Part shown: positions 1 through 64,000 of the stretch, piece after piece | How the letters are laid out: every line of letters starts with the position of its first letter | Numbering within the stretch: the first letter of the stretch is position 1 | IMG/VR virus record: IMGVR_UViG_3300037116_000299 | Span: 62,001-126,000 of that record | Direction: 5' to 3' (one strand) | Length of the DNA stretch: 64,000 nt | Notes under the pieces: model-generated | What the model was told of the DNA's origin: nothing | Databases searched by the model: none | What the model saw: the letters and a program-made list of their open reading frames with translations, nothing else | Made by a program: the position numbers and the translations under genes

Positions 1-1562
1 TGGCCGGTCCGGATCTTATGAGCGTTCCGGATGATCAGCGAGTTCTCCGCCTGGCGGAAGATCGTCTCCAGCTTGGTCACGTGGACCCGGTTGGAGTTGA
101 TCAGGTCCCGCAGGACCATGCCAGGGCCGACTGAAGGCAGTTGGTCGATATCACCGACAAAGACTACCGAGCAGGCGTCCGAGACAGCATCCATCAGGGA
201 GTCCGCCAGCTGAATGTCCAGCATGGAGGCTTCGTCCACAACCAACAGGTCGCAGTGGAGCGGATTGCTGCGATCCCGCAGGAAGTCGCCCATCTCCGGA
301 TCCCATTCCAGCAGCTTGTGGATGGTCTGGGCTTCCTGTTCGGTCACCTCGGACATCCGCTTGGCCGCGCGGCCGGTAGGCGCGCACAGCTCCACCCTCA
401 GACCCAGGCGAGCGGCGGTGCGCAGGAGCATCTTCAGCGTCGTGGTCTTGCCGGTTCCAGGACCTCCCGTCAGAATCGACAGGTTGTTCAGGAGGGCGGC
501 GATGACCGCATCCCGCTGCTGTTCATTGGGGATTTGACCCAGGTCGGCTTCAACACGCTCCAGGGTCTCCTCGATGCCCCGAGGGGCAACGTGCAGGAAA
601 CTCTGCAGCTCGCCAATGCGGCGGGCCAGACGTACCTCCGCCTCATGAATGTGAGGCAGATAGTAGAAGACCCAGGGCTTTCCATTGACCTGAATCTCTT
701 CCTTCATCAAACGCTTGCGATCGACAGACCGGGTAATGGCGGCAATCGCCTCCAACTCCGGCAACTGCATCTCCTCGTCCTCGGTAACGCCGCGCCGGCT
801 GCTGGCAATCTTGCGGACTGCCGTAATCAGGTCCGCGGCGGGAAGGAAGCAGTGACCGTGACCGGTACCTTCGGTCACCACATGGGTCACAGCTGCCTCC
901 GTACGCTCCGGACAACGCTCAGGCCATCCCATGCGCTTGGCGAGGTCGTCGGCCTTCCTGAAGCCAATCCCGTCCACGGCCATGGCCTTGTACGGGTTCT
1001 TCTGGAGGGTCTCGGTGACCTTGTTGCCGAAGATGGCGATAAACCGCTTGGCCCATACATCGCCGATGCCGAACTGCGCCAGCCACAGACCCACCTGCCG
1101 AAGCAACGGATCGTGGTTCTCCAGCCAGGAGGCAGCAATCTTGTCGGCCTTTGCCTGGGTGATCCCCGGACATTCCGCCAACCGCATCGGCTGCTTGTCC
1201 AGGATCTCGATGATGTCGTGGCCGAAGTGAGCAGTCAGTTGTGCCGCTGTCTTCGGACCCACACCCTCGACCCAGCGTTCGAGAAAGCGTTGCTTGCCGA
1301 CCAGGCTGGTCGGGATTAGCTTCACGGCCTGGGACGCAACGAAGGTTGCGCCGTACTTCGGATCGTCCACGACTTTGCCGTAGAACTCGAACAGATCCTC
1401 TGGATCCCAGTCTGGAATCTCTCCTTTGACGGAGAGGTCGGGTCCTGGCTGTTCTGGATGAACACTCACGATCCGGAAGATGTTGCCTTCGGAGCTGGTG
1501 CCCTGGCGCGGATAGCGCTGCCACATGATGTTGCCCCGGAACTTCTGCAGATCGTCTTCCAC
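1..1562 (-). CDS. recD2: RecD2-type SF1B ATP-dependent DNA helicase (3' part runs off the window; absent from ORF track)
   Basis: Manual translation from GTG at 1562 gives DDPKYGATF, HhH motifs VEGVGPKTA and VDGIGFRKAD, Walker A LTGGPGTGKTT (~441-473) and VDEASML (~215-240). Confidence 0.9.
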   Translation of the reverse strand, partial: MEDDLQKFRGNIMWQRYPRQGTSSEGNIFRIVSVHPEQPGPDLSVKGEIPDWDPEDLFEFYGKVVDDPKYGATFVASQAVKLIPTSLVGKQRFLERWVEGVGPKTAAQLTAHFGHDIIEILDKQPMRLAECPGITQAKADKIAASWLENHDPLLRQVGLWLAQFGIGDVWAKRFIAIFGNKVTETLQKNPYKAMAVDGIGFRKADDLAKRMGWPERCPERTEAAVTHVVTEGTGHGHCFLPAADLITAVRKIASSRRGVTEDEEMQLPELEAIAAITRSVDRKRLMKEEIQVNGKPWVFYYLPHIHEAEVRLARRIGELQSFLHVAPRGIEETLERVEADLGQIPNEQQRDAVIAALLNNLSILTGGPGTGKTTTLKMLLRTAARLGLRVELCAPTGRAAKRMSEVTEQEAQTIHKLLEWDPEMGDFLRDRSNPLHCDLLVVDEASMLDIQLADSLMDAVSDACSVVFVGDIDQLPSVGPGMVLRDLINSNRVHVTKLETIFRQAENSLIIRNAHKIRTG

Positions 1563-1655
1563 TGATACCCCTGAACCTGACTAACAGTCAGTATGTCTTG
1601 CGGACGGTTATTTCCCTATAAGGGGAACTGCCTATATCCGTGTGAAATGCTGGTT

Positions 1656-1985
1656 CTATGCTGCTTTAGTGGTAGCGATCACACGCCCATGGCGCCGGAT
1701 CGGCGTAACCACAGCGAACTCGAGATCGAGCTGGCCTTCAGAGAAACTCTTGATGGGCACGGCACTGATCAGGTTCGCTTCACAGATCTGTTCGAGATCG
1801 ATGATCAACTTACCGGACAGGCCCCAGTCCAACTCGACCGTGAACAGTTCCTCGGCATCGAATTGCTCCCGCAGCTGGGCTCTTCCCAGCCGGATCGCGT
1901 CGGTTACAAGATCCGCACCGACACTAAAGTGCAGTTCAAGACCGGTCTTAGTCCGGTCGCCCAGACGAAACGTATATCGGTTCAT
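1656..1985 (-). CDS. hypothetical protein
   Basis: ORF MNRYTFRLG...TKAA, divergent from the XRE regulator. Confidence 0.55.
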   Translation of the reverse strand: MNRYTFRLGDRTKTGLELHFSVGADLVTDAIRLGRAQLREQFDAEELFTVELDWGLSGKLIIDLEQICEANLISAVPIKSFSEGQLDLEFAVVTPIRRHGRVIATTKAA

Positions 1986-2057
1986 ACTGTCCTTTCCCAA
2001 ACAGACTGTCAGTTGACAGGCGGTTCCATACCGTCCAACAATTGATGCAGAGGTTTC

Positions 2058-2486
2058 TTGATGCCGAAGGCAATGGGGCAGCGCACCAACACGCTCGGAG
2101 CACATATTCTGAAGCGCCGAACCGCCCTGGGGCTTACCCAGCGTGATGTTGCCCAGGCCTTAGGGCTTCGTACAGACGAGTTCGTCGGCCTGATGGAGCG
2201 AGGTCAGCGTCAGCCAAACTACGAACGGCTGCCGGAACTGGCGACTGCTCTCCAGACTCCGGTGTTTGTCCTCTTTCGCCTAGCGATCCGGGACGTCTAT
2301 CCCGGGCTGGCTCAGATCCTGTTCCGGAAAACCGTCGGCTTTCGCAAGTCCTCTCGGCCTCCGAAGACTTATGACCTCATGGACCGGCTGGACTCCTTAT
2401 CCCCGAACGTCCGGCGGACAATCATCGAGATGATCAACCGGCTGCACCAGGAACAGGATGCTCGGGCGGTGAAGAAGCGGGCGTAG
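2058..2486 (+). CDS. XRE-family helix-turn-helix transcriptional regulator
   Basis: RRTALGLTQRDVAQALG...VGLMERGQRQP HTH_3 pattern; one of very few plus-strand genes. Confidence 0.85.
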   Translation: MMPKAMGQRTNTLGAHILKRRTALGLTQRDVAQALGLRTDEFVGLMERGQRQPNYERLPELATALQTPVFVLFRLAIRDVYPGLAQILFRKTVGFRKSSRPPKTYDLMDRLDSLSPNVRRTIIEMINRLHQEQDARAVKKRA

Positions 2487-2602
2487 CGCCTGGGCAGGTG
2501 TCCAGATGATCCAGGAACTGTGAAGAAGGCACTGCGGCGCCGCATTCACACACGATCGGGCAGATGCACTTATAGCGCCGACATTCAAAACACATCGCTC
2601 CG

Positions 2603-3154
2603 TCACTCATGGAAATACGTCTCCTCGATCGTGCGATCAATCATTCCCTGCAGCTCACGGCCGATTCCAATCGAACGAAACTCCCAGTCTTGCAGGCTGG
2701 GATACGCTCGCGATTCCTTCAACTTGGTGGTCTGCACCGCCTGGCGGACCTTGAGCCCTCTCAGCATAAGCACCACAAACTGGCCATAGCTGACGGGTTC
2801 ACAAGGTAGCTTGAAGCGAATCCGGTTCACTCGTTCCAGCATGTCCGCCAGTTCCCGCGTCTCACGACCATTGGTCAGCTCATGGATGTTGGCCATTCGG
2901 AGCTGCTGGGCGTATACCCCTTTGATCTGCTGATTCCGCTCCCACTGACCCCGGAACTGAAGGTGACGAAACATCCGGGAAATAGGACGAAAGTCGTTGA
3001 GCGACTCGAGCGATTCCCGTCTCGCGTCCACCGCAACAAACCCAAACGTCAGAACTCCAAAAGGTGTATCCCCAGAAAAGGTGCAATCCAAGCCCGTCTT
3101 CGGCTCATAAAGCAGCGCGATATGCGACGGGTCATACGGCTCCCGCTTAGACAT
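2603..3154 (-). CDS. hypothetical phage protein
   Basis: ORF from MSKREPYD, coupled to neighbours. Confidence 0.6.
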   Translation of the reverse strand: MSKREPYDPSHIALLYEPKTGLDCTFSGDTPFGVLTFGFVAVDARRESLESLNDFRPISRMFRHLQFRGQWERNQQIKGVYAQQLRMANIHELTNGRETRELADMLERVNRIRFKLPCEPVSYGQFVVLMLRGLKVRQAVQTTKLKESRAYPSLQDWEFRSIGIGRELQGMIDRTIEETYFHE

Positions 3155-3407
3155 TGGGGAACATCGAACGGGTGGTAGGCTCCCGCTTCTCAACGACCGA
3201 CTGCACAAAGGTGATCTTGGCCGTGGTGATCTTGCGGCCGCGAATGGCAGGATGCTTGCGGATCTCTTTCCAGGCGCGGTTCAGCGCCAGGCCGGCGTTG
3301 CTGGCCTTGACGGTGGTGCTCTGGTAGATCCCGCCGCCCTTCAGCTCGGGGAACATGAAGTTCACGGCGAAGATGTGTTCGTTCTCTTCGTTCTTAGCTT
3401 TTGGCAC
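3147..3407 (-). CDS. hypothetical protein
   Basis: ORF in overlapping gene train with phage-like codon use. Confidence 0.6.
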   Translation of the reverse strand: MPKAKNEENEHIFAVNFMFPELKGGGIYQSTTVKASNAGLALNRAWKEIRKHPAIRGRKITTAKITFVQSVVEKREPTTRSMFPNV

Positions 3408-3810
3408 GTTTCACCTCGTAAGTATCTTGGGGCTTCCAGGCAATGATGATGTGCTTGAACTCCCACTTATCGCAGTCGTACCGGGAGACATCGACGAATG
3501 GGCCCTGAATGTTGGGACTCTCGTCGGCTGTCAGGATGAATGCCACCTGCACCCGGCCACCATGCTTCGGCGGCGTGGCGGCGCTGGTCCAACCATCTGG
3601 TGTTTCGCGCAGTTCGGCGATCTTCATGAAGACGTCGCGACTAACTCTCTTGTAATCGTCACGAAGATCATGCGAGCATGGCGGAATACGAATAGCGCTG
3701 GATAAGCTGTACGGCACGTAGTCGTGAACTGCGATCTGACAGCAACGCTTGCACACCAGGTAGTCACGGTGATAACCCTCGATCAACTCAGGTTCTTTGA
3801 GTGCCATCAC
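3394..3810 (-). CDS. hypothetical protein (CxxC)
   Basis: ORF overlapping both neighbours. Confidence 0.55.
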   Translation of the reverse strand: MMALKEPELIEGYHRDYLVCKRCCQIAVHDYVPYSLSSAIRIPPCSHDLRDDYKRVSRDVFMKIAELRETPDGWTSAATPPKHGGRVQVAFILTADESPNIQGPFVDVSRYDCDKWEFKHIIIAWKPQDTYEVKRAKS

Positions 3811-4307
3811 ACTTTCCTTTCGGGTATGCCACGGAGCGGCGCGCAGAGCGCTGCCAGCTCGCCCTTGCAGAAGAAGCCGACTGGGTCAGTCTCCCGCCAG
3901 GTGGTCTTGACTTCGTCGTACTGGATGAGGTGCTGTAACAGACGGCCATAATCGGCCAGCATGGGAACCATCTTGCGGGCGCCGGAACGAATCCAGAGTA
4001 CGTCGTAAAGGTGTTTGTCGACACCCAGGGCGGCGGTCTCGACGGCCCAACCTAGTTCAAGCGCTGGCTGCCAGTTTGATCCGATCATGATATCGACCAG
4101 GTTCTCGGCAGCCTGCAACGTGTGCTGACCCTTGACCCTGCGTGTGAACAACTTCTCAGCGATCTGAATCATGGGCCCGATGACGTACTCCATCGAGATC
4201 AGCAGTTTGCCATCGCTGGCCAGGTAGCTGTCCTTGATGACACTTCCCTGCCAGCAGGTCAGGTCGACCGGCCGGGCACTAAGCAGCTTCAGTTTGTTGC
4301 GTCCCAA
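3807..4307 (-). CDS. hypothetical protein
   Basis: ORF overlapping both neighbours. Confidence 0.55.
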   Translation of the reverse strand: MGRNKLKLLSARPVDLTCWQGSVIKDSYLASDGKLLISMEYVIGPMIQIAEKLFTRRVKGQHTLQAAENLVDIMIGSNWQPALELGWAVETAALGVDKHLYDVLWIRSGARKMVPMLADYGRLLQHLIQYDEVKTTWRETDPVGFFCKGELAALCAPLRGIPERKV

Positions 4308-5028
4308 GAGAGTCCTCCTGTCCTATCCAGGCATCTGCCAATTGCTTGCAGACGCCCAGACATTGCAATGCCACTGGATCGAGCGCGATCGGATTCGCTA
4401 ACGCAAAGTCCTTCAGGCGCTGGACAAGTCGCGGGTACTCCGCGACGTATTCTTCAGCGGTACCTCCGGTCCAGGAGTTGGGGTATCTCCAGAGATTGCC
4501 TGGGAACTCCTGATCGAGCCGGGCTTCCAGCTCGTTCATCTCCGGCACCTTGCCGCCGATCTGGTTGCGCCGGATCCTGAAGCCGCTCCCGCGGAAACGC
4601 GGGTGCACCTCGTGCATCTTCACGTAACGTGGTTTGCAGCCGGGCAAGATGACCCAGTCACCGATTTTGAGCCCCTGGTGCTTGCGGGCATGCGCGATCA
4701 CTTCGCTGCGCCACTGCCGGGCATGCTCGTTGGGAGGTTCGGGCACATCCTTGAAGAAGGTCAGCGGGCAGGTGTAATACCCGGGTCCTCCTGATTCACT
4801 GACGTCCTTGTAGCCCCACTCGTCCTTAGCAAAGCGCTTCATCATGATGCACACGATGAACCGTTCGGACTCAGTCGACCCGTCCGCTGTCCGCTCCAGA
4901 ACGACCCATAAGTTGTTGCCTTTGGTCACCTTCTTGAGGCACCGCGTCGTGTTTGCGCCCGATGTCCAGGACTTTGTCAGCTCCTCGATGAGACTCTTGC
5001 GATCGTAGTAGCCTGAACTCCATCCCAT
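4279..5028 (-). CDS. DUF6927-like phage/plasmid protein
   Basis: MGW start with SD; WGYKDVSESGGPGYYTCP...WR motif. Confidence 0.6.
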   Translation of the reverse strand: MGWSSGYYDRKSLIEELTKSWTSGANTTRCLKKVTKGNNLWVVLERTADGSTESERFIVCIMMKRFAKDEWGYKDVSESGGPGYYTCPLTFFKDVPEPPNEHARQWRSEVIAHARKHQGLKIGDWVILPGCKPRYVKMHEVHPRFRGSGFRIRRNQIGGKVPEMNELEARLDQEFPGNLWRYPNSWTGGTAEEYVAEYPRLVQRLKDFALANPIALDPVALQCLGVCKQLADAWIGQEDSLGTQQTEAA

Positions 5029-5038
5029 CACGTTCTCC

Positions 5039-5674
5039 TTAGGCTGCGACCTGGACGGCCGCGGCAATCTCGACCTCCAACAGAGGACACTTGCAGGCGA
5101 GTAGTTTGGCTTTACAGCCGTTGCAGAGGGCGAAGCCTTCCTTGTCGACCCGAAGCGGCTTGGGCTCGTCGAGCAGGCCAATCCGGAACAACTGACCGGC
5201 GGTGACCTTGCCTTTCGCGCCTGGCTTGGTCGGCATGGGAGCAAAGATATCGGCGATAATCCGGCCGTTGAGCGCCTCGTGGCACAGGAAATCAGCTTCC
5301 TTGTTGGTCTCGCGGTGATCCCAGTGCACCTTCATCGGCATCGGAATCCGCCGGCGCAGTTCCCACGCAGTCTCGCGCAGCTCATTCAACCGCGCATCCT
5401 TGCATTCGAACTTGCCCATCAGCTGGTTTGAAACCAGCTGCGAGTCCAGGTTGAACTGGAGCGCGTCGACGTCCGGATACTTGTCGAGGATTGTGGGTAA
5501 CGCATGCATGGCCAGGACTACACCCTGCCACTCCGCTACGTTGCTGGTGCCTTCAAGTATGCGGTTCTGAGCCGCAACGAAGGTGCCGTCTTCGAGCCGG
5601 GCTACGAAGGCGGCCGCGGCTTTGCGTTCGGCAGTGGTCCCGCCACCGCCGTCGGTATTGATGAATAGCTTCAT
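5039..5674 (-). CDS. rnhA: ribonuclease HI (archaeal-like type) with C-terminal Cys-rich tail
   Basis: TDGG, SNVAEW, LDSQLV and RETNKEADFL catalytic motifs. Confidence 0.85.
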   Translation of the reverse strand: MKLFINTDGGGGTTAERKAAAAFVARLEDGTFVAAQNRILEGTSNVAEWQGVVLAMHALPTILDKYPDVDALQFNLDSQLVSNQLMGKFECKDARLNELRETAWELRRRIPMPMKVHWDHRETNKEADFLCHEALNGRIIADIFAPMPTKPGAKGKVTAGQLFRIGLLDEPKPLRVDKEGFALCNGCKAKLLACKCPLLEVEIAAAVQVAA

Positions 5675-6207
5675 GCTGCTTTCAACATCGCAATCTCGCG
5701 GCGGGCGTACTGCTTCCGCGTCTTCAGGAACTTGTCGAAGGCAAGCTTGCGGGTGATTCCCTTCAGCGAGTCGATGATGCACTTGCCGGCCAGGTGATCG
5801 ACCTCGTGCTGGATAGTCCGAGCTTCCAGACCCTCGGCGATGATCGTGATGACCTCGCCATCCAGATTGTTGGCAGTAACCTCGATCTCATCGGAGCGCA
5901 ACATGCGGATCTCCATCCCAGGCATGCTCAGGCAACCTTCTTTGCCCCAGGTGCGCTCGGTGCTGAAGTCGATGATTACTGGGTTGATCAGGGCCTGCAG
6001 GGCGCCGCCGGATGTCTCGCGGTAGACAATGACCTGGGCATTGATGCCCAACTGATTGGCAGCCAAACCGTAGGCCTTGTGCTTCTCGCAGACAGCTTTC
6101 ATGTTCTCGACCAGCTCGGCGATGATGGGCATATCTTCGGGCACATCCACAGGAGCACAACGGGTCAGAAGCATGGGATCGGGGTACTCGATCAGCGAAT
6201 AGTTCAT
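5671..6207 (-). CDS. def: peptide deformylase
   Basis: Motifs GLAANQLG, EGCLS and QHEVDHL. Confidence 0.95.
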   Translation of the reverse strand: MNYSLIEYPDPMLLTRCAPVDVPEDMPIIAELVENMKAVCEKHKAYGLAANQLGINAQVIVYRETSGGALQALINPVIIDFSTERTWGKEGCLSMPGMEIRMLRSDEIEVTANNLDGEVITIIAEGLEARTIQHEVDHLAGKCIIDSLKGITRKLAFDKFLKTRKQYARREIAMLKAA

Positions 6208-6512
6208 TTCTTCTCCAGGGTGTCAACCAGATTCTCGAAGACGTTCTCTACAGCGCGCACACCTGCGAAGAAGTGCGGAGCCTTTTCTGGCGGGGTTCGA
6301 TCGCTATCAGGGCCTGCGCCCACGTGCAGGGTGTCCATCAGGCCGATGCGGATCTTGGTGGCGGCATAGTAGTCCAATGCTCTTTGAAGGCGGGCTCTCA
6401 CGGCAGAGACATCCTTGATGTCAGAAGCCGGTCCGCGCAACATCTCCTTGAACTGTTCCGGTCGACTCTCGATCAACGCGATGACCGCGTTCAGTGCAGT
6501 GTTCAAACTCAT
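6204..6512 (-). CDS. hypothetical protein
   Basis: ORF with ATGA overlap to def. Confidence 0.6.
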   Translation of the reverse strand: MSLNTALNAVIALIESRPEQFKEMLRGPASDIKDVSAVRARLQRALDYYAATKIRIGLMDTLHVGAGPDSDRTPPEKAPHFFAGVRAVENVFENLVDTLEKK

Positions 6513-6525
6513 GGGAATCCTTTCG

Positions 6526-6837
6526 TTACTCGCCGCGGCGAATCTTGTGAAACGCTTCGGAGGATACTTCCTTCACAAAGCGGTCTTCTTTGTCGCCCAG
6601 GACTTCGGGCTTCTTGAATCCCTTGCGGTTCCAGCGATCGAGTCCGCACCACCAGCTGCCTTCTTCTTCCACTCCACACTCCAGACAAATCCGGATGGGG
6701 TGAGCGACGAAGGGCTCTGAATGCGTGTAGTGGCCGACGTGCAGGTGCGGACAGGCGGCTTGCGCCGCTGTCAGGCGCTCTGCGTACTCTTTCCGAGCCG
6801 CCGCGGCACAGACTGTGATCTCTTGCAATACCGTCAT
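6526..6837 (-). CDS. hypothetical protein (CPH...CLECG, possible Zn-binding)
   Basis: ORF with Cys/His motifs. Confidence 0.55.
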   Translation of the reverse strand: MTVLQEITVCAAAARKEYAERLTAAQAACPHLHVGHYTHSEPFVAHPIRICLECGVEEEGSWWCGLDRWNRKGFKKPEVLGDKEDRFVKEVSSEAFHKIRRGE

Positions 6838-7434
6838 TTACATCACCCAATGAAGCTGTGGTTCAACTGGTTCGTGGAACAGAAGGTCGTACTGCGCCAG
6901 GATGCCCAAATTCAGAGGCGCCAGGCCGGGATGAAATACCTGCTCAGAGTCGTTCTGATACCGCAAGCGTTCGGGAACAAGGTCCCGCGGGCAAAGCACG
7001 GTCGGGATCGTGTCCGCTGCCAGGGACATGCCCAACAGGAAAGGATTCACCAGCTCGGGGCCGGCGAGGTGCTCGAACGAAGTACGAAAGATCTTGTCCT
7101 TCTGCACTGAGGTGCCGATCTGCTGGCAATAGAGATTGGGAACTTCGCGGCCAGGAGGATACACATCCAGGTGCCAGCGCCACAGTTGGTAGGGCATGCG
7201 GTCCAGCTCCGCCCATTCCATGTAGCGACTGACGAAGGTGTGGCTCACCATCAAGTGCATGCTGGCCTCCTGGGTCTCCTGCACCTTGACGGTGTACGGA
7301 GACTCCTTCGGATCCAGGACAAAGCTGATCAGCTCGCCGCGCTTGTTGAAGCACGTAATGCCGACCCGGCTCATGTACACGTACTCGAGGCTGCCTTCGA
7401 TCATGATGCGTGCTGCTGCAATTACTTCAGACAT
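6838..7434 (-). CDS. hypothetical protein
   Basis: 198-aa ORF abutting the next gene. Confidence 0.6.
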   Translation of the reverse strand: MSEVIAAARIMIEGSLEYVYMSRVGITCFNKRGELISFVLDPKESPYTVKVQETQEASMHLMVSHTFVSRYMEWAELDRMPYQLWRWHLDVYPPGREVPNLYCQQIGTSVQKDKIFRTSFEHLAGPELVNPFLLGMSLAADTIPTVLCPRDLVPERLRYQNDSEQVFHPGLAPLNLGILAQYDLLFHEPVEPQLHWVM

Positions 7435-7489
7435 ATAAACCTCAGACTCGCAAGCGGAACTTTACGTTCCGCTTGCAAGTCATTGATTC

Positions 7490-8080
7490 CTAGAATGGAA
7501 TGTCGTCATCGACCATGGTAGCGGCCTGTGACTGCACGGGCGCCGAACGCTGGGCCGGAGCCGAGCGCTGCTGCGTCTGAGCCGCCGGACGGGAAGCCTG
7601 CTGGGCAGGAGCCTGGCGGCTGTTCCCATTGCTGTTCCCGTTGCCGTTGCCGTTGGAGGACTGCTGACCGTTCCCGTTGGACTGCTGGCCGTTGCCGGTC
7701 TTCGGAGCCACGCGGTAAGGACCGGTGACGTCGCGACAAATCGCGCGAACTCCGAGGGCCTGGGAGTCGATGATATTGCCCGACTCTTTGTCCTTCTTCT
7801 CGTAGTTCTTCATCTCGAGTTCGGCTTCGAGAACGACGATGGTGTCGCCGACCGCAAACCGATCACAGATGTACTGCGCCTGCCGCCCGAAGGACACGCA
7901 ATTCACCCAGGTCGTGTGGTACGCCGTGGGCTGATCGCTGCCGGGCCTCATGTCACCCTTGCCTTCGCCAACGTACTTGTCGGTGGCGACGCTAAAGGAG
8001 GTCCAGGCTTTGTCGCCCTCGCCGTTGAGTATCGGCTGCTTGCCGATCTTGCCTTCGAACTGTGTCTTGATTGCTGCCAT
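7490..8080 (-). CDS. ssb: single-stranded DNA-binding protein
   Basis: OB-fold motifs FSVAT and TTWVNCVSFGRQA, Gly/Asn/Gln linker, C-terminal DDDIPF. Confidence 0.92.
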   Translation of the reverse strand: MAAIKTQFEGKIGKQPILNGEGDKAWTSFSVATDKYVGEGKGDMRPGSDQPTAYHTTWVNCVSFGRQAQYICDRFAVGDTIVVLEAELEMKNYEKKDKESGNIIDSQALGVRAICRDVTGPYRVAPKTGNGQQSNGNGQQSSNGNGNGNSNGNSRQAPAQQASRPAAQTQQRSAPAQRSAPVQSQAATMVDDDIPF

Positions 8081-8203
8081 GATTCTTGTCCTCTTTCATC
8101 CGGCTAGCACCGGGCTTAGTTACATTGCACAACATCCATGCTGACTACCAAACACCAACTGACAGTAAGTCATGGAATCTCGTAAAGCTCTAAGCGGAAG
8201 CGC

Positions 8204-8389
8204 TTAGACCTCAATCTCTATGCCGTCTTCGACAATCGAAGTGATCTCCTCACCCTTGAGGGTCTCTTCGTTTACGGGAGCGATCGTGCGATCCTTCTCC
8301 CATAGAGCTTTGGCTTCAGCGCCCGACTTTGCTTTGATCTCGTAGGTGCGCTCGATGACTCGCTGCGCGTAGATGGTGTAGGTCTTCAT
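8204..8389 (-). CDS. small hypothetical protein
   Basis: ORF with SD, coupled to upstream gene. Confidence 0.55.
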   Translation of the reverse strand: MKTYTIYAQRVIERTYEIKAKSGAEAKALWEKDRTIAPVNEETLKGEEITSIVEDGIEIEV

Positions 8390-9507
8390 CAGCCCTCCTT
8401 GGCCGTTTCCCGCTGATAGCGGAACTCACATGTGGCCGCACTTCCCTGCTCGATCTCGGACCACTTGAAGAGGCACGGATCGGTCAGATAATTGGCGTAG
8501 GGATTGATCTCGAGCAGACGGGTCTTGAGGCGGTAGTACACTCCTCCGCTACCGCTGATCCAGGGATCGATCGTGCACGGGTTCACCGGATCCCGCTCTT
8601 CGCGCTCCAGGAACACGTCGAAGACCACCGAATCCACATGACACGCGTCACGGAACTCCAGGTCAAAGAATCGAGTAATCGCCTGCCGGATCTGAGCAGC
8701 GTACTTGCTGACCTCAGGATGAGTCGCCCGGTAGTTGTACTGACTGATGCCGACCAGTTCCCGATCCTTCATAAAGCAACGGAACTCGCACCAGTCCGGC
8801 ATCGCGATGCCCTTGCGGACAAAGATGTGAGGCGCATACTTCATGGCCAGCTGAGTCTGCAGATCCTCATAGATCCGCTCCGTGCCGGCCGTGAGCAGCT
8901 CGAAGGCCTGCTTGCCACTGGTGATCTGGCCATTAGGCACCTGGCCCCTGGCGTCGATACCCCAGTACATCGCGTCCTTGGGACTGCGCGAACCCAGGCG
9001 GATGAACGCCTTGTCGTAATGCCGGATCATGTGATCCAAGTGGTCGATCATCAGGTCCTTGATCGTCTCGTGGTTTTCCGGCGCGCTGAAGGCTTCACCC
9101 AGCTCGGCGTTGTAACTGCCCAGGGTCTCGGCTTGCCCCCGACTGAGCTTCAGATACATTGACGGAATCGAGAGATCCCGCAACGCCTTCGGCCAGTTCT
9201 CAAGGTAGGTCGGAAGCGACAGCTCCCACATCGAAGGCTTGGGCGCATACTTCTCATCCCGCGGCTTCTTCGACCACTCGTCGAACGCGGCCGCGTGCGC
9301 TGCCATCAGTGCCTTGGCGACCAGGATCCGTAAAGGGGACCCGGGTTCCAGAGTGTGGGGATTGATCTCGTGTAGCGGGACGCCGGCAACGCGGTTGCAG
9401 CCCTCACAAGGATGGGTGATGTGGCTGAGGCAGCCTGCGTGATCGCAGGGCTGTCCACGTTCCAGAACGGGCATAGCGTCTCCTAAAACAGCAATGGCTC
9501 GCGTCAT
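8389..9507 (-). CDS. Cdc123/D123-like (R2K clade) ATP-grasp protein
   Basis: FIRLGSRSPKDA, EFRCFMKDRELVGISQY, VVFDV and LLEINPY motifs. Confidence 0.75.
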   Translation of the reverse strand: MTRAIAVLGDAMPVLERGQPCDHAGCLSHITHPCEGCNRVAGVPLHEINPHTLEPGSPLRILVAKALMAAHAAAFDEWSKKPRDEKYAPKPSMWELSLPTYLENWPKALRDLSIPSMYLKLSRGQAETLGSYNAELGEAFSAPENHETIKDLMIDHLDHMIRHYDKAFIRLGSRSPKDAMYWGIDARGQVPNGQITSGKQAFELLTAGTERIYEDLQTQLAMKYAPHIFVRKGIAMPDWCEFRCFMKDRELVGISQYNYRATHPEVSKYAAQIRQAITRFFDLEFRDACHVDSVVFDVFLEREERDPVNPCTIDPWISGSGGVYYRLKTRLLEINPYANYLTDPCLFKWSEIEQGSAATCEFRYQRETAKEG

Positions 9508-9986
9508 GAGGCGCGAGCCTGGGGTACGACCCCTAACTTGTTGAGCATCGAGATGTCGAGTGTCCACACGTGCAGGCTCCGTTGAGCCCACAGTTCGAAC
9601 GCACCCTCAGCGTAGTAACGAGCGTCCGCCAAGGACCATTCGTTGACCTTCGCCAGGTGAGCCAAAGCTTCATTGACGCGGCCGCGGCTTTCCGCCAGGC
9701 CGATGTGCTTCACCTCGTGGCAGGACGGACACAGCGCCAGCATGTCGGTAAGCGCCTGGATTCGTTTCTGGTCGTGATACTGCCATTTCTCGTGGCATTC
9801 GACCGGCCACTTGGGCCCCACACCGTTGCAGATCTCGCAGCGATAGTGCGCCTTGCGATAGGCCATCCGCTTGATCCGGGTCCACATCTCGGCCGTGACT
9901 TCCGATCGCACGTTCGAGAACCAACACGTGGATGGCACTAGTTCGATCGTGAGTCTGGGCGGTGTTAGTCCGTCAATACCTGGCAT
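9504..9986 (-). CDS. HNH endonuclease-family protein
   Basis: IELVPSTCWFSNVRS, CEIC, ECHEKW, LCPSCHEVKH. Confidence 0.85.
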   Translation of the reverse strand: MPGIDGLTPPRLTIELVPSTCWFSNVRSEVTAEMWTRIKRMAYRKAHYRCEICNGVGPKWPVECHEKWQYHDQKRIQALTDMLALCPSCHEVKHIGLAESRGRVNEALAHLAKVNEWSLADARYYAEGAFELWAQRSLHVWTLDISMLNKLGVVPQARAS

Positions 9987-10181
9987 GAATTCCTTTCACA
10001 ACGATCAAGCCTTCCCTTCCCACTCATAGAAGCGTCCGTATCGATCCGGCAGCAGCTACAGGTCTAAGTGCGGGTCTAATCTCCAAGGGAAGACCTGACC
10101 CGAGCAGGAGCCGAGGTTCTGTAGGCTGGTCCTGCTCGTTTCCGGGGTTTCCTGATGTAAGGACCGCCGGGAGATCAATCT

Positions 10182-10589
10182 CTAATCCAACGTCACTTCA
10201 AAGGCCAGTAGCGGCACCTTGTCGTGGTGGCTCTGGAGCGTAAACTCCTGACAGCCCATCAGCTCGGCTTCCCGCCGGCTGGTTGCGTAGGGGAACACGT
10301 TCCTCCACGGCATCTTGAGCAACAGGTCGTTGATGCTGGATATCTCCCAGACCGACTTCACTGTGCCCCAACGGGACGGCCCGCTGTAGCCGCGGCGCAA
10401 CTCGACGCGGCGGCCAACCCGAACATGCTTGAACTGGAAAGAACCTAGGCGCCGGCGGACCTCGATGGTCTTGCCACAGCTGAACTGCTCAAAGCAGAAG
10501 GCGGCAAGCGGTACGAACACACGATCAAGGGGTGTCTTCAAGTTCGACCTCGATCCCGTCGAAGATCTCTCGCGCGTCTTCATACTCAC
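10182..10589 (-). CDS. ASCH/PUA-like domain protein (start uncertain, possibly GTG at 10520)
   Basis: GKTIEVRR motif followed by VRVGRRVEL. Confidence 0.55.
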   Translation of the reverse strand: MSMKTRERSSTGSRSNLKTPLDRVFVPLAAFCFEQFSCGKTIEVRRRLGSFQFKHVRVGRRVELRRGYSGPSRWGTVKSVWEISSINDLLLKMPWRNVFPYATSRREAELMGCQEFTLQSHHDKVPLLAFEVTLD

Positions 10590-10701
10590 CCTCGACGTGC
10601 GTCTTTGATGTAACGGTGTTCTGCTTCATTTTGAAGCCGCGACGTTCCAGTTCCTGCAGGACCAGGCGTTCTAACTCTTCCTTGGTGACAACGATCTTCA
10701 T
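10525..10701 (-). CDS. small hypothetical protein
   Basis: MKIVVTKEELERLV ORF with GAGGGAG SD. Confidence 0.55.
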   Translation of the reverse strand: MKIVVTKEELERLVLQELERRGFKMKQNTVTSKTHVEGEYEDAREIFDGIEVELEDTP

Positions 10702-11010
10702 GACTCCCTCGCGACAGGCCCGCGACCCACCTGCGCAACCTTGTTGCATGGAAAGCAGATGTAGAAGCTGGGATCCATAAATGGATCGTTCTTCTTGCAT
10801 AACAGCGTCACAGTTCCGCGGCAGTCAGGGCAGGAGGTACCTTGGGCAAGTTGCAGAATGAACTTCGATTTCGCCATCTAACGTCTCCTCAACTGATTCT
10901 TCTACCCGATCGCGAGTTCGCCTATAAGGCGAACACCGCAGATGGTTGATCACCGCGGCGGCAGCGGTTACCACGCCTGTTGCTACTTCGGCACAGATGA
11001 TGCACATGGT

Positions 11011-11379
11011 TTACTCCGGTTCCACTCGCACGCGGTCGAGCCCGCGCGAGATCATGCCCAGCGCACGCGCCGCGGCCGTCGACAGGTCGATGACTCGATC
11101 CCTCTTCACAGGTCCGCGATCGGTGATTTGAACTTCTACAGATTTCCCAGTCCGCAGGGATGTCACCCTGGCCCAGGAGCCGAGGCGCAATGTCCTCGAT
11201 GCAGCTGTCAGCTTGTTCTCGTCAAAGACCTGCCCGTTCGCCATGCGGCGCCCAGGCTTGTACTTGCCGTAGTAGGTGGCAATCCCGACCACGGAACGAG
11301 TCACTCTTTGAGCGGCTACCGTCGTGACCAGGGCAAGAACCAGGAGAAAGCTGCAGATCGTCTTGCGTACAGCGATCAT
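11011..11379 (-). CDS. rlpA: RlpA-like (DPBB) lytic transglycosylase with signal peptide
   Basis: GIATYY, MANGQVFD, LTAAS, ITDRGP, RVIDLSTAAA. Confidence 0.9.
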   Translation of the reverse strand: MIAVRKTICSFLLVLALVTTVAAQRVTRSVVGIATYYGKYKPGRRMANGQVFDENKLTAASRTLRLGSWARVTSLRTGKSVEVQITDRGPVKRDRVIDLSTAAARALGMISRGLDRVRVEPE

Positions 11380-11719
11380 GCAATTCTCCTTGTGAGTTAG
11401 TTCCTCTGCAGGATGACGCACTGCGGATGAGGTTTCAGCGTTTCCGGGATCGGGTCATTGACCGTCTTGTACCAGGCGCCGCGGCGGAGATCCACCATGG
11501 TTTGTTTCGACAACATTCCCATGATGTCCTCGATGGAATTGGTTCCGGGTACTCTCCCCCGGAGTCACACCACTTCAGGCTTGCGCCCGCCCAGGTGTCG
11601 GGTACATCATCCGCTACGCTTTATACCCTGTCTCTGCATGGGGACTGGCAAGCCAGCCGGTCGAACGAGGAGATGGATTTCTCCATGCGCGGTTCATCCC
11701 GTCCTGTTAGGCTTGATGT

Positions 11720-11793
11720 TGGTTGGGGAGCAGGGATTCGAACCCCGATCGAGCGCGTCAGAGGCGCTTGTCCTACCGTTGAACGACTCCCCA
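11720..11793 (-). tRNA. tRNA-Gln(CTG)
   Basis: Cloverleaf TGGGGAG/CTCCCCA, anticodon arm AGCGC-CTCTGAC-GCGCT, GTTCGAATC, encoded CCA. Confidence 0.92.
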
Positions 11794-11802
11794 ATGTGCT
11801 AC

Positions 11803-12264
11803 TTAGCGGATGATTCCGTACAGGTCGAGATGACCGATCGCAGGATCTACCTGCGCAAAGGTCGTCGGCACCGTGCAGATCGCTGTCATGACGCGGCCCT
11901 TCGTTCCATAGAACTCTGGGTTGACATCGGAGAAGGTGAAAACCGTAACCAATTCACCAAGCTCCTTGAGGACCTTGGCCAATTCCCGACTATTCCGAAC
12001 CGACAGGACGATGGTAGTCATCTCCCGATAGCCTTCATGCCAGTTCTCGTTGCGGAGGAGCAACCTGGGTTCAGCCGGAGTGCAGGAAAGATGCTCGTTC
12101 TCCATCTTGCGGGCGACATGCGCAACCTGAGCCATCAAACGGCCAGGTTCCATCGGGATACGGGTGGTGACGGTGGCCTTGCGTTCCTTGGTCGTAACGA
12201 GCACCGATTCAGGCACGATCACATAAATGCGCGGGGGCTCCGGCAGTAACTTCTTCTTCTTCAT
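11803..12264 (-). CDS. pth2: peptidyl-tRNA hydrolase, Pth2 family
   Basis: MEPGRLMAQVAH, TIVLSV, D...EF..T..TAIC pattern. Confidence 0.8.
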   Translation of the reverse strand: MKKKKLLPEPPRIYVIVPESVLVTTKERKATVTTRIPMEPGRLMAQVAHVARKMENEHLSCTPAEPRLLLRNENWHEGYREMTTIVLSVRNSRELAKVLKELGELVTVFTFSDVNPEFYGTKGRVMTAICTVPTTFAQVDPAIGHLDLYGIIR

Positions 12265-12282
12265 ATTGTCCTTTGTTGCCGC

Positions 12283-13011
12283 TTAGGATGCGCGGCCTTC
12301 ACAGGCTGGCTGGCCACAACAGCAGGTGGTCTCGCCACACGCTGTACGTCCCTTGCTCTGTACGGGCAGAATGGAGGATGCAAACACGACCCGACGTGCG
12401 ATCGCGTACATCACCAACTGCGCTTTGTTGTGGACGCCCAGTTTCTGGTACGTGTTGAACTTGTGAACTTCCACCGTCTTCACACTGATGCCCAGCATGA
12501 TGGCGATCTCCTTCACCGTGTTGCCTTCGGCCAGGAGCTTGAAGACCTCGCGCTCGCGCGGGGTCAGCTGATCGATCTTTGAGACCATAGCAGGGTTGCC
12601 GATGAACCGATCCGCCGCCGGCATGTACTTCGTCCCGCGGTGAACCCGTTCAATGGCAACCTGCAGCTCGGCGCAACTAGCTGTCAGCTCGACGACTCCG
12701 TCGGCGCCGGCCTTGACGGCCTCGATGACATGTTCTTCCTCGCCGTTCGCGGCCAGGAAGATCACCCGAAGCGTCCGATGTTGCTGGCGAGCCCACCGGG
12801 CTGCGTCATACGGATTTGGACCCGGGATCGTTGCGTCGAGAATCAGGATATCTACACCCAGGTTCACCGCCTCTTCGGCTGCCTCCCTGGCATCCCCGAA
12901 GTCGGCGAGGACGCGAATCGCGTCACTCTTGGTGAGGGTTTCCCGTACACACTCCCGCAGGAGGGTATGCTTATCGGCGATCACACAACGAATCACTAAA
13001 ACTCCAGACAA
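12283..13011 (-). CDS. NarL/LuxR-family response regulator (orphan)
   Basis: REC domain with ILILD; LTPREREVFKLLAEG...KEIA..LGISVKTVEVH. Confidence 0.9.
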   Translation of the reverse strand: MSGVLVIRCVIADKHTLLRECVRETLTKSDAIRVLADFGDAREAAEEAVNLGVDILILDATIPGPNPYDAARWARQQHRTLRVIFLAANGEEEHVIEAVKAGADGVVELTASCAELQVAIERVHRGTKYMPAADRFIGNPAMVSKIDQLTPREREVFKLLAEGNTVKEIAIMLGISVKTVEVHKFNTYQKLGVHNKAQLVMYAIARRVVFASSILPVQSKGRTACGETTCCCGQPACEGRAS

Positions 13012-13089
13012 CTCAACGTGAGCCGGGTATAGGTGTCAGCAACTCAAACAATCTAACCCGGTTGTCAAGAACAATCCAATCCCACTAAG

Positions 13090-13580
13090 GCGTGAGGTCG
13101 CTAATCGACCACCACGAGGGAGGAAGGCTCCCGGGCTTTCACCGGGATGCAGGCGACTGAGTATTCAAGTTCAACCCTTACTTGATGCCTTGTTAGGCAG
13201 CAGCGAGATACGCTGCCTCGAATGCCGCGGCCGGAGCCGGGAAAGCGAGGACTTCTGCGGTCTTGCTGGCGAGGTAACCCGTGGTGTTGGCAGTTATTCG
13301 TCGTGGTCTCCCATATCGCGGGCGGCCGACTCGGCGCGTCACCATCTTGTTCCGTATCCCGTCGAAGCCGTGACGGGCCCACCTCAAAGCTCTTGTCCTA
13401 TTGGGACAGTGGTTCAAAAGAGCGTCGAGGTGGACCCGGCGGGAGTCGAACCCGCGTCCGAAACGAAGAAGAAGATGTGTGTCTTTTCACGAGCGTTTTA
13501 GTCCATCCGTTTCCAGCGGACCAAACCCCATTGCTGGGGAAACTTGTTATGTCCACCTCCAGAGAATCGCATCGGGAAAG
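13090..13580 (-). ncRNA. ssrA: tmRNA, circularly permuted two-piece gene (acceptor piece ~13580-13431, spacer 13428-13381, coding piece 13380 to ~13090; outer ends approximate)
   Basis: 3' tmRNA end GGACGCGGGTTCGACTCCCGCCGGGTCCA lies upstream of the 5' end GGGCCCGTCACGGCTTCGACGGG; G3-U70 pair; ATAACT-GCC resume site; tag ends in YLAAA*. Confidence 0.9.
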
Positions 13581-13604
13581 ACATTGAGGTATAGGGCGAA
13601 CCCC

Positions 13605-13901
13605 TTAGACTTCGAGGTGCGTAAGCAGCTCAGTCCGTATCGTGCAACTGGCCGGCACGCCGTGACGGCCGCTGCCCCACTGCACTTGAACCTGGCCGTG
13701 AAACCCGCTCTGCCAGTTCGGACTGATCTTCAGGTCCACTGTGTGGCAACCCGCGTCCTTGCAGAGCTGCAGCACCTGGCGGCATAGCTCGGCGATGGTC
13801 GCAGGAAGCACGGGAGTCTGAAGCACCTGCAGATCGCAGGTAAGGCACTTCAGGGTGTCGCCCGCCGGGCGCGGATGTTGACAGATACAAAACTCGCTCA
13901 T
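13605..13901 (-). CDS. hypothetical protein (CxC...CxxC)
   Basis: ORF with GGAGG SD. Confidence 0.55.
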   Translation of the reverse strand: MSEFCICQHPRPAGDTLKCLTCDLQVLQTPVLPATIAELCRQVLQLCKDAGCHTVDLKISPNWQSGFHGQVQVQWGSGRHGVPASCTIRTELLTHLEV

Positions 13902-14050
13902 GATCCTCCTGCGGCTACTTCAGCTGTCACTTCCAACTGGCCTTCAAGGTCGGAGTCGCATTGACGTGCATCCTGTGCCCATTCCCAATAGCCAGCTCGA
14001 GTGTCGCCGTTGGCAACCTCATACTGCCAATCCTTGACTGGGTACAGAGA
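13898..14050 (-). pseudogene. phage protein, probably 5'-truncated at the island boundary
   Basis: Phage-like [22 protein letters not shown] segment; upstream sequence switches to island composition. Confidence 0.4.
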
Positions 14051-14113
14051 AATCTCGATCAGCGGGCCCGCGATGCCATCCTTAGCGCAGCTGCAACTAA
14101 CAGGAGCAAACCC

Positions 14114-14326
14114 CTGAATGCAGCGCAGATACAAAAGCGCTTTGGGGATAAAGTTCGCGCAGCCAGGCTTGAGAAGGGCATTTCACAAGAGTCTCTCGCG
14201 TTTGTGTCTGACCTGGACCGGGCTTATATCGGCGGAGTTGAAAGAGGCGAAAGAAACATTAGCCTGTTCAATATCTAAAAGATAGCTCGTAGCCTTAATG
14301 TTCCAGCGAAGGACCTGCTGTCTTAG
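14114..14326 (+). pseudogene. XRE/C-protein-like HTH regulator with in-frame TAA
   Basis: [20 protein letters not shown]...[27 protein letters not shown]; stop at 14276-14278. Confidence 0.75.
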
Positions 14327-14529
14327 TTGGCGCCGCGAGAACTGAACGGAAATGTGGTCATGTCCGCGGCATCTTCGTTGGGTTCAATTCCAGAATGATT
14401 TGACCGGATTCGAATCCCCGCAGCGCATCCTTTAGGCTGTTCTTTGACCCCTGACACCGGATTGGGGCGGCGAGCCCCTCCTGTACATTCGATTGCACTA
14501 TGAGCGATCTACATCCGATATTCCAGCAC

Positions 14530-15426
14530 CTATCGTAGAACCCACCATGGATTCTCCGTGATTCCGTCAGGAAGGTGCTTCAGGCTGTGGATGGCGATCC
14601 TGAAAAGGATATTGGAGACTGGGCCGCCTCCTAGGATTAACGTGCCCAGGAGAAAGGATCCCACTCTTTTTCCGGTGCTTATGCCCGCGCTTTGCGTAAG
14701 GGATACGTTCTTTAGGGACATCTCAACTCCATACATCAGGGCCGCTACTCCTCCAAAGCCAAAGCTTATAGTCCATCCCTCTGTCCACGCATCAGAAAAC
14801 CAGAGGCTTGGATGGATGAGCACATATCCTGTGCTTATCAACTCCAACCAAATGTAATAGACCCCTGTAGGCACAATCGAAATCCATGCGTACAGCGCCA
14901 GCCACAGCCACAACCAATGGCGATGACGGATTCCAGTGAGCACGTCCATAAACTCAGCGTCTGTTCGCGCGTTCTTTCCCAATGCAGTTCCAATAAGCCC
15001 AGACAGTAACGTCAACGCCGCCATTCCGAGAATGAACTGCCCCGTCGTTGGAACATAGCCGAATATTGAGACCGAAGAGGAGACATCACTCGGAACGAAG
15101 TGAAGTAGTGAGAGCATACCTCCCGAGAGGATTAGGGACGAGACAATGCCCACGACCCACGGGCCCCTTTTTACAAGAGTTACCGCAACAGCAACTCCGA
15201 TGCTTATTCCGACAGCCCACATCAGATTGGTCACGGCCTCATAGTCGTCTGGGCTACCTTCATGCAGAAACCTAAAGCCCATCGTCATTGCCCCAGCTGC
15301 CGCCATGCCGTACCAGATGGCAATCAGCAATGAGGCGATAGGATGTAAGCCTTCGGGCTCAGCGCGCGAGGGATCCTGAAAGATAGGAGCGGATTCGACT
15401 GCGGATGTATCGCCCGTTCTGTCCAT
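14530..15426 (-). CDS. multi-pass membrane protein
   Basis: About seven hydrophobic segments; start MDRTG with GGAG SD. Confidence 0.7.
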   Translation of the reverse strand: MDRTGDTSAVESAPIFQDPSRAEPEGLHPIASLLIAIWYGMAAAGAMTMGFRFLHEGSPDDYEAVTNLMWAVGISIGVAVAVTLVKRGPWVVGIVSSLILSGGMLSLLHFVPSDVSSSVSIFGYVPTTGQFILGMAALTLLSGLIGTALGKNARTDAEFMDVLTGIRHRHWLWLWLALYAWISIVPTGVYYIWLELISTGYVLIHPSLWFSDAWTEGWTISFGFGGVAALMYGVEMSLKNVSLTQSAGISTGKRVGSFLLGTLILGGGPVSNILFRIAIHSLKHLPDGITENPWWVLR

Positions 15427-15437
15427 TAAGGAATCTC

Positions 15438-15800
15438 CTATGACAAGTCCAGCTTCTTCGGCACTATTAAGCTGTATATGACCCAAACAACAAAGAAAGC
15501 CCCTGTCAATACATTGACAATCTCCCAATCCGATCTCGACATGCGGACTGGTAACAGAGGATTGAACAGAACGGCGATCGCACCAAATACCCAGACCCAA
15601 AGAAGGTTTCCTTCTGCGTGGCGCTTGGTTGCGGCGAATGCTGAGGCCATGCAGATTAGAAGCCTCAGAAGGACATAAAACGCGTAGGGCCACCGAGTAG
15701 CCGCCGCGGTGAACAGAACAAGGGCACAGATTCCCAGCAATGCGGTCTCGCCTTTGATGAGGCTATCCCCTGGCGCGCCTTGTTTATCCGATCCTGTCAT
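15438..15800 (-). CDS. DUF6804-like small membrane protein
   Basis: WPYAFYVLLR...LFNPLLPV...RSDW pattern. Confidence 0.65.
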   Translation of the reverse strand: MTGSDKQGAPGDSLIKGETALLGICALVLFTAAATRWPYAFYVLLRLLICMASAFAATKRHAEGNLLWVWVFGAIAVLFNPLLPVRMSRSDWEIVNVLTGAFFVVWVIYSLIVPKKLDLS

Positions 15801-15896
15801 CTTCAGGGCCTATCCTCTTCTACGAAGATTCGCACAGATTGTAGCGCGCTCCTCGATCTCGCGACATCTCGACCTGCTATTGTCCTGGTCGGCTGA

Positions 15897-16154
15897 TTAA
15901 TCGTCACTCGATGCTCGCGATCCGGCGCCCAATATCACGAGAATGCATACGACCAAGTGAACCCAGAACCACGCACTAAGACCCTGGTCGGAATAGATCA
16001 TCACCAGGATTATCAATCGGGGGAAGAACATCCAGCTAAGTGCTGCCCACGGCTGGCCGAATGGCATCGGCATATTCTGCCACCATTCAATGAAGAGGCT
16101 GATCCTTGGCAGAAAGAGGCTGACAATCAGGAACCAAATCGGCAGATCGTACAT
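15897..16154 (-). CDS. small membrane protein
   Basis: Three hydrophobic helices with LPRI/FPRL repeats. Confidence 0.65.
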   Translation of the reverse strand: MYDLPIWFLIVSLFLPRISLFIEWWQNMPMPFGQPWAALSWMFFPRLIILVMIYSDQGLSAWFWVHLVVCILVILGAGSRASSDD

Positions 16155-16417
16155 TGGTCGCTCACTATTCGACTATTCTGGTGCGCGGAGCCTAGCCGAG
16201 GGGTTCAAATCCCCAGCATTAGGCTGATTTTGAACTCTTTGCCTCTTAGAGAATTGATGATGTCGACAACCATTAGTTACTTCCTTCCTTGTGGGATGCC
16301 GAGATCAGGCCGTATTCCATCATCACGTTGCGACGAATGCGCGCGCAATCCCATCCGCTATTAGCGGATGGATGCCCTCATTGTGATCAACGTATATAGT
16401 GCTTACTGCGCTGGCAA

Positions 16418-18205
16418 TCAAGCTCGGGCCTCAAGTGACTTGGCTAGTATCTCTAACTGTCTGATGAAGACCCGCCGACCTTTCTTCTCTTGCAATCCTG
16501 CGCGTATTTCACGCTGAGTCGCAGCGTAGTCGCCTTGCTCGAAGTGGTATCGGGCCAATTCTAGATGCATTTTCTGCCTTACTTGTCGAGCTAGATCTCG
16601 TCTTGAAGTCTTGGCCGCCATATTCTCAGCACGTTTGTACAACCGGCGGCCTGCCTCATAATCTCCTTCCCTCAGGTGCAGAAGACCTATAGTCGCAATC
16701 AACTCAACATGGTCATCAACGTTCCTTGGCCTGGAGTCTAGAACATGTTTGGCCTGAGCAGTCTGACCTTCCATTAGCAAGAAATAGGATAAGTTGTTGA
16801 TGATGGAGAAAGACTTGGGATATTGAGCATATCCCTCCATCAACAGTTGGATCGCCTTCTCTCCAAAACCAGCTTCACCGTAATAGCTTCCGAGCGATGC
16901 ATAGTTGTCAGCAGAAAGCGGGCCGAACGTTCGTAGTGCTTCAATCTGCAAGATTGCTTCTGGGTAATTATCTTGTTCAGCATAAAAGATGCTTAAGAGT
17001 GAGCGCGTTTCTCGACTAGAAGGGAACAGTTCGACCGCGTGCTCCAATACCTTTATAGCGAGAGGCTTTCTGCTCGTTAGCCCATACACGCGAGCCAAAT
17101 TGTCATACGGGATATGAGAGTTTCTCGGCGCTTTCTCAATTGCAAGCTTCAGTTCGACAACGGCTCTATCAAAAGACTTCTCATGTACGAAAGTTACCGC
17201 GATGTTTGAATGGGCGCGCCCAACCTCATCGCTGGAAAGCGTATCCCCTCCCAACTCGAGAATTCTTACGATTTGCGATCTTGCCATCGAATGCCGCTTC
17301 GATTGCATGTAGGCAGCAGCCAACTGATCACGCGCTTGTATATCCGCTGGATGCCGTTCTACGAAATCTTGCAACATTTCAATCGCTTGATCAGATTTAT
17401 CAAACGTGAGCAAAGTTCCGGCGAGGCTGATCACGGTTGTCGCTGAGTCAGGCGCCAAAGCGAGGGCCGTCTTGAATGCCTTTTCAGCACGAGAATGATC
17501 ACCCTGAAGAGCGTACGCGACTCCCATTGAGTGGTAGAGCTGCGGGCTGCGAAAGTCCAAATGTGAGGCGGCACGAAACTCATTCAATGCACGGCGAAGG
17601 TCCGACCTCTGGAGACACATGATGCCTAAGAGGAAGCGCACATACGGATCGCGTGGACTAAGAGTTGCCGCCTTTGAGAGATGTGTGTTTGCATCTTCGA
17701 AGCGTCCTGCCTGAATTAGGACGTTTGATAATCCGACTTCGACAGCTGGGTTATCAGGGTAGGTAGCAAGCAATTTCTCATACCAGCGTTCCGCCTCAAC
17801 CGTACGTCCCGCTTCGAAATGTAACCGAGCGAGAGTTATGCTGGCCAGGTAGTTTCCTGGGTCAAGTTCCAAGGCGGTTTCTAATTCCTTCAAGGCCTCA
17901 TCGGGTTGACCCTGCTTCAAGAGAGCAATCCCAAGATTTGCATGTGCGCGACCACTACGTGGGAAGCGATCGCTGTGCCGACGCACCGATCGCTCAATAC
18001 CCGCGAGAATATTCTCTGCCGAAGGCGTAGTAGCGCCCACACCCTCTTTCGGCCAATCGATTTCGACAGACTGATCGCCTCTCCGGCTAACCGAGGCGGC
18101 TGTCCCGGGCAGCAACACATTTGTCGAAGGAGCGCTTAGGTCAAATCGCTCGGGGATCGTGCTCTTCTCAAATTCTCGAAGTTCGTCTTTGGAAGCTGTA
18201 TTCAT
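16418..18205 (-). CDS. tetratricopeptide-repeat protein
   Basis: Many TPR units (AHANLGIALLKQGQPDEA; YHSMGVAYALQGDHSRAEKAFKTALALAP); ATGA overlap with kinase. Confidence 0.9.
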   Translation of the reverse strand: MNTASKDELREFEKSTIPERFDLSAPSTNVLLPGTAASVSRRGDQSVEIDWPKEGVGATTPSAENILAGIERSVRRHSDRFPRSGRAHANLGIALLKQGQPDEALKELETALELDPGNYLASITLARLHFEAGRTVEAERWYEKLLATYPDNPAVEVGLSNVLIQAGRFEDANTHLSKAATLSPRDPYVRFLLGIMCLQRSDLRRALNEFRAASHLDFRSPQLYHSMGVAYALQGDHSRAEKAFKTALALAPDSATTVISLAGTLLTFDKSDQAIEMLQDFVERHPADIQARDQLAAAYMQSKRHSMARSQIVRILELGGDTLSSDEVGRAHSNIAVTFVHEKSFDRAVVELKLAIEKAPRNSHIPYDNLARVYGLTSRKPLAIKVLEHAVELFPSSRETRSLLSIFYAEQDNYPEAILQIEALRTFGPLSADNYASLGSYYGEAGFGEKAIQLLMEGYAQYPKSFSIINNLSYFLLMEGQTAQAKHVLDSRPRNVDDHVELIATIGLLHLREGDYEAGRRLYKRAENMAAKTSRRDLARQVRQKMHLELARYHFEQGDYAATQREIRAGLQEKKGRRVFIRQLEILAKSLEARA

Positions 18206-19332
18206 GAATTTGCTCCAGTCGTCAGAGTATTTTGCAGTCGCGACTGCTTCAACTCCGGAACTTTCCGATATGCTTTCTTGCGTTCGATCCAGCGAGCATA
18301 TGCGGCTTGATTCTTGAGGACCACCAGGCACTGATTAATCTGCAGGAACGTGGACGTGCAGTCTTTGGCACGTTGGCGGTAATCCAGTGCAGCAAGCGCC
18401 CTATACATACGATTAAGAATTGGAGCGATTGAGCGCGGCACAGCGGCACCGAAGTCCCGCACATCAGGGAGAGGAAATCGATTGGATATTGACCCAACCC
18501 CCTTATGGAATTCGTTCACTTTGTCGCCAGGAAGAATCGATCCTATAACCATATTGAGATCCATCAACATGTTTCTGCTAAACAGATGAAGGTTCAACGG
18601 AGTACCTGTGAACATCTCGAACAGTACAGCTCCCAAGGCGAACATGTCTCCGGCATATGCAATGTCTGGCAAAATGTCGTGGAGCGACGCCACCATCTCT
18701 AAGGGTGCGTACGTCCAGTCGCCTGGAGGTCCCGTGTACCGCTTTAATGGCCCCCTCGAGTCTGTCAATGAACGGGCTGTACCGAAGTCGGACAACCGTA
18801 GAGTGCCGTCCGTCATGACGAGAAAGTTTGACGGCTTAATGTCGCGATGGACGATTCCTTGCCGATGTATCCTCTGGACCGCTCTGCAAATCGTCCGAAA
18901 GTGAAGAAGTTTATCCGCAGGGTCAATGTCATATGTGTCTAAGACTGTTCCGAGATCGCAAGAAGCCAATTCCATTGCATAGAACCTGAGCGTAACCGGA
19001 AGAATCATCCCCAAAGGATGTTGGAATGGTTCAACTATCTGCTGCATATCCGAATATCGCCGTAAGATGTCTGGCTGATCTTCTAAACCACCCAAAACCT
19101 CGACTTCCCTCGTGAATGATTCGAGCCGATAGGGATCAATAACGGAAGGATCGAAGAACTTGAGCGCCACCTTCTGTCCAGTTACTTGGTCGTGTGCTTC
19201 GAAAAGCAAGGAAAAGGTACCGCCACCGCCGGTGACCCCCAACCGTTTCATGTTGGTGAATCGACCGCAGAGTTCGGTCTTGCTTTCGATCAAACTAAGA
19301 AACGGCTCAGGGTTTGAGCTCGGATTTGCCAT
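18202..19332 (-). CDS. Hanks-type Ser/Thr protein kinase
   Basis: GGGGTFS, VALK, HRDIKPSN, DFG, YAPLE, DMFALG. Confidence 0.93.
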   Translation of the reverse strand: MANPSSNPEPFLSLIESKTELCGRFTNMKRLGVTGGGGTFSLLFEAHDQVTGQKVALKFFDPSVIDPYRLESFTREVEVLGGLEDQPDILRRYSDMQQIVEPFQHPLGMILPVTLRFYAMELASCDLGTVLDTYDIDPADKLLHFRTICRAVQRIHRQGIVHRDIKPSNFLVMTDGTLRLSDFGTARSLTDSRGPLKRYTGPPGDWTYAPLEMVASLHDILPDIAYAGDMFALGAVLFEMFTGTPLNLHLFSRNMLMDLNMVIGSILPGDKVNEFHKGVGSISNRFPLPDVRDFGAAVPRSIAPILNRMYRALAALDYRQRAKDCTSTFLQINQCLVVLKNQAAYARWIERKKAYRKVPELKQSRLQNTLTTGANS

Positions 19333-19615
19333 CCGTCTCTCCAAATTGCCTTCTCAGAAATGCAACGGCATCGTCCGGATGATCTCGAAGAATTCGGAGT
19401 ATATCCTCCGGCACCTTTCCTGCCGATAACAGGAGTGCATCCCGGTCAAACCCAAAATACTCCGAAACTCGATCAACAAGATCCTCTGAGGGGCTGATAG
19501 TCTCGTTTTCCAATTTGCTCAGGTAGGTATAGTTCACCCTCAATTCTGGGGCCAGAGACTTAATGCCTAGCCCACTCTCCAACCGCAATTGGCGCAGAAT
19601 CTTCCCGAACTTCAT
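19307..19615 (-). CDS. XRE-family HTH regulator
   Basis: FGKILRQLR...LA....NYTYLSKLEN...PS...L...AGKVP. Confidence 0.85.
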   Translation of the reverse strand: MKFGKILRQLRLESGLGIKSLAPELRVNYTYLSKLENETISPSEDLVDRVSEYFGFDRDALLLSAGKVPEDILRILRDHPDDAVAFLRRQFGETDGKSELKP

Positions 19616-19782
19616 GGGCTAAAGATACACTGGGTTGATATAAATGTCAACCCAGATTGTATGCCCTCGATACAAGGCCCCGTACCTCGGTTCGAGTCGG
19701 GCTTGCGAACTCCTTTGGGTTCAGATTCGGGGGTTCAATTCCAGTCCTTTGAGCTTGATTGGAAACGTCTTGTAATGCTCTC

Positions 19783-19858
19783 CGAATCCCTGGAGAGGAT
19801 CGAACTCTCGACCACCGACGCCACAGGTCGGCGCTCTACCAGCTGAGCTACGGGCAAC
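19783..19858 (-). pseudogene. tRNA-His(GTG) with destroyed 3' acceptor strand
   Basis: G-1, D, anticodon (CCGAC-CTGTGGC-GTCGG) and T arms intact; 3' strand is CAGGGAT instead of CGGGCAA; no CCA. Confidence 0.75.
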
Positions 19859-19865
19859 ACATTTG

Positions 19866-20186
19866 TTAGAGAGGGATGATTGGCAACCCTGCTCCGAAGT
19901 TGTTCTCCTGGTACCCACCGCCGGCGCGATCGCCTTCGCTCTGGATACCGCCAGGCACCGCAATAGCGACTGGGTCGGGTTCGGCGACTGCTGTCGCGGC
20001 CGCCATACGCGCCAGGATGTTGGCGCCCAGATCGTCCTGCTCGCCCTGCTCGAAGGTGTTGGGGAAGTTCTGCAGCGATTCGTGGAACTTCTGCTGTGCG
20101 TACTCCCACTCAAGATCCGTAAAGGTTACCTGTCGTCCCATGATGCTCCTTCTTTCAAATCGAATTGCAGCGGTAAGGTCTTCCAC
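19866..20186 (-). CDS. hypothetical protein (likely start MGRQVT)
   Basis: ORF with AGGAG SD before MGRQ. Confidence 0.5.
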   Translation of the reverse strand: MEDLTAAIRFERRSIMGRQVTFTDLEWEYAQQKFHESLQNFPNTFEQGEQDDLGANILARMAAATAVAEPDPVAIAVPGGIQSEGDRAGGGYQENNFGAGLPIIPL

Positions 20187-20310
20187 CCTGTACGCCGGTT
20201 TGCTCCCACCGTGTAGGGATCACAAAGCCATTGTTGGCAAGGTAGCCACGGCATTACACGCATAGTCTTGACCAGACCGGGATTCGGGCTATGCGCGTCC
20301 GCTGCAAACT

Positions 20311-20385
20311 TGGTGTCGCCACCGGGACTTGAACCCGGATTACCGCCGTGAAAGGGCAGCCTCCTAACCATTGGAGGATGGCGAC
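20311..20385 (-). tRNA. tRNA-Glu(TTC)
   Basis: GTCGCCA/TGGCGAC acceptor, CTGCC-CTTTCAC-GGCGG, GGTTCAAGTCC, CCA. Confidence 0.92.
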
Positions 20386-20554
20386 AAACTTCAATGCTTG
20401 ACCGTTCCCGTGTGGAACGTAACGATCACATCGGCAATGAGCATTTCCTTGATCTGGCTCTCGATCGTTCCCGCCAGACACTTCAGCCACACATCTTCGC
20501 TCATCAGCTTCGGCGGCTCACCGTTGACTTCGATGGTTGCAACGAATAGGGCCT

Positions 20555-21094
20555 TCATGCGGCAAGCTCCTGGGGCACCGCGGCTCCTTGCCGCGCTGCC
20601 TTCTTGACCGAACTCACATCGGCCCGGGTGATGCGATACCGCTTCACCAACTTCTGGGTCCAGTGCTTATTCTTGTCCAGAACCAGTTTGTACGCACAAG
20701 CAATGATGTGCTCTGGCGTAATGCTGGTGCAAACGACTTTCTGACCATTCCAGTCGAAGCGATAACAAACGAAGACACGCTTGTTGTCGATGATGAAAGG
20801 CTTCCGCTCTTGCCAATGCTCATAAGCATGGCAAGCGGTCATGTTCCCTACCTCGACTGCTGCCTTGTAGAACATCTCGTGGCTACAGCCAATCCAATAT
20901 CCGGCCCGGAAGTCATCAAAGAATCGGTTGAAGTCAGTCAGGCCGAATCGCATGCCGCTGGTGACTGCTAGCCGAACCGCCGTATTCATCGACTGATTGA
21001 TCCGGATGTAGGCGAAGTCTGTGGCCTGCTGGCTCTTCTGCCATACGTGCAGGCATAAGCTGTACGCCGCGCTGTTTCTCTTGCAAGTCTTCAT
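20555..21094 (-). CDS. hypothetical phage protein
   Basis: ORF MKTCKRNS...QELAA with AGGAG SD. Confidence 0.6.
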   Translation of the reverse strand: MKTCKRNSAAYSLCLHVWQKSQQATDFAYIRINQSMNTAVRLAVTSGMRFGLTDFNRFFDDFRAGYWIGCSHEMFYKAAVEVGNMTACHAYEHWQERKPFIIDNKRVFVCYRFDWNGQKVVCTSITPEHIIACAYKLVLDKNKHWTQKLVKRYRITRADVSSVKKAARQGAAVPQELAA

Positions 21095-21108
21095 GATTCT
21101 CCTAAAAG

Positions 21109-21186
21109 TGGTCAGTGTGGAAGGATTTGAACCCCCGACCTCGCTCTCCAAATGAGCGCGCTCTAACCGGACCGAGCTACACACTG
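21109..21186 (-). tRNA. tRNA with Pro-type body; loop ATTTGGA reads TTG (Gln) in the standard register
   Basis: CAGTGTG/CACACTG acceptor, A73, CCA; arm CGCTC-ATTTGGA-GAGCG. Confidence 0.8.
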
Positions 21187-21193
21187 ATGTTTG

Positions 21194-21481
21194 TTACTGC
21201 TGCGAACCCCAGCGTTCTTCGCCGGCATTCTTGTCGACGGCACCTTCGCCGTGATAGCGTTCGACCTCTTCCTGCAGGGCGTCGACGAACTCCTGAATCC
21301 GGTTCAGCGGGATCTGCATGTAGCAGGTTGCAACCCCACCGGTTCCATTGAGTGGCCGGATCTCAACAAAGGGCGGATCACCGGCGGACTGAAACGTCCG
21401 AAAGTCCAAACCTGTGGTCTTTCCTTTACCACCGCCACCATAGCAAGTATGCCGGGGTCTACCAAAGTGAACTCGCCTCAT
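21194..21481 (-). CDS. hypothetical protein
   Basis: ORF coupled to neighbour. Confidence 0.5.
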   Translation of the reverse strand: MRRVHFGRPRHTCYGGGGKGKTTGLDFRTFQSAGDPPFVEIRPLNGTGGVATCYMQIPLNRIQEFVDALQEEVERYHGEGAVDKNAGEERWGSQQ

Positions 21482-21684
21482 TTGAGCGCCTTTGCAAATG
21501 CCATATCGTCGGCATTGGCTTTCTCGGTAAGGACAATGCCCCAGTCGTCGCGGATCTCGCGGATCACGTGTTCAGGAGTTATATTGGCTCGAACGCACTC
21601 CTCGACGATGTCGTAGATGCGGTCCTCAAGACCGCTCGGCCGGACAACCTGAAAGCTTGCGGTCATTCCTAACGGTTTACTCAT
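21478..21684 (-). CDS. hypothetical protein
   Basis: ORF with GGAGG SD. Confidence 0.55.
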   Translation of the reverse strand: MSKPLGMTASFQVVRPSGLEDRIYDIVEECVRANITPEHVIREIRDDWGIVLTEKANADDMAFAKALK

Positions 21685-21803
21685 TTAGAACGATCCTCCC
21701 CAGAAGTATGCCCAGGCCCGGCCACGCGTGACTCTCACGCACAACGAGTTGCGAAACCCTCCAGCGCGATACCAATTGCGCTTGGCTATCCTCATGTACC
21801 CCA

Positions 21804-22157
21804 TCATGGCTTCGGCTCAACCTTCGTGGATGCGTTGTACGCATCCTCGAGCAGCTTCCACTGTGCTGGCTTGGTGTGGTGTTCGCGACAAGGTGCTTGG
21901 TATAAGACCGTGCCGTAGTTCGCGCCGATCGCGACCAGGGTTGTGATATCTGCGTTGTGAGTCTCGATCACGGTAGCGGCATTCACATGATTGCCGGCCT
22001 TGACATAGGAGCTGATTGAGCACTTACGGCCGCTCACGATCTTCTCTAAGAGCGCACGTTCCCGGATCACCTTGACTAACTTCCTGCCGAACTCTGGATC
22101 ACCCTCGATCTGGGTCAAAGCGTCATTCAGAATCAGAACTGTGGTGTTCAATCCCAT
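21804..22157 (-). CDS. hypothetical phage protein
   Basis: MGLNTTVLILNDAL..IE.DPEFG...HNAD pattern; SD present. Confidence 0.6.
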   Translation of the reverse strand: MGLNTTVLILNDALTQIEGDPEFGRKLVKVIRERALLEKIVSGRKCSISSYVKAGNHVNAATVIETHNADITTLVAIGANYGTVLYQAPCREHHTKPAQWKLLEDAYNASTKVEPKP

Positions 22158-22370
22158 CGGACTCCTTTTTCTTGTCTTCTAAGCTGTCGACATACGCATC
22201 CATCGCTGACCAGTCAACAGCCAGTGGATCGTGACAAAGCGCCGCGATGCCTCCGAAGAGCACGGCAATGATGGCAAGGAACTCAAGTAACTCGCGCATG
22301 ACGATGCCTTTCTGGGATCACCTTGGCTACGGTAACGCACATAGCCAGGGCAAACCCTAAGTTGAAACTC

Positions 22371-22739
22371 TTACCACCAGACACTCACCTTGACGATGGA
22401 GGTCTGGGGATTGAAGTGATGCTTACGGAGGAACTGCTTGTACTCCTCGATCGCTTCTTCGACGGTGGGCTTGACACCCTTGCGCGCTTCGATGAACTTG
22501 GTGACGGCTGCATGGTCGCCGCCTCCGAAGGTAGTGCCCAGTGAGAAGATGCGCTCTTCGAAGAAGGCGCGCTGTTCGGCCGTGACCTTCGCCGGATCGA
22601 TGTCATCGATGCTGATGCTGTGGGTCAGGTCATTACCGGTGCCCCGCGTCAGCATGAACATCAGGTGATAAATCGGTGGGGTCACATCGTCGTCGTACAC
22701 GTCAAAGCAGGGTTCAGCCTTCATTACTTTCCGTCCCAT
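22371..22739 (-). CDS. hypothetical protein
   Basis: ORF overlapping the SpoU gene. Confidence 0.55.
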   Translation of the reverse strand: MGRKVMKAEPCFDVYDDDVTPPIYHLMFMLTRGTGNDLTHSISIDDIDPAKVTAEQRAFFEERIFSLGTTFGGGDHAAVTKFIEARKGVKPTVEEAIEEYKQFLRKHHFNPQTSIVKVSVWW

Positions 22740-23317
22740 CCAAGTACATCAATCTCGCTGGTATAGCCACGCGTCTCGTGCAGCATCTGACTCAGCGGAA
22801 CAATCTCTTCCACGCCGGAAAGCTGGCGTTTCATACGACGATCACCCAGGATCAGGTTCACAGCCTGCGACAGATTGAGGCAATGGTGTGTCGGGATGTG
22901 AACGAACTGATGGCAGAAGCGGCGAATCACCTGCTTCACGCTTCCATCTTCCGGCCCGAACACGTACACCGCATTCTCAGGATGCTCGAAGGTAGTCAAT
23001 GGCACGCTGTTCTCGACCAACTCGATGCACACCGGGATCACTCCCTCGGGAAGCAGATCGAACGGACGCTCCGTTCGCTGCCAGTGCACGTCCTTGTAGC
23101 CCTTCATGCGTTCTTCCCGCGGCAGACGATCCATCTGCTCAGGAACAACGCGGCTTCCGGTCCATAGCAAAGTCGGAACACCCCAGCAGGAGCAAGCTCG
23201 GATCACACCGGCCATGTTGTGCGAGTATTTCGGGTTGTTGAGGATCACGGCAGGCACGTCGACACGCGTCTTGGCCTTGGGGATGTTCGGGTTCACTGCA
23301 TTCGCTAACATGTTCAC
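22724..23317 (-). CDS. SpoU/TrmH-family (SPOUT) RNA methyltransferase
   Basis: NPKYSHNMAGVIRAC, YVFGPEDGS, IP...CLNLSQAV. Confidence 0.88.
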   Translation of the reverse strand: MNMLANAVNPNIPKAKTRVDVPAVILNNPKYSHNMAGVIRACSCWGVPTLLWTGSRVVPEQMDRLPREERMKGYKDVHWQRTERPFDLLPEGVIPVCIELVENSVPLTTFEHPENAVYVFGPEDGSVKQVIRRFCHQFVHIPTHHCLNLSQAVNLILGDRRMKRQLSGVEEIVPLSQMLHETRGYTSEIDVLGWDGK

Positions 23318-24045
23318 TCCGGGTAACAGACGGTGTTGTAGGACTTCAGGATCAGTTTGTGGCTGTTCCCTCCGGCCGTATAGTGCGTGATCGAACAGTT
23401 CTTGACGTCGTCGTTGGCATCAACATCGAGATACTGTTCCTCGGTCCAGCGCTCCAGCAGCTTGCGGAGCACCAGCACCACAACGCTGTGGGTGACCACC
23501 AGGACCTTCTCGCCGGCGTAGTCGCGGCTCAGGGTGCCCAGAATGCTGTGAAGCCGCATGCCGACGTCCGGGCGCGACTCCCCGCCAGGTGGGCGATACC
23601 AATACTTGCCCTCTTTGTTCCGCCGGGTGACTTCCTCCGGATACTTCGCCTGCAGACCCTCACGGGTCAGCCCGTCGAAGATGCCGAACTCGATCTCGCG
23701 CAGCCGTTCGTCCTCGACGACCTTGATGCCCGGCCGAAAGCGCTCGAGGCCCGCCTTGTTCTCTACGCCCAGGCCCTTGAGGATCTGGTCAGTTGTCTGC
23801 TTGGTGCGCAGATAGGGCGAGGTGAGCACGACGTCGAACGGGTAGAGGTTGCGCAGCTCCACACCTACGTGGAGCGCCTGGCCGAAGCCCAGGGGCGTCA
23901 GGGGTGTGTCCTGGTCCCGGATGTCGCCCACGTAGGACTTCAGCAGGCCTTTGGCCTTCGCCTGTTCCTTCTCTACGTTGCGCTGGGACTGGCCGTGGCG
24001 AACAATCACCAGGTCGGTGGGCCATTTCATGTCGGTAGGTAACAT
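23314..24045 (-). CDS. histidine phosphatase (phosphoglycerate mutase family)
   Basis: IVRHGQS, SPYLRT, LREIEFG, PPGGES, VVTH. Confidence 0.92.
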   Translation of the reverse strand: MLPTDMKWPTDLVIVRHGQSQRNVEKEQAKAKGLLKSYVGDIRDQDTPLTPLGFGQALHVGVELRNLYPFDVVLTSPYLRTKQTTDQILKGLGVENKAGLERFRPGIKVVEDERLREIEFGIFDGLTREGLQAKYPEEVTRRNKEGKYWYRPPGGESRPDVGMRLHSILGTLSRDYAGEKVLVVTHSVVVLVLRKLLERWTEEQYLDVDANDDVKNCSITHYTAGGNSHKLILKSYNTVCYPE

Positions 24046-24067
24046 TCAATTCCTCGGGTAAAGCGGT

Positions 24068-24153
24068 TGGCAGGGGTGACAGGATTCGAACCTGCAGTGA
24101 CTTGCGTCGGCGGTTTTGGAGACCGCTGGGCCGAACCGTTGCCCCTCACCCCT
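24068..24153 (-). tRNA. tRNA-Trp(CCA) with long variable arm
   Basis: AGGGGTG/CACCCCT, G73, CCA; GCGGT-CTCCAAA-ACCGC; variable arm GAC-GCAA-GTC. Confidence 0.82.
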
Positions 24154-24402
24154 GTGGGTTGGTGACCGATACTTGATACCGCGCCTCGGATCAGGACGCC
24201 ATTCACCATTACTGCCATTTTCAACACATGCTGAAACAGAACAATCGGGTGAAACACCTAAGAAGGGAGGCGGGAGTTGCGCCCGCCGGTCGCGCCAACC
24301 CGTTCTGCTCAACGGACAGCCTGTAGCAACCATCGGAGTAGCAGCTCCGGTTGCATGCGTTGGACCGATACTTAGAGTCGCCTCGGTCTCCAGGGCGCTG
24401 CT

Positions 24403-24479
24403 TGGTGGCGGTGCGTGGACTTGAACCACGGACCTCGACGTTATGAGTGTCGCGCTCTAACCAGCTGAGCTACACCGCC
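24403..24479 (-). tRNA. tRNA(CAT), Met or Ile2
   Basis: GGCGGTG/CACCGCC acceptor, loop CTCATAA, CCA. Confidence 0.9.
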
Positions 24480-24681
24480 GAACTTGGTGGAGCCTGTTGC
24501 CATCCTCCCGCAGGTGACGGCCCGCGCGGCCCCATGGAGGTTCAAAGAGGTGCAGGGAGGGGTGTTCTCACGTCCCAAGGGATCTACACCGTGCGAGCGT
24601 CAAAGACGTGAGTGTGTCACGACTCGAACAGAAAGATCCTTACCCTGCGTGATGTGAGCACCACTCAGTGCTCACTAAGAT

Positions 24682-24757
24682 TGGCTGACGAGGCAGGGGT
24701 CGAACCTGCGACCAACGCCTTAACAGGGCGCCGCTCTACCAACTGAGCTACTCGTCA
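24682..24757 (-). tRNA. tRNA-Asn(GTT)
   Basis: TGACGAG/CTCGTCA, G73, GCGCC-CTGTTAA-GGCGT, CCA. Confidence 0.92.
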
Positions 24758-24767
24758 TCGTGGTGCT

Positions 24768-24800
24768 AAAACGACAAAACCCTCGGGGTTAGCCGAGGGT
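24768..24800 (-). terminator. intrinsic terminator/attenuator upstream of the tRNA cluster
   Basis: CCCTCGG-CTAACC-CCGAGGG followed by TTTTGTCGTTTT. Confidence 0.65.
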
Positions 24801-24933
24801 GCGTAGTCACGATCTTGCGATCGACTACGGATCCCCGGCGTCACCATTCATCGGATTCCACTGCGCGGATTGGGTCACGGGGATCATCTTCACTGTCTAG
24901 TATAGAAGATCACAGCCCCATCGCATAATCCAG

Positions 24934-25194
24934 CTAGCTCGGACGTTCCTTGAGCGTCTTGACCGTCGCCTCCAGGGCGTAGCCGAAGCGACGATCGTTC
25001 ATGTCCAGACCCTGATCGGCCAGGTTCATGAGGAACCACTCCAGCGTGTCCGCAGACTCGTAGCTGATCTCGGTGTCCAGGTTCGACGAGATGGTGGCCA
25101 CCTTGTTCGGCGTGCCCGGCTCGTGATCCTTGGTTCGGTCGTTGACACCGATCTTGACTCCGAACGGCAGGTCGTAACTGATCAACTCACTCAT
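24934..25194 (-). CDS. hypothetical protein
   Basis: ORF in gene train. Confidence 0.55.
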   Translation of the reverse strand: MSELISYDLPFGVKIGVNDRTKDHEPGTPNKVATISSNLDTEISYESADTLEWFLMNLADQGLDMNDRRFGYALEATVKTLKERPS

Positions 25195-25823
25195 TTGCTG
25201 ACTTGCTCCTTCATTCCGATTTCATCCTGCCAGTCCGGTCCGGAAAGGTAGTCTTCGAGCCAGGTCCGCTGATCCCCACGAGCCTGCGGGGATGCCATCG
25301 CGGTAACCCGAAGAATGCACCAATTGGGATGGTCAGCGTAATGCTGCGTTCCCACGCCAATGGCCATGCTCTCGGAGTAAACTCCAGTTTCCCGGGTCAC
25401 CTTCGATTGAAAGAACACCAGCTTGTTATTGGCGATGTCCCGCTTGATCAGCCAGGTCTGGGGATCCGGGTAATTGACGACCAGCGCCTGCTTGGCCGCT
25501 TTCTCGATCGCATACTGTAGGGCATCCGAGAACTGTTCGTGCAGGGTCTCCCTGTTCGATGGGAAGTCCACACGAGATCCGGTGGGATCGTACAGATCGA
25601 CTCCGCCGCCTTCACGCTCGATCTCGAGTGTGATGCCCCAGTCTTCAGGCAGGCACTGAGCGCATCCCTGAATGATGGCATGCAAGCGGTCTGGGTCGCC
25701 GCTCTGGCGGACCAGGCGGCCGTGCTTGGAATGCGGCGCCGGAATGACTGTTGGCCATCCGTCGGCGATACCGGGAGCGAACGCACGTTCTTCAGTCCTA
25801 TACCAGGTTTGTTCTGACATCAT
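25191..25823 (-). CDS. hypothetical protein
   Basis: ORF in gene train. Confidence 0.55.
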   Translation of the reverse strand: MMSEQTWYRTEERAFAPGIADGWPTVIPAPHSKHGRLVRQSGDPDRLHAIIQGCAQCLPEDWGITLEIEREGGGVDLYDPTGSRVDFPSNRETLHEQFSDALQYAIEKAAKQALVVNYPDPQTWLIKRDIANNKLVFFQSKVTRETGVYSESMAIGVGTQHYADHPNWCILRVTAMASPQARGDQRTWLEDYLSGPDWQDEIGMKEQVSK

Positions 25824-26071
25824 TTCCTCGATCCGCCCAACGGTTTGCCATCACGGCCAAGCGGCGCCGGATAAGGCATTTCCATGTAATAGTTGATCTC
25901 GTCAAACAGCACGCCGAGATCGGAACCGTCCACATCAGAGATCAGGGCACTATCCTCGCCGTCGATCGTGATGTGCTTGATGGTCAGAACCCGGCTGCAC
26001 AGTTCCTCATCCGGGTCATGCCAGAACACCTTGTCGCCAGGCTTCAGCTTTGCCACTTGGTCTGCGGTCAT
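25820..26071 (-). CDS. hypothetical phage protein
   Basis: LKPGDKVFWHDPDEELCSR motif. Confidence 0.55.
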   Translation of the reverse strand: MTADQVAKLKPGDKVFWHDPDEELCSRVLTIKHITIDGEDSALISDVDGSDLGVLFDEINYYMEMPYPAPLGRDGKPLGGSRK

Positions 26072-26073
26072 GG

Positions 26074-26298
26074 CTACTCTTCCTCGTCTTCCTCGACGTC
26101 TTCGTCGAGGGTGGTGCCAAAGCTGTCCACCAGATCGGTCAGGTCCACGTTGTTGATGGCCTCGGACCGAAGGTAGGTGATCGCGGCATTCTGCATCTCG
26201 ACGCCGGCATCGTGCTCGGCATCGCCGGAGTCGCCATTCTTGACCCGGTTGTATACGACGATCGCTTCGAGCAGGTCCTTCGCTAACTCGTTACTCAT
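26074..26298 (-). CDS. small acidic protein
   Basis: ORF with SD and acidic tail. Confidence 0.55.
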   Translation of the reverse strand: MSNELAKDLLEAIVVYNRVKNGDSGDAEHDAGVEMQNAAITYLRSEAINNVDLTDLVDSFGTTLDEDVEEDEEE

Positions 26299-26312
26299 CT
26301 CATTCTCCTAGT

Positions 26313-26436
26313 GGGGCCGGGCAGGATTCGAACCTGCGACCTACGGGTTTGCTCGGCTTTAGCCAGTTGCTGGTTGACCCAACGTGTGGATTGCCTTCAG
26401 TTGGCCCGCTGTTCTAACCGCTGAACTACCGGCCCC
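26313..26436 (-). ncRNA. tRNA-like RNA with a 57-nt structured insert replacing the anticodon loop
   Basis: Intact acceptor, D, anticodon-stem and T arms; insert at 26348-26404; no encoded CCA. Confidence 0.8.
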
Positions 26437-26441
26437 ATGAA

Positions 26442-28783
26442 CTACTTGATCTCCAAGACTCGCGGAGACCATTTCCCTTTCAGTCTCTGCAACTCGTTGA
26501 TCACTTGAATCTGTTCGAAGATGTATCCCAGCCTCGCGTCGGTAAACGTCGAGCAAGGACGGTCAGTGTTGTGAACATAGTCGGCCAATTCCTTGATCGA
26601 CTCCACTGTGTGGGCACGCATGAGTTGAACAGCACGTTCCATCTAGGTTCGCCCCAGAAGCTCAGCAAGGCTGAGTACATGGATCATGCCCACTTGATAG
26701 ACCCGGCCGCAGCGTTCGCAGCTGCAATGCAGGCTGGCGTGGATCCGATTGGTTCCGTCCACGGCAACGAACTTGGTGCTGAAGTAGCCTTTGCCTTCCT
26801 GATGGCCGTAGCCGAACGCCGGACGATGGCCGACTACAGAACAGATCAACTTGTCGATCATGAGTGCGTGTACCCGTCTTTCTCGATACCGATGAACATC
26901 CCGTTTACCCAGGTCAGTCCGCAGTAGTCTCCGTATGATTGAACGCGGCCAAAGAATGCATGGCGATCAACAGACCCATCCGGATTGCGATCGAATAACT
27001 TGCCGATTGCCTCGACTTGCTCAGGCGTCATCCACTCCGGGATGACGATGTGCGGTTCAGATGCCATTAGTCCTCCAGGATGTAGCGTTCGACTGGGAAA
27101 GGTTTGCGCACCGGTCCCTGCCGGATTACAGGAGCCAGCGCCCGGCTCAGCGGCTTGCAGCGGTCCGTGGTGCGGACCTGCGTGTTATGCATATTCAGCA
27201 ACCACTTTCCGACCGCGCTGGACCACAGTATCAGCCAGTACCAGGCCAGCCCGATGCCCAGGATCCACGCGATCGCGTAGGCGTCATTACGAATCTCATT
27301 CATGCGGCCCTCCTCGGCGGCAATGGAAATACCTGATCTTCTTCCACCAGGCCGGATGGGATCTGGCGCTTCACGCACTCCGCGTGATAGGCCACAACCA
27401 TCTCTTTGAACTCGGGCGTGAACGGCCCTCCGTCTCGATACGTGTCAGCGATGCCGCCGCGACCGTTGAACAGCGCCTGCAACTGCTTCGTGGATCGATT
27501 GGACATCGAGCTGAGGACTGCCACGCTATTCTCCTTGAGTCCCGAGGGGCCCACCGCCCTTGACGTGTTCGCTGGCCATTGGAGGCCAGCTAGCCTTGCT
27601 TGCGGTGGGCGCGACGGAGACGGTTGCAAGATCATCAGCCCCAAAGGACCTCATAGCTCTTGCGGGCTATCTTGTGTGGGTTGCAACGTAGGTACTGCCC
27701 AGCATGAGCCCGATTACCAACAGCAGACCCCAGCGGCCGCGCAGCTCCCGGTTGCCGTTATCGTTGATGAAGAACACCTGTCGGTCATACCAGGCGTCCG
27801 GCCCGCGATAGCGGATCGGTGCAATCCAGTTCCAGAGCTTCATGTCTCCTACTTCCCGAAGATGAACCAGGCGATTACGAAACCGACCAGGCATCCACTT
27901 CCCCAGATGTTCCAGAACCTACTCATTCTTCCTCCCACTTCCACACGCTAGCCGGTGCTTCCGGCGGATTTGTAGCCTGATCCAGAGCGTCGGCGATCTG
28001 CGCCCAGCGCTCGTCTGACGCGGGCGGCGTGTTGGTTGCCCGGATCAGCAGCTCCTGCGCAACCTTGAGCGCAGCGATCAACTTAGGTGTTGCGGCAATC
28101 GCATGGCAGTCCGCCCACTTAGTGGGATAGTTCTCATCGGCGCCGATGTCGAAGTTCCGCGTGTGGTTCAGGTGCGGATGCCCTTCGTATGGTTTGGCCG
28201 CTACGAAGAACTTGCCGGCGCCGGGAACGCCGTCCGGGATGATCAGGACGTACCAGTCGCCCGGGGTAATGCCTTCGATCTTCTCTTTAGCCGGCATGGA
28301 CTGCTCCACAGGGGTTCGACTCGGCGGTGAGTGCTGTCTTCTCGGTGAACTCTGTCTGCCCGAGTTTGTAAAGACCCACCGTGTCTGTGCTGTAGCCGAC
28401 GATCTGGGTCAGCCAGTCGGTCAGGGCGCGCAACACCGGGCCATTGCCATGCTCGAGATACCAGTCGCGCATGGCCTTCAACACAACGGCGGGATTGGTC
28501 GGCGGATAGTCCTTGAACAGGACAGTCCAGATCACCTTGATGGTCTCGTCTTCGAGCTTCACTGCTTTTGCTTCTGCTACCTCTGACATCTCATCTCCCA
28601 GGGTCAGATCAACTGAACCAGTTGCACCAGAAACGCTGTGGCGCTGATAAACAATGTCGTGAACAACAGCAGGAACAGAAACAGCAGCTCCCGCGTCGGC
28701 GCTTTGTCGGCGACCCAGCACAATCCCGCCAGACAGAGGATCGCTATCACGAACGATCCGATGATTCCAAGTGCCTGCTTCAT
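26442..28783 (-). other. train of about nine short hypothetical genes (26442-26642, 26643-26861, 26858-27067, 27067-27303, 27300-27644, 27667-27843, 27923-28309, 28287-28589, 28604-28783)
   Basis: Abutting or overlapping start-stop junctions, many with SD sequences. Confidence 0.5.
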
Positions 28784-29002
28784 CTCGATCTCCTGATGCG
28801 GTACAGGACAGCGGGCAGCCTAACGGCCACCCGAAGTCCCTCCGCAGACGGTTCCCTTCTCTGGGTCCCCGACAACCCGTCATGCGCCCATTTCGCCGAT
28901 TAGCTGCGTGCCCGCAGGTCCGTACAGGCCCTTGTGCGAGGTCCACGGCTGGTGAGGGTACATTCCCACCTCTGCTTCACTGGCTGCTTGCGCTGCCGAG
29001 CT

Positions 29003-29224
29003 TTACGCCGCTGCGGCTTCCGCTGCATCGGTGGTCGCGGCCGGAGCTGCGGTGTTCTTGGAGCCGCGGGTCGACTTCGCCTTGGTCGTCGTCGTGATCG
29101 TGGTGGTCGCGGTCTTCGCGTTCACCAGGGCCGTGACGAAGTTCTTGGTCGTGGTCGCCTGCTCGTTGGTTTGGGCGTTGATTGCCGTCACCAGGAAGGA
29201 TTCGAAACTGATCTTCTTTGCCAT
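29003..29224 (-). CDS. small Thr/Ala/Lys-rich protein
   Basis: MAKKISFESF...AAEAAAA; strong codon bias. Confidence 0.55.
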   Translation of the reverse strand: MAKKISFESFLVTAINAQTNEQATTTKNFVTALVNAKTATTTITTTTKAKSTRGSKNTAAPAATTDAAEAAAA

Positions 29225-29749
29225 TGTGTTTGTCCCTTTCAAGGAGAACTGCTGCGCGTTTTGTTAGCCGGGTTCGCGCCCACCGGTCAAATTGGGGACG
29301 CCATGGCTTCTTGCAAAGTCATAGCGCACCTCCACCACCAGCAGTAAAGGCTACTGGTCCTGTTCCCCGATTGTTACGGATCGGGGACCGTGCAGACATC
29401 GGGTAAAACCCTTAGCTGCTTGCATACATCTGAGGTCCTGCTGCTCAAGATCCATACTGGCCCCTGAGCAGCAACTACCAAAGCTATGCGGCCTTCTTTG
29501 CTGCGTGAACGCATTCTTGTGCGATCACCTTCAGCAAATTCGATGTTGCCGTCTGACCCAGGACTTCGCCCTGGAGTTCTCGGATCTTCGACCCGAGACT
29601 GGTTACCATCTGGTTGTGACACTTCAGACACACGGCTCGCTTCATCCGCTGAGTTGTGCATGCGGTACAAGTAAGCGCTGACATTTGCAGTTTCGATTTC
29701 CTGCTTCTGGGAGAATCCATTGGTTGACCCTCGGTGCTTCACAGCATCG

Positions 29750-30847
29750 TTACGGGGAGGACTTGAAGAATTGGGAGAGAGGAGTCCACGTTCGAGAGAC
29801 AGTGGCTCTGCAGAACTCCAGGATGCGAACAATACTCCACCTCTGTCTGAGGACGTCGGAGTAGAAATAACCCAACCAGCCAAGGAGCCAGACTTCCAGA
29901 TCCAATTGCAGCTCTGGTGTAAGTTCTGGTAACTCCGAGATGCCACGCATTCCTTCGAGTGTGGCCAGACTGGTTTCAATCTGGGTTAGTACCTGCTGAT
30001 AGGGGATCTCCCCGAGTCTCACTTGGCGCAGGTAAGTGCGCAGCGGGTCAGGAAGCGGAAACGTCAGTTTCCCGGTCGCGAGTAGGGTGATTCCCTCGTT
30101 CACGATACGGAGAGCATGAGACGTGGCCTTCCAGTCCACGTTGCTCTCTGACGCCTGCTTAGCGCGGCTGCCAAACTTGGCGAGCAGAGCCTCTGCAGTT
30201 TGCAGGTTGTAGCGGAAGCTCGACGTATAGGGCAGGATCTTGTCGAGCAGTTTGATGCAGGGGCGCATGGCGCCCTTACCGGAGGCATCGTACTCCGTAA
30301 CGTGGAAGTATTCCGGAAACTCCTTCTCAATCAACCGCGCCTTCTCTTCAAGGAACGGCTGGACCATGAACAAACGCTCATCGGCCCGGAAGCCTTTGAG
30401 CAGTTCGATGGTGGCGAGCACAGCATTCAGCCGCTCGCCCTTCAAGGAGTACAAACCAGCCTGATCCGCACAGTACCGGGCAATCGCCCGGATCTGTGAG
30501 GTCAGAAAGCGCTCGCGCAGTTCATGACAGAACTGGCGGAACCGTGGATCGTAGATCGTCTGCTCGGCCCCATTGAAGTCGACAGCGAACACCAACTCCA
30601 GGGCATAGCTCTGACCGCCCATGAAGTCCCGCGCCAGGATGTGGAGCGGGATGTTCTCGACATCAATGTGCTCGGCCGAGTTCTTTCCGGTGCCGGTCTT
30701 GGTGGACCGGTACTTGTTCTTGGGCGCACGGCCCAGCAGGAGATCCGAGAACTTCGGCAGGATCACGTGCTTGATGTCACGGTCAGAGGTAGGAATGGTC
30801 GTGCCGTACAGGCTCGACCCGTACAGGCAACTAAAGAGGGTTCGCAA
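29750..30847 (-). CDS. DNA polymerase beta-superfamily nucleotidyltransferase
   Basis: YGSSLYGT...SDRDIK and DWKATSHALR motifs. Confidence 0.82.
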   Translation of the reverse strand: MRTLFSCLYGSSLYGTTIPTSDRDIKHVILPKFSDLLLGRAPKNKYRSTKTGTGKNSAEHIDVENIPLHILARDFMGGQSYALELVFAVDFNGAEQTIYDPRFRQFCHELRERFLTSQIRAIARYCADQAGLYSLKGERLNAVLATIELLKGFRADERLFMVQPFLEEKARLIEKEFPEYFHVTEYDASGKGAMRPCIKLLDKILPYTSSFRYNLQTAEALLAKFGSRAKQASESNVDWKATSHALRIVNEGITLLATGKLTFPLPDPLRTYLRQVRLGEIPYQQVLTQIETSLATLEGMRGISELPELTPELQLDLEVWLLGWLGYFYSDVLRQRWSIVRILEFCRATVSRTWTPLSQFFKSSP

Positions 30848-31190
30848 CGACAACCTCCTGGGAAAGATGGGAGTCAATCCCCTTCTGGATATTGGCGACG
30901 GGCTGCATCCCGGTCAGAGTAGCCAGCTTGTTCTCGCCGTCGAACAGGATCAGGGTAGGAACCCCGCGGACGTTGTAGGAAGCTGCCCGGTGATTGGTCA
31001 GGTCGACGTCGTAATAAAGCACGTTGACCACGCCGGCGTTCTGCTTGGCGATGACCTCGACATTCACTCGGATCTGCTCGCACGGGCCACACCACGCCGC
31101 TCCGAAAAGCACCAGGGTAAGGCCATCCGCTTTGCCTACGGCGTCCGACCAGGTGGTGTCGGTCACGCTTCCAATCAGGCTCTTCGCCAT
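30831..31190 (-). CDS. trxA: thioredoxin
   Basis: WCGPC active site, VRGVPTL. Confidence 0.92.
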   Translation of the reverse strand: MAKSLIGSVTDTTWSDAVGKADGLTLVLFGAAWCGPCEQIRVNVEVIAKQNAGVVNVLYYDVDLTNHRAASYNVRGVPTLILFDGENKLATLTGMQPVANIQKGIDSHLSQEVVVANPL

Positions 31191-31198
31191 GGTTCTCC

Positions 31199-31546
31199 TT
31201 AGTACCCGAGCACCGTCAGTTCCTTCAGGAACCGGTTGATGCAAGTCTGTTTCAGATCGCGTTCCACGCTCTGGTTGGTGGTGCAATAGACGGCCGCCAG
31301 CAGATCGACGAACGCCTTCCGTAGCGACTTGGTCCTGGGATCCGGCTCATTGCTGAGCAGGCCGGAGACAATGCCACCTTGTTCCGGCGTCAGTTCGTCG
31401 CCGAAAAGACGACGGACTTCGCGGCACACTGGAATCAGACCTGGATCGCTGCTCCCGAAATGCTGGATGCGTAACTGCTCTGCCAGGGCCAGCAGACGGA
31501 TAGATTTCACCCGCCGCCTATAACTCGTCTTCGCCACGCTTCTCAT
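31199..31546 (-). CDS. hypothetical protein
   Basis: ORF in gene train. Confidence 0.5.
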   Translation of the reverse strand: MRSVAKTSYRRRVKSIRLLALAEQLRIQHFGSSDPGLIPVCREVRRLFGDELTPEQGGIVSGLLSNEPDPRTKSLRKAFVDLLAAVYCTTNQSVERDLKQTCINRFLKELTVLGY

Positions 31547-32050
31547 TTACCCTCCGACACGGTGTTGCACGATGATCTCGTTGTTGCCGAATGCTGTATG
31601 CCAGCCGCGTTTATCGCCAGAACAACAGGGTAAACAGAACGTCCGTTCGCCATCTTCGTTCGGCTCAGCCTCCACCAGAGAGGGATACTTGCGCCGAACG
31701 GCTGCGAGCTTTTCCTCATCCGTCATAGACGGACTTCCGATCGGGATGAACTGACCGAACAAAGTTGCCATCGTCCAGTGCATGTTGTCCTGAAACCCGA
31801 AACCGAAGCTGTAACTACTCTTCCGCCTACGAATCTCGAAGTGCCCATTGTGGGCCAGATTGGCCACACCCTCTGGGTCTGCACCGGTACCAGGCTTGTA
31901 AGCGCGGTACATGGACCCGGCGACGAACGTCGGATCCATCTTGCGAACAAACTGGGAGAAGGACGAGCTGTAACTATCGCCTAGAGACTGCACCGCCATT
32001 GCCCCACTTGGCTTGAAGTAAGCCCGTACTTCTCCCGATTTGCGTCGCAC
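31547..32050 (-). CDS. hypothetical protein
   Basis: ORF in gene train. Confidence 0.5.
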   Translation of the reverse strand: MRRKSGEVRAYFKPSGAMAVQSLGDSYSSSFSQFVRKMDPTFVAGSMYRAYKPGTGADPEGVANLAHNGHFEIRRRKSSYSFGFGFQDNMHWTMATLFGQFIPIGSPSMTDEEKLAAVRRKYPSLVEAEPNEDGERTFCLPCCSGDKRGWHTAFGNNEIIVQHRVGG

Positions 32051-32052
32051 GT

Positions 32053-32991
32053 TTAGACCTTTCCTGAAGCGAGCTTCTTCTGCCTACCAGCAGACAAACC
32101 CTTCTTGCCGGCCAGCTTGAGTGCTTCCATTGCTGCGTCGAACTGCGCCTTGACGTCACCGGAGATCCTGACTTCGTCCTTCTCGAACGTCTTCAGCATT
32201 TCCATGGCAGCTTCGCTGTCGCCGAACTGTACCTGCTCCGCCACACGGCGGTTCAGAGCCGAGAAGCCAGCCGAGCGCTCCACATATTCCTTGACCACCT
32301 TGATGACCGCGTCCGACAGGCCAGGAAGGCCGTCGTAGAGGAACTTGTCGATCTTGGTGTCCAGGCTGCGACCTTCGTCTCCGATGTCGTCCAGCTTGCT
32401 CAGCAGGGCAAGCTTCTGCTTCTCGCGGAGTTTGACGTTCTCGCGGAACGTCGCCAGGGTCATCGTCTGATCCAGGTCGTCCATGTCCAGCGGGCCGGTC
32501 AGGCCTTCGGACTCCTCGAAGAGTTCCTTGCCGCGCTTGAGCAGCTTGGAACGCTTCTCGATCATCAGAGCCACTTCCGGGCTGATGATGCGAACCGCCT
32601 CATTCAGACCAGGCAACTGGTTGATGATGTCGGACGCACGCAGGGCAGCGATCGCCTCCAGCTCCGTGGTCGGCCGGCCGCCCACGAACTTGCGGTAGTT
32701 CTGATAGCTCGGGGTCCCGTACGCGCCTTGGGGCTCGAACAGATCCTCTGGTGTGGAGCACCACGAATCCTTGAGCGGCTTGATGTGCTTGTCGGAGATG
32801 AAATGCCTGTCCTTGGCCTTGTTCACGATCTGCCTGGCGGTCGCGAGGAGAATGAAACGCGCGACACGGATGCGGTCGTTGAAGGTCTTGACGAACGTGG
32901 CCTTCTTGTCCTCGCTCCAGGTCGACAGCTGGTCATTGCTCAGCTGCGCGGTGAGCGCGGTTATATCGTTGGCTTGAGTATCCTGTGACAT
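32053..32991 (-). CDS. hypothetical coiled-coil protein
   Basis: 312-aa ORF from MSQDTQ with strong codon bias. Confidence 0.7.
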   Translation of the reverse strand: MSQDTQANDITALTAQLSNDQLSTWSEDKKATFVKTFNDRIRVARFILLATARQIVNKAKDRHFISDKHIKPLKDSWCSTPEDLFEPQGAYGTPSYQNYRKFVGGRPTTELEAIAALRASDIINQLPGLNEAVRIISPEVALMIEKRSKLLKRGKELFEESEGLTGPLDMDDLDQTMTLATFRENVKLREKQKLALLSKLDDIGDEGRSLDTKIDKFLYDGLPGLSDAVIKVVKEYVERSAGFSALNRRVAEQVQFGDSEAAMEMLKTFEKDEVRISGDVKAQFDAAMEALKLAGKKGLSAGRQKKLASGKV

Positions 32992-33004
32992 GTATTCCTT
33001 TCGG

Positions 33005-34213
33005 TTATGCTGCGATGAGGTGAGTGGGCTTGTCCTCGCCCTGGCCATCGATGTAGAAGACGTCCCGGCCGTGAGGCCGAACGATCTTCCAGAGAGCCTC
33101 ATGGGCCTCCCAGATCCGGTTGTCCATCATCATCATGGCGATCGGGCCCAGGACCATGTCCCGTTCGATCACCAGGCGATAGAACTCCCGGTCATCCTTG
33201 ACCTCGGCGCGCAATGGTGTAATCCAGGCCAGAACATCCAGCGCCTTACAGATCTGGAAGTGAAAAGCCTGATAGAGTCTCCTCTGCCATTCCTCGATCC
33301 AGGTCTTGAAGTGAGGCGGCAACTGCGACTGCAGGTGCGTCGGCCTCAACCATGGCTTGAGCGGATCGCCCATCTGTTCCCAGATCATCTGGGGCGTCAC
33401 ATTGGTGACCAGGCGATGCAGCCGGAGATACTCCTCGAGCTTGATCTTCACCTTGAGCGGGGGTTGTCCGCCGCGGCGGACTGAGACCACATAACCCTCA
33501 CGGGTCAGGTCCTTATCCTGCCTGCAGGCCATCAGAGTCTTACCCGAGAAGGCAGGCACTACGCGGCACCATGGTTTCCCCTTGGCGCCTGCGTTCAGCT
33601 CCTTCCAGAGGCCTTCCAGTTGCCAGTGGCGCAACTCGTCACCGGTGTCGTTCATGACGGTCGTCAAAAGCACCAGGGCCTCGTAGTCGTAAGGAATCAC
33701 GATGCGGAGATGCTTGGCGACGATCTCAACGATCAAGGTCAATCCCTTGGGGATGCACTCGACCATGCCATACTTGACGAACTTCTGGAACTTGGCAGTC
33801 GCCCAGATCGCGCCGTCCGAGGTGAACGACCCGCGGGTGGCCACACCCCAGTGCTCCTTGTAGTTCCAGACGATGCCCATCTGGCCATCGATTTTGTCGG
33901 TGAACTCCAGCTCGTTGCCGTAGGCCCGGGCAATGCCCAGGACGAACTCCTCTGAGAATTCCAATAGTCCTTGGCCAACGATGTCGACCGTCTGGCCCAG
34001 GTTGAAGAACTTCGGTTGCGGACGCGCGATGACCTCATCGGTATCATCGATGATCAGACCGCGGCAGAAGCAGATCTCCGTGCTCCAACGCTCATCGATC
34101 GTAGCCTTATGGGTATAGTTGAAGATCCGTAACGGCAGAGTCGGGTGGTGTTGAATACCGATGTAACCATTGGCGATCTCCTGCTTGAGTGCGTCCGTCC
34201 AAATCATCTTCAT
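33005..34213 (-). CDS. T4 Rnl1-like RNA ligase
   Basis: CRGLIID, ARPQPKFFN, motif I KIDG, ATRGSFTS, EGYVV, KVKIK..EY.RLH. Confidence 0.9.
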   Translation of the reverse strand: MKMIWTDALKQEIANGYIGIQHHPTLPLRIFNYTHKATIDERWSTEICFCRGLIIDDTDEVIARPQPKFFNLGQTVDIVGQGLLEFSEEFVLGIARAYGNELEFTDKIDGQMGIVWNYKEHWGVATRGSFTSDGAIWATAKFQKFVKYGMVECIPKGLTLIVEIVAKHLRIVIPYDYEALVLLTTVMNDTGDELRHWQLEGLWKELNAGAKGKPWCRVVPAFSGKTLMACRQDKDLTREGYVVSVRRGGQPPLKVKIKLEEYLRLHRLVTNVTPQMIWEQMGDPLKPWLRPTHLQSQLPPHFKTWIEEWQRRLYQAFHFQICKALDVLAWITPLRAEVKDDREFYRLVIERDMVLGPIAMMMMDNRIWEAHEALWKIVRPHGRDVFYIDGQGEDKPTHLIAA

Positions 34214-34977
34214 ATTCGTGTCTGCCCCTTTGCGTGGCGAATGACCTTGTTCCCGTACGGGCTCATCTTCTGTTCCTGAGCTGTCAGGTCGTACTTGTGA
34301 TCCTTCCAGGCCTCGCATGCATGAACAGTTTCAGCATGAACATGGCCATCCGGGATGTCGCCAAACCAACGCCTCACGTGGCACCCACAGGCCAGTCGGG
34401 CCTCAATGCACATCGTCACGACTCGGCGAGTGGCCTTGATCTTGAGCTTGGGACGACGCGGACACTTGTTCAAATGCTTGAACAGAGGTGTCCTGTCTAA
34501 GACCGCACCGCAGTGCGGGCAGTGCTCTCGGCAGCCCTTCATCAGGCGGCCGCGGGTGTGGTGTTGATGGTGTCCAGCATGCCGCCGAACCGCTCCATCA
34601 GCGTCTGGGGACGCGTGCCGCGGGATGCAGCTGCTACCAGTCGGAGTTCGATTGCACCCTGGTCAAAGGTCACGATCTCGTCAGCAGACGAGGGTTGGGG
34701 TGCCATGTTGTGTTCGAGATACTCTTCACGAGCCTCCGCAGAGGCGAATCCAGCGAAACTACGGTTGTCCATGTTGCTCCTTCGGTCGTCGGTGCCAGAG
34801 CCTCAATATCCATGCAGGAATGAAGGCTCCTTTCTTGTGTGCAGATACGCGAAGCGGTATGTGCAGGTCATCGGCGATCGCTCGGATCGCCGCGTAAGCG
34901 GGATGCTCCCGGAATTCCTTGATCGCCGATTCTTCGCTATCGGCGATGCCCTCGATGAGGATCATGCGGATCTCCAT
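34210..34977 (-). other. three short hypothetical genes (34210-34542 Zn-finger-like, 34542-34772, 34759-34977)
   Basis: Coupled ORFs between RNA ligase and CCA enzyme. Confidence 0.5.
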
Positions 34978-36266
34978 TAGGAGACCGCCATTGGCGAGTT
35001 CCGAAGCTGTGTCGTTACAAACGCCACGGCTTCCTCACGCGTTTTGATCTTCTCTTCGAGCTGTTCGTCCTCGAGATTGTGCAGAACGAAGCCGAACGCA
35101 GGACTGGGCTTATAACCCAGGGCAATCAAGTCATCGCCGTTGAGCAGTACCTTGGGATAAGTCCCAGGCAAACCCGCCGCGCTCATGAACTGATCCACAC
35201 GATGAAATGCCCGTTGGCCCCCGGTGTAAGCCGGCCGCGCGAAGTAATCGTGCAGCGCCACCTGACGAATCAGGTCATAGTCCGCATCGCGGCGATAGCG
35301 CCGCTGTGCTGCCAGGTTCCAGTCCGGGATGCAGCTCCAAACCTGTGCCTTGGTGATGATGTTAGTGATCTGGGCAGCATCCGCCGTCGAGAACTTCAGA
35401 CCCAGCAGCGCGTTCTTCCGTGCCGTGGTGCCGAGATCCAGGAACAGCAGAGACAATGCGATCAGGACGTGATCCTTGACGGCCTGACCGTAGGCGCTGG
35501 ACCAGGAGATTGCAGGCATCTGGTTGAGGCGACGCAGAACCCTTCCGAAGTCGGTATCTAGCTCCGGCAGCAGGTAGTCCAGCAGGTTCGAGAGCAGAAG
35601 CAGTTCCAGGGCGCGTACGGCCCGGGGCTGGCTCAGCATCGCGATCAGCTCCTCGCGCTTCCGTTCTCCGCTGATCTCAGCGAGTAAGGGAGCATTGACG
35701 CGCATCGCGCCCCAGGTGGGCTCGTCAATCTGGAAGTCCAGCCGGGCGGCAAATCGGATTGCCCGGAGTAAACGCAGGGCGTCTTCTTCAAAGCGCCGGT
35801 TGGGATCCCCGATGCAGCGGATCTTCTTGTGCGCGATGTCCATGACTCCGCCGGTGAGATCCACCAGCTCACCGGTCTCGATGTCCAGGGCCAGGGCATT
35901 GATGGTGAAGTCCCGCCGCTGAACGTCCTCGGCCAGGGTCTTGCTGTAGACCACAGCGTCAGGGTGACGGTGGTCAGAATAGGCGTCCTCGGCGCGGAAG
36001 GTGGCGACCTCGAAACTCTCCTCATTGATCGTGACGAGAACGACGCCAAACTTAGCGCCTACGGGCTTGGAGCAATCTGGGAAGATTGCCATGACCTCGT
36101 CAGGCACTGCGTTGGTGACGATGTCATAGTCTTTGGGGAGATTGGCCAGGATACGATCTCGAACGCAACCGCCGATCAGGTAGGCTTCTTTGCCGGCCTT
36201 GCGTAGGTGGTAGATCAGCTTCTCGACCGCGACCATACGGACGGTCGGTTGCATTCTGAGGATCAT
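34977..36266 (-). CDS. cca: CCA-adding tRNA nucleotidyltransferase (class II)
   Basis: GGCVRD, KDYDI, EVATFR, RRDFTINA, EDALRLLRAIRF. Confidence 0.92.
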   Translation of the reverse strand: MILRMQPTVRMVAVEKLIYHLRKAGKEAYLIGGCVRDRILANLPKDYDIVTNAVPDEVMAIFPDCSKPVGAKFGVVLVTINEESFEVATFRAEDAYSDHRHPDAVVYSKTLAEDVQRRDFTINALALDIETGELVDLTGGVMDIAHKKIRCIGDPNRRFEEDALRLLRAIRFAARLDFQIDEPTWGAMRVNAPLLAEISGERKREELIAMLSQPRAVRALELLLLSNLLDYLLPELDTDFGRVLRRLNQMPAISWSSAYGQAVKDHVLIALSLLFLDLGTTARKNALLGLKFSTADAAQITNIITKAQVWSCIPDWNLAAQRRYRRDADYDLIRQVALHDYFARPAYTGGQRAFHRVDQFMSAAGLPGTYPKVLLNGDDLIALGYKPSPAFGFVLHNLEDEQLEEKIKTREEAVAFVTTQLRNSPMAVS

Positions 36267-36561
36267 GATTGTTTCACTTTCGGACGAGACATCATCGTTC
36301 GCCGGCAGGGACCGATGAACCAGGACCGGTCGAGTTTGTAGATCAACATGCCGTTTTCACGACAGCATAACTTACGCTCCACAATGGCTCCGTACCCGAG
36401 GCTTCGCGCGAGCCGCTTGGCTCGCTGAATCGTTCGGACTGTACGGAGAGGCGCGTTAGCGCCAGGTGAGAAGACGTCATAACGAAGGGAGCGTTTTGAT
36501 TCTCTGGACAATTCAACTTCCCTAACTGGCGCCGGGGATTAGCCGACGCCTTGGATTTGAC

Positions 36562-37776
36562 CTACTCGAGGTCGGTATCGGAGCAGCGGACGGGAATGAC
36601 CCGTACGCCATGTTCACGCCACATCTGAACCACACAGAGCCTGTCGTCAATCGCAAATGCGATCTCCGCTTTGCAGGCCAGCATCTGTTCGAGGATCGTG
36701 GCTTTCACATCGACATCGGTGATGTGGGCCGGTTCTTTGCGCATGAACAAGTGGTCGAACGGCACCATGTGTTTGTCCAGCGACTCCAGGGTCTCGCGAC
36801 CACAGCAGTTCATGTCGCGGCCGCTGACCAGGATGATCATGAAGCCCAGGGCACTGAGAGAGTGCAGCCAGTTCAGGATGATCTCGACCGGTTCGTCGTT
36901 GATGCACTCCTGCAGGAACTTGTAGTGATCCTTCTTGGCTTTGCCTGTGCCCTGGCAGATCCCGCATGGCATAGCGCCCGGGTCGTCCAATGCCTTCCCG
37001 GTGCCATAACATGGAGTGCAGATCCCGCTCACCAGGTGCTTCCGGTGATCCAGGTTGAACAGCGTGCCGTCGAGGTCACAGACCACAGCCGGATGGCCGC
37101 TCAGATCCAGGCGCCCGCTCAGAAGGTACTGCCGCTCGATCACCGGGCGGCCGACCTGTCTGCCTTCGAAGCGCATGGCGTCGCGGGCAATGCAATCCGC
37201 GATCGGGGTGTCGATGAACTTCACCTCGGCCTTGCGGAAGCACAGCTCTTCGGCGTAATCGAGCCACATCTGCCGGTGACCCGGGGTCAGGTTGGTGTCG
37301 TCGATGATGACATCCCTACCCTGTTCCCGCGCCGCACGGACAATGGCCTTCTCAGCCTCGATGATGAACTTCTCCTTCGAGGCAGCCCAACGAGGGATGG
37401 TCATCCGACGGATGTCGTCCCGGTTGATCCGGACCGCATGCCCGTTGTCCTGGATGTGCTTGAACGCAACCGTGGACTTGCCGCTCCCGGAAGGGCCGGA
37501 CAGGATGGTCATTCGGCCAATTGGAGTCGTGCCGACCTTCAGGAAGATCGCCTTCTCTGCCTCATGTGTCAGCTCACCGCCAACCAGTCTAAGACCAGTC
37601 GCACCATCGGGTAACACGTGACGGATGCCTTCCGGCGTCATCACGTATTCGTACGCCCCGTAGGGCTCGCCGATGGCTTTTACGTCGAGGAACGTGCCGC
37701 CAAAGTAGTCCGGGATCTCGATCCGGCCGGTCTTGAATGTTGCTGGTCTCATTACTCGTACCTCGTTGCTGTTCAT
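36562..37776 (-). CDS. pseT: polynucleotide 5'-kinase/3'-phosphatase (T4 PseT-like) with inserted Zn finger
   Basis: GPSGSGKST, NRDDIR, IIDDTNL; HAD motifs DLDGT, SGR and IDDR. Confidence 0.88.
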   Translation of the reverse strand: MNSNEVRVMRPATFKTGRIEIPDYFGGTFLDVKAIGEPYGAYEYVMTPEGIRHVLPDGATGLRLVGGELTHEAEKAIFLKVGTTPIGRMTILSGPSGSGKSTVAFKHIQDNGHAVRINRDDIRRMTIPRWAASKEKFIIEAEKAIVRAAREQGRDVIIDDTNLTPGHRQMWLDYAEELCFRKAEVKFIDTPIADCIARDAMRFEGRQVGRPVIERQYLLSGRLDLSGHPAVVCDLDGTLFNLDHRKHLVSGICTPCYGTGKALDDPGAMPCGICQGTGKAKKDHYKFLQECINDEPVEIILNWLHSLSALGFMIILVSGRDMNCCGRETLESLDKHMVPFDHLFMRKEPAHITDVDVKATILEQMLACKAEIAFAIDDRLCVVQMWREHGVRVIPVRCSDTDLE

Positions 37777-38501
37777 CGGGCCATCTGCATGTTCTTGGCG
37801 AAGTCGCCGCTGTGCGGGATGTCGTCAAAGATGATGGGAAACGTCGCCTTGAACTGATCCAGCAGACTGTTGCGCAGGATCTCGCCGCTCTCTGAGATCG
37901 CGTCGTTGTTGGTGACATCCAGCATCTTCGGATGGCACTGAGTCGTTGTCCTGGTCAGCAGGAAGTGACGCCAGGCCTGGAAGTTGCCGATGCAGGTGAG
38001 CAGACTGGCCGTCGCCCGCGGCAGAAGATCTGCCGCGATCTGAGGCTTGGCATCGGCCTTCAGCATGTCGAAGTAATAGGTCTCGGCATACGTCATGCCC
38101 ATCGTCCAGATCTGATCCTGCAGCGTGGTCAGGTTGCGCGGCTTGATGAAGCCGACGCTGCTGCCGAACTTGTCCTTGACGTAATTGCAATAACGCTGCG
38201 ACTCGTGCTGGAAGTCCAGCGTCTTGCCATGACGGGTGATCTCCTGGGCGACGCCGCGGTCGACCATAAAGTCGACCACCACTGCCGAGAAGCGCAGCAT
38301 GGACGTGTGCCGGCTGGCCAGCGCGTGCTGACCAACGAACTGCTTGTAGGAGTCCAGCGTGCTCGCGCCTTCGGAGCGATAGCACTTGCGGCCCGTCTCT
38401 TCGATGAAACGAACAGCTTGAACGCCTGCGTCTGCTTCGGCGGGGAACGATTCTTCGCCCATGAAGCGAATGATCTTCGCGTAGGGAGTGACAATATGCA
38501 T
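37773..38501 (-). CDS. thyX: flavin-dependent thymidylate synthase
   Basis: GRKCYRS, DRGVAQEITRH, ESQRY, A..LLP, N...WRHF...R...HP.M. Confidence 0.85.
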   Translation of the reverse strand: MHIVTPYAKIIRFMGEESFPAEADAGVQAVRFIEETGRKCYRSEGASTLDSYKQFVGQHALASRHTSMLRFSAVVVDFMVDRGVAQEITRHGKTLDFQHESQRYCNYVKDKFGSSVGFIKPRNLTTLQDQIWTMGMTYAETYYFDMLKADAKPQIAADLLPRATASLLTCIGNFQAWRHFLLTRTTTQCHPKMLDVTNNDAISESGEILRNSLLDQFKATFPIIFDDIPHSGDFAKNMQMAR

Positions 38502-38549
38502 GTGTTTACCTTAGAAACTTAGGAGGGATTTGGGACTAGGGTGAACTAC

Positions 38550-39104
38550 TTAGGCAGCTGCCAGGATGGCCTTCTGCTTGTCGCTGTAGAAAGCGATCAG
38601 CTTCTGCATGACATCCTGTGCAGACTGGACCGTCAGGGTGCCTTTGCTGTGGACTCCGATTGGAGTGCCGATGCCACGGCAGATCCGAATTCCCTGCCCT
38701 GTTCCGCCGCCGCCGTCGCGGCCGGGCAGAGCCAGGCACGCTGTCGCGCCGTCCACGATCCCATAGTTGCGGGCATGCAAGGCAAAGGGGCCGCGCGACA
38801 AAGCCGCAGGATTGGGATGGTACTTGGTGACCGACTCAGTCCAGAGCGGATGGTGCTTCGGGTCATAGACCGTGCAGGCCGCCAGCGACGGAATCTTGTT
38901 CCGGTTGTAGCTGCCCCAGGGAAGAAATACGTCCAGCAGTCCGGGCTTGGCGCCCATCATGGCCAGGTAATCGATGCCGTCGGCACCGCCGGTACGGATC
39001 CTGACGCCTAACTGCGTGCTCAACGTCCAGGCAACCTCCTGGGCCAGGTCGATCTGAAACAAGTCCGGTTCGCGCGTGCCAATGATTGCCAGGCTCAGGT
39101 CCAT
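38550..39104 (-). CDS. SLOG/DprA-like Rossmann-fold protein
   Basis: AIIGTRE, RTGGADGID, FLPW, HARN, GGTGQGIR. Confidence 0.75.
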   Translation of the reverse strand: MDLSLAIIGTREPDLFQIDLAQEVAWTLSTQLGVRIRTGGADGIDYLAMMGAKPGLLDVFLPWGSYNRNKIPSLAACTVYDPKHHPLWTESVTKYHPNPAALSRGPFALHARNYGIVDGATACLALPGRDGGGGTGQGIRICRGIGTPIGVHSKGTLTVQSAQDVMQKLIAFYSDKQKAILAAA

Positions 39105-39971
39105 CAGTCTTCGTCCTCGTCTTCTTCGTCCAATGGAGAATCAGGCAGGTCCAGGAAGGTGGTATCCGCCCCGAGAGCCTCACAGATCTTCGTGGCTTCT
39201 GCTGTCGTACAACCATCTTCGAAACGTACGACCTCGTCGTTCTCGCCCATGACTTCGAACTGTTCCACCAGGCATGGGCCGCCGTCGGTTGTCCCGACCG
39301 CGCGTGCCAGGACGTCGCCCCAGGCGAAGTATTTCCCCTTCTCAACTTGCACGGTTACTCCTTTGCTATCCCGATCGCCCCAACCTCAGCGATTCCATGG
39401 TGAAACACCAGGCGTGGTTGCTCTTGCACACGTTTACAGCCCCAGCCGTTGTTGCACTTGTGATCGCAGCCGCTGCACTTCCGAAGCCAATACAACAGCC
39501 AGACCATGAACGCCAGGTACAACCCGGCGCCCACAGTCAGCAGAGATTTGGCCAGTAACACGAAGGTGTCCATGGCTACAGAACATCGGCGCGTGCCGGA
39601 TTGTCCTCGTCGTCGTCATCGTCATCGTCTTCCGGCTCGGCTGCTTCATCCTCGATGATGGTGAACTCGCGGCAGCCAATCCCGGTGACCTTACGAAAGG
39701 CATCGTCGAGACTGTCCATCGTGGCCTGGGTGTTGCTGTCGTCTGCGATGACGTTGCCGTTCAGCAGCATCTGGCAGTCGTTGAAAGCATGCTCGACCGC
39801 GTCGAGCAGGATGTCCAGTTTCTTCAACCGGGGCACACCAGCCAGCAGCGTCTCGGCATCAAAGCCGACGATCGTTGCACCTTGCGAGTCTTCAACCCAC
39901 TGGATGATCTCCTCAGCCAGCTTGTCCGAGATGGTCCGGGGCTCCGGGGTAGTGATTTCCAACTTCGACAT
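39104..39971 (-). other. three short hypothetical genes, two with acidic tails (39104-39352, 39355-39573, 39576-39971)
   Basis: Coupled ORFs. Confidence 0.5.
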
Positions 39972-39982
39972 TCCGTTTCTCC

Positions 39983-40375
39983 TCAGGGCTTTTCAACCCA
40001 GCTCTTCAAACCCCACGGCGCCCACTCTGGGTCGAACTCGCAGTTATTTGGCGCGCCCTCAAACATGGGCGCAATCTGCTCATTCTTATACCCGGCAAGT
40101 CCACAACCAATGCGCGTGATGGCGTAGGTGTCATACGGGCTTTGCCGCGCCTCGTCCAGCATTACCCGAATGGAAGCCGCGATCACCGGCAGTGGCAGGA
40201 TAGGATATTTCTCCCGCAATGCCTCGTTGCGTGCACCCTTGGTGGGAATCGCATACGACTGGCCCTGAAAGCCAGATGGGTTGTGCTGCCGGGCACCATA
40301 GTGCTCCTTGGCGTAAAGCGCTGCGCCCTTACCATGGTGGCCACTCAGGTTCGAGCCGAAGACAATGATCTTCAT
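39983..40375 (-). CDS. macro-domain-like phage protein (A1S_2505-type)
   Basis: VFGSNLSGHHGKGAA, GQSYAIPTK, TRIGCGLAG. Confidence 0.7.
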   Translation of the reverse strand: MKIIVFGSNLSGHHGKGAALYAKEHYGARQHNPSGFQGQSYAIPTKGARNEALREKYPILPLPVIAASIRVMLDEARQSPYDTYAITRIGCGLAGYKNEQIAPMFEGAPNNCEFDPEWAPWGLKSWVEKP

Positions 40376-41374
40376 GAAGCAATCTCCTCAGTTACGGTGA
40401 CGGTCGTAACCCTCACCAAGCGCTTGGGCAAAGAGTCCTCGCGCTTCCAGCGTTTCAGCCACAAGTGACCTTCCTTCAAGGTCTCCGGCCGATCGCGCAG
40501 CAGTTCCATTGGACCGTTCGACGTGATCACCTGGATCTCAAGGTGCTCCTTCAGTTCAATCTTCGGATTCACTGATCCTCCTTGGGGCGATCTTCAGCTT
40601 GGCACGCTGTCTTACCACCGACTGCTCATGCGCAGCCTGTGCTGCTGCCGCTGTACGTGCCGCTCTACAGTCCGGACAGGGTTGCCACTTGTCGTGCTTC
40701 CGACAACGCTCTTCTTCATCGCGTGAGTAAAGTCCATACATTCAGCGCACTCTCGCATATTGCCCGCAACCAGGACAGTAGACGCCGGTCCAATCAGTCA
40801 ACGCGGTCTTGAAATGGACCTGGGCGCCGCAGCACGGTGTTGCTGTCTCATAGGGAACGGATTTAGGCACAAGTGCAGCTTCAACAACCAGGTTCAATAG
40901 GGTCACGATGTTCTCTTTCTGCACAGTAAAGCCGCGACCATGGCCGCGGCGATAAGGGGAACCACTTAGACTGGGCTAGCGCAGACCGATGAGGAACGGC
41001 ATTCGAGCCTCAGCATCAGCCTTAGTGCGCGACGTAGTCGCCTCCATGGCGCGGCCATTGTCATCCAGCAACATGTACCGATAGCTCGGCATGTACTCGC
41101 TGGTGAGAGCTGAAAGGTTGAGGGCCGCTCGCTGGGTCGACCCTTTCGGATGGTTCAGCGCTTCAAACGTGCGCCTCACTGCCATCATGATGTAGCCACC
41201 ATTTCCTCTTCTGCCGGAGCACTAGCCCCGCTTCGTGATCGCTTTCCCGATGATCAGCACGGCAATGATGGCTACCGGGATGCTGATGACCGACGCAGCG
41301 CACATTAGGGCAGGAATGATGATCCAACCCAGGCACACAAGGACGATGAATCCCAGGAAAACCCTGCCCATGCT

Positions 41375-42343
41375 TCACCTCTCTGTGAGTACCTGGCGAT
41401 GCGCAGTGCGTGCGCACTTCACCACCAGGCCTCCGAATTTGACTACGACATACTTCGACGCCAGCGAACCAGGCACGCCCATCTGGAAGATGCGCGGACT
41501 GGGATCCGAGAGCCAGTGATACTCGATCAGGTCTTCGGTCACGATGTAAGCCGGCAGGATTGCCGAACCAGAGCCAGGCGTTCCGGTATAAGACAGCGTC
41601 CAATCCGGAATCAAAGGCAGCTTACCCGCCTGCGTTGTCAGAACCTTGACGCTAAAACCTGACTCCAGCTGCACGGGCTCGAGGACGACATTCAACTCCG
41701 TCTTCAGCTCCCGGTCGATCAGATCGAGCAGGACCGGGTTGCCGTAGATAGCCGTCGGCCGCGTGCCCATTGATGCCCCGTTTGCCATCATCTCCGCCAC
41801 AGCATGCTTGATGCCGTCGACGATGCCCTGGGTCGTTCCGATGGTGGTCGTATTGCCGCCAGCTGCAATCTGCGCGGCCGCCCCGTAATACTCGGCAGTG
41901 GTAGGCGCGGTGAGACTGGTGTCGCTGCCGTTCCAGAGAGCAACGTCATGCGTGCGCATGACTCCGTCGACCGTATCAGCCAGGTCCTTGGCCTGCAGAT
42001 ACGCGAATTGGGATTGCTGCTTGCCCAGCTCCATATCGAACAGGTTGTAGTTGATCTCGGCCACTATTGCCTTCAAAGGCACCGACCGCTCCCGGCGAGC
42101 CGGGTTGTACCGCACGCGGCCAATACCCGGCATCCCTTCTTTATTGGCCGGGATGTCTTCATACGGGGTGTCCTCGAAGAAACGCGAGGGATGCCCCGTA
42201 GCCGGCACACACTTGATCCTCTGACCGAACATGCCGCGGCGGCGGACGATGTCGGTGATCTCCGACTGATACAGTGGGACTTCGATGGCGCCAGGCCCGA
42301 TGTACTCGGCCGCTGCGTGGATCTCGATGAACTTTCCTTGCAT
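41375..42343 (-). CDS. HK97-fold major-capsid-like protein (orphan)
   Basis: 322 aa; GAIEVP...EITDIVRR, ATGHPSRFFE, RPTAIYGNP, TQAGKLPLIPD, PRIFQMG resemble a capsid family recalled from prophages. Confidence 0.6.
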   Translation of the reverse strand: MQGKFIEIHAAAEYIGPGAIEVPLYQSEITDIVRRRGMFGQRIKCVPATGHPSRFFEDTPYEDIPANKEGMPGIGRVRYNPARRERSVPLKAIVAEINYNLFDMELGKQQSQFAYLQAKDLADTVDGVMRTHDVALWNGSDTSLTAPTTAEYYGAAAQIAAGGNTTTIGTTQGIVDGIKHAVAEMMANGASMGTRPTAIYGNPVLLDLIDRELKTELNVVLEPVQLESGFSVKVLTTQAGKLPLIPDWTLSYTGTPGSGSAILPAYIVTEDLIEYHWLSDPSPRIFQMGVPGSLASKYVVVKFGGLVVKCARTAHRQVLTER

Positions 42344-42355
42344 GACTGCTCCCTG

Positions 42356-42568
42356 TTACGTGTGGAATCCTGTTGTGCGGCTGTTCTCTACTTTGACCAG
42401 GCGCGTCTCCTCGATCCACACGCTGCCGATGATGACACCGTCGGTGGAAAGGGTCTGCGGATGGATACGGATCTGGGTAGCTTCGTGCAGCGCGGTCATG
42501 CGTGCGAGCGCGACGCCCTGAAAGCTGGTGACTGTGTCCTTTACGACGTCGCCGAATTCGATTGTCAT
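42356..42568 (-). CDS. small SH3-like phage protein
   Basis: IEFGDVVKDTVTSFQGV...W.EE.RL pattern. Confidence 0.55.
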   Translation of the reverse strand: MTIEFGDVVKDTVTSFQGVALARMTALHEATQIRIHPQTLSTDGVIIGSVWIEETRLVKVENSRTTGFHT

Positions 42569-42580
42569 GCGTCTACTTCC

Positions 42581-43273
42581 CTACGTTCTGTGACGAAAAG
42601 ACTGCTTCAGATCGAAGCCGGCTTTCACTATACGTTCCTTCTCACTGAGCACAGCAGGAGGGTTGATGTCCGGAGTGTTGTGCATCAGGTTGCCCATGAA
42701 GTAGGACAAGTCCTGGTACATGGCCTCGGGGCGCACAATCGAAGCCATGCCCAGATCCTTGAGGATCGGGCACTGACCAGCGATGCGAACCGTTGCATGG
42801 TCTCCCTTGAGGTTCCAGCTGATGCTTTCGATCAGGAAGACAGGCGCTTTGGCCAGCCGAGAAAGCTCAATCAGGAACGGATGCTCCGTGCGGCACTCGA
42901 TGCCGAATGATGTGGCCCTACTGGACCATGGATTCAACTTGAACAGCTCATCAGTCTCATCCGCGAGAACGAAACCCTCAGTTGCCGATTGGCAACTATC
43001 AGCCGGCCGGGAAACCAGGTAGAGCTTGCCAGCAGCCACCAGGTAGGCCACCTGAATGTCAGCCTGACGCTGAGCATACCGGTGGTTGAATGACGTAGGC
43101 GAGATCAGCGGACACTTGCTGACTTCGACCGTCAGATGGCTCTCGATGAAACCACCATCCAGAGTGCCCAAGGGAGCGAGACGAGTCCTCGCATACACCA
43201 CCCTCGGATCGCCGCCGCCGTACATGCCGGCGACGTAGTCGTAGTAGTCCTTGAACTTCGATTTGATGATCAT
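42581..43273 (-). CDS. conserved phage protein
   Basis: MIIKSKFKDYYD start and GFDLKQSFR end. Confidence 0.65.
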   Translation of the reverse strand: MIIKSKFKDYYDYVAGMYGGGDPRVVYARTRLAPLGTLDGGFIESHLTVEVSKCPLISPTSFNHRYAQRQADIQVAYLVAAGKLYLVSRPADSCQSATEGFVLADETDELFKLNPWSSRATSFGIECRTEHPFLIELSRLAKAPVFLIESISWNLKGDHATVRIAGQCPILKDLGMASIVRPEAMYQDLSYFMGNLMHNTPDINPPAVLSEKERIVKAGFDLKQSFRHRT

Positions 43274-43858
43274 GGGCGGAACTCGATGCCTTCCGACTCA
43301 GCCCAGGCTTTGGCCTCCGGATGCGCTGCCTCTGACGTCGCGAAGCTCCCGAAGCCCGAGTTCCAAGGTGTATGGCAACCACACTCCTCGTCCCAGGTCA
43401 GCAACACGGCAAAGTAGCCGCGCATGCCGTGGGTGATGGACACGTAGGCACGCTTGTCCTCGGCTTCGACCTCGACTGCAGGTCGAACCGAAGCGCGTTC
43501 CCGCGCGATCTGAGCGGCATACTGCTCGCCGGTTTCCGGTAGCAACTGACCATTGCCGTTGCAGAAGTTCCCGTCCACGTCTCTCATCGATCTCTCCAAT
43601 CCGATATCCACATGCGAACCCGAAGCCACGCCCATTCGAACCAGCCAGGCTCGTAAGGTACTTCCCAGCCATCCTGCGCCAGTAGCTGCGGGCGCCAGGA
43701 CTCTTCCACATCTTCGAACCAGGGATCGCCGGTTGGATCATCGCTGATCACGTGACGCAGCATTGTTCCGTTGGCCTCGTTGTACATAATCAGGCCGCGA
43801 GCGTCGTGGGTAATGACCGTGCCGCCCTTAGCGGCAGCCACGGCCTGAGCAGCGTTCA

Positions 43859-45466
43859 TCAGCGTCTCCAGCCCTGTGCGGCTATCAGGGCATACTTCGT
43901 TCGCATCATCTCTTCTTGATCGCCGCCAGCCAGGCTTTCGGCGTACATGTACAGGCCCGCTTCGGTGTTGCCCTTGCCCTCATGGAATCCCATGAAGACG
44001 CCGGCGCGTGGTGCACCGCGCGCAGTCAGCTCCTGCACCTGGATCTTGACCGTGGATCCCTGGACCAGCTCTCGATGGTTCCAGATCCACTCCCGTTGCT
44101 GATCCGGTATGGCGAATGAGCCAACCTCACCGATCGCACCGTTCGCGGGGTTCTGGACTACCAGCTTGCCGACAGAATCGGCATACTTCCCGGAGCCGGG
44201 CAGAACTTCCACCAGCACCAGGTCAGCAAAGTCCACCTGCTTGACCTTGAACCAGGTCTCGCCGGTGGGATCGCCGGCATCCTTGATCACGACGCCTTCG
44301 CCGAATGGCAGAGGCAGACGCACGATTGAGTTGTAGAACGCGACTGGGTCATCACCTGCATCCATCTTCTGGACCATGTCCCAGTTCCGGTTGTAAAACC
44401 GGATCTCACGAACTACTTTCTCAGCCAGGGCCCGGCGTTGGGCATAGGGTAAACCGCTTACGTCACGTCCTTTGTATTTGACCAGGTCCCAGCAGTGGGC
44501 CTGCACGGGACCGCGCTGAAGCTGCACATCTTGTGCGCGTCCGGGAAGCGCGTTGAGAATTCCCGCAACACGATGCACGCCGTCTGGGTGGACAAGTTCA
44601 ACCTTGCCGACAGTGCCGTCAAGATCGGGGTATGGCATGAGTTTGCGTGAGGACCAGTAGCGTGAGGTGTTGTGGAGATCTTCGAGTGCGGGAATTCGAT
44701 CATAGTAGGTCTGACCACCCTCCCGGTGGCTGTGAAATACTGCCTTGCCCTTGCCGATCTTGAAGTTGCCGAGCGATCCATCTTCCTTCTGCTCGACAAT
44801 CCAGCGCTCGCCGTTCGCATTGTCCAGGCGGACCTGATCCAGGAACGCCGCGGGCTTGAGCGAGTACGATGGCTTCTCGATCACCGGGCCTTCGTCTTTC
44901 AGCATCAGGGATAGAAATCCCTTGGCAGTCTTGACGATGGCGTAGCGGCCTTTGAAATCCCCGTTGGGGATGTTCAGCTCGAACTGCTCTGTTCCAGGCG
45001 GCAGGCCGGCAACTGCGAGGTCATAATGCAAGCCAGCAACGTCCGCGTCGTGGACGTGATATTCAACCCTTCGGAGCGATGTTTGTGCTCCGACTTTGAC
45101 AGGTATTCGGCCAGTAAAGAGAAGGCTCTTTCTTCCCTTACCGTAGCCGGACTCGATGACTCCATTGAATCCCTCCAGGGTATGCGGGCCATTCTCGATG
45201 ACCAGGTGGCGCTCGCCGGCCTTGGGCAGGCCCTTGGGCAGCGTGTACTTGGCGCCGGCCTCTGGGGGCCTAACACCGCCCAGAATACCGCCATCGACCG
45301 TACGGGCTGCCCAGAGGTTGCTGGTGGCCCATCGGCTGGCCTCCCGGCCCAGCGTGCGCGTAACGACGCGGCTGGTGCCCGGGAGCACGACAGCGCTCAG
45401 AAGATCAAGCGCATTCTCTTTGCCCCACAGAATCGCCGCGCGGGTGAGTGTTCGTACGAATCCCAT
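43859..45466 (-). CDS. ATP-dependent DNA ligase with N-terminal LigD-type 3'-phosphoesterase elements
   Basis: KEDG, WDL, EGVVIK, WFKVK, OB domain; HVHDA..LHYDL, LPKG and GYGKG. Confidence 0.82.
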   Translation of the reverse strand: MGFVRTLTRAAILWGKENALDLLSAVVLPGTSRVVTRTLGREASRWATSNLWAARTVDGGILGGVRPPEAGAKYTLPKGLPKAGERHLVIENGPHTLEGFNGVIESGYGKGRKSLLFTGRIPVKVGAQTSLRRVEYHVHDADVAGLHYDLAVAGLPPGTEQFELNIPNGDFKGRYAIVKTAKGFLSLMLKDEGPVIEKPSYSLKPAAFLDQVRLDNANGERWIVEQKEDGSLGNFKIGKGKAVFHSHREGGQTYYDRIPALEDLHNTSRYWSSRKLMPYPDLDGTVGKVELVHPDGVHRVAGILNALPGRAQDVQLQRGPVQAHCWDLVKYKGRDVSGLPYAQRRALAEKVVREIRFYNRNWDMVQKMDAGDDPVAFYNSIVRLPLPFGEGVVIKDAGDPTGETWFKVKQVDFADLVLVEVLPGSGKYADSVGKLVVQNPANGAIGEVGSFAIPDQQREWIWNHRELVQGSTVKIQVQELTARGAPRAGVFMGFHEGKGNTEAGLYMYAESLAGGDQEEMMRTKYALIAAQGWRR

Positions 45467-45654
45467 GCGGTCCTCCTTCTGGGTGCTTTCGTTCCAAAGT
45501 GGAACGATTCTGACAACGTCGGAAGACTTTGCCGATCTCGGAGCGCAGCACGCTCCAGCTCATCTGGCGTAGCCGACGACGGTATGAATGTCTATGAATC
45601 ATGTCTGCTTTCTGGTTGTGCGGAGGCCGCCTCTCGACGGCCTCCACGGGTGGA

Positions 45655-46044
45655 TTACAGAGCGTCGAGCATCTTCTGGAGGTCCGCCAGAGACGTACCC
45701 TTCAGCTCTTCGTTCTGCTTGTCTGCGATCAGCGCCATGATCTGCTGCTTCTTCGCGCGAGTGTCGGCTGCCTTGGCTGCCTGCTCGGCTTCGGCCTTGC
45801 GTACGCCAATGACGTGCTTGACGATGTCGAACTTGAGCTGCGTGACCTCGTCGGTCTTCGGCGTGTCGATCACGAAGCTCTCGGTGTCGGTGTCCTTGAT
45901 CTGACGGTTCAAGCTCTTGGCGATGTTGTCCAGGCTGGCGCCGCCGTTGCGCACGGTGAGCGGTAGCGGCCAGAGATCCTCAACGGTGAGGAGACCCTTG
46001 GGCGAATCGAAACGGATTGCGAGGCGGGATGCTTTCTCGAACAT
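45655..46044 (-). CDS. conserved phage protein (coiled coil)
   Basis: MFEKASRLAIRFDSPKGLLTVEDLW.LPL pattern. Confidence 0.7.
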   Translation of the reverse strand: MFEKASRLAIRFDSPKGLLTVEDLWPLPLTVRNGGASLDNIAKSLNRQIKDTDTESFVIDTPKTDEVTQLKFDIVKHVIGVRKAEAEQAAKAADTRAKKQQIMALIADKQNEELKGTSLADLQKMLDAL

Positions 46045-46218
46045 GTGATTGCGCCCTCCTGAGGCGCGGGTTAGTAATCCAAACGACGATGTTCCAAAGC
46101 AGCAAGTTTGCGGTCTAGCTTGGACAGCAGCCGACGAACATGCCTTCGGATCGTTGAGGTAGTTGAGATCTCCTTGTCGAGCAGCGCACGCCGATGGCGC
46201 GCTGCCCGAGTCAGAGCC

Positions 46219-48252
46219 TTAGAAGTTGATCTTGACGACACGGTTGAAGCTCCCCTTCACCCGGCACAGCAGTGAGTTGCGTTGGGTCGATGAGAATCCC
46301 AGCCCGCTGAGTTGGTTGGTCGACTCCTCGGTCTTCATCTTGGTGCCGACCATCTCGAACACCTTGCGGTGTTCGTCGAGAGCCTGCGTCAGGAACTCGT
46401 TGAAGAAGCCACGAGCCTTGCCGTCGTTGAGGCAGCGATCGAGCATGAAGAAGTAGTGCAAGTTGCCATTCTTCTGCAGATCCCAGCAGTTGGGCGAGAG
46501 CATGACGACGTTGACCTTCTGGAAGGTCTGAGTCGGCAGGCCCCACACCTCCTTGCTGGCCTGGGTGGACGGCAGCGAGCTGATGATCTCGAACGAGCCA
46601 TCGAGCGCGCATTGGATACGGGCCACTTCGATGGTTGCTCCCGTGGGAACGACCTTCTCGTAGACCATGTGGTGGATCTTGCCGCCGAACTCGACCTCGA
46701 CTTCGAAGCCAACGCCGGAGCTGCGTCGACTGTAGTTGTGAACCTTCAGGACGTAGATACCCGACTTCATGGTGCGACGGTTGGCATAGAAGATGTTCTC
46801 GACCGGATGAGGTACCATCCCATCGGCGCCGTTGGCGTCAACGTCCAGCATGCCGCCGGACGGGGAAAGCGACCGGCGATTCTGGAACATGATCTCGTAG
46901 GTACTGCCGCGGCCCTTGAAGCCAGTAACTGGCTCTTCCATGTGGAAGTCCAGATCATCGGTGTACTCCCATGCCAGACGGCAGCAGAGATCACCGGTGA
47001 TGCTTCCACCAGCCTTCTTCACACGTTCCTTGATGGAGTCAGCCATCTCTCCTGCATACGACCAGGAGAAGTTGTTGCCCCACTTGAACATGTTCTTCGC
47101 GCCGGGATCAACCGGAGCGATCAGGCTGACCAGGTTCGAGGCATGCCCGTTCTCGAACATAACCTCGAGCGAGTCCGCCTTGGGCAGGATCTTCTCCAGA
47201 AAGTCGACGATGCTGACTTCCTCGACGCGATCCAGGTTCTGGGCCTTGACCACAACCCGGTCGGACAGCTCGTCGAAGACATTCATGGCCCTACGGGCCG
47301 TGCGGTCGGCGAACAGGATGTTGTTGATGGTGATGTCAGGCAGTGCAGCATAGCGACGCTCCAGAGCTGAGGTGAACCCCATCTCTTCGATCGTCTCCTG
47401 CGCTTTCTTGATCTGGGCCTTGGTGACCAGAGCAGTCGGCCGCTTGTAGTTGGCCGGCGCCACCTTGGACTCGAAGCCCTTGACGGCGTAATCGAGATCC
47501 TTGCCTTCCGACAGGTCAACCAGCAGCGTGCCGATGACTGTCCCGCGGATCTTCGTAACCGCGGCCGCGGTGGAGCGCGAGCGCTGCCAGGCGAAAAGGT
47601 CCTGATCCTGTGACAGATGCTGAAGTCCGGCAAACTGCCGCTTCAGCTTGAGGAAGGATTCGAGGACGAAGGTATGTTCCTCGCCACGATAGAGCGAGTT
47701 CTGGCCGATCAATTCCAGCACGGTGTTGATAGAGTCTTCGGTGATCTCCTTGAGTCCGCGGAGGAATACGTCATGCGTGGTGCGCGCCTCGTTGGAACGC
47801 GGCCCGATGGCCTCACCGTTGACCACAACATCTGCGGGCAGGGACAGATGGAAATGCTGCCAGGTGGTGACACCTTCAAGCACGGCAGCGAAGCTCTTCT
47901 CGGTGCCGACTGTCTTCTCGGTTGCCAGGAAGATGTTGTCGATCGGCAGGCCGTGAACGATCGCGGCAAGCGCATCGACCACAGGCTGATAGCCGTCGCC
48001 AACCGCGATGTCCCACAAGCTGACGAGGCTGCCGTTGACGATGCTGACCATGCCGCCGACAGCGCGGATGAAGCTCTTGCAGCAGTTACAATCGTGCTGC
48101 GTGCGCTCCTTGTAGATGGGATCCATGCCAGCCGGGAAGCTGGCGAGATAGGTTGCCCAGAAGGCATCCTTGTCGATCTCGACACGGTATAACCCGTTTG
48201 CCTTCATGATCTCGAATTGCTTGGCGACTGCGATCTTGAGTGTACTGAACAC
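46219..48252 (-). CDS. large conserved phage protein with C-terminal YfaP/DUF2135-like motifs
   Basis: GTG start with GGAGG; HDCNCCKSF, KVAPANYKRP, DDLDFH, GMLDVDAN, PVENI. Confidence 0.7.
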   Translation of the reverse strand: MFSTLKIAVAKQFEIMKANGLYRVEIDKDAFWATYLASFPAGMDPIYKERTQHDCNCCKSFIRAVGGMVSIVNGSLVSLWDIAVGDGYQPVVDALAAIVHGLPIDNIFLATEKTVGTEKSFAAVLEGVTTWQHFHLSLPADVVVNGEAIGPRSNEARTTHDVFLRGLKEITEDSINTVLELIGQNSLYRGEEHTFVLESFLKLKRQFAGLQHLSQDQDLFAWQRSRSTAAAVTKIRGTVIGTLLVDLSEGKDLDYAVKGFESKVAPANYKRPTALVTKAQIKKAQETIEEMGFTSALERRYAALPDITINNILFADRTARRAMNVFDELSDRVVVKAQNLDRVEEVSIVDFLEKILPKADSLEVMFENGHASNLVSLIAPVDPGAKNMFKWGNNFSWSYAGEMADSIKERVKKAGGSITGDLCCRLAWEYTDDLDFHMEEPVTGFKGRGSTYEIMFQNRRSLSPSGGMLDVDANGADGMVPHPVENIFYANRRTMKSGIYVLKVHNYSRRSSGVGFEVEVEFGGKIHHMVYEKVVPTGATIEVARIQCALDGSFEIISSLPSTQASKEVWGLPTQTFQKVNVVMLSPNCWDLQKNGNLHYFFMLDRCLNDGKARGFFNEFLTQALDEHRKVFEMVGTKMKTEESTNQLSGLGFSSTQRNSLLCRVKGSFNRVVKINF

Positions 48253-48283
48253 GGATGATCCTCCTTGGATCAGTTGCGACTGG

Positions 48284-51201
48284 TTATGGCTCGAGAGCGA
48301 ACATGAAGCGCTGGGAGTTCTGGTCCACGTTCCACTTGTTGACCAGCTGGTACGCTTCCAGGATCGGCATGCCACTCATGGTGGACATGCCGACTTCTCT
48401 GAAGTGAGATTCATCGAATGGCAGCCGTTCCACAGAATCGGTGGCCAGAAGCTTTCGCAGATAGTGAGTGAATCGCATTAGACTCGGTCCTCGAACATGC
48501 TGTCGAACGTGCCGCTCCCGAATTCAACATCGGTAGCCAGCTGGTGCAGCTCATCGGCCGTGAATGGACGGAATGTAGGTGCTGCCGGCCGCGCGACGGT
48601 GAAGCTCTTGTCCTGAATGGCGGCGTTCCTACCGCGCTGAGAAACCAGCACGCTGGGTACGCTAACCACACCACCGCCGATCAGTCTGCCGTTCATACGG
48701 AAGGTGACGTAGCGGATGTTGGTGTCAGCCAAGTTGGTGTGAACTCGCAGGCCTACCACGCTGCGCGGGAAAGCCTTGCAATCGTAATCCCGCTCCCAGC
48801 CGTTGGAAATGCGACGGCGGACCCGGCGGACCCAGGAATCGGCTCCGCGAATCTCGCGAGTGAACACGTCCTTGGATCGTGGTAAGAACGATGCTGAGTT
48901 GGATGTTGCCACAGCGAGCGGGGCGTTGGCAGCCCAGAGTTGATCGATGATGTCGGGAGTGATCCACTCACGAATGGCGCCTCGAACGGCGTCAGAGATT
49001 CCTTTGCCTTGGCTCATGCTGCTTTCACCTCCGGGTGAATTCCTGTGGGCTTGGACGGCGTAATCAAATACATCCAGCCTCCGATCTTCGAGGTAGGCCG
49101 GTAATGCTTGGAACCGAAGGTGTCCAGCACAAACCACTGGCCAACACCCTTCGCATCGTGGCCGCCGACCATCCACCCGGCGACGACAATGTCGTCGCCC
49201 GTGTACCAGATCCAGGCTAGCCGGTCCGGCATCGATGGCTTGAGCGGGCTTTGCAGGATGACATCGACCAGGCCCGCCTGGCGCTTGAATTCCTGCAGCT
49301 CCTGCTGATCGCAGTGATAACAGCCACGCTGAGGTACCGCGCTGGCCGTGGTGTAGTGGTGATCGGCGCTGTGCTCGCAGCCGTTGGTCCGGCCCAGCTC
49401 CTGGAGTTCATTCATGACGCGGCTGCGATTGGTATCGAGCCCGCGGTACTCAAGGCGCTTCGCCTCGGACTGTTGATTCACTTCCGTCCAGTTCATGATT
49501 TCCTTCCTTGGTTCAATTCGAGGAGCTAGGGCACCCTTTGCACAAGGCGCCCGAGAGGGTTGAGCCGATCACGGATCTCCGCTTCGTGGCTGTCTCTCTT
49601 GTCGCTCCAACACGGCCTGACATCTACGCGCATGCGCTATGCGCTCCGCCGACCGTGCATTCTCAATCTCGCGGCAGGGCTGGTTTTCACCAGCCCCACC
49701 TTGATGTCTGAAGACCCCGGGCAGTCCACGATCGGGATAGTTGTCCGGCACTCAATGTCCGGACTCCCTACGGTGAAGACTGTGGTTCCCTTCGCTTCAG
49801 ACTGCCGTGTTTATGGGCGTCTCGTTGAGCTGTTTTCGTGCCAGGGCAACCACAGCACGATACAGCGCATACTTCTCGTTGCAAGTCATGACCATGAGGC
49901 TGTGAGCTACCTTGCCTCGGGCGTACTCGGTGTCCTGTACCTCAGCCATAACGTCCGAGTCGTCGAACCAGAAGCGTTCGGACGGCAACGGGGGCAGGAT
50001 ACTCGCCGAAGGACTGGGCTGCAGCTTCCTGATCGCCTCGTCGTATCCCTCAAGCCGGGCAACACGTTGTCCGTTCTCGGAATCGGTGACCAGGGCTGTG
50101 AATTCTTCCAGACTGATGAGCTTCGCTTCGAACAGCTCGTGCCGCTGGTAGCGAACGAGGTCAGTCAGGCGCTGGGTCTGTTGCGCGAGATGCTCGATCG
50201 CGATGCCCATGTCCATACGCGGAGCCGTCTTCCACTCCTTTGCTAGCTGCAGATACTTGTCCAATTGGGTCGCCCTTTCAGTTGAGTGCCTGGTATACGA
50301 GGCAGAAGCCTGTGCGGCAGACCAACTGCCTCGTATATCAGGTCGTGTGCTTGGAGGTCCTGAGACATCTGCGCACCAGGATGGAAGCCGCGCGTCTCGA
50401 TCAGGACAGGTTGGGCGGGTGACTCCAAGCTGTGATCACCATATCGGTTGGCCGAAGCCAATCGAATAAGGTGAAACTACTAGACCCGTTGGAGATAGGA
50501 GTCACGAATCTCGTCGAGGGTGAACATGGTGCCACACCCTGTCTCGTCATCCCCACACACGAAGGGTGGAAAGAACTTCGCCGCACGCAGGTCAGTCATG
50601 TCGTCGAATCCGCATGCAGGGCATTGGAGCGTGTATTCGTAGGACTTCAGTTCCCGGCCGTCTTCCGGCGCGGGATAGACCATATTGAGGTCCTGGTTGT
50701 AGATCAGCTTGGCCATGATGTCCTTACGCTGCTGCTGCTGCTGGTGGTTGAGCGGCAAACAGCGGCCGCCGGGTGGTAATAAGCTCTGCCTTCAGGGCGC
50801 GGGAGCGCTTGACTTCAAAGTCAGCAGCTTCGTCACCCTTCAGCAAGATCGTCGTGGTGGGCGTGCCCACTCTTACAGTGTCCGGCGATCGAGCGATGTG
50901 CGAGCACATGTCCAGGTTGATGTCGACGTCGTGGCCATCGCTGCGACGCACCGTGATCCAGTTAGCCATGCAGGCCTCCTCAGGCTTTCAGCTCGGCCTT
51001 CAGCTCTGGCACCTTGGCCAGCTCCGCAGGGTCATTGGTCGCCAGCGTTCCAGCTGACTCCCAGGTGGACTTGTAGTTCTGGCTGGATTTCACCAGCAAG
51101 TGGATGCTGTCAGAACTGACCGCCAGCGAGCCCAGCCGCTGATTCGCATCGTTAGCGATCAGTTGCTTGATCTCGCGTTCGGTGTAGGTGATGGTGACCA
51201 C
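48284..51201 (-). other. train of hypothetical genes (48284-48478, 48478-49017, 49014-49496, 49797-50264, 50480-50716, 50724-50969, 50980-51201)
   Basis: Coupled ORFs, many with SD sequences. Confidence 0.5.
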
Positions 51202-51211
51202 GGTGTTCTCC

Positions 51212-51619
51212 TCATGCCGCCATTGGCATGTCTGTCGATTGTTCGGACTTGGCTTGCTTCCAGCAATGCAGGAAGCCGCCCTCGTGTTCGCCGGTCTTCA
51301 TGTCGATGGCAAAGATGCCCATGAAGATGAGAGCCTCCAGCGCGAAGCTAGACATGAAGGCGAAGCTGATGCCACTGAGCACGCCGATAACGGTGCGCAC
51401 CCAGGGGGTTTTGATCGGCCTGGTGATCCAGACCAAGAGCCACACGATAAGCAGGGCAGGCAGTACCGAGGCTGTCAGGAGTAAAACTAGCAGTTCCGTG
51501 ACGCTCTTCGATATAAGCCAAACCACTGACTTCTTCATGTAGCGCTTCCGATTGCGCCAGTACAGCCAGCCGCCGGCGAAGGCCAGCACGGCAGCCCAGA
51601 AGGCGATGACTGTTTTCAT
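51212..51619 (-). CDS. membrane protein
   Basis: Hydrophobic helices. Confidence 0.6.
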   Translation of the reverse strand: MKTVIAFWAAVLAFAGGWLYWRNRKRYMKKSVVWLISKSVTELLVLLLTASVLPALLIVWLLVWITRPIKTPWVRTVIGVLSGISFAFMSSFALEALIFMGIFAIDMKTGEHEGGFLHCWKQAKSEQSTDMPMAA

Positions 51620-51904
51620 GCCGCGACCTTCATAGTTTTCTCGTAGGCACGCACCCTCAGGCTGGTGGCCACAGACTGGATGCCAGCTGAGAACAGATTG
51701 ACCAGGCCGGCCAGGATCTGCACGCTGAGCAAGCCCACGATAACGACGCCGATCCAGAACAGGACGGTTTTCATACGTTCTCCGGGTTGGGGAAAGGGAT
51801 GAGGACGCCGAGCACCTGCTTGCGCAGGCTCACGGACATCCTGAGAGAGATGCACACGGCGGCGCCGAGTGCAATGATGAGGGTGAACAGGAAGATGAAG
51901 GCTT

Positions 51905-52249
51905 TCAAGGGATAATGAATGTTCCTGCACGATACTCGGCATGCAGCACAGCGATGATATCGCCGTGGCACTCGTGCATCGGCCTGCAAAAGCAGCCCAG
52001 CACGTCAGTCTCCCGAAGCGTCTTCAGCTTGGCCAGGAACTTGGTGCGGACTGCAGGTGGGATGACATGATCCCACGTAGTGCTCCCGCGTGCCCAGTTC
52101 TCGCAATAGGACACAGCGTCAGCAACGCAAAGGACCTGGACGTAGGCCTTAGTCTTGGACAGGGGCAGATGGGTGAACGGATTGCCCATGTCGGAGCCAC
52201 GACCGATGTAGACGGTGGATGGCTCACGTTTGCAGTGGACTACTTGCAT
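51905..52249 (-). CDS. DUF4326-family protein
   Basis: VVHCKRE...VYIGRGSDMGNPF...LGCFCRP..CHGD. Confidence 0.82.
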   Translation of the reverse strand: MQVVHCKREPSTVYIGRGSDMGNPFTHLPLSKTKAYVQVLCVADAVSYCENWARGSTTWDHVIPPAVRTKFLAKLKTLRETDVLGCFCRPMHECHGDIIAVLHAEYRAGTFIIP

Positions 52250-52552
52250 AGGTTCTCCTTCCGCTTGCACTTTGGACACTGACAGTTCGTTGGATGAATC
52301 TTGCGCATGACTCTCCTACTGCAGGTACAGCCGAATGGCTGATCGCTTGACTACTGAATCCGTGGGCTCATTGAGCAACTTGAATGCGATCTCTGCGTCT
52401 TTGGCGAGATCAAACGTGGCGATGGACGTGGTGACGGCGGGAACATTCCGGCCCGTGATGATGAACGTGGTGATGAGCAACTGAAACATGTGGTTCTCCA
52501 GATGGGCCCTGCTCGCACCACCTGATGCGAGCAGGTTATTCAGGGATGCGGA

Positions 52553-54655
52553 CTACGCTGCTTGAGCGGTGTCCGCTGCAGGCTTCGACGCGAACAGCGA
52601 GGTCAGATACTGACCGAACTTGGCCGCGGTGGCCTTGGCTTTGGTGGGGATGGCCTTGAACATGGCCAGGTCAGACTTCTTGCCTTCGTCCTTGCGAACG
52701 AAGAGGTAGATGCCGCCCGTGAGAACAACTGCGAGGACCAGCGTGATGAATCCGAAGATCAGTTTCATGGTGATGCTCCTGGTGTTGGATTTGTGGTGCT
52801 AAGCCGCGCGCTGTTTGCGCCCCGGGTGACGAAACGTGCAAAGTAATTCGTAGGTGGTGTATCCAAAGAACAGGATGCAGAAGCAGGCAGCGATGAACTG
52901 CGCCAGTCTGACCGTCCCAATGAAGATCAGGCCGAGAATGGCCAGGATCGTTAGTTTCATGCCGCTCCTCTCAGAATGGTCTTGGTGTGCTCCTTGCTGA
53001 TCTTCCGCTGGCGTAGCGGCAGATACGCAAACAACATGGCCACATTGAAGATGGTGTTGCCCAGTGCGAAGATCACAGCGTTGGCTGAGGTGATGCCGTG
53101 GATCGCAAAGTTGATGGCCTCCAGCCCGAGCAGGCTGAGGCTCTTGTTCTTGTTCATCCAGGCGAGGGTCTGCTCCTTGCGCTTAGTGGGAACGAACCGT
53201 TTGAGGATCGGGATCTTGTCGATCTTGAGAAAGGCCGACCAGGCGAAGGCTCCGACGCCGACGCCGGCGATGGCAGAGCCTGAGTTGGATGGAGTGAGGA
53301 TCATGCAGCCACCTGCTTGCTTGGGATCCAGCTGGCACGCAAGCGTGCCTTCCGTTCCCTGTACTTGGTCTTGGCATAGCTGACCAGCCACTCGCCGGTA
53401 TAGAACCCGACGACGTAGCAGATGCCCCAGGCAAAGCCCAGGCCCATGAAGTACAGAATTGCGAGGACTTTACTCATCATGCGGGTGTCGCCTCCTGACG
53501 TTTGCGTTCTTCGTAGCGGTTCATCTCGCCACGCGTTTTGAACCAGAGACTGGCTCGTTCACCGTTGACCATGCAGATCTGGGTGTGCTCGAGCATCTTG
53601 ACGATGAACTCGGCGCGCCAGACCAGCCAGAGCAGGACAGCGCCTGCAGCCAGCGCACATGCAGCCATGATCTTGGTCATGACGCATCCTCCTGAAGCTG
53701 GCGATCGAAGTAACTATCGATCCAGCCAGCCACAATGGAGGTGATTTTCAGAGTCGTCCAGTAGATGACGTAGATCACACATCCTACCGGCAGCGCGATC
53801 ATGCAATAGAGCCTGAGGAAGTCGATCATGTGAACAACCTCACGGTCGAGCTAATCGGTTTCTGGCCAGGCCAGCGCTTGCGGATGGCGATGAGTGCCAG
53901 GTGCTCGAACGCCTTCGAGTTCACCAGCCAGCGTGAGCACGAGACCGTCCAGCTTGCCACGCGTGCCTGCCACTTGGTGGCCGAGCCCGCTTGCCTGCGC
54001 AGCCGTTCATCCACGATCGGGATGTGATGTTGAGCACCACCTGCACCGTAGATCAAGATCTCCCGGTCCCGTTTGGGATTGTGAGACTTGCGACGGAGCA
54101 GGATGGCGCTCCAGAAGCCGACCTCATACGAAGGGATCAGCCATAGCAGCCAGAGTGGCATAAGCCCTCCTTTCAGGCCTAGTGAAGCGGTGTGTGGGTC
54201 AGGATGTGAACCATCCAGCTGTGGCTGGCGCTGATGACGCCTGAAGCCATACCGATGATGGTCAGGAACAGACCACCACCAATTAGCGTGCCCAGGATCT
54301 TGAGACCCGGGGACATGGGCCTGGCGGAGATGGTGAGAGCGTGCAGCTCCGCGAGCGCGGGCGCCTGCGCCTCCACCTCTGCACGGGTAACCCCGTACTT
54401 GGTGCAATACTTGTCGATGCGTTCGAAGGCCTTCTTCTCCAGCTCCGCGAATACGGGATTGCCGGCGGCCTTGCCCTTGGCCTTGTGACCGTTGGCGGTC
54501 TCGATGATCTTGGCCAGCTCGGCCTCGAGAGACTCCTTGGCGTTGTTCTGACGCCAGCCTTTGAGACTGGTGCCAATACCACGCACGCTCAGCTTGAGCT
54601 TGCCGGACAGCTTGTCGCCCCAGTATGTGGGCTCAACGTAGGTGTTTTCTGCCAT
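52553..54655 (-). other. cluster of small membrane-anchored proteins (52553-52768, 52957-53304, 53477-53680, 53826-54161, 54179-54655 and smaller ORFs)
   Basis: Short ORFs, each with a hydrophobic segment. Confidence 0.5.
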
Positions 54656-54678
54656 GAGAATATCTCCTTGTTCCAAAC

Positions 54679-54704
54679 TAAAAGCCCCGGGGTTAGCCGG
54701 GGCT
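54679..54704 (-). terminator. intrinsic terminator
   Basis: AGCCCCGG-CTAACC-CCGGGGCT followed by TTT. Confidence 0.65.
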
Positions 54705-54726
54705 CAGGTGAACTACTTAGGCCTGG

Positions 54727-54999
54727 TCACCCAGGCTCAGTAGTAGGTGGCAGGATCCTTGGCGATGGTTGGCGCTTGGATGCTGCCTTGTCGGTCGTGC
54801 CTGCCTCTTTGTAGGCCTTGCACTGTTGGACAAACTCAATGATGGATCGAATGTTGGCCTGCGTACAGCGCACGCTCCCCATCACGTAAGACTCGATGTT
54901 GGTCATGCGGTCCATCGAACCCATCTCAGCGAGCGCCCCTTCCAAACGAAGGGACGCTGCTTCAAGCTCTTCAGACATCTTGACCAGGTTGACTGCCAT
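54727..54999 (-). CDS. hypothetical protein
   Basis: TAATG overlap with upstream gene. Confidence 0.55.
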   Translation of the reverse strand: MAVNLVKMSEELEAASLRLEGALAEMGSMDRMTNIESYVMGSVRCTQANIRSIIEFVQQCKAYKEAGTTDKAASKRQPSPRILPPTTEPG

Positions 55000-55622
55000 T
55001 AGGCCGCAACCTCTTCTGGCATCAGCTCAGACGCCGGTGCGCTCTTGCCACAGCACGCATCGCCGCAGCCCTCGGAGCAGCCACCGTCACCGCAACACGG
55101 TTTGGGGCAGTCCTCGGAGCTGGCGGTGAACGCGCCGGCAAACTCACCTTCGAGATCCAGGGCCTGATCCTCGGGCACGATTGTGCTCGGATCGATGCCG
55201 CGTTCCTTGAGCTTCTCGACTTCCATCAATGCCTGCTGTTCGAGAGCAAACTCTCCGATCAGGGCGGTGACGGCATTGTTGAACTCTTCCTCGGACTCGG
55301 GCTTGGCCGGGTCCAGGTTGACCAGGCGGGTGCAAGCGGACTTGAGCGCGCGGATGATCATGTTGGTCTGCTGTTCCAGGCCATTGATCTGGTTGAGAAT
55401 GGCATCGCTGACCACCTCGTGAGCCTCGGGCTCGACCGTTACCTTGCAGCCAACGAACCGGCCATCAGTTGCGGTGATGTTCTCAAGCATCTCGTTCGCT
55501 GCCTTGCGGGCCGCTGCACGGTTGCCAATGGTCAGAGCGGGCGGCTGAAAGGTGCTCACCTTGCCGTCCTTGACAACCTTGGCAATGAATGTCCAACGGC
55601 GAATCTTGTTCTGTACTGACAT
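54999..55622 (-). CDS. hypothetical protein with Cys-rich C-terminus
   Basis: GGAGG SD; CPKPCCGDGGCSEGCGDACCG tail. Confidence 0.6.
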   Translation of the reverse strand: MSVQNKIRRWTFIAKVVKDGKVSTFQPPALTIGNRAAARKAANEMLENITATDGRFVGCKVTVEPEAHEVVSDAILNQINGLEQQTNMIIRALKSACTRLVNLDPAKPESEEEFNNAVTALIGEFALEQQALMEVEKLKERGIDPSTIVPEDQALDLEGEFAGAFTASSEDCPKPCCGDGGCSEGCGDACCGKSAPASELMPEEVAA

Positions 55623-55651
55623 GAATCCTCCTGAGGCGTGCTCAGATCTGG

Positions 55652-56110
55652 TTAGGCCTTATCAGGCGGGCAATTGGTGAGAAACAGGACGACTTCAGTG
55701 CAGCGTCGCTTCAGCAGGCCGCGTATAACCTTGAGGCCGGCATGGCACCAGCTGTGCATCTCATACGCTGCTTCAGTAAAGCGTCCCGCCTTCAGCAGGC
55801 GCAGCAGCGTTGAGGTAGCGAAGGCCTCCGTGCCATCGTTGTAGATCCAGTCCACCAGAGAGTCATACTGCTCCTGGTGAATGGATACAGAGGTCAGAAC
55901 CAAGGTGTCGACGGCGTGCTCTGCATAGCCAACGTCCGTGACCAGTAGCTCCGCACCCTCGGGCTGTTCAATTCCATTCGGGTAAGATTCACCGGGAAGT
56001 AGGTCGTGACCGTAGCCAATGGACATCTTGCCCTTGGCGTCCGGTGTAGCGAAGCGCTTGAATCCTTCGTTGCCTTGGATCAGTGCGAATCCTGCAGGTG
56101 ACGTTTTCAT
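55652..56110 (-). CDS. GH24 phage lysozyme
   Basis: MKTSPAGFALIQGNEG, SIGYGH, YNDG, STLLRLL, GLLKRR..E..LF. Confidence 0.88.
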   Translation of the reverse strand: MKTSPAGFALIQGNEGFKRFATPDAKGKMSIGYGHDLLPGESYPNGIEQPEGAELLVTDVGYAEHAVDTLVLTSVSIHQEQYDSLVDWIYNDGTEAFATSTLLRLLKAGRFTEAAYEMHSWCHAGLKVIRGLLKRRCTEVVLFLTNCPPDKA

Positions 56111-57106
56111 GGTCCCAGCATGCAGCGCCAGGTGAATGTACCAAAGGCCGGGGCTTTCACCCCGGCTCCTGGCTGAGGAGTTCATTAGCGGCTCTTCATA
56201 AGCGTACCTCCGTTGGCAAGCGTGCCAACTACCGGTTTCATGGACGGGACCGGCTCCCGACCTGCACTCGTGATCTCTCGTCCGAACATGCAGGGTGATT
56301 CCACACAGACTGGTGGCGATGAAACTGAATGCGGTCGACACGCTATCCGTGATGCGACCAGTCCGCTTACTCTTTGTTACCTGTGTCTCCACTTGCTTCG
56401 CTGGTCATCATTTGAAGTGGCGACCAGGGTCCAATTCCCTGTGCCAAATCTTCGATGCGAAGGGCATACGGCCAGTGTGGCCGTAACAGGTTCCGAACGA
56501 AGCGTAACCGGAACCGTCCCCAACTTCATTGTGTCCGTGATGTCCCACCGGTCCCACACCGCGAGTGCGAGTGCGAGCAGGAACCACAGACAGAGATCAA
56601 TCAGGCGCATGAATACCCCGATCCACCAGTTAGGCCTTGCGGTGAGCCTTGTTCGCAGCCTTGCGGCGGTTGCCGCGCGAGCGTTGCGAAACCTTGGACT
56701 TGCCGTTGGTGCATTTGAACTGACGTGGACGGCCGCCGCCGCCGGACGGCGTTGCAGCCTCGATGGATGGCATGCCGGCGCCAAGCGAACTGGCGAGGGC
56801 GGTGAGTACAGCAGCTGAGTTCATGTCGTCTTCTTTCTTGAGTTCGATGACGCGTTGAGATGCTTCCAGAATGCCTGGCAGGAGGGTGCCAACCAAAGCT
56901 GCATTGGTAGCCACCAGGACGCGCCGTTTGGTATCCAAAATGACCCTTCCTGACCCGCTGGTTACCGGGTTGAGACAAGTTTGCCTATACTAGAGCGGGA
57001 AAACAGTAGGGTGAAAACCGTAGTTCCACTCCAAAAGCTCCAGTGGAGGGTAGGGGAACATGCCATTCCCCACCCTCCGCATGGACAAAGTCGAACCTTA
57101 GCTCGA

Positions 57107-57502
57107 CTACGCTGCCTGCTCACCCGAATTGGATGACGCCGCAGCCACCGCAACAGGTCCCTGAGGGGCCTTGCTGATGACTGTGATCGACTCCAGCCGG
57201 ATGTTGCTGCCGTTGCCGCGCTTGCTGCTCTGCAGCACGCCCTTCGCACGCACAACGTCGCCCTTCGCAAGGGAGAGGAGCTGCTCGTGGATCAGCGGAT
57301 CTGCGGACTGCACGTAACGGTCGAAACCAGGCTCGGCCTCGATCGGGATGCCAACGTACAGGCGGTCGAAGCGGTCCTTCACCGGCTCGCCGGCTGCCAT
57401 CAGCACGCGGCCTTCGACAGTGGCCTCGACGTGCTTGTCCATCCCGATGCTGGTGCCCGATGAATCCTTCTGCTCGCGGTACACGGTCTTCGTTCCATAC
57501 AT
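57107..57502 (-). CDS. OB-fold-like protein
   Basis: ATVEGRV...LAKGDVVRAKGVL pattern; GGAGG SD. Confidence 0.5.
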   Translation of the reverse strand: MYGTKTVYREQKDSSGTSIGMDKHVEATVEGRVLMAAGEPVKDRFDRLYVGIPIEAEPGFDRYVQSADPLIHEQLLSLAKGDVVRAKGVLQSSKRGNGSNIRLESITVISKAPQGPVAVAAASSNSGEQAA

Positions 57503-57836
57503 AGAAAAGGCCCTCCTTGGGCCGGTTGTGTTCTCGTCAGTTGTGGGAATACCGCGTTGAAGCGGTCTCAGTTAGAGCTGAGCTGGATCGGGCTCGTGAA
57601 TCTCGCCCAGGAACAGCATGGAGGCGCTGAATTGGCCTACCGTGCATTCCGAACAGTTACGGCCGCGATAGGCACGGCCGGTTTCTTCCCCGGAGCGACA
57701 CAGAATGTCGTCGGTGTGAGACATCTTGTAGTGAGGGCAGGCCTTCTGGATGAAGTCTCTGGTCTTGCCCGCTACGGCGCGGCGAAGCTGGGTGCCGGCG
57801 GTGAGATCACCCGTCAGTACAACCAGCCGGCCAAGG

Positions 57837-58199
57837 TCAGTCTGTGGATCCGTCAGCTCCCGAGGGAGCGTTTGGCGTGGCAGACGTGGCATTCCGTTCA
57901 TTCGATACCTCTTCGTGGCTCTTCAGTTTCACTGCGTGAGGTTCGGTCCATGCAATCATCCGCATGTCCAACTCAGAGAGGTCAAGGCAGCGCCCTTCGA
58001 AGGTCACATCGAAGATCACCAGGTCAGCAATGTCCTGCAGCTCTGGCTTCTTGATCCGGATGGTGACGTCGAGGTTGGCTGCGCACTCCACGATGGAGAG
58101 AGGCAGGGGAAAGTCCGGATTGCACAGCAGCTGGATAGTGATCCGGCCAGGTTGATCCGGATCACCACCGAGAAGAGCACTGGCATCCCAGGTCTTCAT
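57837..58199 (-). CDS. hypothetical protein
   Basis: TGATG overlap with upstream gene. Confidence 0.5.
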   Translation of the reverse strand: MKTWDASALLGGDPDQPGRITIQLLCNPDFPLPLSIVECAANLDVTIRIKKPELQDIADLVIFDVTFEGRCLDLSELDMRMIAWTEPHAVKLKSHEEVSNERNATSATPNAPSGADGSTD

Positions 58200-58678
58200 C
58201 AGGCTGCCTTATCCAGGGGCTCGAGGTACGACAGGCTGATGCGGAAAGCATCGGCGATCTTGGTGAACGATCCCGGCTTGCTTTCCAGCACATCCGGGTC
58301 CGCCATTAGGTCGGTCCAGACGATCTCGAGAGCCTCCTTGTTGGAGTGAATCCGCTTGGCCAGGGCCAGCATGGGGAATGGCGACAGCAGGTCGTTGACT
58401 TCGGTCTTGGCCTGCTCCATGGCGGTGTTGAAGCCGAGGTTCCGGGTGGAGACGAACAGTTCGTTCGCCCTGAACTGGATCAGGTACATCGAGACGATTG
58501 CCTTGGCCCGAGGGTCGATGATGATCTGCATGATGGCCGCCTTGATGGCGTCTTCGAAGTTGTCGGGATTGGCCTTGAGACGTTCAATGGTCTCGGTGAT
58601 GACTTCCCCGATGTAACAGCTGCCGGTCACAACGCGGTCGACGGACTCGAAGATTCCGAGGGCTGAGGGTTTCGACAT
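58199..58678 (-). CDS. hypothetical protein
   Basis: ORF with strong codon bias. Confidence 0.6.
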   Translation of the reverse strand: MSKPSALGIFESVDRVVTGSCYIGEVITETIERLKANPDNFEDAIKAAIMQIIIDPRAKAIVSMYLIQFRANELFVSTRNLGFNTAMEQAKTEVNDLLSPFPMLALAKRIHSNKEALEIVWTDLMADPDVLESKPGSFTKIADAFRISLSYLEPLDKAA

Positions 58679-58894
58679 GATGAAGCTCCATGACCTGTTC
58701 GAGGTCAGTGCTGCAGGTTAGTAAACCGAGGTGGCGGAGACGGCCGCGTTGGTCGCGGTGTTGTTGGACTTCAGGAAGGCGGCGAGGATAAGCGCAGTGA
58801 TGACCCCGGCGATTATCCGAACAAGGATCGAGGCGATGAACGTAGCCATGGACTGCTCCAGCTTGGATTTGACAACCGATGAATCTGAAACGGG

Positions 58895-58912
58895 ATAGGG
58901 TGAAACACTTAG
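58895..58912 (-). promoter_or_regulatory. representative copy of recurrent 18-bp intergenic motif CTAAGTGTTTCACCCTAT
   Basis: About 13 same-orientation copies across the window (see findings). Confidence 0.7.
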
Positions 58913-58984
58913 AGACCCGACGCCGGGACAGGAAGGAGAATGGACCCATCCCGGCGCTCCAGCACACTGAGTGCGCTGGAAAAC

Positions 58985-59236
58985 TTAGCGCCGCTTGGCC
59001 TGCCGCTTCTGCGGCTTGCCGAACAGCACCTCGGAGACCGCCGCGTCGAAAGCGCGCGTGAAGGGCATGGTCTTGAGGGTGTGCTGCAGCTTGGGAGCCA
59101 AGCCTGGCAGCGCAGTGTGCGCGGAACGAACCACGGTGTTGCGACCAACATCGGTGGTAGCCGCCGCAAGGTTGTGGACAAAGCCGTCACGAATCAGCTG
59201 ACGGCCATCGGGGTTGAGGGTGGCAACATTGAGCAT
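58985..59236 (-). CDS. hypothetical protein
   Basis: GGAGG SD. Confidence 0.55.
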   Translation of the reverse strand: MLNVATLNPDGRQLIRDGFVHNLAAATTDVGRNTVVRSAHTALPGLAPKLQHTLKTMPFTRAFDAAVSEVLFGKPQKRQAKRR

Positions 59237-59955
59237 GGAACTACCTCCGTGGGATAAACAACATCAGGTGAGTGGAGCAGGGCTCAACACTCAGAACTAT
59301 GCGGCGTCAACACTAGGCTCGTAAGACAGTCGGCCAGCCCCGAAGGGCCCCGTAATGTCCGGAGAGGGTTTGCGTATGTAGCCGCTTCACATGCTGAATC
59401 TGACATCTTGCCGTGCCGTACCAGATCGGTAGTCCCGCCACAAGAACCGGCTCAAGTCCGGGTTATGACGGCCGCCTGGGCAGCGCTGTCGCTAGTCAAG
59501 ATTCGAGGGACATATCTCGCCCTCATTGCAGGTGGAAAGGGTCGGGGTGATTGGCTCACCCCTTGAAGCCTTACAGCTTGGCCGGCGGCGTGGAACGCAC
59601 CGGATTGACCACAACAGGCTTGGGGCCTGTGTAGTCCGTCCCGTACTCACGACGGAACGAGGTTGGCATACAGCCAGCCAGCATGGTGCGCTGACTGGTC
59701 TCAAGCCGCCGCGCAAAACCTGCGGTGGCGCAACGGGGCGTAACTGCATGACGAACAGCTGCCATGGCAATCTCCTTGAAGCGTTGAATTGTGGGTGGGC
59801 GTTACAGGATTGAAACTACCGGCTCTGCCAGGGCAGGACCGGGATGTCGGGGAAGTCGTTGATCAGCTCTTCGATTGAGCCAACGTAGCGATGAAGCCGG
59901 CCGCCACAGAGGACGGCCAGCTCACCAGCAGGCGACATGAATGCCGCGGTGGCCA

Positions 59956-60378
59956 CTAGAACCGAACCCAGTGAGGACGGATCGTGCTGTCAGCACTGAG
60001 GAATTCCTCATGGAATGAACCACCGAAGCGGCAGGTGATGGCATAGTCCACGAACTCCTTGGCCTCTCGAAGCGAGGCTGTCGGAACGATCCGGCGAACG
60101 TGCTTGATAGCCACGATCTTGTTATGCCGCATACTGTCGAAGGTCTGGATGAAGATGGCCAGGCTCTTCTGCGCATCCGAGGTCAGCGCTTCCAGCGGAT
60201 TGCCGGGAAAGACGGCAGGCGGAGGAGTGGGAAAGCCGAGCATGAGGTTCTGAGCGAACGCCATGGTGGAACGAGCTTGGGGCTCGTCGAGACCCTCGAC
60301 TGTGAGGTCGAAGTGCGAGGGCGCACCGGCCGGAGCGAAAGGCGCTTCCGACCGAGAGAGGTGAATTGAACCGAGCAT
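59956..60378 (-). CDS. ribosomal protein L7/L12 C-terminal-domain-like protein
   Basis: NKIVAIKHVRRIVPTASLREAKEFVD. Confidence 0.65.
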   Translation of the reverse strand: MLGSIHLSRSEAPFAPAGAPSHFDLTVEGLDEPQARSTMAFAQNLMLGFPTPPPAVFPGNPLEALTSDAQKSLAIFIQTFDSMRHNKIVAIKHVRRIVPTASLREAKEFVDYAITCRFGGSFHEEFLSADSTIRPHWVRF

Positions 60379-60584
60379 GGATGCTCTCCTTGTTGCAGGG
60401 TGTTGAAACAAACGGTGGTGCAGTGAGCGGAGCCAGGCTCAACGCTCGAAACTTGCGGCCCTGTACCCGACAGGGCCTGCAGTGGTGCGACCGCGGGCGT
60501 CAGAGATACACCCAGGGTTTGCTACGTGGAGAATCAGTAGAAAGGTTGGAGGATGGGGGTAGAGAAACCCATCGGGTGAAACTC

Positions 60585-60872
60585 TTAGGCGTGGGCACAC
60601 TGTACGGCTTGAACGCCGTACTGCGTAATCACGAAGGCAGTCCAGGGCTTGACACGATCAAGAAGAGCCTGCAGCTGATCCCGGACAGCGAGATAGAAGG
60701 GGCCCATGCACAGCCTGAGTCCTTCAACAGCGGTGGCCTGAGCGTTGAGATAATCTCCAAGCGCTTCATACTTCAGAGCTTCCTCGAAGTACAGCTCACC
60801 ACGGGTCTTGGCCATCGACTTGATGGCCCTGCTAACGCAGAGCATGTGCTCTTCGGTTGGGGTGCGGTACAT
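60585..60872 (-). CDS. hypothetical protein
   Basis: GGAGG SD before MYRTP. Confidence 0.55.
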   Translation of the reverse strand: MYRTPTEEHMLCVSRAIKSMAKTRGELYFEEALKYEALGDYLNAQATAVEGLRLCMGPFYLAVRDQLQALLDRVKPWTAFVITQYGVQAVQCAHA

Positions 60873-61694
60873 AGTCCCTCCTTTCAAGGGTGTAAACGCA
60901 AAAGTTCGGCGGCGTCAGAGATCAAACGGAAGGAGCGAGGATCTCGTCTACAAGAGCACGAAGCTCAGCTAAACGATCCTGGTTATTGTTCAACCAGGCA
61001 ATGAAGACCTCTTCCTTCCACTGAGGGTCAGTCAGAGAACTGACTGGACCCTGAGTCGCTGATTCCGGTATACCCAACTGCTCGTTGGTGGGTTCGATCT
61101 GCATACTGCCTCCGTTCAAAGCTTGAGTGGGGCTGTGAGTACAGCCCATAAGGGATAGCCCTTAGGGTGATTGCTATATATAGATAGGCACTGAATCCAC
61201 AACGGACTATCTGCAGGTTGTCTTACACCATGCATGTGATAGCTGTAATTGGGCTTACACTGCCTTTATGGGCACAGACCAGGTCTCTCCGTCCTATCAG
61301 ACATCAGGAAGCTCACGCGTGCGCGCGCTCCAAAGCTCTGCTAAGCAGGCTAACCTGCTGATCTGGCTATGGTTATGCTGTGATCCTGTGGAGTGGGCTC
61401 TGAATGCCTGTTGCGCTAGCACTACTGCATAGCTGAGCATGCTCCAAAGAGCCCGCCTCTCGGCATCCGCCTGTGCGGATGCGAGATGCTGGCGGAGGAG
61501 CGACCCCCGGAGGGGTGGCGACTACATGTCAGTGCGACCTGTGAGTTCACGTTGGACGCCCAGGTTTCCCCGGTCAACGCCCAGCGCTACTGTCACAGAC
61601 ACTGCGCTTGGAGCGGTATGCGCTCCCTCAGCCACAGGATTGTCCTGCAGCTGAGGCAGAGCGTACTGCTCTGCCCTTGAATCAGGTGGTGCGA

Positions 61695-64000
61695 TTAGAA
61701 CACTACGTCGGCGAGTTCTCCGGCTGAGACTGCTTCGGCCAGGTTGGCCTTGAAGTCGGAGCGGAGTTCAGGGATGGCCTCGGCGATGACGATGACGCCG
61801 CCGGCAGACATCGAGTAATAGCCATCCGGCAATGTCGGATGAGCGGTTACTGACAGCTGCGAGTCGTTGTCCACATCATGCACGTGGCCATTGGTTGCGC
61901 GTACCAGGCGATGGACGGAGGTGCCCTTGAGCATCTCCTTCACCTTGTACTTGAGGTGGATGAACGCGACCTGACCGGTCAGGCCCAGTTCCTCCATGCA
62001 GTCCATCAGCTCGTTGAGCATCCAGTTGGGGACGCCGTCACCTACGCTGATGGTCTTGCCGTCCTCGGACACCAGGGCCTCGGACTCCATCGAGTACACC
62101 TTGTTGAGCCACTCGACTGCGATCGAGCGACGCACTTCAGGCGACCAGGCGCCGCCGCTGATGGAGAGCTTGACGCCCTCCCCTTCGGAGGTGAACTGGT
62201 TGAGGTAGAAGTCCCTGAGACCGAGGTGATGCAGTGTGGTGCTGCTCACGATACGGCCTTCGGCATCCTTCACATCGATCGGCTCATCCCAGCCATTGGC
62301 GATGTTGTCATACGCATCCTCAGACAGCTCGCCCGTGAGGGACTTGGCTGCTTCGAACTGCGCACGCCACCAGACGCGCAACGCTTTGACGACGTCGGTG
62401 ATGACATCGCTGCCGGGATAGGCCATGAGCAGCTGCAGAGGCAGCGGCTTCTTGAAGCTGTGCTCGAGCTGACGGGATTCCTCCATGATTCCCTCATAGT
62501 GGTCCTTCAGCTCTTCCAGAGCAGCGCAGACCTCGGTACGGACCAGCAGGTAGTTGCCTGCTTCGATCCGGTCCTTGGGTGCACGGCCCTGGCGGACGTA
62601 GGATGCCGGGAAGATGAGAGTCTTCTCCGACAGCTTGGCCTCCTGGCACAGTTCGGTCACCATCTTCTTGTTGCCCTTACCCTGCTGCAGGTAGTCGATG
62701 ACCATGTCCGAGTTGCTCGCTGCGCGCTTGCACAGGAAGGGCTGGCGCACCTTCATGAACGTGATGCACAGCTGGACGAAGTCCTCCACCTCCGGCTTGT
62801 AGTCCACGGGGATGAATTCCCAGAACCACTCCGGGCTGTTGATCTTGACGTCTTCCAACGACATGGCATGGAAGCCCTTCGGCACGATGTATGTGCCGTT
62901 GATGAGGGAGTCCAGGATCACGACCACGTTGTCGCCCGACAGCATGTTGTCGAGCGTGAGGCGGTTGATGAAGGTACCCAAGCTCTCACGATACTGCGTG
63001 AAGTGCTTGAGGTCCCGACGGAAGCAGTTCCAGTTCCACTCGTCCCCGATACCCTCATGGGTGAGGCGGTTACGTGCGGCCCAGTGGCTGTCCTTCTTCT
63101 CTTCAACCGAGATCTTCGGCTGCTTCGGATACTCCTGGATCTTGGCTGCAACTCGGAGGACATACACCGAGTTCCAGAAGACCCAGATCGAGTCATCCAT
63201 ATCACCACCGTTGAGATAGCTCAGCTGTTCAGCGATCCGTTCGAGCAGGAAGCAACGGCCTTGGCCCTTGTACTTCTTCAGCTCTGCCGGGATGTAGTTG
63301 AGGAATACTAATGCTTCTGCACTGCAGGCATTGGGATTACGACCTGCTGTCACCAACACACCGTCTGGTGCATCCGGCATGCAGTTGACGAAGACAGGAA
63401 TGCCCAAGCGATCCGAGCACATCTGAGCACGTGCCATGATGTGATCCGGAACCTTGGACAGGGTGAGATCCACGATGCGCTCATCGTCGACGAATACGGT
63501 CGGCGGTGGTGCGACGTAGACACGACGCGCCCACTCATGAGGCATGGGCACACGGCCCCGACGTAAGTCGAGGATGTTGTCGAACAGGTGACGAGTGACG
63601 CGACGGAAGCCCACAGGCATAGCCTTGGTTCCGATCCCGTCCTCCGCCATGCGCACCAGCGCCCAGCGGTTCTCGCTCTCATCGTTGCAGGAGTTGACGA
63701 ATGCACTGATCTCATCGAGCAGCTTGCCTTCGTCGCTGCCGAACAGGATAGCCGCCGCACGGTCCATATACTTGATACCAGTGGTGGCTGCCAAGCCCTT
63801 GGCACCCAGGCCCATGTTGCCCATGGTCTGGTTGTCGAGGGTGAGGTCATGCTCCTCAGCATCCGAGAGTGCACCCAGGAAGACGCGGTCATCCACGAAG
63901 CGAACCTCCTTCTTCGAACCGAAGAGATAGAGGTCGTAGCTGCGCATGTGCGGCATCTTCCAGTAAATGCCCTTGCCTTCGCCGAACTCGCCGACGAGGG
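61695..64000 (-). CDS. probable single-subunit double-psi beta-barrel RNA polymerase (YonO/eukaryotic RdRP-like), 5' end beyond window
   Basis: Frame stays open to the window edge (LVGEFGEGKG...); GRNPN followed ~45 aa later by LNGGDMDDSIWV, echoing the RxP and DxDxD motifs of DPBB polymerases. Confidence 0.6.
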   Translation of the reverse strand, partial: LVGEFGEGKGIYWKMPHMRSYDLYLFGSKKEVRFVDDRVFLGALSDAEEHDLTLDNQTMGNMGLGAKGLAATTGIKYMDRAAAILFGSDEGKLLDEISAFVNSCNDESENRWALVRMAEDGIGTKAMPVGFRRVTRHLFDNILDLRRGRVPMPHEWARRVYVAPPPTVFVDDERIVDLTLSKVPDHIMARAQMCSDRLGIPVFVNCMPDAPDGVLVTAGRNPNACSAEALVFLNYIPAELKKYKGQGRCFLLERIAEQLSYLNGGDMDDSIWVFWNSVYVLRVAAKIQEYPKQPKISVEEKKDSHWAARNRLTHEGIGDEWNWNCFRRDLKHFTQYRESLGTFINRLTLDNMLSGDNVVVILDSLINGTYIVPKGFHAMSLEDVKINSPEWFWEFIPVDYKPEVEDFVQLCITFMKVRQPFLCKRAASNSDMVIDYLQQGKGNKKMVTELCQEAKLSEKTLIFPASYVRQGRAPKDRIEAGNYLLVRTEVCAALEELKDHYEGIMEESRQLEHSFKKPLPLQLLMAYPGSDVITDVVKALRVWWRAQFEAAKSLTGELSEDAYDNIANGWDEPIDVKDAEGRIVSSTTLHHLGLRDFYLNQFTSEGEGVKLSISGGAWSPEVRRSIAVEWLNKVYSMESEALVSEDGKTISVGDGVPNWMLNELMDCMEELGLTGQVAFIHLKYKVKEMLKGTSVHRLVRATNGHVHDVDNDSQLSVTAHPTLPDGYYSMSAGGVIVIAEAIPELRSDFKANLAEAVSAGELADVVF

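What the first reader, a model, noticed from the sequence alone, without database searches (positions are those of the whole stretch)
13090..13608. Phage-encoded circularly permuted (two-piece) tmRNA with a 32-aa tag
Seen: on the minus strand the tmRNA 3' module (GGACGCGGG-TTCGACT-CCCGC-CGGGTCC-A, ending 13431) comes before the 5' module (GGGCCCG...TTCGACGGG, starting 13380). The two pair into a 7-bp acceptor stem with the G3-U70 alanine determinant. The 48-nt spacer folds back on itself (CCTC/GAGG, GCTCT/AGAGC, TGTCC/GGACA). After ATAACT the tag frame 13291-13193 reads ANTTGYLASKTAEVLAFPAPAAAFEAAYLAAA*. CCA is only partly encoded (ACCT), and a copy of the 18-bp motif sits just upstream (13591-13608). 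Known: permuted tmRNAs occur in Alphaproteobacteria and some cyanobacterial and betaproteobacterial lineages, and tags are usually about 10 aa. Inference: a phage-borne, possibly independent permutation with a very long tag, matured by the phage CCA enzyme. No smpB is in the window.
Basis: partly seen in the sequence, partly recalled or inferred. Interest (0 to 1): 0.85.

Follow-up and report, generated by a model that had tools for sequence, protein, structure and literature searches.

The report
Jumbo-phage two-piece tmRNA, long tag
A 214-kb phage carries a real, circularly permuted (two-piece) tmRNA gene, a ribosome-rescue RNA; phage tmRNAs of this kind are already known, but this one belongs to a small, mostly phage-borne group whose degradation tag is about three times the usual length.

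Summary
Rfam tmRNA_permuted (RF04321) scores 68.7 bits against a gathering score of 47. The window is part of IMG/VR contig 3300037116_000299 (214,300 bp), a jumbo phage. Phage-borne two-piece tmRNAs are not new: Buchholz et al. 2022 counted 53 among isolate phages, and tmRNAs in jumbo phages are often reported. What stands out is the subtype. It fails the alpha and beta lineage models and belongs to a small family: 17 viral or metagenome loci (the window included) on at least 11 contigs, plus one contig binned to an Acidobacteriaceae MAG. Tags in this family are 26-32 aa, made of ordinary tag ends around an inserted middle with a hydrophobic-(F)-P core. The frame is kept by 3-nt indels and synonymous changes, and stem changes are compensatory, so the gene is under selection. 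Two related large phages keep the gene order tmRNA, response regulator, Pth2-like peptidyl-tRNA hydrolase, with tRNAs following in the window and one relative. No smpB is in the window. An independent permutation event cannot be shown or excluded. Verdict: a real gene, a new variant of a known kind, of moderate interest.

The parts
13591..13608 (-). 18-bp promoter-like motif CTAAGGGGTTCGCCCTAT; its TAA is the stop codon of the upstream ORF 13605-13901
   Evidence: 3 sites with <=3 mismatches vs 0.03 expected; consensus CTAAGtGgTTCaCCCTAT, further copies at 38536, 40952, 58895, 60571, all on the minus strand; a similar motif in relative L156. Promoter function is inferred. No sigma-70 promoter was found.
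13498..13590 (-). 5' leader of the precursor, with two small hairpins (CCCC 13539-13536 / GGGG 13529-13526; TCCG 13520-13517 / CGGA 13509-13506); mature 5' end unknown
   Evidence: Sequence. A CCCC-N5-GGGG hairpin lies at the same place in L036. ARAGORN puts the gene start at 13521.
13429..13497 (-). Acceptor piece: 3' strands of helix P2 (13497-13461), T-arm (13455-13439), 3' acceptor strand (13438-13432), discriminator A73 (13431), CC (13430-13429); terminal A not encoded
   Evidence: Rfam alignment; constrained cofold with 33 intermolecular pairs; pairs kept in all 14 related loci.
13381..13428 (-). Intervening sequence (48 nt) removed on maturation; it extends the acceptor stem into a 14-bp helix capped by a hairpin
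   Evidence: z = -7.3; most relatives have a spacer hairpin of different sequence and length (25-120 nt), with compensatory changes; it is weak in L149, L151 and L153.
13292..13380 (-). Coding piece, 5' part: 5' acceptor strand GGGCCCG (13380-13374), D-loop-like TCACGGCTTCGAC, 5' strands of P2, PK1 region, A-rich AATAACT just before the resume codon
   Evidence: PK1 itself could not be confirmed in the window; the Rfam hairpin has non-standard pairs.
13193..13291 (-). Tag reading frame: resume codon GCC 13291-13289, 32 codons, stop TAA 13195-13193
   Evidence: It is the only frame open in all relatives, indels are multiples of 3, and there are 8 synonymous-only codon differences from L156.
13091..13192 (-). 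Coding piece, 3' part: hairpin CAAGT/ACTTG 13184-13166 just after the stop (P5-like), hairpin CCCGG/CCGGG 13146-13130, terminal 10-bp hairpin 13116-13091; mature 3' end unknown
   Evidence: folds. The first two hairpins recur in L036, and the first also in L003, with base changes. No T-run terminator.
12283..13011 (-). Next gene downstream: response regulator (receiver domain + LuxR-type HTH); in the same position in L156/L160 and L161
   Evidence: Pfam Response_reg 53.8 bits, GerE 75.4 bits. 48-51% identical syntenic copies.
11803..12264 (-). Pth2-type peptidyl-tRNA hydrolase homologue, two genes downstream; syntenic in L156
   Evidence: Pfam PF01981 27.9 bits vs cutoff 23, profile 7-115 of 115; 44% identical copy in L156.
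34977..36266 (-). Phage CCA-adding enzyme (tRNA nucleotidyltransferase); candidate for adding the missing 3' A
   Evidence: Pfam PolyA_pol 132 bits plus RNA-binding domain. phrog_2244 215 bits. Any link to the tmRNA is inferred.

Best explanation
This is a functional phage ssrA gene of the circularly permuted form. Shown by computation: the gene has all the sequence and structure hallmarks of a permuted tmRNA and is conserved under selection. Inferred: it is transcribed as one precursor, probably from the phage-specific 18-bp motif about 70-100 nt upstream. The spacer hairpin is cut out, by RNase P at G1 (13380) and by 3' trimming after C75. The missing terminal A is added by a CCA-adding enzyme, the phage's own or the host's. 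The result is an acceptor piece of about 70 nt and a coding piece of about 290 nt, held together by the 7-bp acceptor stem and a long interrupted helix P2. Host AlaRS charges it through G3-U70 and A73. Host SmpB and EF-Tu deliver it to ribosomes stalled on broken or stop-less mRNAs in the infected cell. Translation resumes at GCC 13291 and adds a 32-residue tag ending in LAAA. It sits among other translation-maintenance genes: a Pth2-like peptidyl-tRNA hydrolase, 9 tRNAs, a CCA enzyme, an Rnl1-like RNA ligase and a PNKP. The most likely role is therefore to keep ribosomes available during infection, for example when host nucleases cut tRNAs or mRNAs. The tag has ordinary ends (AN..GY at the start, LAAA at the end) around an inserted middle of about 20 residues with a hydrophobic-(F)-P core. 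I infer that this insert adds or changes recognition by a protease or adaptor. The analogy is the long Mycoplasma tags, which are read by Lon and not ClpXP; I cite that from memory.
For: Identity as a permuted tmRNA: (ARAGORN; RF04321 68.7 vs 47). Structure; with P1 and the T-arm enforced the two pieces fold only 0.4 kcal/mol above the unconstrained optimum and form 33 intermolecular pairs. Selection on the RNA; in 14 loci P1 is 7/7 with 5 stem sequences, the T-stem is 5/5 with 4 variants, and G3-U70 and A73 never change. Selection on the peptide; only the tag frame is open in all relatives, indels are 3 nt, and the window differs from L156 by 8 synonymous-only and 13 amino-acid-changing codons, with 10 codons identical. 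Retention; two other large phage contigs (L160, 124 kb; L161, 178 kb) keep tmRNA then regulator (L160 then Pth2 and tRNAs as well), although the neighbouring proteins are only 44-51% identical. Phage context. Dependence on host SmpB; none in the window or in 303 kb of viral flanks.
Against: There is no expression, processing, charging or tagging data; the phage is uncultured and known only as a metagenome contig. The other 150 kb of the genome were not seen, so a phage smpB is not excluded. PK1 was not confirmed in the window. The unconstrained minimum-energy cofold of the window's pieces breaks the T-arm. The CC-T 3' end is unique among 14 relatives and rests on one assembly, so it could be an error or a mildly disabling mutation. 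The C-terminus LAAA (LAAV in the sister phages) departs from the canonical LAA, so recognition by ClpX is uncertain. The host is unknown; the Acidobacteriota assignment is weak.
Confidence: 0.8

Rival explanations
1. It is a decoy, not a rescuer. The RNA binds host SmpB (and perhaps AlaRS or EF-Tu) to shut down or compete with host trans-translation, and the tag is irrelevant.
For: A tRNA-like-domain-only tmRNA in mycobacteriophage DS6A is reported to resemble a molecule that inhibits tmRNA, perhaps by titrating SmpB (PMC4131195; PMC11915505). The Lacusarx paper suggests that phage tmRNA counteracts host tagging. No smpB is in the window.
Against: The full coding piece and tag frame are conserved, with synonymous changes and in-frame indels. 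Nothing about a decoy would require that.
Confidence: 0.07
2. It works as a tmRNA, but the long tag does not send proteins to ClpXP-type degradation. It either redirects them to another protease or adaptor, or marks or stabilises them for a purpose of the phage. This rival concerns only the fate of the tagged protein; it keeps the best explanation's trans-translation mechanism and overlaps with its own inference about the insert.
For: The insert has a conserved hydrophobic-(F)-P core in several subtypes. The tag is a local divergence hotspot: L003 vs L014 are 68% identical in the tag, 92-100% in the rest of the gene and about 89% across the loci. C-termini vary (LAAA, LAAV, QMAA, PMAA, LALAA). 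From memory: the long Mycoplasma tags switched specificity to Lon.
Against: All tags still end in a small hydrophobic C-terminus typical of degradation tags. No phage protease or adaptor was identified in the window. No PDB match for the tag.
Confidence: 0.3
3. It is a passenger: a host gene picked up recently, an attP-type fragment of a tmRNA integration site, or an assembly chimera, with no role for the phage.
For: tmRNA genes are common integration sites, and phages can carry fragments of them (PMC9004378; PMC4131195). A homologous gene lies in a chromosome-like context in L036.
Against: The gene is complete, not a 3' fragment. Phage genes on the same strand flank it on both sides, and a phage-specific motif precedes it. 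It occupies the same position in two other diverged large phages. No integrase was found among the neighbouring ORFs scanned.
Confidence: 0.04

Closest known systems
Phage-encoded two-piece tmRNAs (OM43 phage Melnitz, pelagimyophages, cyanophages; Buchholz et al. 2022, PMC9004378)
   Same: A complete permuted ssrA gene inside a lytic-looking phage genome among tRNAs and host-takeover genes, close to a transcription-factor gene, with no smpB reported.
   Different: Those are mostly marine, alpha- or cyano-type, and in Melnitz the gene is linked to a glutamine riboswitch. Here no riboswitch was found, the lineage models are not met, and the tag is 32 aa. No deposited phage genome matches the gene beyond 34 nt of the T-arm.
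Betaproteobacterial two-piece tmRNA (Rfam RF01850; Sharkady and Williams 2004, cited from memory)
   Same: It is the best-scoring lineage model for the window. It has the same order of parts and a spacer hairpin. True beta-type genes in viral contigs (L008, L150) share the same T-arm and acceptor sequence.
   Different: The score is 43.9 bits vs gathering 84, and only the tRNA-like domain aligns (model positions 78-165 of 331). Tags in L008 and L150 are 10-14 aa.
Alphaproteobacterial two-piece tmRNA (Rfam RF01849; Keiler, Shapiro and Williams 2000, cited from memory)
   Same: Two-piece architecture. One long-tag family member (L153) passes this model (59.5 vs 50).
   Different: Any alpha score for the window must be below 43.9, because it lost the clan competition, and so is below the gathering score of 50. 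Alpha tags are usually 12-14 aa.
Long ssrA tags of Mycoplasma, degraded by Lon (Gur and Sauer 2008, cited from memory)
   Same: A tag of about 27 aa, much longer than the modal 10 aa, whose extra residues carry protease recognition.
   Different: Those are one-piece tmRNAs in bacteria that lack ClpXP. There is no sequence similarity, and the protease that would read this tag is unknown.
One-piece tmRNAs of large phages (mycobacteriophage Bxz1 group, Bacillus phage G; PMC4131195)
   Same: Large phages with many tRNAs carry their own tmRNA and rely on host SmpB.
   Different: Those have the standard, unpermuted gene form and short tags.

Membership tests
tmRNA, permuted (two-piece) form | Reaches the curated score of the covariance model tmRNA_permuted (RF04321) | tested here: met
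   68.7 bits vs 47, E = 4e-11, full model. ARAGORN also calls it permuted.
tmRNA, permuted (two-piece) form | tRNA-like domain: 7-bp acceptor stem with G3-U70, discriminator A73, 5-bp T-stem with TTCGAnT loop | tested here: met
   All pairs are standard, and they are kept in 14 related loci through compensatory changes.
tmRNA, permuted (two-piece) form | Permuted gene order: the 3' half of the tRNA-like domain lies upstream of the 5' half, separated by an intervening sequence | tested here: met
   Acceptor 3' strand at 13438-13432, 5' strand at 13380-13374, 48-nt spacer.
tmRNA, permuted (two-piece) form | Helix P2 joining the two pieces | tested here: met
   about 19 P2 pairs in the constrained cofold. 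L003 and L014 form P2 without constraints, with different sequences.
tmRNA, permuted (two-piece) form | Pseudoknot PK1 upstream of the resume codon | tested here: inconclusive
   The Rfam hairpin has non-standard pairs in the window. A PK1-like arrangement can be read in L153 and L003, but no pseudoknot-capable prediction was run.
tmRNA, permuted (two-piece) form | Tag reading frame that starts at an Ala resume codon after an A-rich stretch and ends in a hydrophobic/Ala C-terminus and a stop | tested here: met
   GCC 13291 after AATAACT; the tag ends ...YLAAA, then TAA. The frame is conserved.
tmRNA, permuted (two-piece) form | Cleavage into two RNAs, alanylation, SmpB binding and trans-translation | not testable with these tools
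   Needs northern or RACE, in vitro charging and a non-stop reporter.
Betaproteobacterial lineage of two-piece tmRNA (RF01850) | Reaches the curated score of the lineage model over its full length | tested here: not met
   43.9 vs 84, model positions 78-165 only. Controls L008 (93.7) and L150 (104.6) pass.
Alphaproteobacterial lineage of two-piece tmRNA (RF01849) | Reaches the curated score of the lineage model | tested here: not met
   Any alpha match was dropped as scoring lower than beta's 43.9 in the same clan, so it is below the gathering score of 50. Relative L153 does pass (59.5), so the family as a whole is ambiguous.
Cyanobacterial lineage of two-piece tmRNA (RF01851) | Reaches the curated score of the lineage model | tested here: inconclusive
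   No cyano_tmRNA match appears in any table, and I did not see its clan or gathering score, so I cannot bound the window's score. It was not scored separately.

The most novel reading that the evidence does not exclude
The long-tag genes form a distinct, mostly phage-propagated lineage of two-piece tmRNA, either a fourth permutation event or a deep offshoot that none of the three lineage models captures. Its tag gained an insert of about 16-20 aa with a hydrophobic-(F)-P core that diversifies quickly between related phages. That would mean the tag is a point of phage-host conflict: the phage decides the fate of proteins from stalled ribosomes, for example by routing them to another protease or adaptor or by escaping the host's.
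Probability: 0.2. Interest if true: 0.7.

Novelty: new variant of a known kind. Interest (0 to 1): 0.45.

Why it matters
What phage tmRNAs are for is still an open question; published ideas range from keeping ribosomes free to counteracting host tagging. This group offers a handle on it. The tag has ordinary ends plus a conserved but fast-changing insert, so the tagged product should be easy to tell apart from host-tagged proteins by mass. Its protease dependence can also be compared directly with that of a short tag. The linkage with a Pth2-type peptidyl-tRNA hydrolase, tRNAs, a CCA enzyme and an RNA-repair pair points to a coherent phage kit for keeping translation running. For annotation, it shows that the lineage-specific Rfam models miss this subtype while the merged model finds it.

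Tried and rejected
(1) Close relatives among deposited phages: none. Megablast of 12 kb found nothing, and blastn of the gene found only a 34-nt T-arm match.

(2) Origin from an acidobacterial one-piece tmRNA. The single genome scan returned mostly Acidobacteriota one-piece genes that share the D-loop element. Those sequences were fetched with that very element. Outside it, identity is 50-60% to everything, including the beta-type L008. In that script the organism labels were missing from the files, so the acidobacterial group was not separated out. No conclusion can be drawn.

(3) Replacement of the standard gene at the same chromosomal locus in L036: no synteny with 119 bacterial tmRNA loci.

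(4) Extending L036's context: the protein is not on record.

(5) RNAalifold on a MAFFT alignment recovered P1, the T-arm and the spacer hairpin but mis-paired P2. I used per-sequence cofolds instead.

(6) The metagenome scan added only 3 loci, all of known subtypes.

(7) Sigma-70 promoter and intrinsic terminator scans found nothing.

(8) A riboswitch or other Rfam family in or near the gene: none credible.

(9) The tag peptide against the PDB: no match.

(10) Showing L153's alignment to the alpha model failed, because truncated standard-tmRNA matches won the clan competition on the shorter stretch.

(11) The two founding two-piece tmRNA papers are not held, so they are cited from memory.

Full report
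1. THE OBSERVATION

On the minus strand the T-arm is GCGGG-TTCGACT-CCCGC at 13455-13439. The 3' acceptor strand CGGGTCC is at 13438-13432 and the discriminator A at 13431. They lie upstream of the 5' acceptor strand GGGCCCG (13380-13374) and the D-loop-like TCACGGCTTCGAC. The two acceptor strands form 7 standard pairs, including G3-U70. After A73 come CC and then T, so the last A of CCA is not encoded.

The 48-nt spacer (13428-13381), together with the acceptor strands, folds into one continuous helix capped by a hairpin. The energy is -39.3 kcal/mol, z = -7.3, and none of 200 shuffles does as well.

ARAGORN calls a permuted tmRNA at 13102-13521(-) with the tag ANTTGYLASKTAEVLAFPAPAAAFEAAYLAAA. 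The Rfam model for permuted tmRNA (RF04321) matches over its full length with 68.7 bits, against a gathering score of 47.

2. WHAT THE WINDOW IS

Locus L010 is 100% identical to the window over 2,301 nt. It comes from IMG/VR contig 3300037116_000299, which is 214,300 bp. The window encodes:
- an Rnl1-like RNA ligase, a polynucleotide kinase-phosphatase, a CCA-adding enzyme and an ATP-dependent DNA ligase;
- an endolysin and several PHROG families;
- 9 tRNAs.

A 718-aa protein is 52-53% identical to proteins of the jumbo phages phiRSL1 and phiCbK. No deposited phage is close at the DNA level. This is an uncultured jumbo phage.

3. IS IT A WORKING GENE?

Three lines of comparative evidence say it is under selection.

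(a) RNA structure. I collected 14 loci with permuted genes of this general type from the viral and genome collections. All keep 7/7 acceptor pairs, using five different stem sequences, and 5/5 T-stem pairs, using four variants. G3-U70 and A73 never change. With the acceptor stem and T-arm enforced, the window's two pieces fold within 0.4 kcal/mol of the unconstrained optimum and make 33 intermolecular pairs: P1 plus a long interrupted P2. L003 and L014 form the same helices without any constraint, from different sequences.

(b) The tag frame. It is the only frame open in all relatives. Against the sister phage L156/L160, the window's tag differs by two 3-nt indels, 8 synonymous-only codons and 13 amino-acid changes, with 10 codons identical.

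(c) Gene order. L160 (124-kb contig) and L161 (178-kb contig) have the same order as the window: tmRNA, then a receiver-LuxR response regulator. In the window and L160 a Pth2-type peptidyl-tRNA hydrolase and tRNAs follow. The neighbouring proteins are only 44-51% identical.

A passenger gene or an assembly artefact would not show this pattern.

4. THE LONG-TAG FAMILY

The tags found are:
- window: 32 aa;
- L160/L161: ANTGYVASMTFEVFEPATAAEN[IT]LGVLAAV, 30 aa;
- L036: ANKGVLASKANVVSFPTRSAAPALALAA, 28 aa;
- L003/L004/L024/L146/L148: AKNTDSAKNAKVLAFPARPAVALQMAA, 27 aa;
- L014/L016/L021/L147: ATLKSVGTKFAKLLTFPVSEPVALPMAA, 28 aa (one residue differs in L021);
- L153/L154: ATNRDSAKSAKVLAFPAMPEALPMAA, 26 aa;
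- L158: ATQSDSTKRSNVLAFTRPERSALPLAA, 27 aa.

The ends look like ordinary tags: A-N/T-... at the start, ...L-x-x-A-A at the end. The short tag of L155/L157 (ANSNVALPIAA) looks like those two ends without the middle. So the length comes from an insert of about 16-20 aa whose best-kept part is [VL]-[LVF]-x-(F)-P.

Between L003 and L014 the tag is 68% identical. The rest of the gene is 92-100% identical and the loci as a whole about 89%. The tag is therefore a local hotspot of change.

L153 shares only the tmRNA with L003, so this subtype moves between unrelated phages. L003 and L024 are phage: a portal and a likely terminase lie next to the gene. L036 lies between GH92 and GH31 glycosidases in a contig binned to an Acidobacteriaceae MAG. 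That looks chromosomal, but I could not extend the context.

5. WHICH LINEAGE?

The window's best lineage-specific model is beta_tmRNA, with only 43.9 bits against a gathering score of 84, and only over the tRNA-like domain. Alpha_tmRNA is in the same clan and was dropped as scoring lower, so its score is below its own gathering score of 50. True beta-type genes in viral contigs pass (L008 93.7; L150 104.6).

One long-tag member, L153, passes alpha_tmRNA (59.5 vs 50), while L003, L036 and L158 score best with beta, below threshold. Outside the tRNA-like domain, identity to every comparator is 50-60%, which is noise for RNAs this short.

The tmRNA database paper lists 5 permuted genes whose best model is beta among 1,595 Acidobacteriota tmRNA instances (supplementary Table S2 of PMC11915505). 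Genes of this sort have probably been catalogued already, but they are not discussed. I cannot say whether the family stems from a separate permutation event.

6. MECHANISM

Shown by computation: a complete, conserved permuted tmRNA gene in a phage, and no smpB either in the window or in 303 kb of viral flanks.

Inferred from established knowledge of two-piece tmRNA:
- one precursor is made;
- RNase P cuts at G1;
- the spacer is trimmed away from the 3' side;
- the terminal A is added by a CCA-adding enzyme;
- AlaRS charges the RNA through G3-U70;
- host SmpB and EF-Tu deliver it to stalled ribosomes;
- translation resumes at GCC 13291.

The window's gene is the only one of 14 that lacks the encoded terminal A, whereas 6 of the 8 window tRNAs checked encode CCA. 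The phage has its own CCA enzyme.

An 18-bp motif (consensus CTAAGtGgTTCaCCCTAT) ends about 70-100 nt upstream of the gene. It recurs only on the gene-coding strand, and a similar motif is present in L156. It is likely a phage-specific promoter. No sigma-70 promoter or T-run terminator is present.

The neighbouring Pth2 homologue, the tRNAs, the CCA enzyme and the ligase-PNKP pair suggest a kit for keeping translation going, for instance under attack by host nucleases.

7. COMPARISON WITH WHAT IS KNOWN, AND NOVELTY

Phage tmRNAs are well known:
- mycobacteriophages and Bacillus phage G (PMC4131195);
- 79 phage sequences in the 2025 tmRNA database;
- 61 held papers that mention both tmRNA and jumbo phages.

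Two-piece forms in phages are known too. Buchholz et al. found 53 two-piece genes among 133 unique phage tmRNAs, 50 of them from marine or aquatic phages. They also list permuted calls in phages of Stenotrophomonas and Streptomyces.

The modal tag length is 10 aa. Long tags exist in Mollicutes (from memory).

So the headline 'phage-borne permuted tmRNA' is not new. What is new, as far as I can tell, is this subtype. It is not captured by the lineage models, and it is carried mainly by phages, including several of 124-214 kb. Its tags of 26-32 aa are built by an insert that is both conserved in its core and fast-changing.

I rate it a new variant of a known kind, with interest 0.45.

Noticed in passing
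window 26313-26435 (-): A tRNA found only by Rfam (55.8 bits). All four arms are intact, but 56 nt sit where the 7-nt anticodon loop should be, an insertion of about 49 nt. ARAGORN does not call it. The same phage encodes an RNA ligase and a PNKP, so an intron-like element joined by healing and sealing is conceivable.
   Followed up: partly
window 11803-12264 (-); L156 1259-2011: A Pth2-type (archaeal/eukaryotic-type) peptidyl-tRNA hydrolase homologue (PF01981, 27.9 bits) lies two genes downstream of the tmRNA and is syntenic in a related phage. PHROGs lists its family (phrog_1866) as of unknown function.
   Followed up: partly
window 12283-13011 (-); L160, L161: A phage-encoded response regulator (receiver domain plus LuxR-type HTH) lies directly downstream of the tmRNA and is conserved in two related large phage contigs.
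   Followed up: partly
window 13591-13608, 38536-38553, 40952-40969, 58895-58912, 60571-60588 (all -); L156 about 426-446: A recurring 18-bp motif, CTAAGtGgTTCaCCCTAT, occurs only on the gene-coding strand, and a similar motif is present in a related phage. Its length and its ...CCCTAT end recall single-subunit RNA polymerase promoters. No such polymerase was identified in the window.
   Followed up: partly
window 33005-37776 (-): A tRNA-repair cluster: Rnl1-like RNA ligase (33005-34318), CCA-adding enzyme (34977-36266) and polynucleotide kinase-phosphatase (36562-37776). A second nucleotidyltransferase is at 29750-30877.
   Followed up: no
window 8389-9591 (-): A 400-aa protein with a D123 (Cdc123-like) domain, 82.8 bits. 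This family is mostly eukaryotic.
   Followed up: no
window 16418-19344 (-): A large TPR protein and a Ser/Thr protein kinase lie in the stretch with the lowest G+C of the window (0.51 vs about 0.58), which may be a recent acquisition.
   Followed up: no
L003 vs L014 (tmRNA tag region): In two related phages the tag coding region is 68% identical, the rest of the tmRNA gene 92-100%, and the loci about 89%. The tag is a local hotspot of divergence or of cassette exchange.
   Followed up: partly
L021 4474-4950 (-): The intervening sequence carries an extra 55 nt that is the inverted copy of its neighbour. This turns the spacer into a nearly perfect hairpin of about 60 bp (-104 kcal/mol).
   Followed up: no
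L149 7121-7583 (332-kb contig): Next to a short-tag permuted tmRNA, ARAGORN finds two tRNAs with the anticodon CTA (reading TAG) and one with an odd anticodon. This may indicate stop-codon reassignment or suppression in a huge phage.
   Followed up: no
L036 3094-3492 (contig CAXTMY010000016.1): A long-tag permuted tmRNA lies between GH92 and GH31 glycosidase genes in a contig binned to an Acidobacteriaceae MAG, a group whose own tmRNA is one-piece with 9-aa tags. It could be a second cellular copy, a remnant of a mobile element, or a binning error.
   Followed up: partly
L005 8118-8560 (-): A one-piece tmRNA (RF00023, 90.6 bits) in a 57-kb viral contig that ARAGORN did not call.
   Followed up: no

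What the first reader, a model, noticed from the sequence alone, without database searches (positions are those of the whole stretch)
16418..19615. HTH / Ser-Thr kinase / TPR operon on a foreign island: candidate defence or exclusion system
Seen: three overlapping genes encoding an XRE HTH, an intact soluble Hanks kinase and a ~595-aa all-TPR protein, in lower-GC DNA. Known: kinases such as Stk2 cause abortive infection, and TPR arrays act as sensors in defence systems. Inference: a sensor-kinase module carried by the phage against competing phages or to manipulate the host.
Basis: partly seen in the sequence, partly recalled or inferred. Interest (0 to 1): 0.6.

Follow-up and report, generated by a model that had tools for sequence, protein, structure and literature searches.

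The report
Phage-borne repressor–kinase–TPR cassette
A temperate 214-kb peat-soil phage carries a foreign, self-contained three-gene module (a self-regulating repressor, an active protein kinase and a TPR partner predicted to bind it) that recurs on mobile DNA in many soil bacteria and distantly resembles an untested database candidate for anti-phage defence.

Summary
Three overlapping minus-strand genes encode a 102-aa XRE repressor, a 376-aa soluble Hanks kinase with every catalytic motif, and a 595-aa TPR protein. They lie in DNA of 50.6% GC inside a 58.9% GC genome, which is a roughly 99% complete jumbo provirus with integrases.

The three genes form one mobile unit. DNA homology to the nearest relative runs exactly from a palindromic operator over the -35 box to the TPR stop codon. 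In non-identical metagenomic loci with enough upstream sequence, the kinase sits next to the TPR gene in 34 of 34. The repressor is present in 29 of 32, and the operator in 29 of 29.

A complex model supports kinase–TPR binding (score 0.80, best control 0.00).

All TPR relatives match PADLOC's untested candidate PDC-M71B through their C-terminal part. The kinase matches PDC-M71A only over its catalytic core. The cassette's neighbours elsewhere mix integrases, IS elements, a conjugative element, defence genes and housekeeping genes.

My best reading is a self-repressed sensor-kinase conflict module carried as a prophage moron. Defence is plausible but unproven, and a toxin–antitoxin-like addiction role is the main rival. 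I rate it a new variant of a known kind, of moderate interest.

The parts
19622..19655 (-). Promoter and operator. The palindrome CTGGGTTGACAT..ATATCAACCCAG spans 19655-19630 and covers the -35 box TTGACA (19650-19645). The -10 box TATCTT (19627-19622) ends 6 nt before the HTH ATG, so the mRNA is probably leaderless.
   Evidence: The promoter scan scored 10 of 12 and also flagged the stem; the inverted repeat is I25. The core GGTTGACA-N-TCAACC is invariant in 7 cassettes and present in 29 of 29 non-identical loci that have the HTH. DNA homology to relatives begins at 19652-19655.
19307..19615 (-). XRE-family HTH protein of 102 aa, the presumed autorepressor. It has a ~35-aa C-terminal extension beyond the HTH domain.
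   Evidence: Pfam HTH_19 1.8e-09, HTH_31 and HTH_3. PHROG transcriptional repressor and regulator families. Homologous HTH directly upstream of the kinase in 29 of 32 loci.
18202..19332 (-). Soluble Hanks-type Ser/Thr kinase of 376 aa, with a conserved ~120-aa helical C-terminal extension. It overlaps the HTH gene by 26 nt.
   Evidence: Pkinase 2.2e-27. The catalytic positions (K58, E76, HRD 162-164, N169, D182 and G184 of DFG, E212) are invariant across 30 homologues, and the N-terminus MANPSS is conserved among the closest of them. Motif and hydropathy check. AF2 model pLDDT 89, with Foldseek matches to ERK2 and PknB.
16418..18205 (-). TPR partner protein of 595 aa. It has an N-terminal beta element (~20-50), a long helix (61-80), then about 15 TPR-like helix pairs. 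Its start shares ATGA with the kinase stop.
   Evidence: Many TPR Pfam families. 18-member family alignment with a conserved start. AF2 pLDDT 88. OGT-like superhelix by Foldseek. The C-terminal part matches PDC-M71B in 18 of 18 members. Predicted to bind the kinase.
14330..19750 (.). Low-GC, low-GC3 foreign island (approximate limits) between the phage tmRNA and tRNA-His genes. It holds the cassette, plus an unrelated multi-pass membrane ORF (14530-15426 or up to 15693) and a small hydrophobic ORF (15897-16154).
   Evidence: Composition. tRNA and tmRNA positions. The membrane ORF has no homologue in the other cassette loci and no family hit.

Best explanation
The locus is an autonomous, horizontally mobile three-gene conflict module carried as an accessory gene set (a moron) by a temperate jumbo phage.

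Shown from sequence and comparison:
- A short XRE repressor gene is transcribed from a promoter whose -35 box lies inside a conserved palindrome.
- It is followed, with overlapping reading frames, by an intact Hanks Ser/Thr kinase and a TPR protein.
- The unit travels as a block bounded by the operator and the TPR stop codon.

Supported by modelling: the N-terminal helix and first repeats of the TPR protein dock on the kinase C-lobe, around the P+1 loop and the helix-G region, which is the usual substrate-docking face.

Inferred:
- The repressor keeps expression low.
- The TPR protein holds or gates the kinase and uses its long superhelix to recognise a foreign protein, probably from a phage or another mobile element.
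- The released kinase then phosphorylates host or invader proteins, blocking the invader or aborting the infection.
- In the lysogen this would exclude competing phages.
For: Module integrity and mobility:
- 78% nucleotide identity to the nearest relative over exactly window 19655-16416.
- The trio is found in all 10 other contexts inspected, which include a conjugative element, integrase-adjacent and IS-flanked sites, and a SIR2/Schlafen/Fic island.
- Kinase adjacent in 34 of 34 loci, HTH in 29 of 32, operator in 29 of 29.

Active kinase: catalytic residues are invariant in 30 homologues and the fold is canonical.

Kinase–TPR binding: ipSAE 0.80 against a best control of 0.00. That mark was reached by 58 of 80 solved complexes and 2 of 110 mismatched pairs. 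The runs agree in at least 91% of contacts and the partner's pLDDT is at least 84. The predicted interface residues, TPR 80-97 and kinase 205-207 and 242-253, coincide with invariant or near-invariant columns.

Defence link:
- PDC-M71B is hit by 18 of 18 TPR relatives, best E 4.3e-30, and PDC-M71A by 30 of 30 kinases.
- Among 99 close neighbours of cassettes there are a type I restriction enzyme, SspB, several PADLOC candidates, mad2/mad3, a ThsA-like protein, PIN domains and an integrase.

Prophage setting: provirus record with a tyrosine integrase and a serine recombinase.

Maintenance: the protein sequences are identical in a second assembly. The DNA is found in peat and permafrost runs from many studies, and contigs from two RNA libraries cover the cassette.
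Against: - No member of this family, nor PDC-M71 itself, has a published phenotype.
- The kinase scores better on generic kinase models (mad6, PD-T4-6) than on PDC-M71A, which it matches only over the catalytic core, positions 120-254 of 352.
- The PDC-M71B match covers only about a fifth of that model.
- Many cassette neighbours are ordinary metabolic genes, and I ran no background control for the defence hits.
- No effector other than the kinase is evident.
- The complex model is a prediction made with my own alignments.
- RNA-library contigs do not prove transcription, because no silent control stretch was laid.
Confidence: 0.5

Rival explanations
1. It is a toxin–antitoxin-like addiction module. 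The kinase is a growth-arresting toxin. The XRE protein, the TPR protein or both neutralise it and repress the operon, as HipB does for HipA. Its main effect is to stabilise the mobile elements that carry it, including this prophage.
For: - The gene order of an XRE HTH followed by a kinase, with overlapping frames and a palindromic operator, resembles hipBA.
- The distribution is patchy and tied to mobile elements.
- PIN and other toxin–antitoxin genes lie nearby in some loci.
- The TPR protein is predicted to cover the substrate-docking face of the kinase.
- One locus (L125) has lost the HTH and most of the kinase but keeps the TPR gene.
Against: - The kinase is a Hanks-type enzyme, not a HipA-fold kinase.
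- A 595-aa, 15-repeat partner is far larger than an antitoxin needs to be, which suggests ligand recognition.
- Addiction and defence are not exclusive, since many toxin–antitoxin modules act in abortive infection.
Confidence: 0.2
2. It is a lysogenic-conversion signalling module. The kinase and TPR pair reprogram host physiology (metabolism, stress response or envelope) for the benefit of the lysogen, in the manner of PknG-like kinase-TPR regulators or the host-takeover kinase of T7.
For: - Kinase-TPR architectures are common in bacterial signalling, and fused kinase-TPR proteins appear among the weaker hits (P0033, P0062, P0109).
- Several cassettes sit among housekeeping genes.
- The phage region also carries a response regulator and other regulatory or RNA-modifying genes.
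Against: - The same cassette with the same operator moves between unrelated contexts, including a conjugative element, IS-flanked sites and a phage. That fits a self-contained selfish or conflict module better than integration into one host's regulatory network.
- No partner phosphatase, FHA protein or fixed substrate gene accompanies it.
Confidence: 0.15
3. It is a functionless passenger in this phage: a recently captured bacterial cassette that is neutral or silenced by its own repressor.
For: The composition is still unadapted, with GC3 of 0.50-0.54 against 0.68. A neighbouring C-protein-like gene in the same island carries an in-frame stop. No related phage with or without the island was found for comparison.
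Against: All three genes are intact and full length against their homologues. The proteins are identical in a second assembly that differs by 0.4% elsewhere. The region is found at 99% or higher identity in many samples and in RNA libraries.
Confidence: 0.1

Closest known systems
PADLOC phage-defence candidate PDC-M71 (A = kinase, B = TPR protein)
   Same: It is a two-gene kinase-plus-TPR architecture. All 18 TPR relatives hit the PDC-M71B model (best E 4.3e-30) through a specific C-terminal segment, and all 30 kinases hit PDC-M71A.
   Different: - The matches are partial: kinase core only, and about 105 of 515 positions of the B model.
- Generic kinase models score higher than PDC-M71A.
- This family adds a conserved XRE repressor and operator.
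- PDC-M71 itself has no published experimental test that I could find.
Stk2 (Staphylococcus abortive-infection kinase) and PD-T4-6 (E. coli single-gene defence kinase)
   Same: Both use a Hanks-type Ser/Thr kinase as the catalytic element. The HMM hits are PD-T4-6 at 1.5e-29 and Stk2 at 1.5e-14.
   Different: Similarity is limited to the catalytic domain; for Stk2 only positions 194-324 of 500 match. Those systems are single proteins with their own extra domains. Here the non-catalytic function is a separate 595-aa TPR protein, with a dedicated repressor.
HipBA / HipBST kinase toxin–antitoxin modules
   Same: An XRE HTH gene lies directly upstream of, and overlaps, a Ser/Thr kinase gene, with a palindromic operator at the promoter. 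HipBST, like this module, has three parts (this comparison rests on established knowledge; the sequence features are).
   Different: The kinase is an eukaryote-like Hanks kinase (Pkinase, with an ERK2/PknB-like fold), not a HipA-fold kinase. The third component is a long TPR solenoid.
PknG-type kinases with a C-terminal TPR domain
   Same: A Hanks kinase works together with a TPR domain. Here the two are predicted to form a complex.
   Different: They are separate, translationally coupled genes rather than a fusion. There is no rubredoxin domain. The cassette is mobile and has its own repressor. The comparison with PknG is from general knowledge and was not tested by alignment.
Prophage- and satellite-encoded defence hotspots (morons), for example the P2/P4 hotspots
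   Same: An accessory, compositionally foreign cassette sits in a variable region of a temperate phage. The concept is described in PMC9122126, which was listed but not read in detail.
   Different: The carrier here is a ~214-kb jumbo provirus from peat, and the island sits in its tRNA/tmRNA cluster. I could not show that the site is a recurrent hotspot, because no related phages were found.

Membership tests
Hanks-type (eukaryote-like) Ser/Thr protein kinase | Pkinase domain with a Gly-rich loop, VAIK Lys, helix-C Glu, HRDxKxxN, DFG and APE | tested here: met
   Pkinase scored 96.5 bits against a cut-off of 31.7. All motifs were found and the catalytic positions are invariant in 30 homologues. 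The fold matches ERK2 and PknB.
XRE/cI-type autoregulated repressor | HTH_3-class domain plus a palindromic operator overlapping its own promoter | tested here: met
   HTH_19, HTH_31 and HTH_3 all score above cut-off. The palindrome covers the -35 box and is conserved in 29 of 29 loci. Binding itself was not tested.
PADLOC PDC-M71 | Protein B matches the PDC-M71B model | tested here: inconclusive
   E 1.9e-28 and 97.5 bits, but the best stretch covers only profile positions 366-473 of 515. All 18 family members hit the model. PADLOC's own coverage rules could not be applied.
PADLOC PDC-M71 | Protein A matches the PDC-M71A model better than other kinase models | tested here: not met
   PDC-M71A scored 4.7e-19 over positions 120-254 of 352, whereas mad6 scored 2.7e-31 and PD-T4-6 scored 1.5e-29.
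PADLOC PDC-M71 | A and B genes adjacent and co-oriented | tested here: met
   The kinase stop and TPR start overlap in ATGA. The kinase is adjacent in 34 of 34 loci.
PADLOC PDC-M71 | Demonstrated anti-phage activity | not testable with these tools
   No experimental report was found. The only paper naming it lists it as a PADLOC output.
Stk2-type abortive-infection kinase | Full-length similarity to Stk2, including the regions outside the kinase core | tested here: not met
   The Stk2 model matched only positions 194-324 of 500, at E 1.5e-14.
HipA-family kinase toxin | HipA-type kinase fold or domains | tested here: not met
   Pfam returns Pkinase and related Hanks families only. The structural matches are ERK2 and PknB.
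TPR superhelix protein | Tandem 34-residue helix-turn-helix repeats forming a solenoid | tested here: met
   TPR_19, TPR_2, TPR_14, TPR_16 and others score far above cut-off. The model shows 30 consecutive helices from residue 85 to 594 and resembles the OGT TPR domain.
NCBIfam named families (MAD6, PglW, PknB and others) | Score at or above the curated cut-off | tested here: not met
   Every hit falls below its cut-off. For example, MAD6 scored 68.6 against 460 and PknB_PASTA scored 75.8 against 450.

The most novel reading that the evidence does not exclude
The repressor–kinase–TPR trio is a widespread but uncharacterised class of kinase-based immune system in soil bacteria and their mobile elements. 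Its long TPR superhelix would act as the receptor for an invader protein and gate a Hanks kinase by occupying its helix-G substrate-docking face. A temperate jumbo phage would have captured it to exclude rival phages from its lysogen.
Probability: 0.35. Interest if true: 0.7.

Novelty: new variant of a known kind. Interest (0 to 1): 0.5.

Why it matters
Kinase-based phage defence is known from only a few single-protein examples, and how such kinases sense infection is poorly understood. This module splits the job into three separable parts: a repressor with a defined operator, the kinase, and a large repeat protein predicted to bind it. The predicted interface is specific enough to test with point mutants. 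The family is common in peat and soil metagenomes, which makes it a tractable model for sensor-gated kinase immunity or toxin control. Finding it on a jumbo prophage adds a case of large phages acquiring bacterial conflict systems. If it is instead a pure addiction or signalling module, it is an ordinary accessory gene set.

Tried and rejected
- **Phage databases.** No DNA match for the island in GenBank phages. By protein, the kinase found only distant, kinase-domain-only hits and the TPR protein one weak hit. The cassette is therefore not a common phage gene set.
- **IMG/VR.** Only a second assembly of the same phage was found, so I could not compare a relative lacking the island.
- **Genome-contig scan with the kinase alignment.** The scan used generic kinase motifs and returned only ordinary Hanks kinases at 25-34% identity.
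- **Search of 401 Acidobacteriota genomes** with the TPR and kinase profiles. There was no hit, but only 3-4 of many candidates per genome were scored. This shows neither absence nor the host.
- **Literature.** No paper describes this trio. PDC-M71 is named once, as a PADLOC output.
- **att-like repeats.** T-arm-like 13-14-mers lie at 14379-14393, 16200-16212 and 19730-19744. One exact 14-mer repeat is expected in about 9% of shuffles, and Rfam sees no tRNA fragment there. I do not claim them as integration scars.
- **Downstream membrane ORF (14530-15426) as a fourth component.** Rejected. It is absent from all other cassette loci and has no family or Atlas lead.
- **Fold searches.** They gave only generic kinase and generic TPR matches.
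- **NCBIfam.** Nothing reached a curated cut-off.
- **Large representative-protein search.** Not used, because no claim here rests on an absence of relatives.
Full report
**1. The observation**

The minus strand carries three ORFs at 19307-19615, 18202-19344 and 16418-18331. Their translations are an XRE-type HTH protein, a protein kinase and a TPR protein.

Homologue alignments fix the real starts. The kinase begins MANPSS at ATG 19332 and is 376 aa. The TPR protein begins MNTAS at ATG 18205 and is 595 aa. The HTH and kinase genes therefore overlap by 26 nt, and the kinase stop and TPR start share ATGA. GGAG ribosome-binding sites precede both downstream starts.

The kinase has the Gly-rich loop, VALK, HRDIKPSN, DFG and APLE motifs. 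None of the three proteins has a hydrophobic segment of membrane-spanning strength.

The cassette is 50.6% GC against 58.9% for the genome. Its genes have GC3 of 0.50-0.54 against a genome mean of 0.68.

**2. The replicon**

The window is bases 62001-126000 of a single 214,300-bp record. The record encodes a portal protein, a baseplate wedge protein, a weak terminase match, a primase and a ribonucleotide reductase. IMG/VR classes it as a provirus, about 99% complete by CheckV. It has a tyrosine integrase and a serine recombinase near its right end. It is therefore a temperate jumbo phage.

The cassette holds the only Pkinase domain in the genome. It lies in a low-GC island between a permuted tmRNA gene and tRNA-His, inside a cluster of seven tRNA genes.

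A second assembly in IMG/VR is 99.6% identical over 11 kb and encodes identical kinase and TPR proteins. The DNA is present at 99% or higher identity in peat and permafrost metagenomes from many studies. Contigs from two metatranscriptome libraries cover about 16025-19585. That last point shows presence in RNA libraries, not proven transcription, because I laid no silent control stretch.

**3. One mobile unit**

Blastn against the nearest relative, a 6-kb soil contig, gives 78% identity over exactly window 19655-16416. That span runs from the promoter palindrome to the TPR stop codon. More distant cassettes also begin to align at 19652-19654.

Ten other genomic contexts fetched through the homologues were inspected. 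All show kinase then TPR, and nine have the HTH directly upstream. The settings were:

- between housekeeping genes
- next to IS66, IS110 and IS1595 elements
- next to an integrase
- inside a conjugative element with relaxase, TrwB and primase genes
- in one island with SIR2, Schlafen-like, Fic and NucS-like genes

A metagenome scan with the TPR alignment gave 59 further loci. Among the 51 non-identical TPR loci overall:

| Test | Result |
|---|---|
| Family kinase adjacent, where enough upstream sequence exists | 34 of 34 |
| XRE HTH upstream of the kinase | 29 of 32 |
| GTTGA-N-TCAAC palindrome at the HTH start, where the HTH is present | 29 of 29 |
| Palindrome pattern on the + strand of all 394 kb examined | 42 hits |

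**4. The regulatory element**

The palindrome CTGGGTTGACAT..ATATCAACCCAG (19655-19630) contains a perfect TTGACA -35 box. A TATCTT -10 box lies 17 nt downstream and ends 6 nt before the HTH ATG. The core GGTTGACA...TCAACC is invariant in seven cassettes whose kinases are only 40-80% identical.

This layout is typical of an operator for a dimeric XRE repressor that shuts off its own, probably leaderless, transcript. Binding is inferred, not shown.

**5. The kinase–TPR pair**

The kinase family is large, with about a thousand clusters found, typically 360-385 aa. Its catalytic residues are invariant, and it has a conserved helical C-terminal extension carrying a DYRxR motif. The AF2 model has pLDDT 89 and resembles ERK2 and PknB.

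The TPR model has pLDDT 88. It shows a small beta element, a long helix at 61-80, and 30 further helices forming an OGT-like superhelix.

The complex test gave ipSAE 0.80 against a best control of 0.00. That mark was reached by 58 of 80 solved complexes and 2 of 110 mismatched pairs. The runs agree in at least 91% of contacts and the partner's pLDDT is at least 84. The counts hold only roughly, because my own alignments were used.

The contacts place TPR residues 28-31 and 58-97 on kinase residues 129-133, 205-207, 242-260 and 284-297. That region is the P+1 loop and helix-G face, where Hanks kinases usually dock substrates or regulators (established knowledge). Many of these positions are invariant in both families, for example the TPR motif RFPxSxRAHANLG and kinase residues PPGD and L246.

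The model supports binding but does not show it. That the TPR protein gates the kinase, and that its superhelix senses a ligand, are inferences.

**6. Relation to known systems**

In PADLOC the TPR protein hits only one model strongly: PDC-M71B at E 1.9e-28, through its C-terminal segment. All 18 relatives do the same. The kinase hits PDC-M71A at 4.7e-19, catalytic core only, but scores higher on mad6 and PD-T4-6. Stk2 is matched over the core alone. No NCBIfam model reaches its cut-off.

PDC-M71 is an untested candidate. The only paper found that names it lists it as a PADLOC output. I found no paper describing this trio.

The gene order of XRE then kinase, with an operator, recalls hipBA. 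The kinase fold is different, however.

**7. Neighbourhood evidence for defence**

I scanned 99 ORFs lying within 3.6 kb of cassettes in 29 metagenomic loci.

- Pfam finds aconitase, isocitrate dehydrogenase, acyl-CoA dehydrogenases, transporters and other housekeeping genes. It also finds PIN, AAA_14, an integrase, DUF4007 (SspB) and a YgjP-like protein.
- PADLOC finds a type I restriction enzyme (1.4e-149), SspB (1.6e-115), PDC-M57A/B, PDC-S01, S31, S39 and S42, mad2/mad3 and a ThsA-like protein.

This picture is suggestive but mixed, and I ran no matched background.

**8. Conclusion**

The anatomy is well supported: a self-contained, mobile, self-repressed kinase–TPR module captured by a temperate jumbo phage.

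The function is not shown. I favour a conflict role, meaning defence or exclusion, possibly through abortive infection, at about 0.5. The rivals are a toxin–antitoxin-like addiction role (0.2), host-physiology signalling (0.15) and a neutral passenger (0.1).

It is a new variant of a known kind. It resembles PADLOC's kinase+TPR candidate but is only distantly related to it, and it adds a conserved repressor and operator.

Noticed in passing
window 13102-13521 (-): The phage encodes a permuted (two-piece type) tmRNA gene. ARAGORN gives a tag peptide ending AAYLAAA, and Rfam tmRNA_permuted scores 68.7 bits against a cut-off of 47. It borders the foreign island.
   Followed up: partly
window 11720-24757 (-): Seven tRNA genes are scattered through this region, all on the minus strand: Gln-CTG, His, Glu, Gln-TTG, Trp, Met and Asn. 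The cassette island interrupts this tRNA/tmRNA region.
   Followed up: partly
window 14118-14323 (+): A restriction-modification controller (C-protein)-like HTH gene has an in-frame TAA at 14276-14278. The reading frame continues with typical C-protein sequence after the stop. It is probably a pseudogene and a remnant of another captured system.
   Followed up: partly
window 14379-14393, 16200-16212, 19730-19744 (+): Three copies of a tRNA T-arm-like motif, GGGTTCAA(T/A)TCC, bracket the two low-GC segments. A single exact 14-mer repeat occurs in about 9% of shuffles, and Rfam calls no tRNA fragment there. They may be integration scars or chance.
   Followed up: partly
window 16212-16314: Independent DNA assemblies break just downstream of the TPR gene: run X11 at 16212/16270, run X7 at 16250/16314, and the IMG/VR contig ends at 16270. 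An RNA-library contig bridges 16108-16810. A GC-rich palindrome lies nearby at 16335-16350. The cause is unknown.
   Followed up: no
window 14530-15693 (-) and 15897-16154 (-): A low-GC3 multi-pass membrane ORF (about 298 aa from Met 15426) and a small hydrophobic ORF lie downstream of the cassette on the same strand. Neither has a family, Atlas or homologue lead, and neither appears at other cassette loci.
   Followed up: partly
window 8389-9591, 12283-13011, 22724-23317, 23314-24045 (-): The phage genes around the island include a D123/ATP-grasp-like protein, a REC+LuxR response regulator, a SpoU-family RNA methylase and a histidine phosphatase.
   Followed up: no
G000:C1:210585-211088 and 213908-214300 (outside the window): A tyrosine integrase and a serine recombinase lie at the right end of the record. 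The recombinase gene is cut by the end of the record.
   Followed up: partly
L125:6603-8608: This is a decayed copy of the cassette. The TPR gene is intact, but only a ~65-aa kinase remnant remains and there is no HTH. The otherwise identical locus L124 has the full trio.
   Followed up: no
L133, L134, L135, L138, L139, L140 (upstream of the HTH genes): In one subgroup of cassettes the operator palindrome is listed twice near the HTH start; in all but L135 the two copies differ in sequence. This may mean two repressor-binding sites.
   Followed up: no

What the first reader, a model, noticed from the sequence alone, without database searches (positions are those of the whole stretch)
26313..26436. 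tRNA whose anticodon loop is replaced by a 57-nt pseudoknot-like module
Seen: GGGCCGG-TA-GTTC-AGCGGTTA-GAAC-A-GCGGG-[CCAACTGAAGGCAATCCACACGTTGGGTCAACCAGCAACTGGCTAAAGCCGAGCAAA]-CCCGT-AGGTC-GCAGG-TTCGAAT-CCTGC-CCGGCCC. The insert has CCAAC/GTTGG, a CCAG-CAA-CTGG hairpin and a possible GGC/GCC loop pairing. It is far too short for a group I intron. No single excision restores a loop with U33, although CC+GCAAA would give a GCA anticodon with C33. Inference: either a mini-intron processed by the encoded PNK and Rnl1, an embedded ribozyme or aptamer, or a non-decoding tRNA mimic that decoys anticodon nucleases. The intact body argues for selection.
Basis: partly seen in the sequence, partly recalled or inferred. 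Interest (0 to 1): 0.75.

Follow-up and report, generated by a model that had tools for sequence, protein, structure and literature searches.

The report
Phage tRNA-like gene lacking an anticodon loop
A large soil/peat phage carries a gene with a complete tRNA body, but 57 unrelated bases sit where the anticodon loop should be, so it cannot read codons; it looks like a "pseudo-tRNA" of the kind annotated in other big phages, and nothing shows that the extra piece is an intron, a ribozyme or a folded module.

Summary
The gene is real. Window 26313-26436, minus strand, matches the Rfam tRNA model at 55.8 bits, within the range of the phage's ordinary tRNAs. All arms are intact, and 57 nt (26348-26404) replace the 7-nt anticodon loop.

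The "pseudoknot-like module" is not supported.

It is not a recognisable intron:
- No single excision gives a loop with U33.
- There is no bulge-helix-bulge motif, no Rfam intron, ribozyme or aptamer hit, and no splicing endonuclease or RtcB gene.
- A metatranscriptome contig spans it unspliced.

All copies found, in about five strain variants of one phage species, are identical. That is not unusual: 27% of 124-nt windows nearby are also invariant. Contigs with 70%-identical homologues of the downstream gene hold no tRNA.

The phage does encode Rnl1, a PNK-like kinase and a CCA-adding enzyme. Unlike 6 of the 7 other tRNAs in the window, this gene encodes no CCA.

My best reading is a non-decoding, tRNA-derived RNA, cut out of its operon transcript like a tRNA. 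It is probably a disabled tRNA gene, less probably a selected mimic. The closest analogues are the KVP40 "tRNA-Pseudo" genes. Interest is low to moderate.

The parts
26313..26436 (-). Whole tRNA-like gene, from G-1 (26436) to discriminator C73 (26313). No CCA is encoded.
   Evidence: Rfam RF00005 at 55.8 bits; ARAGORN -i drawing; sequence.
26429..26435 (-). Acceptor stem, 5' strand (GGGCCGG). It pairs with 26314-26320.
26411..26426 (-). D-arm: GUUC / AGCGGUUA / GAAC, with G18 G19.
26405..26409 (-). Anticodon stem, 5' strand (GCGGG).
26348..26404 (-). 57-nt insert in place of the 7-nt anticodon loop. It has no U33 solution, no fold beyond chance, and no similarity elsewhere.
26343..26347 (-). 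Anticodon stem, 3' strand (CCCGU).
26321..26342 (-). Variable loop AGGUC (26338-26342) and T-arm GCAGG / UUCGAAU / CCUGC (26321-26337).
26314..26320 (-). Acceptor stem, 3' strand (CCGGCCC).
26442..26642 (-). Upstream 66-aa ORF. Its stop codon ends 5 nt before G-1. No Pfam hit.
26074..26309 (-). Downstream 74-aa ORF (26074-26298) with its AGGAGA ribosome-binding site (26304-26309), which starts 4 nt after the tRNA-like gene. The gene therefore lies inside an operon.
24779..24800 (-). First good intrinsic-terminator-like site downstream on the minus strand. No sigma-70-like promoter was found in 24000-28500.
33005..34318 (-). Context: Rnl1-type RNA ligase (PF09511).
35817..36185 (-). Context: PolyA_pol / CCA-adding enzyme domain match (PF01743, E 2e-40) inside a 459-aa frame.
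37150..37512 (-). Context: AAA_33 (PNK-like kinase) domain match (PF13671, E 1e-18) inside a 420-aa frame.

Best explanation
This is a tRNA-derived gene that can no longer decode. It is transcribed as part of the minus-strand operon of small genes. The intact acceptor, D and T arms let it fold into the tRNA L-shape. By inference, RNase P and the 3' tRNA-processing enzymes cut it out of the transcript, which also separates the upstream and downstream cistrons, and a CCA end could be added by the phage's or the host's CCA-adding enzyme. The anticodon stem does not close a 7-nt loop. It carries 57 nt with no U-turn base, no anticodon in any usable register and no demonstrable structure, so the RNA cannot act on the ribosome. 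Most probably it is a tRNA gene disabled by a replacement in its anticodon loop, what annotators call a pseudo-tRNA. It would be recent enough that the rest of the body is still perfect. Shown here: the anatomy, the lack of any splicing solution, the lack of fold or family signal, the operon context, and the restriction to one phage species. Inferred: transcription, processing, and the absence of a selected function.
For: - The body scores 55.8 bits, inside the range of the window's other tRNAs (48.9-69.5).
- No single excision and no internal arm gives a loop with U33 and R37. By contrast, 18 of 29 other over-long tRNA genes in the fetched viral contigs become canonical after one excision, where the chance rate is 1-2%.
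- There is no BHB motif, while the control was positive. There are no other Rfam hits, no tRNA_int_endo, RtcB or Ro60, and no spliced form in four runs, with an RNA-library contig crossing the insert unspliced.
- The insert's fold and helices are at chance level. The insert has no copy or complement in the phage genome, and no similar sequence in the phage database.
- The gene occurs only in near-identical strains: L001/L019, L002/L018, L181, L191 and L192.
- Contigs carrying 70-71%-identical homologues of the downstream gene have a different ORF upstream and no tRNA.
- No CCA is encoded, whereas 6 of the 7 other tRNAs in the window encode it.
- The same genome holds another degraded-looking tRNA: the His gene has a poorly paired acceptor stem.
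Against: - The replacement is surgically exact. Both strands of the anticodon stem and every conserved tertiary position survive, which a random disabling event would seldom give.
- Phage genomes usually shed useless DNA.
- Comparable over-long tRNA-like genes are conserved across 44 Vibrio phage records, and T4 keeps two tRNA-like stable RNAs. Non-decoding tRNA-like RNAs can therefore be retained.
- The population data cannot tell neutrality from constraint.
- Logan contigs of metatranscriptomes cannot show small mature RNAs, so a spliced product is not excluded.
Confidence: 0.45

Rival explanations
1. A selected non-decoding tRNA mimic. The same molecule, processed in the same way, is kept because the tRNA body itself is useful. 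It could be a decoy or sponge for host enzymes that recognise the acceptor end or elbow of tRNAs: nucleotidyltransferase or acetyltransferase toxins, or nucleases acting on the acceptor or variable loop. It could also be a built-in RNase P/Z cleavage signal that uncouples the flanking cistrons.
For: The tRNA body and anticodon stem are preserved exactly. G-1:C73 and all tertiary positions are intact. The gene sits exactly between a stop codon and a ribosome-binding site. The phage invests in tRNA maintenance, with Rnl1, a PNK-like kinase, a CCA-adding enzyme and a SpoU methylase beside the tRNA cluster. There are analogues: KVP40 tRNA-Pseudo-5 also has an intact stem and a 46-nt loop that no excision resolves, and it is conserved in related Vibrio phages. 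T4 has rnaC and rnaD.
Against: The element is confined to one phage species. It is absent from all eight fetched contigs that carry more distant homologues (48-71% identity) of the downstream gene. There is no sign of constraint beyond the local background.
Confidence: 0.3
2. An intron-containing tRNA. The 57 nt, or about 50 of them, are removed by an unknown endonuclease, and the halves are healed and sealed by the phage PNK-like kinase and Rnl1. This would give, for example, a loop CCGCAAA (anticodon GCA with C33).
For: The PNK-like kinase, Rnl1 and a CCA-adding enzyme are encoded nearby. Small inserts that one excision does resolve are common in tRNA genes of other large phages.
Against: Every possible product lacks U33. 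There is no BHB and no group I or other intron model hit. There is no splicing endonuclease or RtcB. No spliced joint was seen in any run. A covariance model of the T4-like phage insert family does not find this insert. The discriminator is C73, and my recollection is that U73 is the main Cys identity element.
Confidence: 0.1
3. The insert is a small self-cleaving ribozyme or a ligand- or protein-binding aptamer, displayed on a tRNA scaffold.
For: It lies at the tip of a stable scaffold. Its length of 57 nt is within the range of small ribozymes and aptamers.
Against: No Rfam family matches, even at E up to 10 in a 251-nt search. Folding energy and helix content are at chance level. There are no homologues to support any structure.
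Confidence: 0.05

Closest known systems
KVP40 'tRNA-Pseudo-5' (NC_005083 181101-181213) and its neighbours Pseudo-3 and Pseudo-4, with their copies in related Vibrio phages
   Same: These are genes of 113-124 nt in a large phage's tRNA region. They have a full cloverleaf body and about 45-55 nt in the anticodon region, and they are annotated as pseudo or mistyped tRNAs. Pseudo-5, like this gene, keeps a perfect 5-bp anticodon stem and cannot be made canonical by one excision. It also has G-1:C73.
   Different: The T4-like inserts share a covarying hairpin (C-G closing pair, loop UGAYAA) followed by C(A/U)GCAA, and they recur in 44 records. The insert here has only loose word resemblances (CUGA, CAGCAAC) and is not found by the model built from that family. 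It occurs in one phage species only.
Phage T4 rnaC and rnaD (species 1 and 2 stable RNAs)
   Same: They are encoded at the end of the tRNA cluster. rnaC has a tRNA-type T-arm and an acceptor-like stem. From my own knowledge, they are processed together with the tRNAs, are stable, and have no known function. That makes them the classic precedent for non-decoding tRNA-like RNAs in big phages.
   Different: They depart much further from tRNA: the best Rfam hit is 17.5 bits to tRNA-Sec. There is no sequence similarity to this gene.
Intron-containing tRNA genes: archaeal/eukaryal bulge-helix-bulge introns, and bacterial group I introns in anticodon loops
   Same: The interruption sits in the anticodon arm of an otherwise normal tRNA gene.
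   Different: Here there is no BHB, although the control L178/L179 CAU tRNA shows one. At 57 nt the insert is far below group I size, and no Intron_gpI hit was found. No excision restores a loop.
Bacterial CAU-anticodon tRNAs (Ile2/Met type) of Alphaproteobacteria and Acidobacteriota
   Same: These are the nearest ordinary tRNAs I found. The acceptor start GGGCC, the D-arm and the T-arm are nearly identical.
   Different: Pair 6:67 is swapped on both strands in a compensating way. The discriminator is C rather than A, and the anticodon stem and variable loop differ. No trace of the CUCAUAA loop remains.
YrlA / bacterial Y RNA (tRNA-like module bound by Ro60)
   Same: A non-coding RNA with a tRNA-like domain.
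   Different: The match is 17.3 bits against a gathering score of 69. The topology is different, and the phage has no Ro60/TROVE gene.

Membership tests
tRNA (Rfam RF00005) | Cloverleaf with acceptor, D and T arms and a score above the gathering threshold | tested here: met
   55.8 bits against a gathering score of 29; all four stems are standard pairs.
tRNA (functional decoder) | A 7-nt anticodon loop with U33 and a purine at position 37, directly or after removal of one intervening sequence | tested here: not met
   Enumerating all single excisions and all internal 5-7-5 arms gives no product with U33.
tRNA (functional decoder) | A 3' CCA end, encoded as in this phage's other tRNAs | tested here: not met
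   The 3' flank after C73 reads ACU. Six of the 7 other tRNAs in the window encode CCA. Addition after transcription is possible.
Group I intron in a tRNA anticodon loop | A catalytic core (P3-P8), about 200 nt or more, with a match to Intron_gpI | tested here: not met
   The insert is 57 nt, and there is no such hit at E up to 10.
Archaeal/eukaryal-type tRNA intron | A bulge-helix-bulge motif at the splice sites | tested here: not met
   The scripted search finds no hBHBh' in this gene, while the control L178 shows them.
Archaeal/eukaryal-type tRNA intron | A splicing endonuclease available | tested here: not met
   PF01974 is absent from the 214-kb genome. The host is unknown, so a host enzyme could not be tested.
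RNA-repair-dependent splicing (PNK + Rnl1) | Healing and sealing enzymes encoded | tested here: met
   PF09511 (Rnl1), PF13671 (kinase) and PF01743 (CCA-adding enzyme) are present.
RNA-repair-dependent splicing (PNK + Rnl1) | A spliced RNA product exists | tested here: inconclusive
   No joint appears in two RNA and two DNA runs, and an unspliced RNA-library contig spans the insert. Assembled contigs cannot show small mature RNAs.
T4-like phage tRNA insert family (defined here, alignment A1, model R1) | A covarying 5-bp hairpin closed by C-G with loop UGAYAA, then C(A/U)GCAA | tested here: not met
   Searching with R1 over the whole window, filters off, gives no hit at 26348-26404 even at E 10. 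Only loose word matches exist.
Known small ribozymes, riboswitches and aptamers (Rfam 15) | A covariance-model match | tested here: not met
   There is nothing but tRNA below E 0.3 on 26250-26500.
YrlA / Y RNA | A model match, and an Ro60 partner | tested here: not met
   17.3 bits against 69; no TROVE domain.
Stable tRNA-like phage RNAs (T4 rnaC/rnaD type) | Accumulates as a stable, RNase P-processed RNA during infection | not testable with these tools
   This needs a Northern blot or small-RNA sequencing of infected cells, and the phage is known only from metagenomes.

The most novel reading that the evidence does not exclude
The gene is not a relic. It would be one instance of an unrecognised class in large phages: tRNA bodies that carry a 45-60-nt cargo in the anticodon arm. 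Such RNAs would either be spliced by a repair-type pathway (an endonuclease plus PNK and Rnl1) or act as non-decoding mimics that soak up tRNA-directed host defences.
Probability: 0.12. Interest if true: 0.75.

Novelty: new member of a known kind. Interest (0 to 1): 0.3.

Why it matters
If it is only a disabled tRNA gene, the point is mainly practical. Default tRNA finders miss it, and intron-tolerant ones give it a meaningless "Cys" label. It also shows tRNA turnover in a 214-kb peat phage. If instead it, or the better-supported insert-bearing tRNA genes of T4-like phages noticed along the way, proves functional, it would bear on a 50-year-old open question: why large phages keep tRNA-like RNAs that do not decode. 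It would also bear on how phage RNA-repair enzymes are used.

Tried and rejected
**Searches for divergent homologues**
- I ran five pattern scans and one protein-based scan of IMG/VR, one metagenome scan, two scans of GTDB genomes, and DNA searches of the phage database. They returned only identical copies, so no covariation analysis was possible.
- The shared word GAGCAAA next to the stem, seen here and in L006, led to no family.

**Ideas dropped after a control or a test**
- The 8th acceptor pair (-1:73) looked enriched among over-long tRNA genes (12 of 14 families by eye). A control showed 48% Watson-Crick pairing in 528 ordinary phage tRNAs against 57% in the long ones, so I dropped the idea.
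- The resemblance to the T4-like insert family (CUGA..., GGCAAUC, CAGCAAC, AACUGGCU) did not survive a covariance-model test.
- Insert invariance as evidence of selection was rejected. 27% of 124-nt windows are invariant, and the gene sits in one of several invariant stretches of 250-274 nt.
- Complementarity of the insert to the phage genome (an antisense or sponge idea) gave only chance-level matches of 12 nt or less.
- No sigma-70-like promoter lies in or near the insert.

**Isotype of origin**
- The body is closest to CAU tRNAs, but the D-arm also resembles Asp and Gly tRNAs. I left this undecided.

**Literature**
- Four successful searches (a fifth call errored) found no description of such inserts in phage tRNAs.

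Full report
**What is there**

The minus strand of window 26313-26436 encodes a tRNA-shaped RNA. Rfam's tRNA model matches 26313-26435 at 55.8 bits. That lies in the middle of the range of the seven ordinary tRNAs in the window (48.9-69.5 bits). The alignment shows a 7-bp acceptor stem, a 4-bp D-stem with the G18 G19 loop, a 5-bp anticodon stem (GCGGG/CCCGU), a 5-nt variable loop and a standard T-arm. It bridges 56 nt where the loop should be. Read directly, the insert is 57 nt, at 26348-26404. G26436 can pair with the discriminator C26313, giving G-1:C73. ARAGORN at default settings does not report the gene. With introns allowed it forces a "Cys(aca)" call with a 50-nt intron and C33, which has no biological meaning.

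**Is the insert a structured module?**

I found no evidence that it is. The insert alone folds at -12.6 kcal/mol, and dinucleotide shuffles average -11.7 (z -0.35). With the closing stem it folds at -19.0 against -17.0 (z -0.75), and 46 of 200 shuffles do as well. In shuffles, 55% contain a perfect 5-bp helix and 42% contain as many helices of 4 bp or more. The cloverleaf itself accounts for the modest z of -2.15 for the whole RNA. No Rfam family other than tRNA comes near significance on 26250-26500. The best other match is YrlA at 17.3 bits, against a threshold of 69.

**Is it an intron?**

- I enumerated every single excision between the D-arm and the T-arm, and every internal 5-7-5 arm. 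None gives U33.
- A scripted search finds no bulge-helix-bulge motif. The same script finds them in an archaeal-type control, the L178 CAU tRNA with an intron.
- The 214-kb genome has no tRNA splicing endonuclease, no RtcB and no Ro60.
- It does have an Rnl1 ligase (window 33005-34318), a CCA-adding enzyme (domain at about 35817-36185) and a PNK-like kinase (domain at about 37150-37512). The healing and sealing half of a repair pathway is therefore present, but no cutting activity or splice solution is.
- I laid two metatranscriptome and two metagenome runs on 23900-27400. No joint removes the insert, and a 731-nt contig from an RNA library crosses it colinearly with no differences. That contig could be contaminating DNA or the operon precursor, and assembled contigs cannot show small mature RNAs. 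This is weak evidence, but it points the same way.

**Distribution and constraint**

The genome is an IMG/VR virus record of 214,300 bp, 58.9% G+C and about 99% complete. It is held by many peat, permafrost and soil runs. Its Rnl1 is only about 30% identical to the nearest phage homologues.

The tRNA-like gene turned up only in near-identical contigs: L001/L019, L002/L018, L181, L191 and L192. These strains differ from the window at 4.4% of sites over 4.2 kb, counting the union of their variant sites. None has a change in the 124 nt. However, the variants are clustered. The gene lies in a 274-nt invariant stretch, two other stretches of 250-260 nt exist, and 27% of all 124-nt windows are invariant. 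The data therefore cannot show selection.

Homologues of the downstream 74-aa gene at 70-71% identity lie on short contigs. There, a different 84-aa or 132-aa ORF, with no counterpart in this phage, sits upstream, and no tRNA is present. The element is lineage-specific as far as can be seen.

**Context**

The gene begins 5 nt after the stop of a 66-aa ORF and ends 4 nt before the AGGAGA ribosome-binding site of the 74-aa ORF. No sigma-70-like promoter lies within 24000-28500, and the next good terminator on this strand is at 24779-24800. The gene is therefore most likely co-transcribed with its neighbours and would have to be cut out by the tRNA-processing enzymes. That step is inferred, not shown.

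Six of the seven other tRNAs in the window encode CCA, and this gene does not. The body is closest to CAU-anticodon tRNAs of Alphaproteobacteria and Acidobacteriota. It differs from them by a compensated swap at pair 6:67 and by a C73 discriminator. The anticodon stem and variable loop also differ, and the D-arm is shared with Asp and Gly tRNAs, so the isotype of origin is undecided. The insert has no copy or meaningful complement in the phage genome and no similarity in the phage database.

**Comparison with other over-long tRNA genes**

Pattern scans of IMG/VR show that tRNA genes with 40-60 extra nucleotides in the anticodon arm are not rare in large phages. In KVP40 they are annotated "tRNA-Pseudo-3/4/5", and they recur in 44 Vibrio phage records.

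Of 29 such genes in the fetched viral loci, 18 become canonical tRNAs after one excision, often between positions 28 and 29. The chance expectation is 1-2%. Those are real intervening sequences. Their inserts share a covarying hairpin and a C(A/U)GCAA motif.

The gene in this window is not one of them. It cannot be resolved by excision, and a covariance model of that family does not find it anywhere in the window. Its nearest analogue in form is KVP40 Pseudo-5, which has an intact stem and an unresolvable 46-nt loop. Its nearest analogues in concept are T4's rnaC and rnaD.

One tempting feature, the extra -1:73 pair, proved to be common in ordinary phage tRNAs as well.

**Verdict**

My best explanation is a tRNA-derived, non-decoding RNA. 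It is most probably a tRNA gene disabled by a replacement of its anticodon loop, and still processed like a tRNA (confidence 0.45). The main rival is that the same molecule is kept as a mimic or a processing signal (0.3). A spliced mini-intron (0.1) and a ribozyme or aptamer (0.05) have evidence against them. It is a new member of a known kind, phage pseudo-tRNA or tRNA-like genes with an expanded anticodon loop. Interest is 0.3.

Noticed in passing
L177 (KVP40, NC_005083 178549-183749) 1909-2027, 2296-2417, 2537-2649, 2660-2783, 4334-4449; also L144, L160, L013, L037, L096, L165, L176: T4-like and other large phages carry many tRNA genes of 105-125 nt. KVP40 annotates them as tRNA-Pseudo. In the fetched viral loci, 18 of 29 become canonical tRNAs (Asn, Asp, His, Gln and others) after one excision, often between positions 28 and 29 of the anticodon stem. 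The inserts share a covarying hairpin (C-G closing pair, loop UGAYAA) followed by C(A/U)GCAA. This looks like an undescribed small tRNA intron or insert family.
   Followed up: partly
window 13102-13521 (-): A circularly permuted (two-piece) tmRNA gene in a phage: Rfam tmRNA_permuted at 68.7 bits, and ARAGORN reports a tag peptide ending in AAYLAAA. From my own knowledge, two-piece tmRNAs are typical of Alphaproteobacteria and a few other groups, so this hints at the host.
   Followed up: no
window 19784-19857 (-): The tRNA-His(GUG) call has a poorly paired acceptor stem (about 4 of 7 pairs by eye) and no encoded CCA, unlike the other tRNAs. It may be another decaying tRNA gene.
   Followed up: partly
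window 24068-24153 (-): tRNA-Trp(CCA) is 86 nt long and has an unusually long variable region for a Trp tRNA.
   Followed up: no
window 22724-24045 (-), 33005-37512 (-): A set of tRNA-maintenance genes surrounds the tRNA cluster: a SpoU-type 2'-O-methyltransferase (22724-23317), a histidine phosphatase (23314-24045), Rnl1, a CCA-adding enzyme and a PNK-like kinase.
   Followed up: partly
window 16418-19344 (-): A 637-aa TPR-repeat protein and a 380-aa Ser/Thr protein kinase are encoded just upstream of the tRNA region.
   Followed up: no
L178 90-176 (-), L179 851-937 (-): Metagenome contigs carry a CAU tRNA with a 35-nt intron lying between loop position 38 and the 3' strand of the anticodon stem, plus clear bulge-helix-bulge motifs (archaeal type). 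I used it as the positive control.
   Followed up: partly
viral loci L004-L176: In 528 ordinary-length phage tRNA genes, the base before position 1 forms a Watson-Crick pair with the discriminator in 48% of cases, about twice the random expectation. I have no explanation, and it could be partly an artefact of my parser.
   Followed up: no
L006 420-535 (-): Another viral contig (80 kb) has a tRNA (45.5 bits) with a 50-nt loop. My BHB script also returns strict hBHBh' candidates in this gene, so it may be an archaeal-virus tRNA intron.
   Followed up: partly
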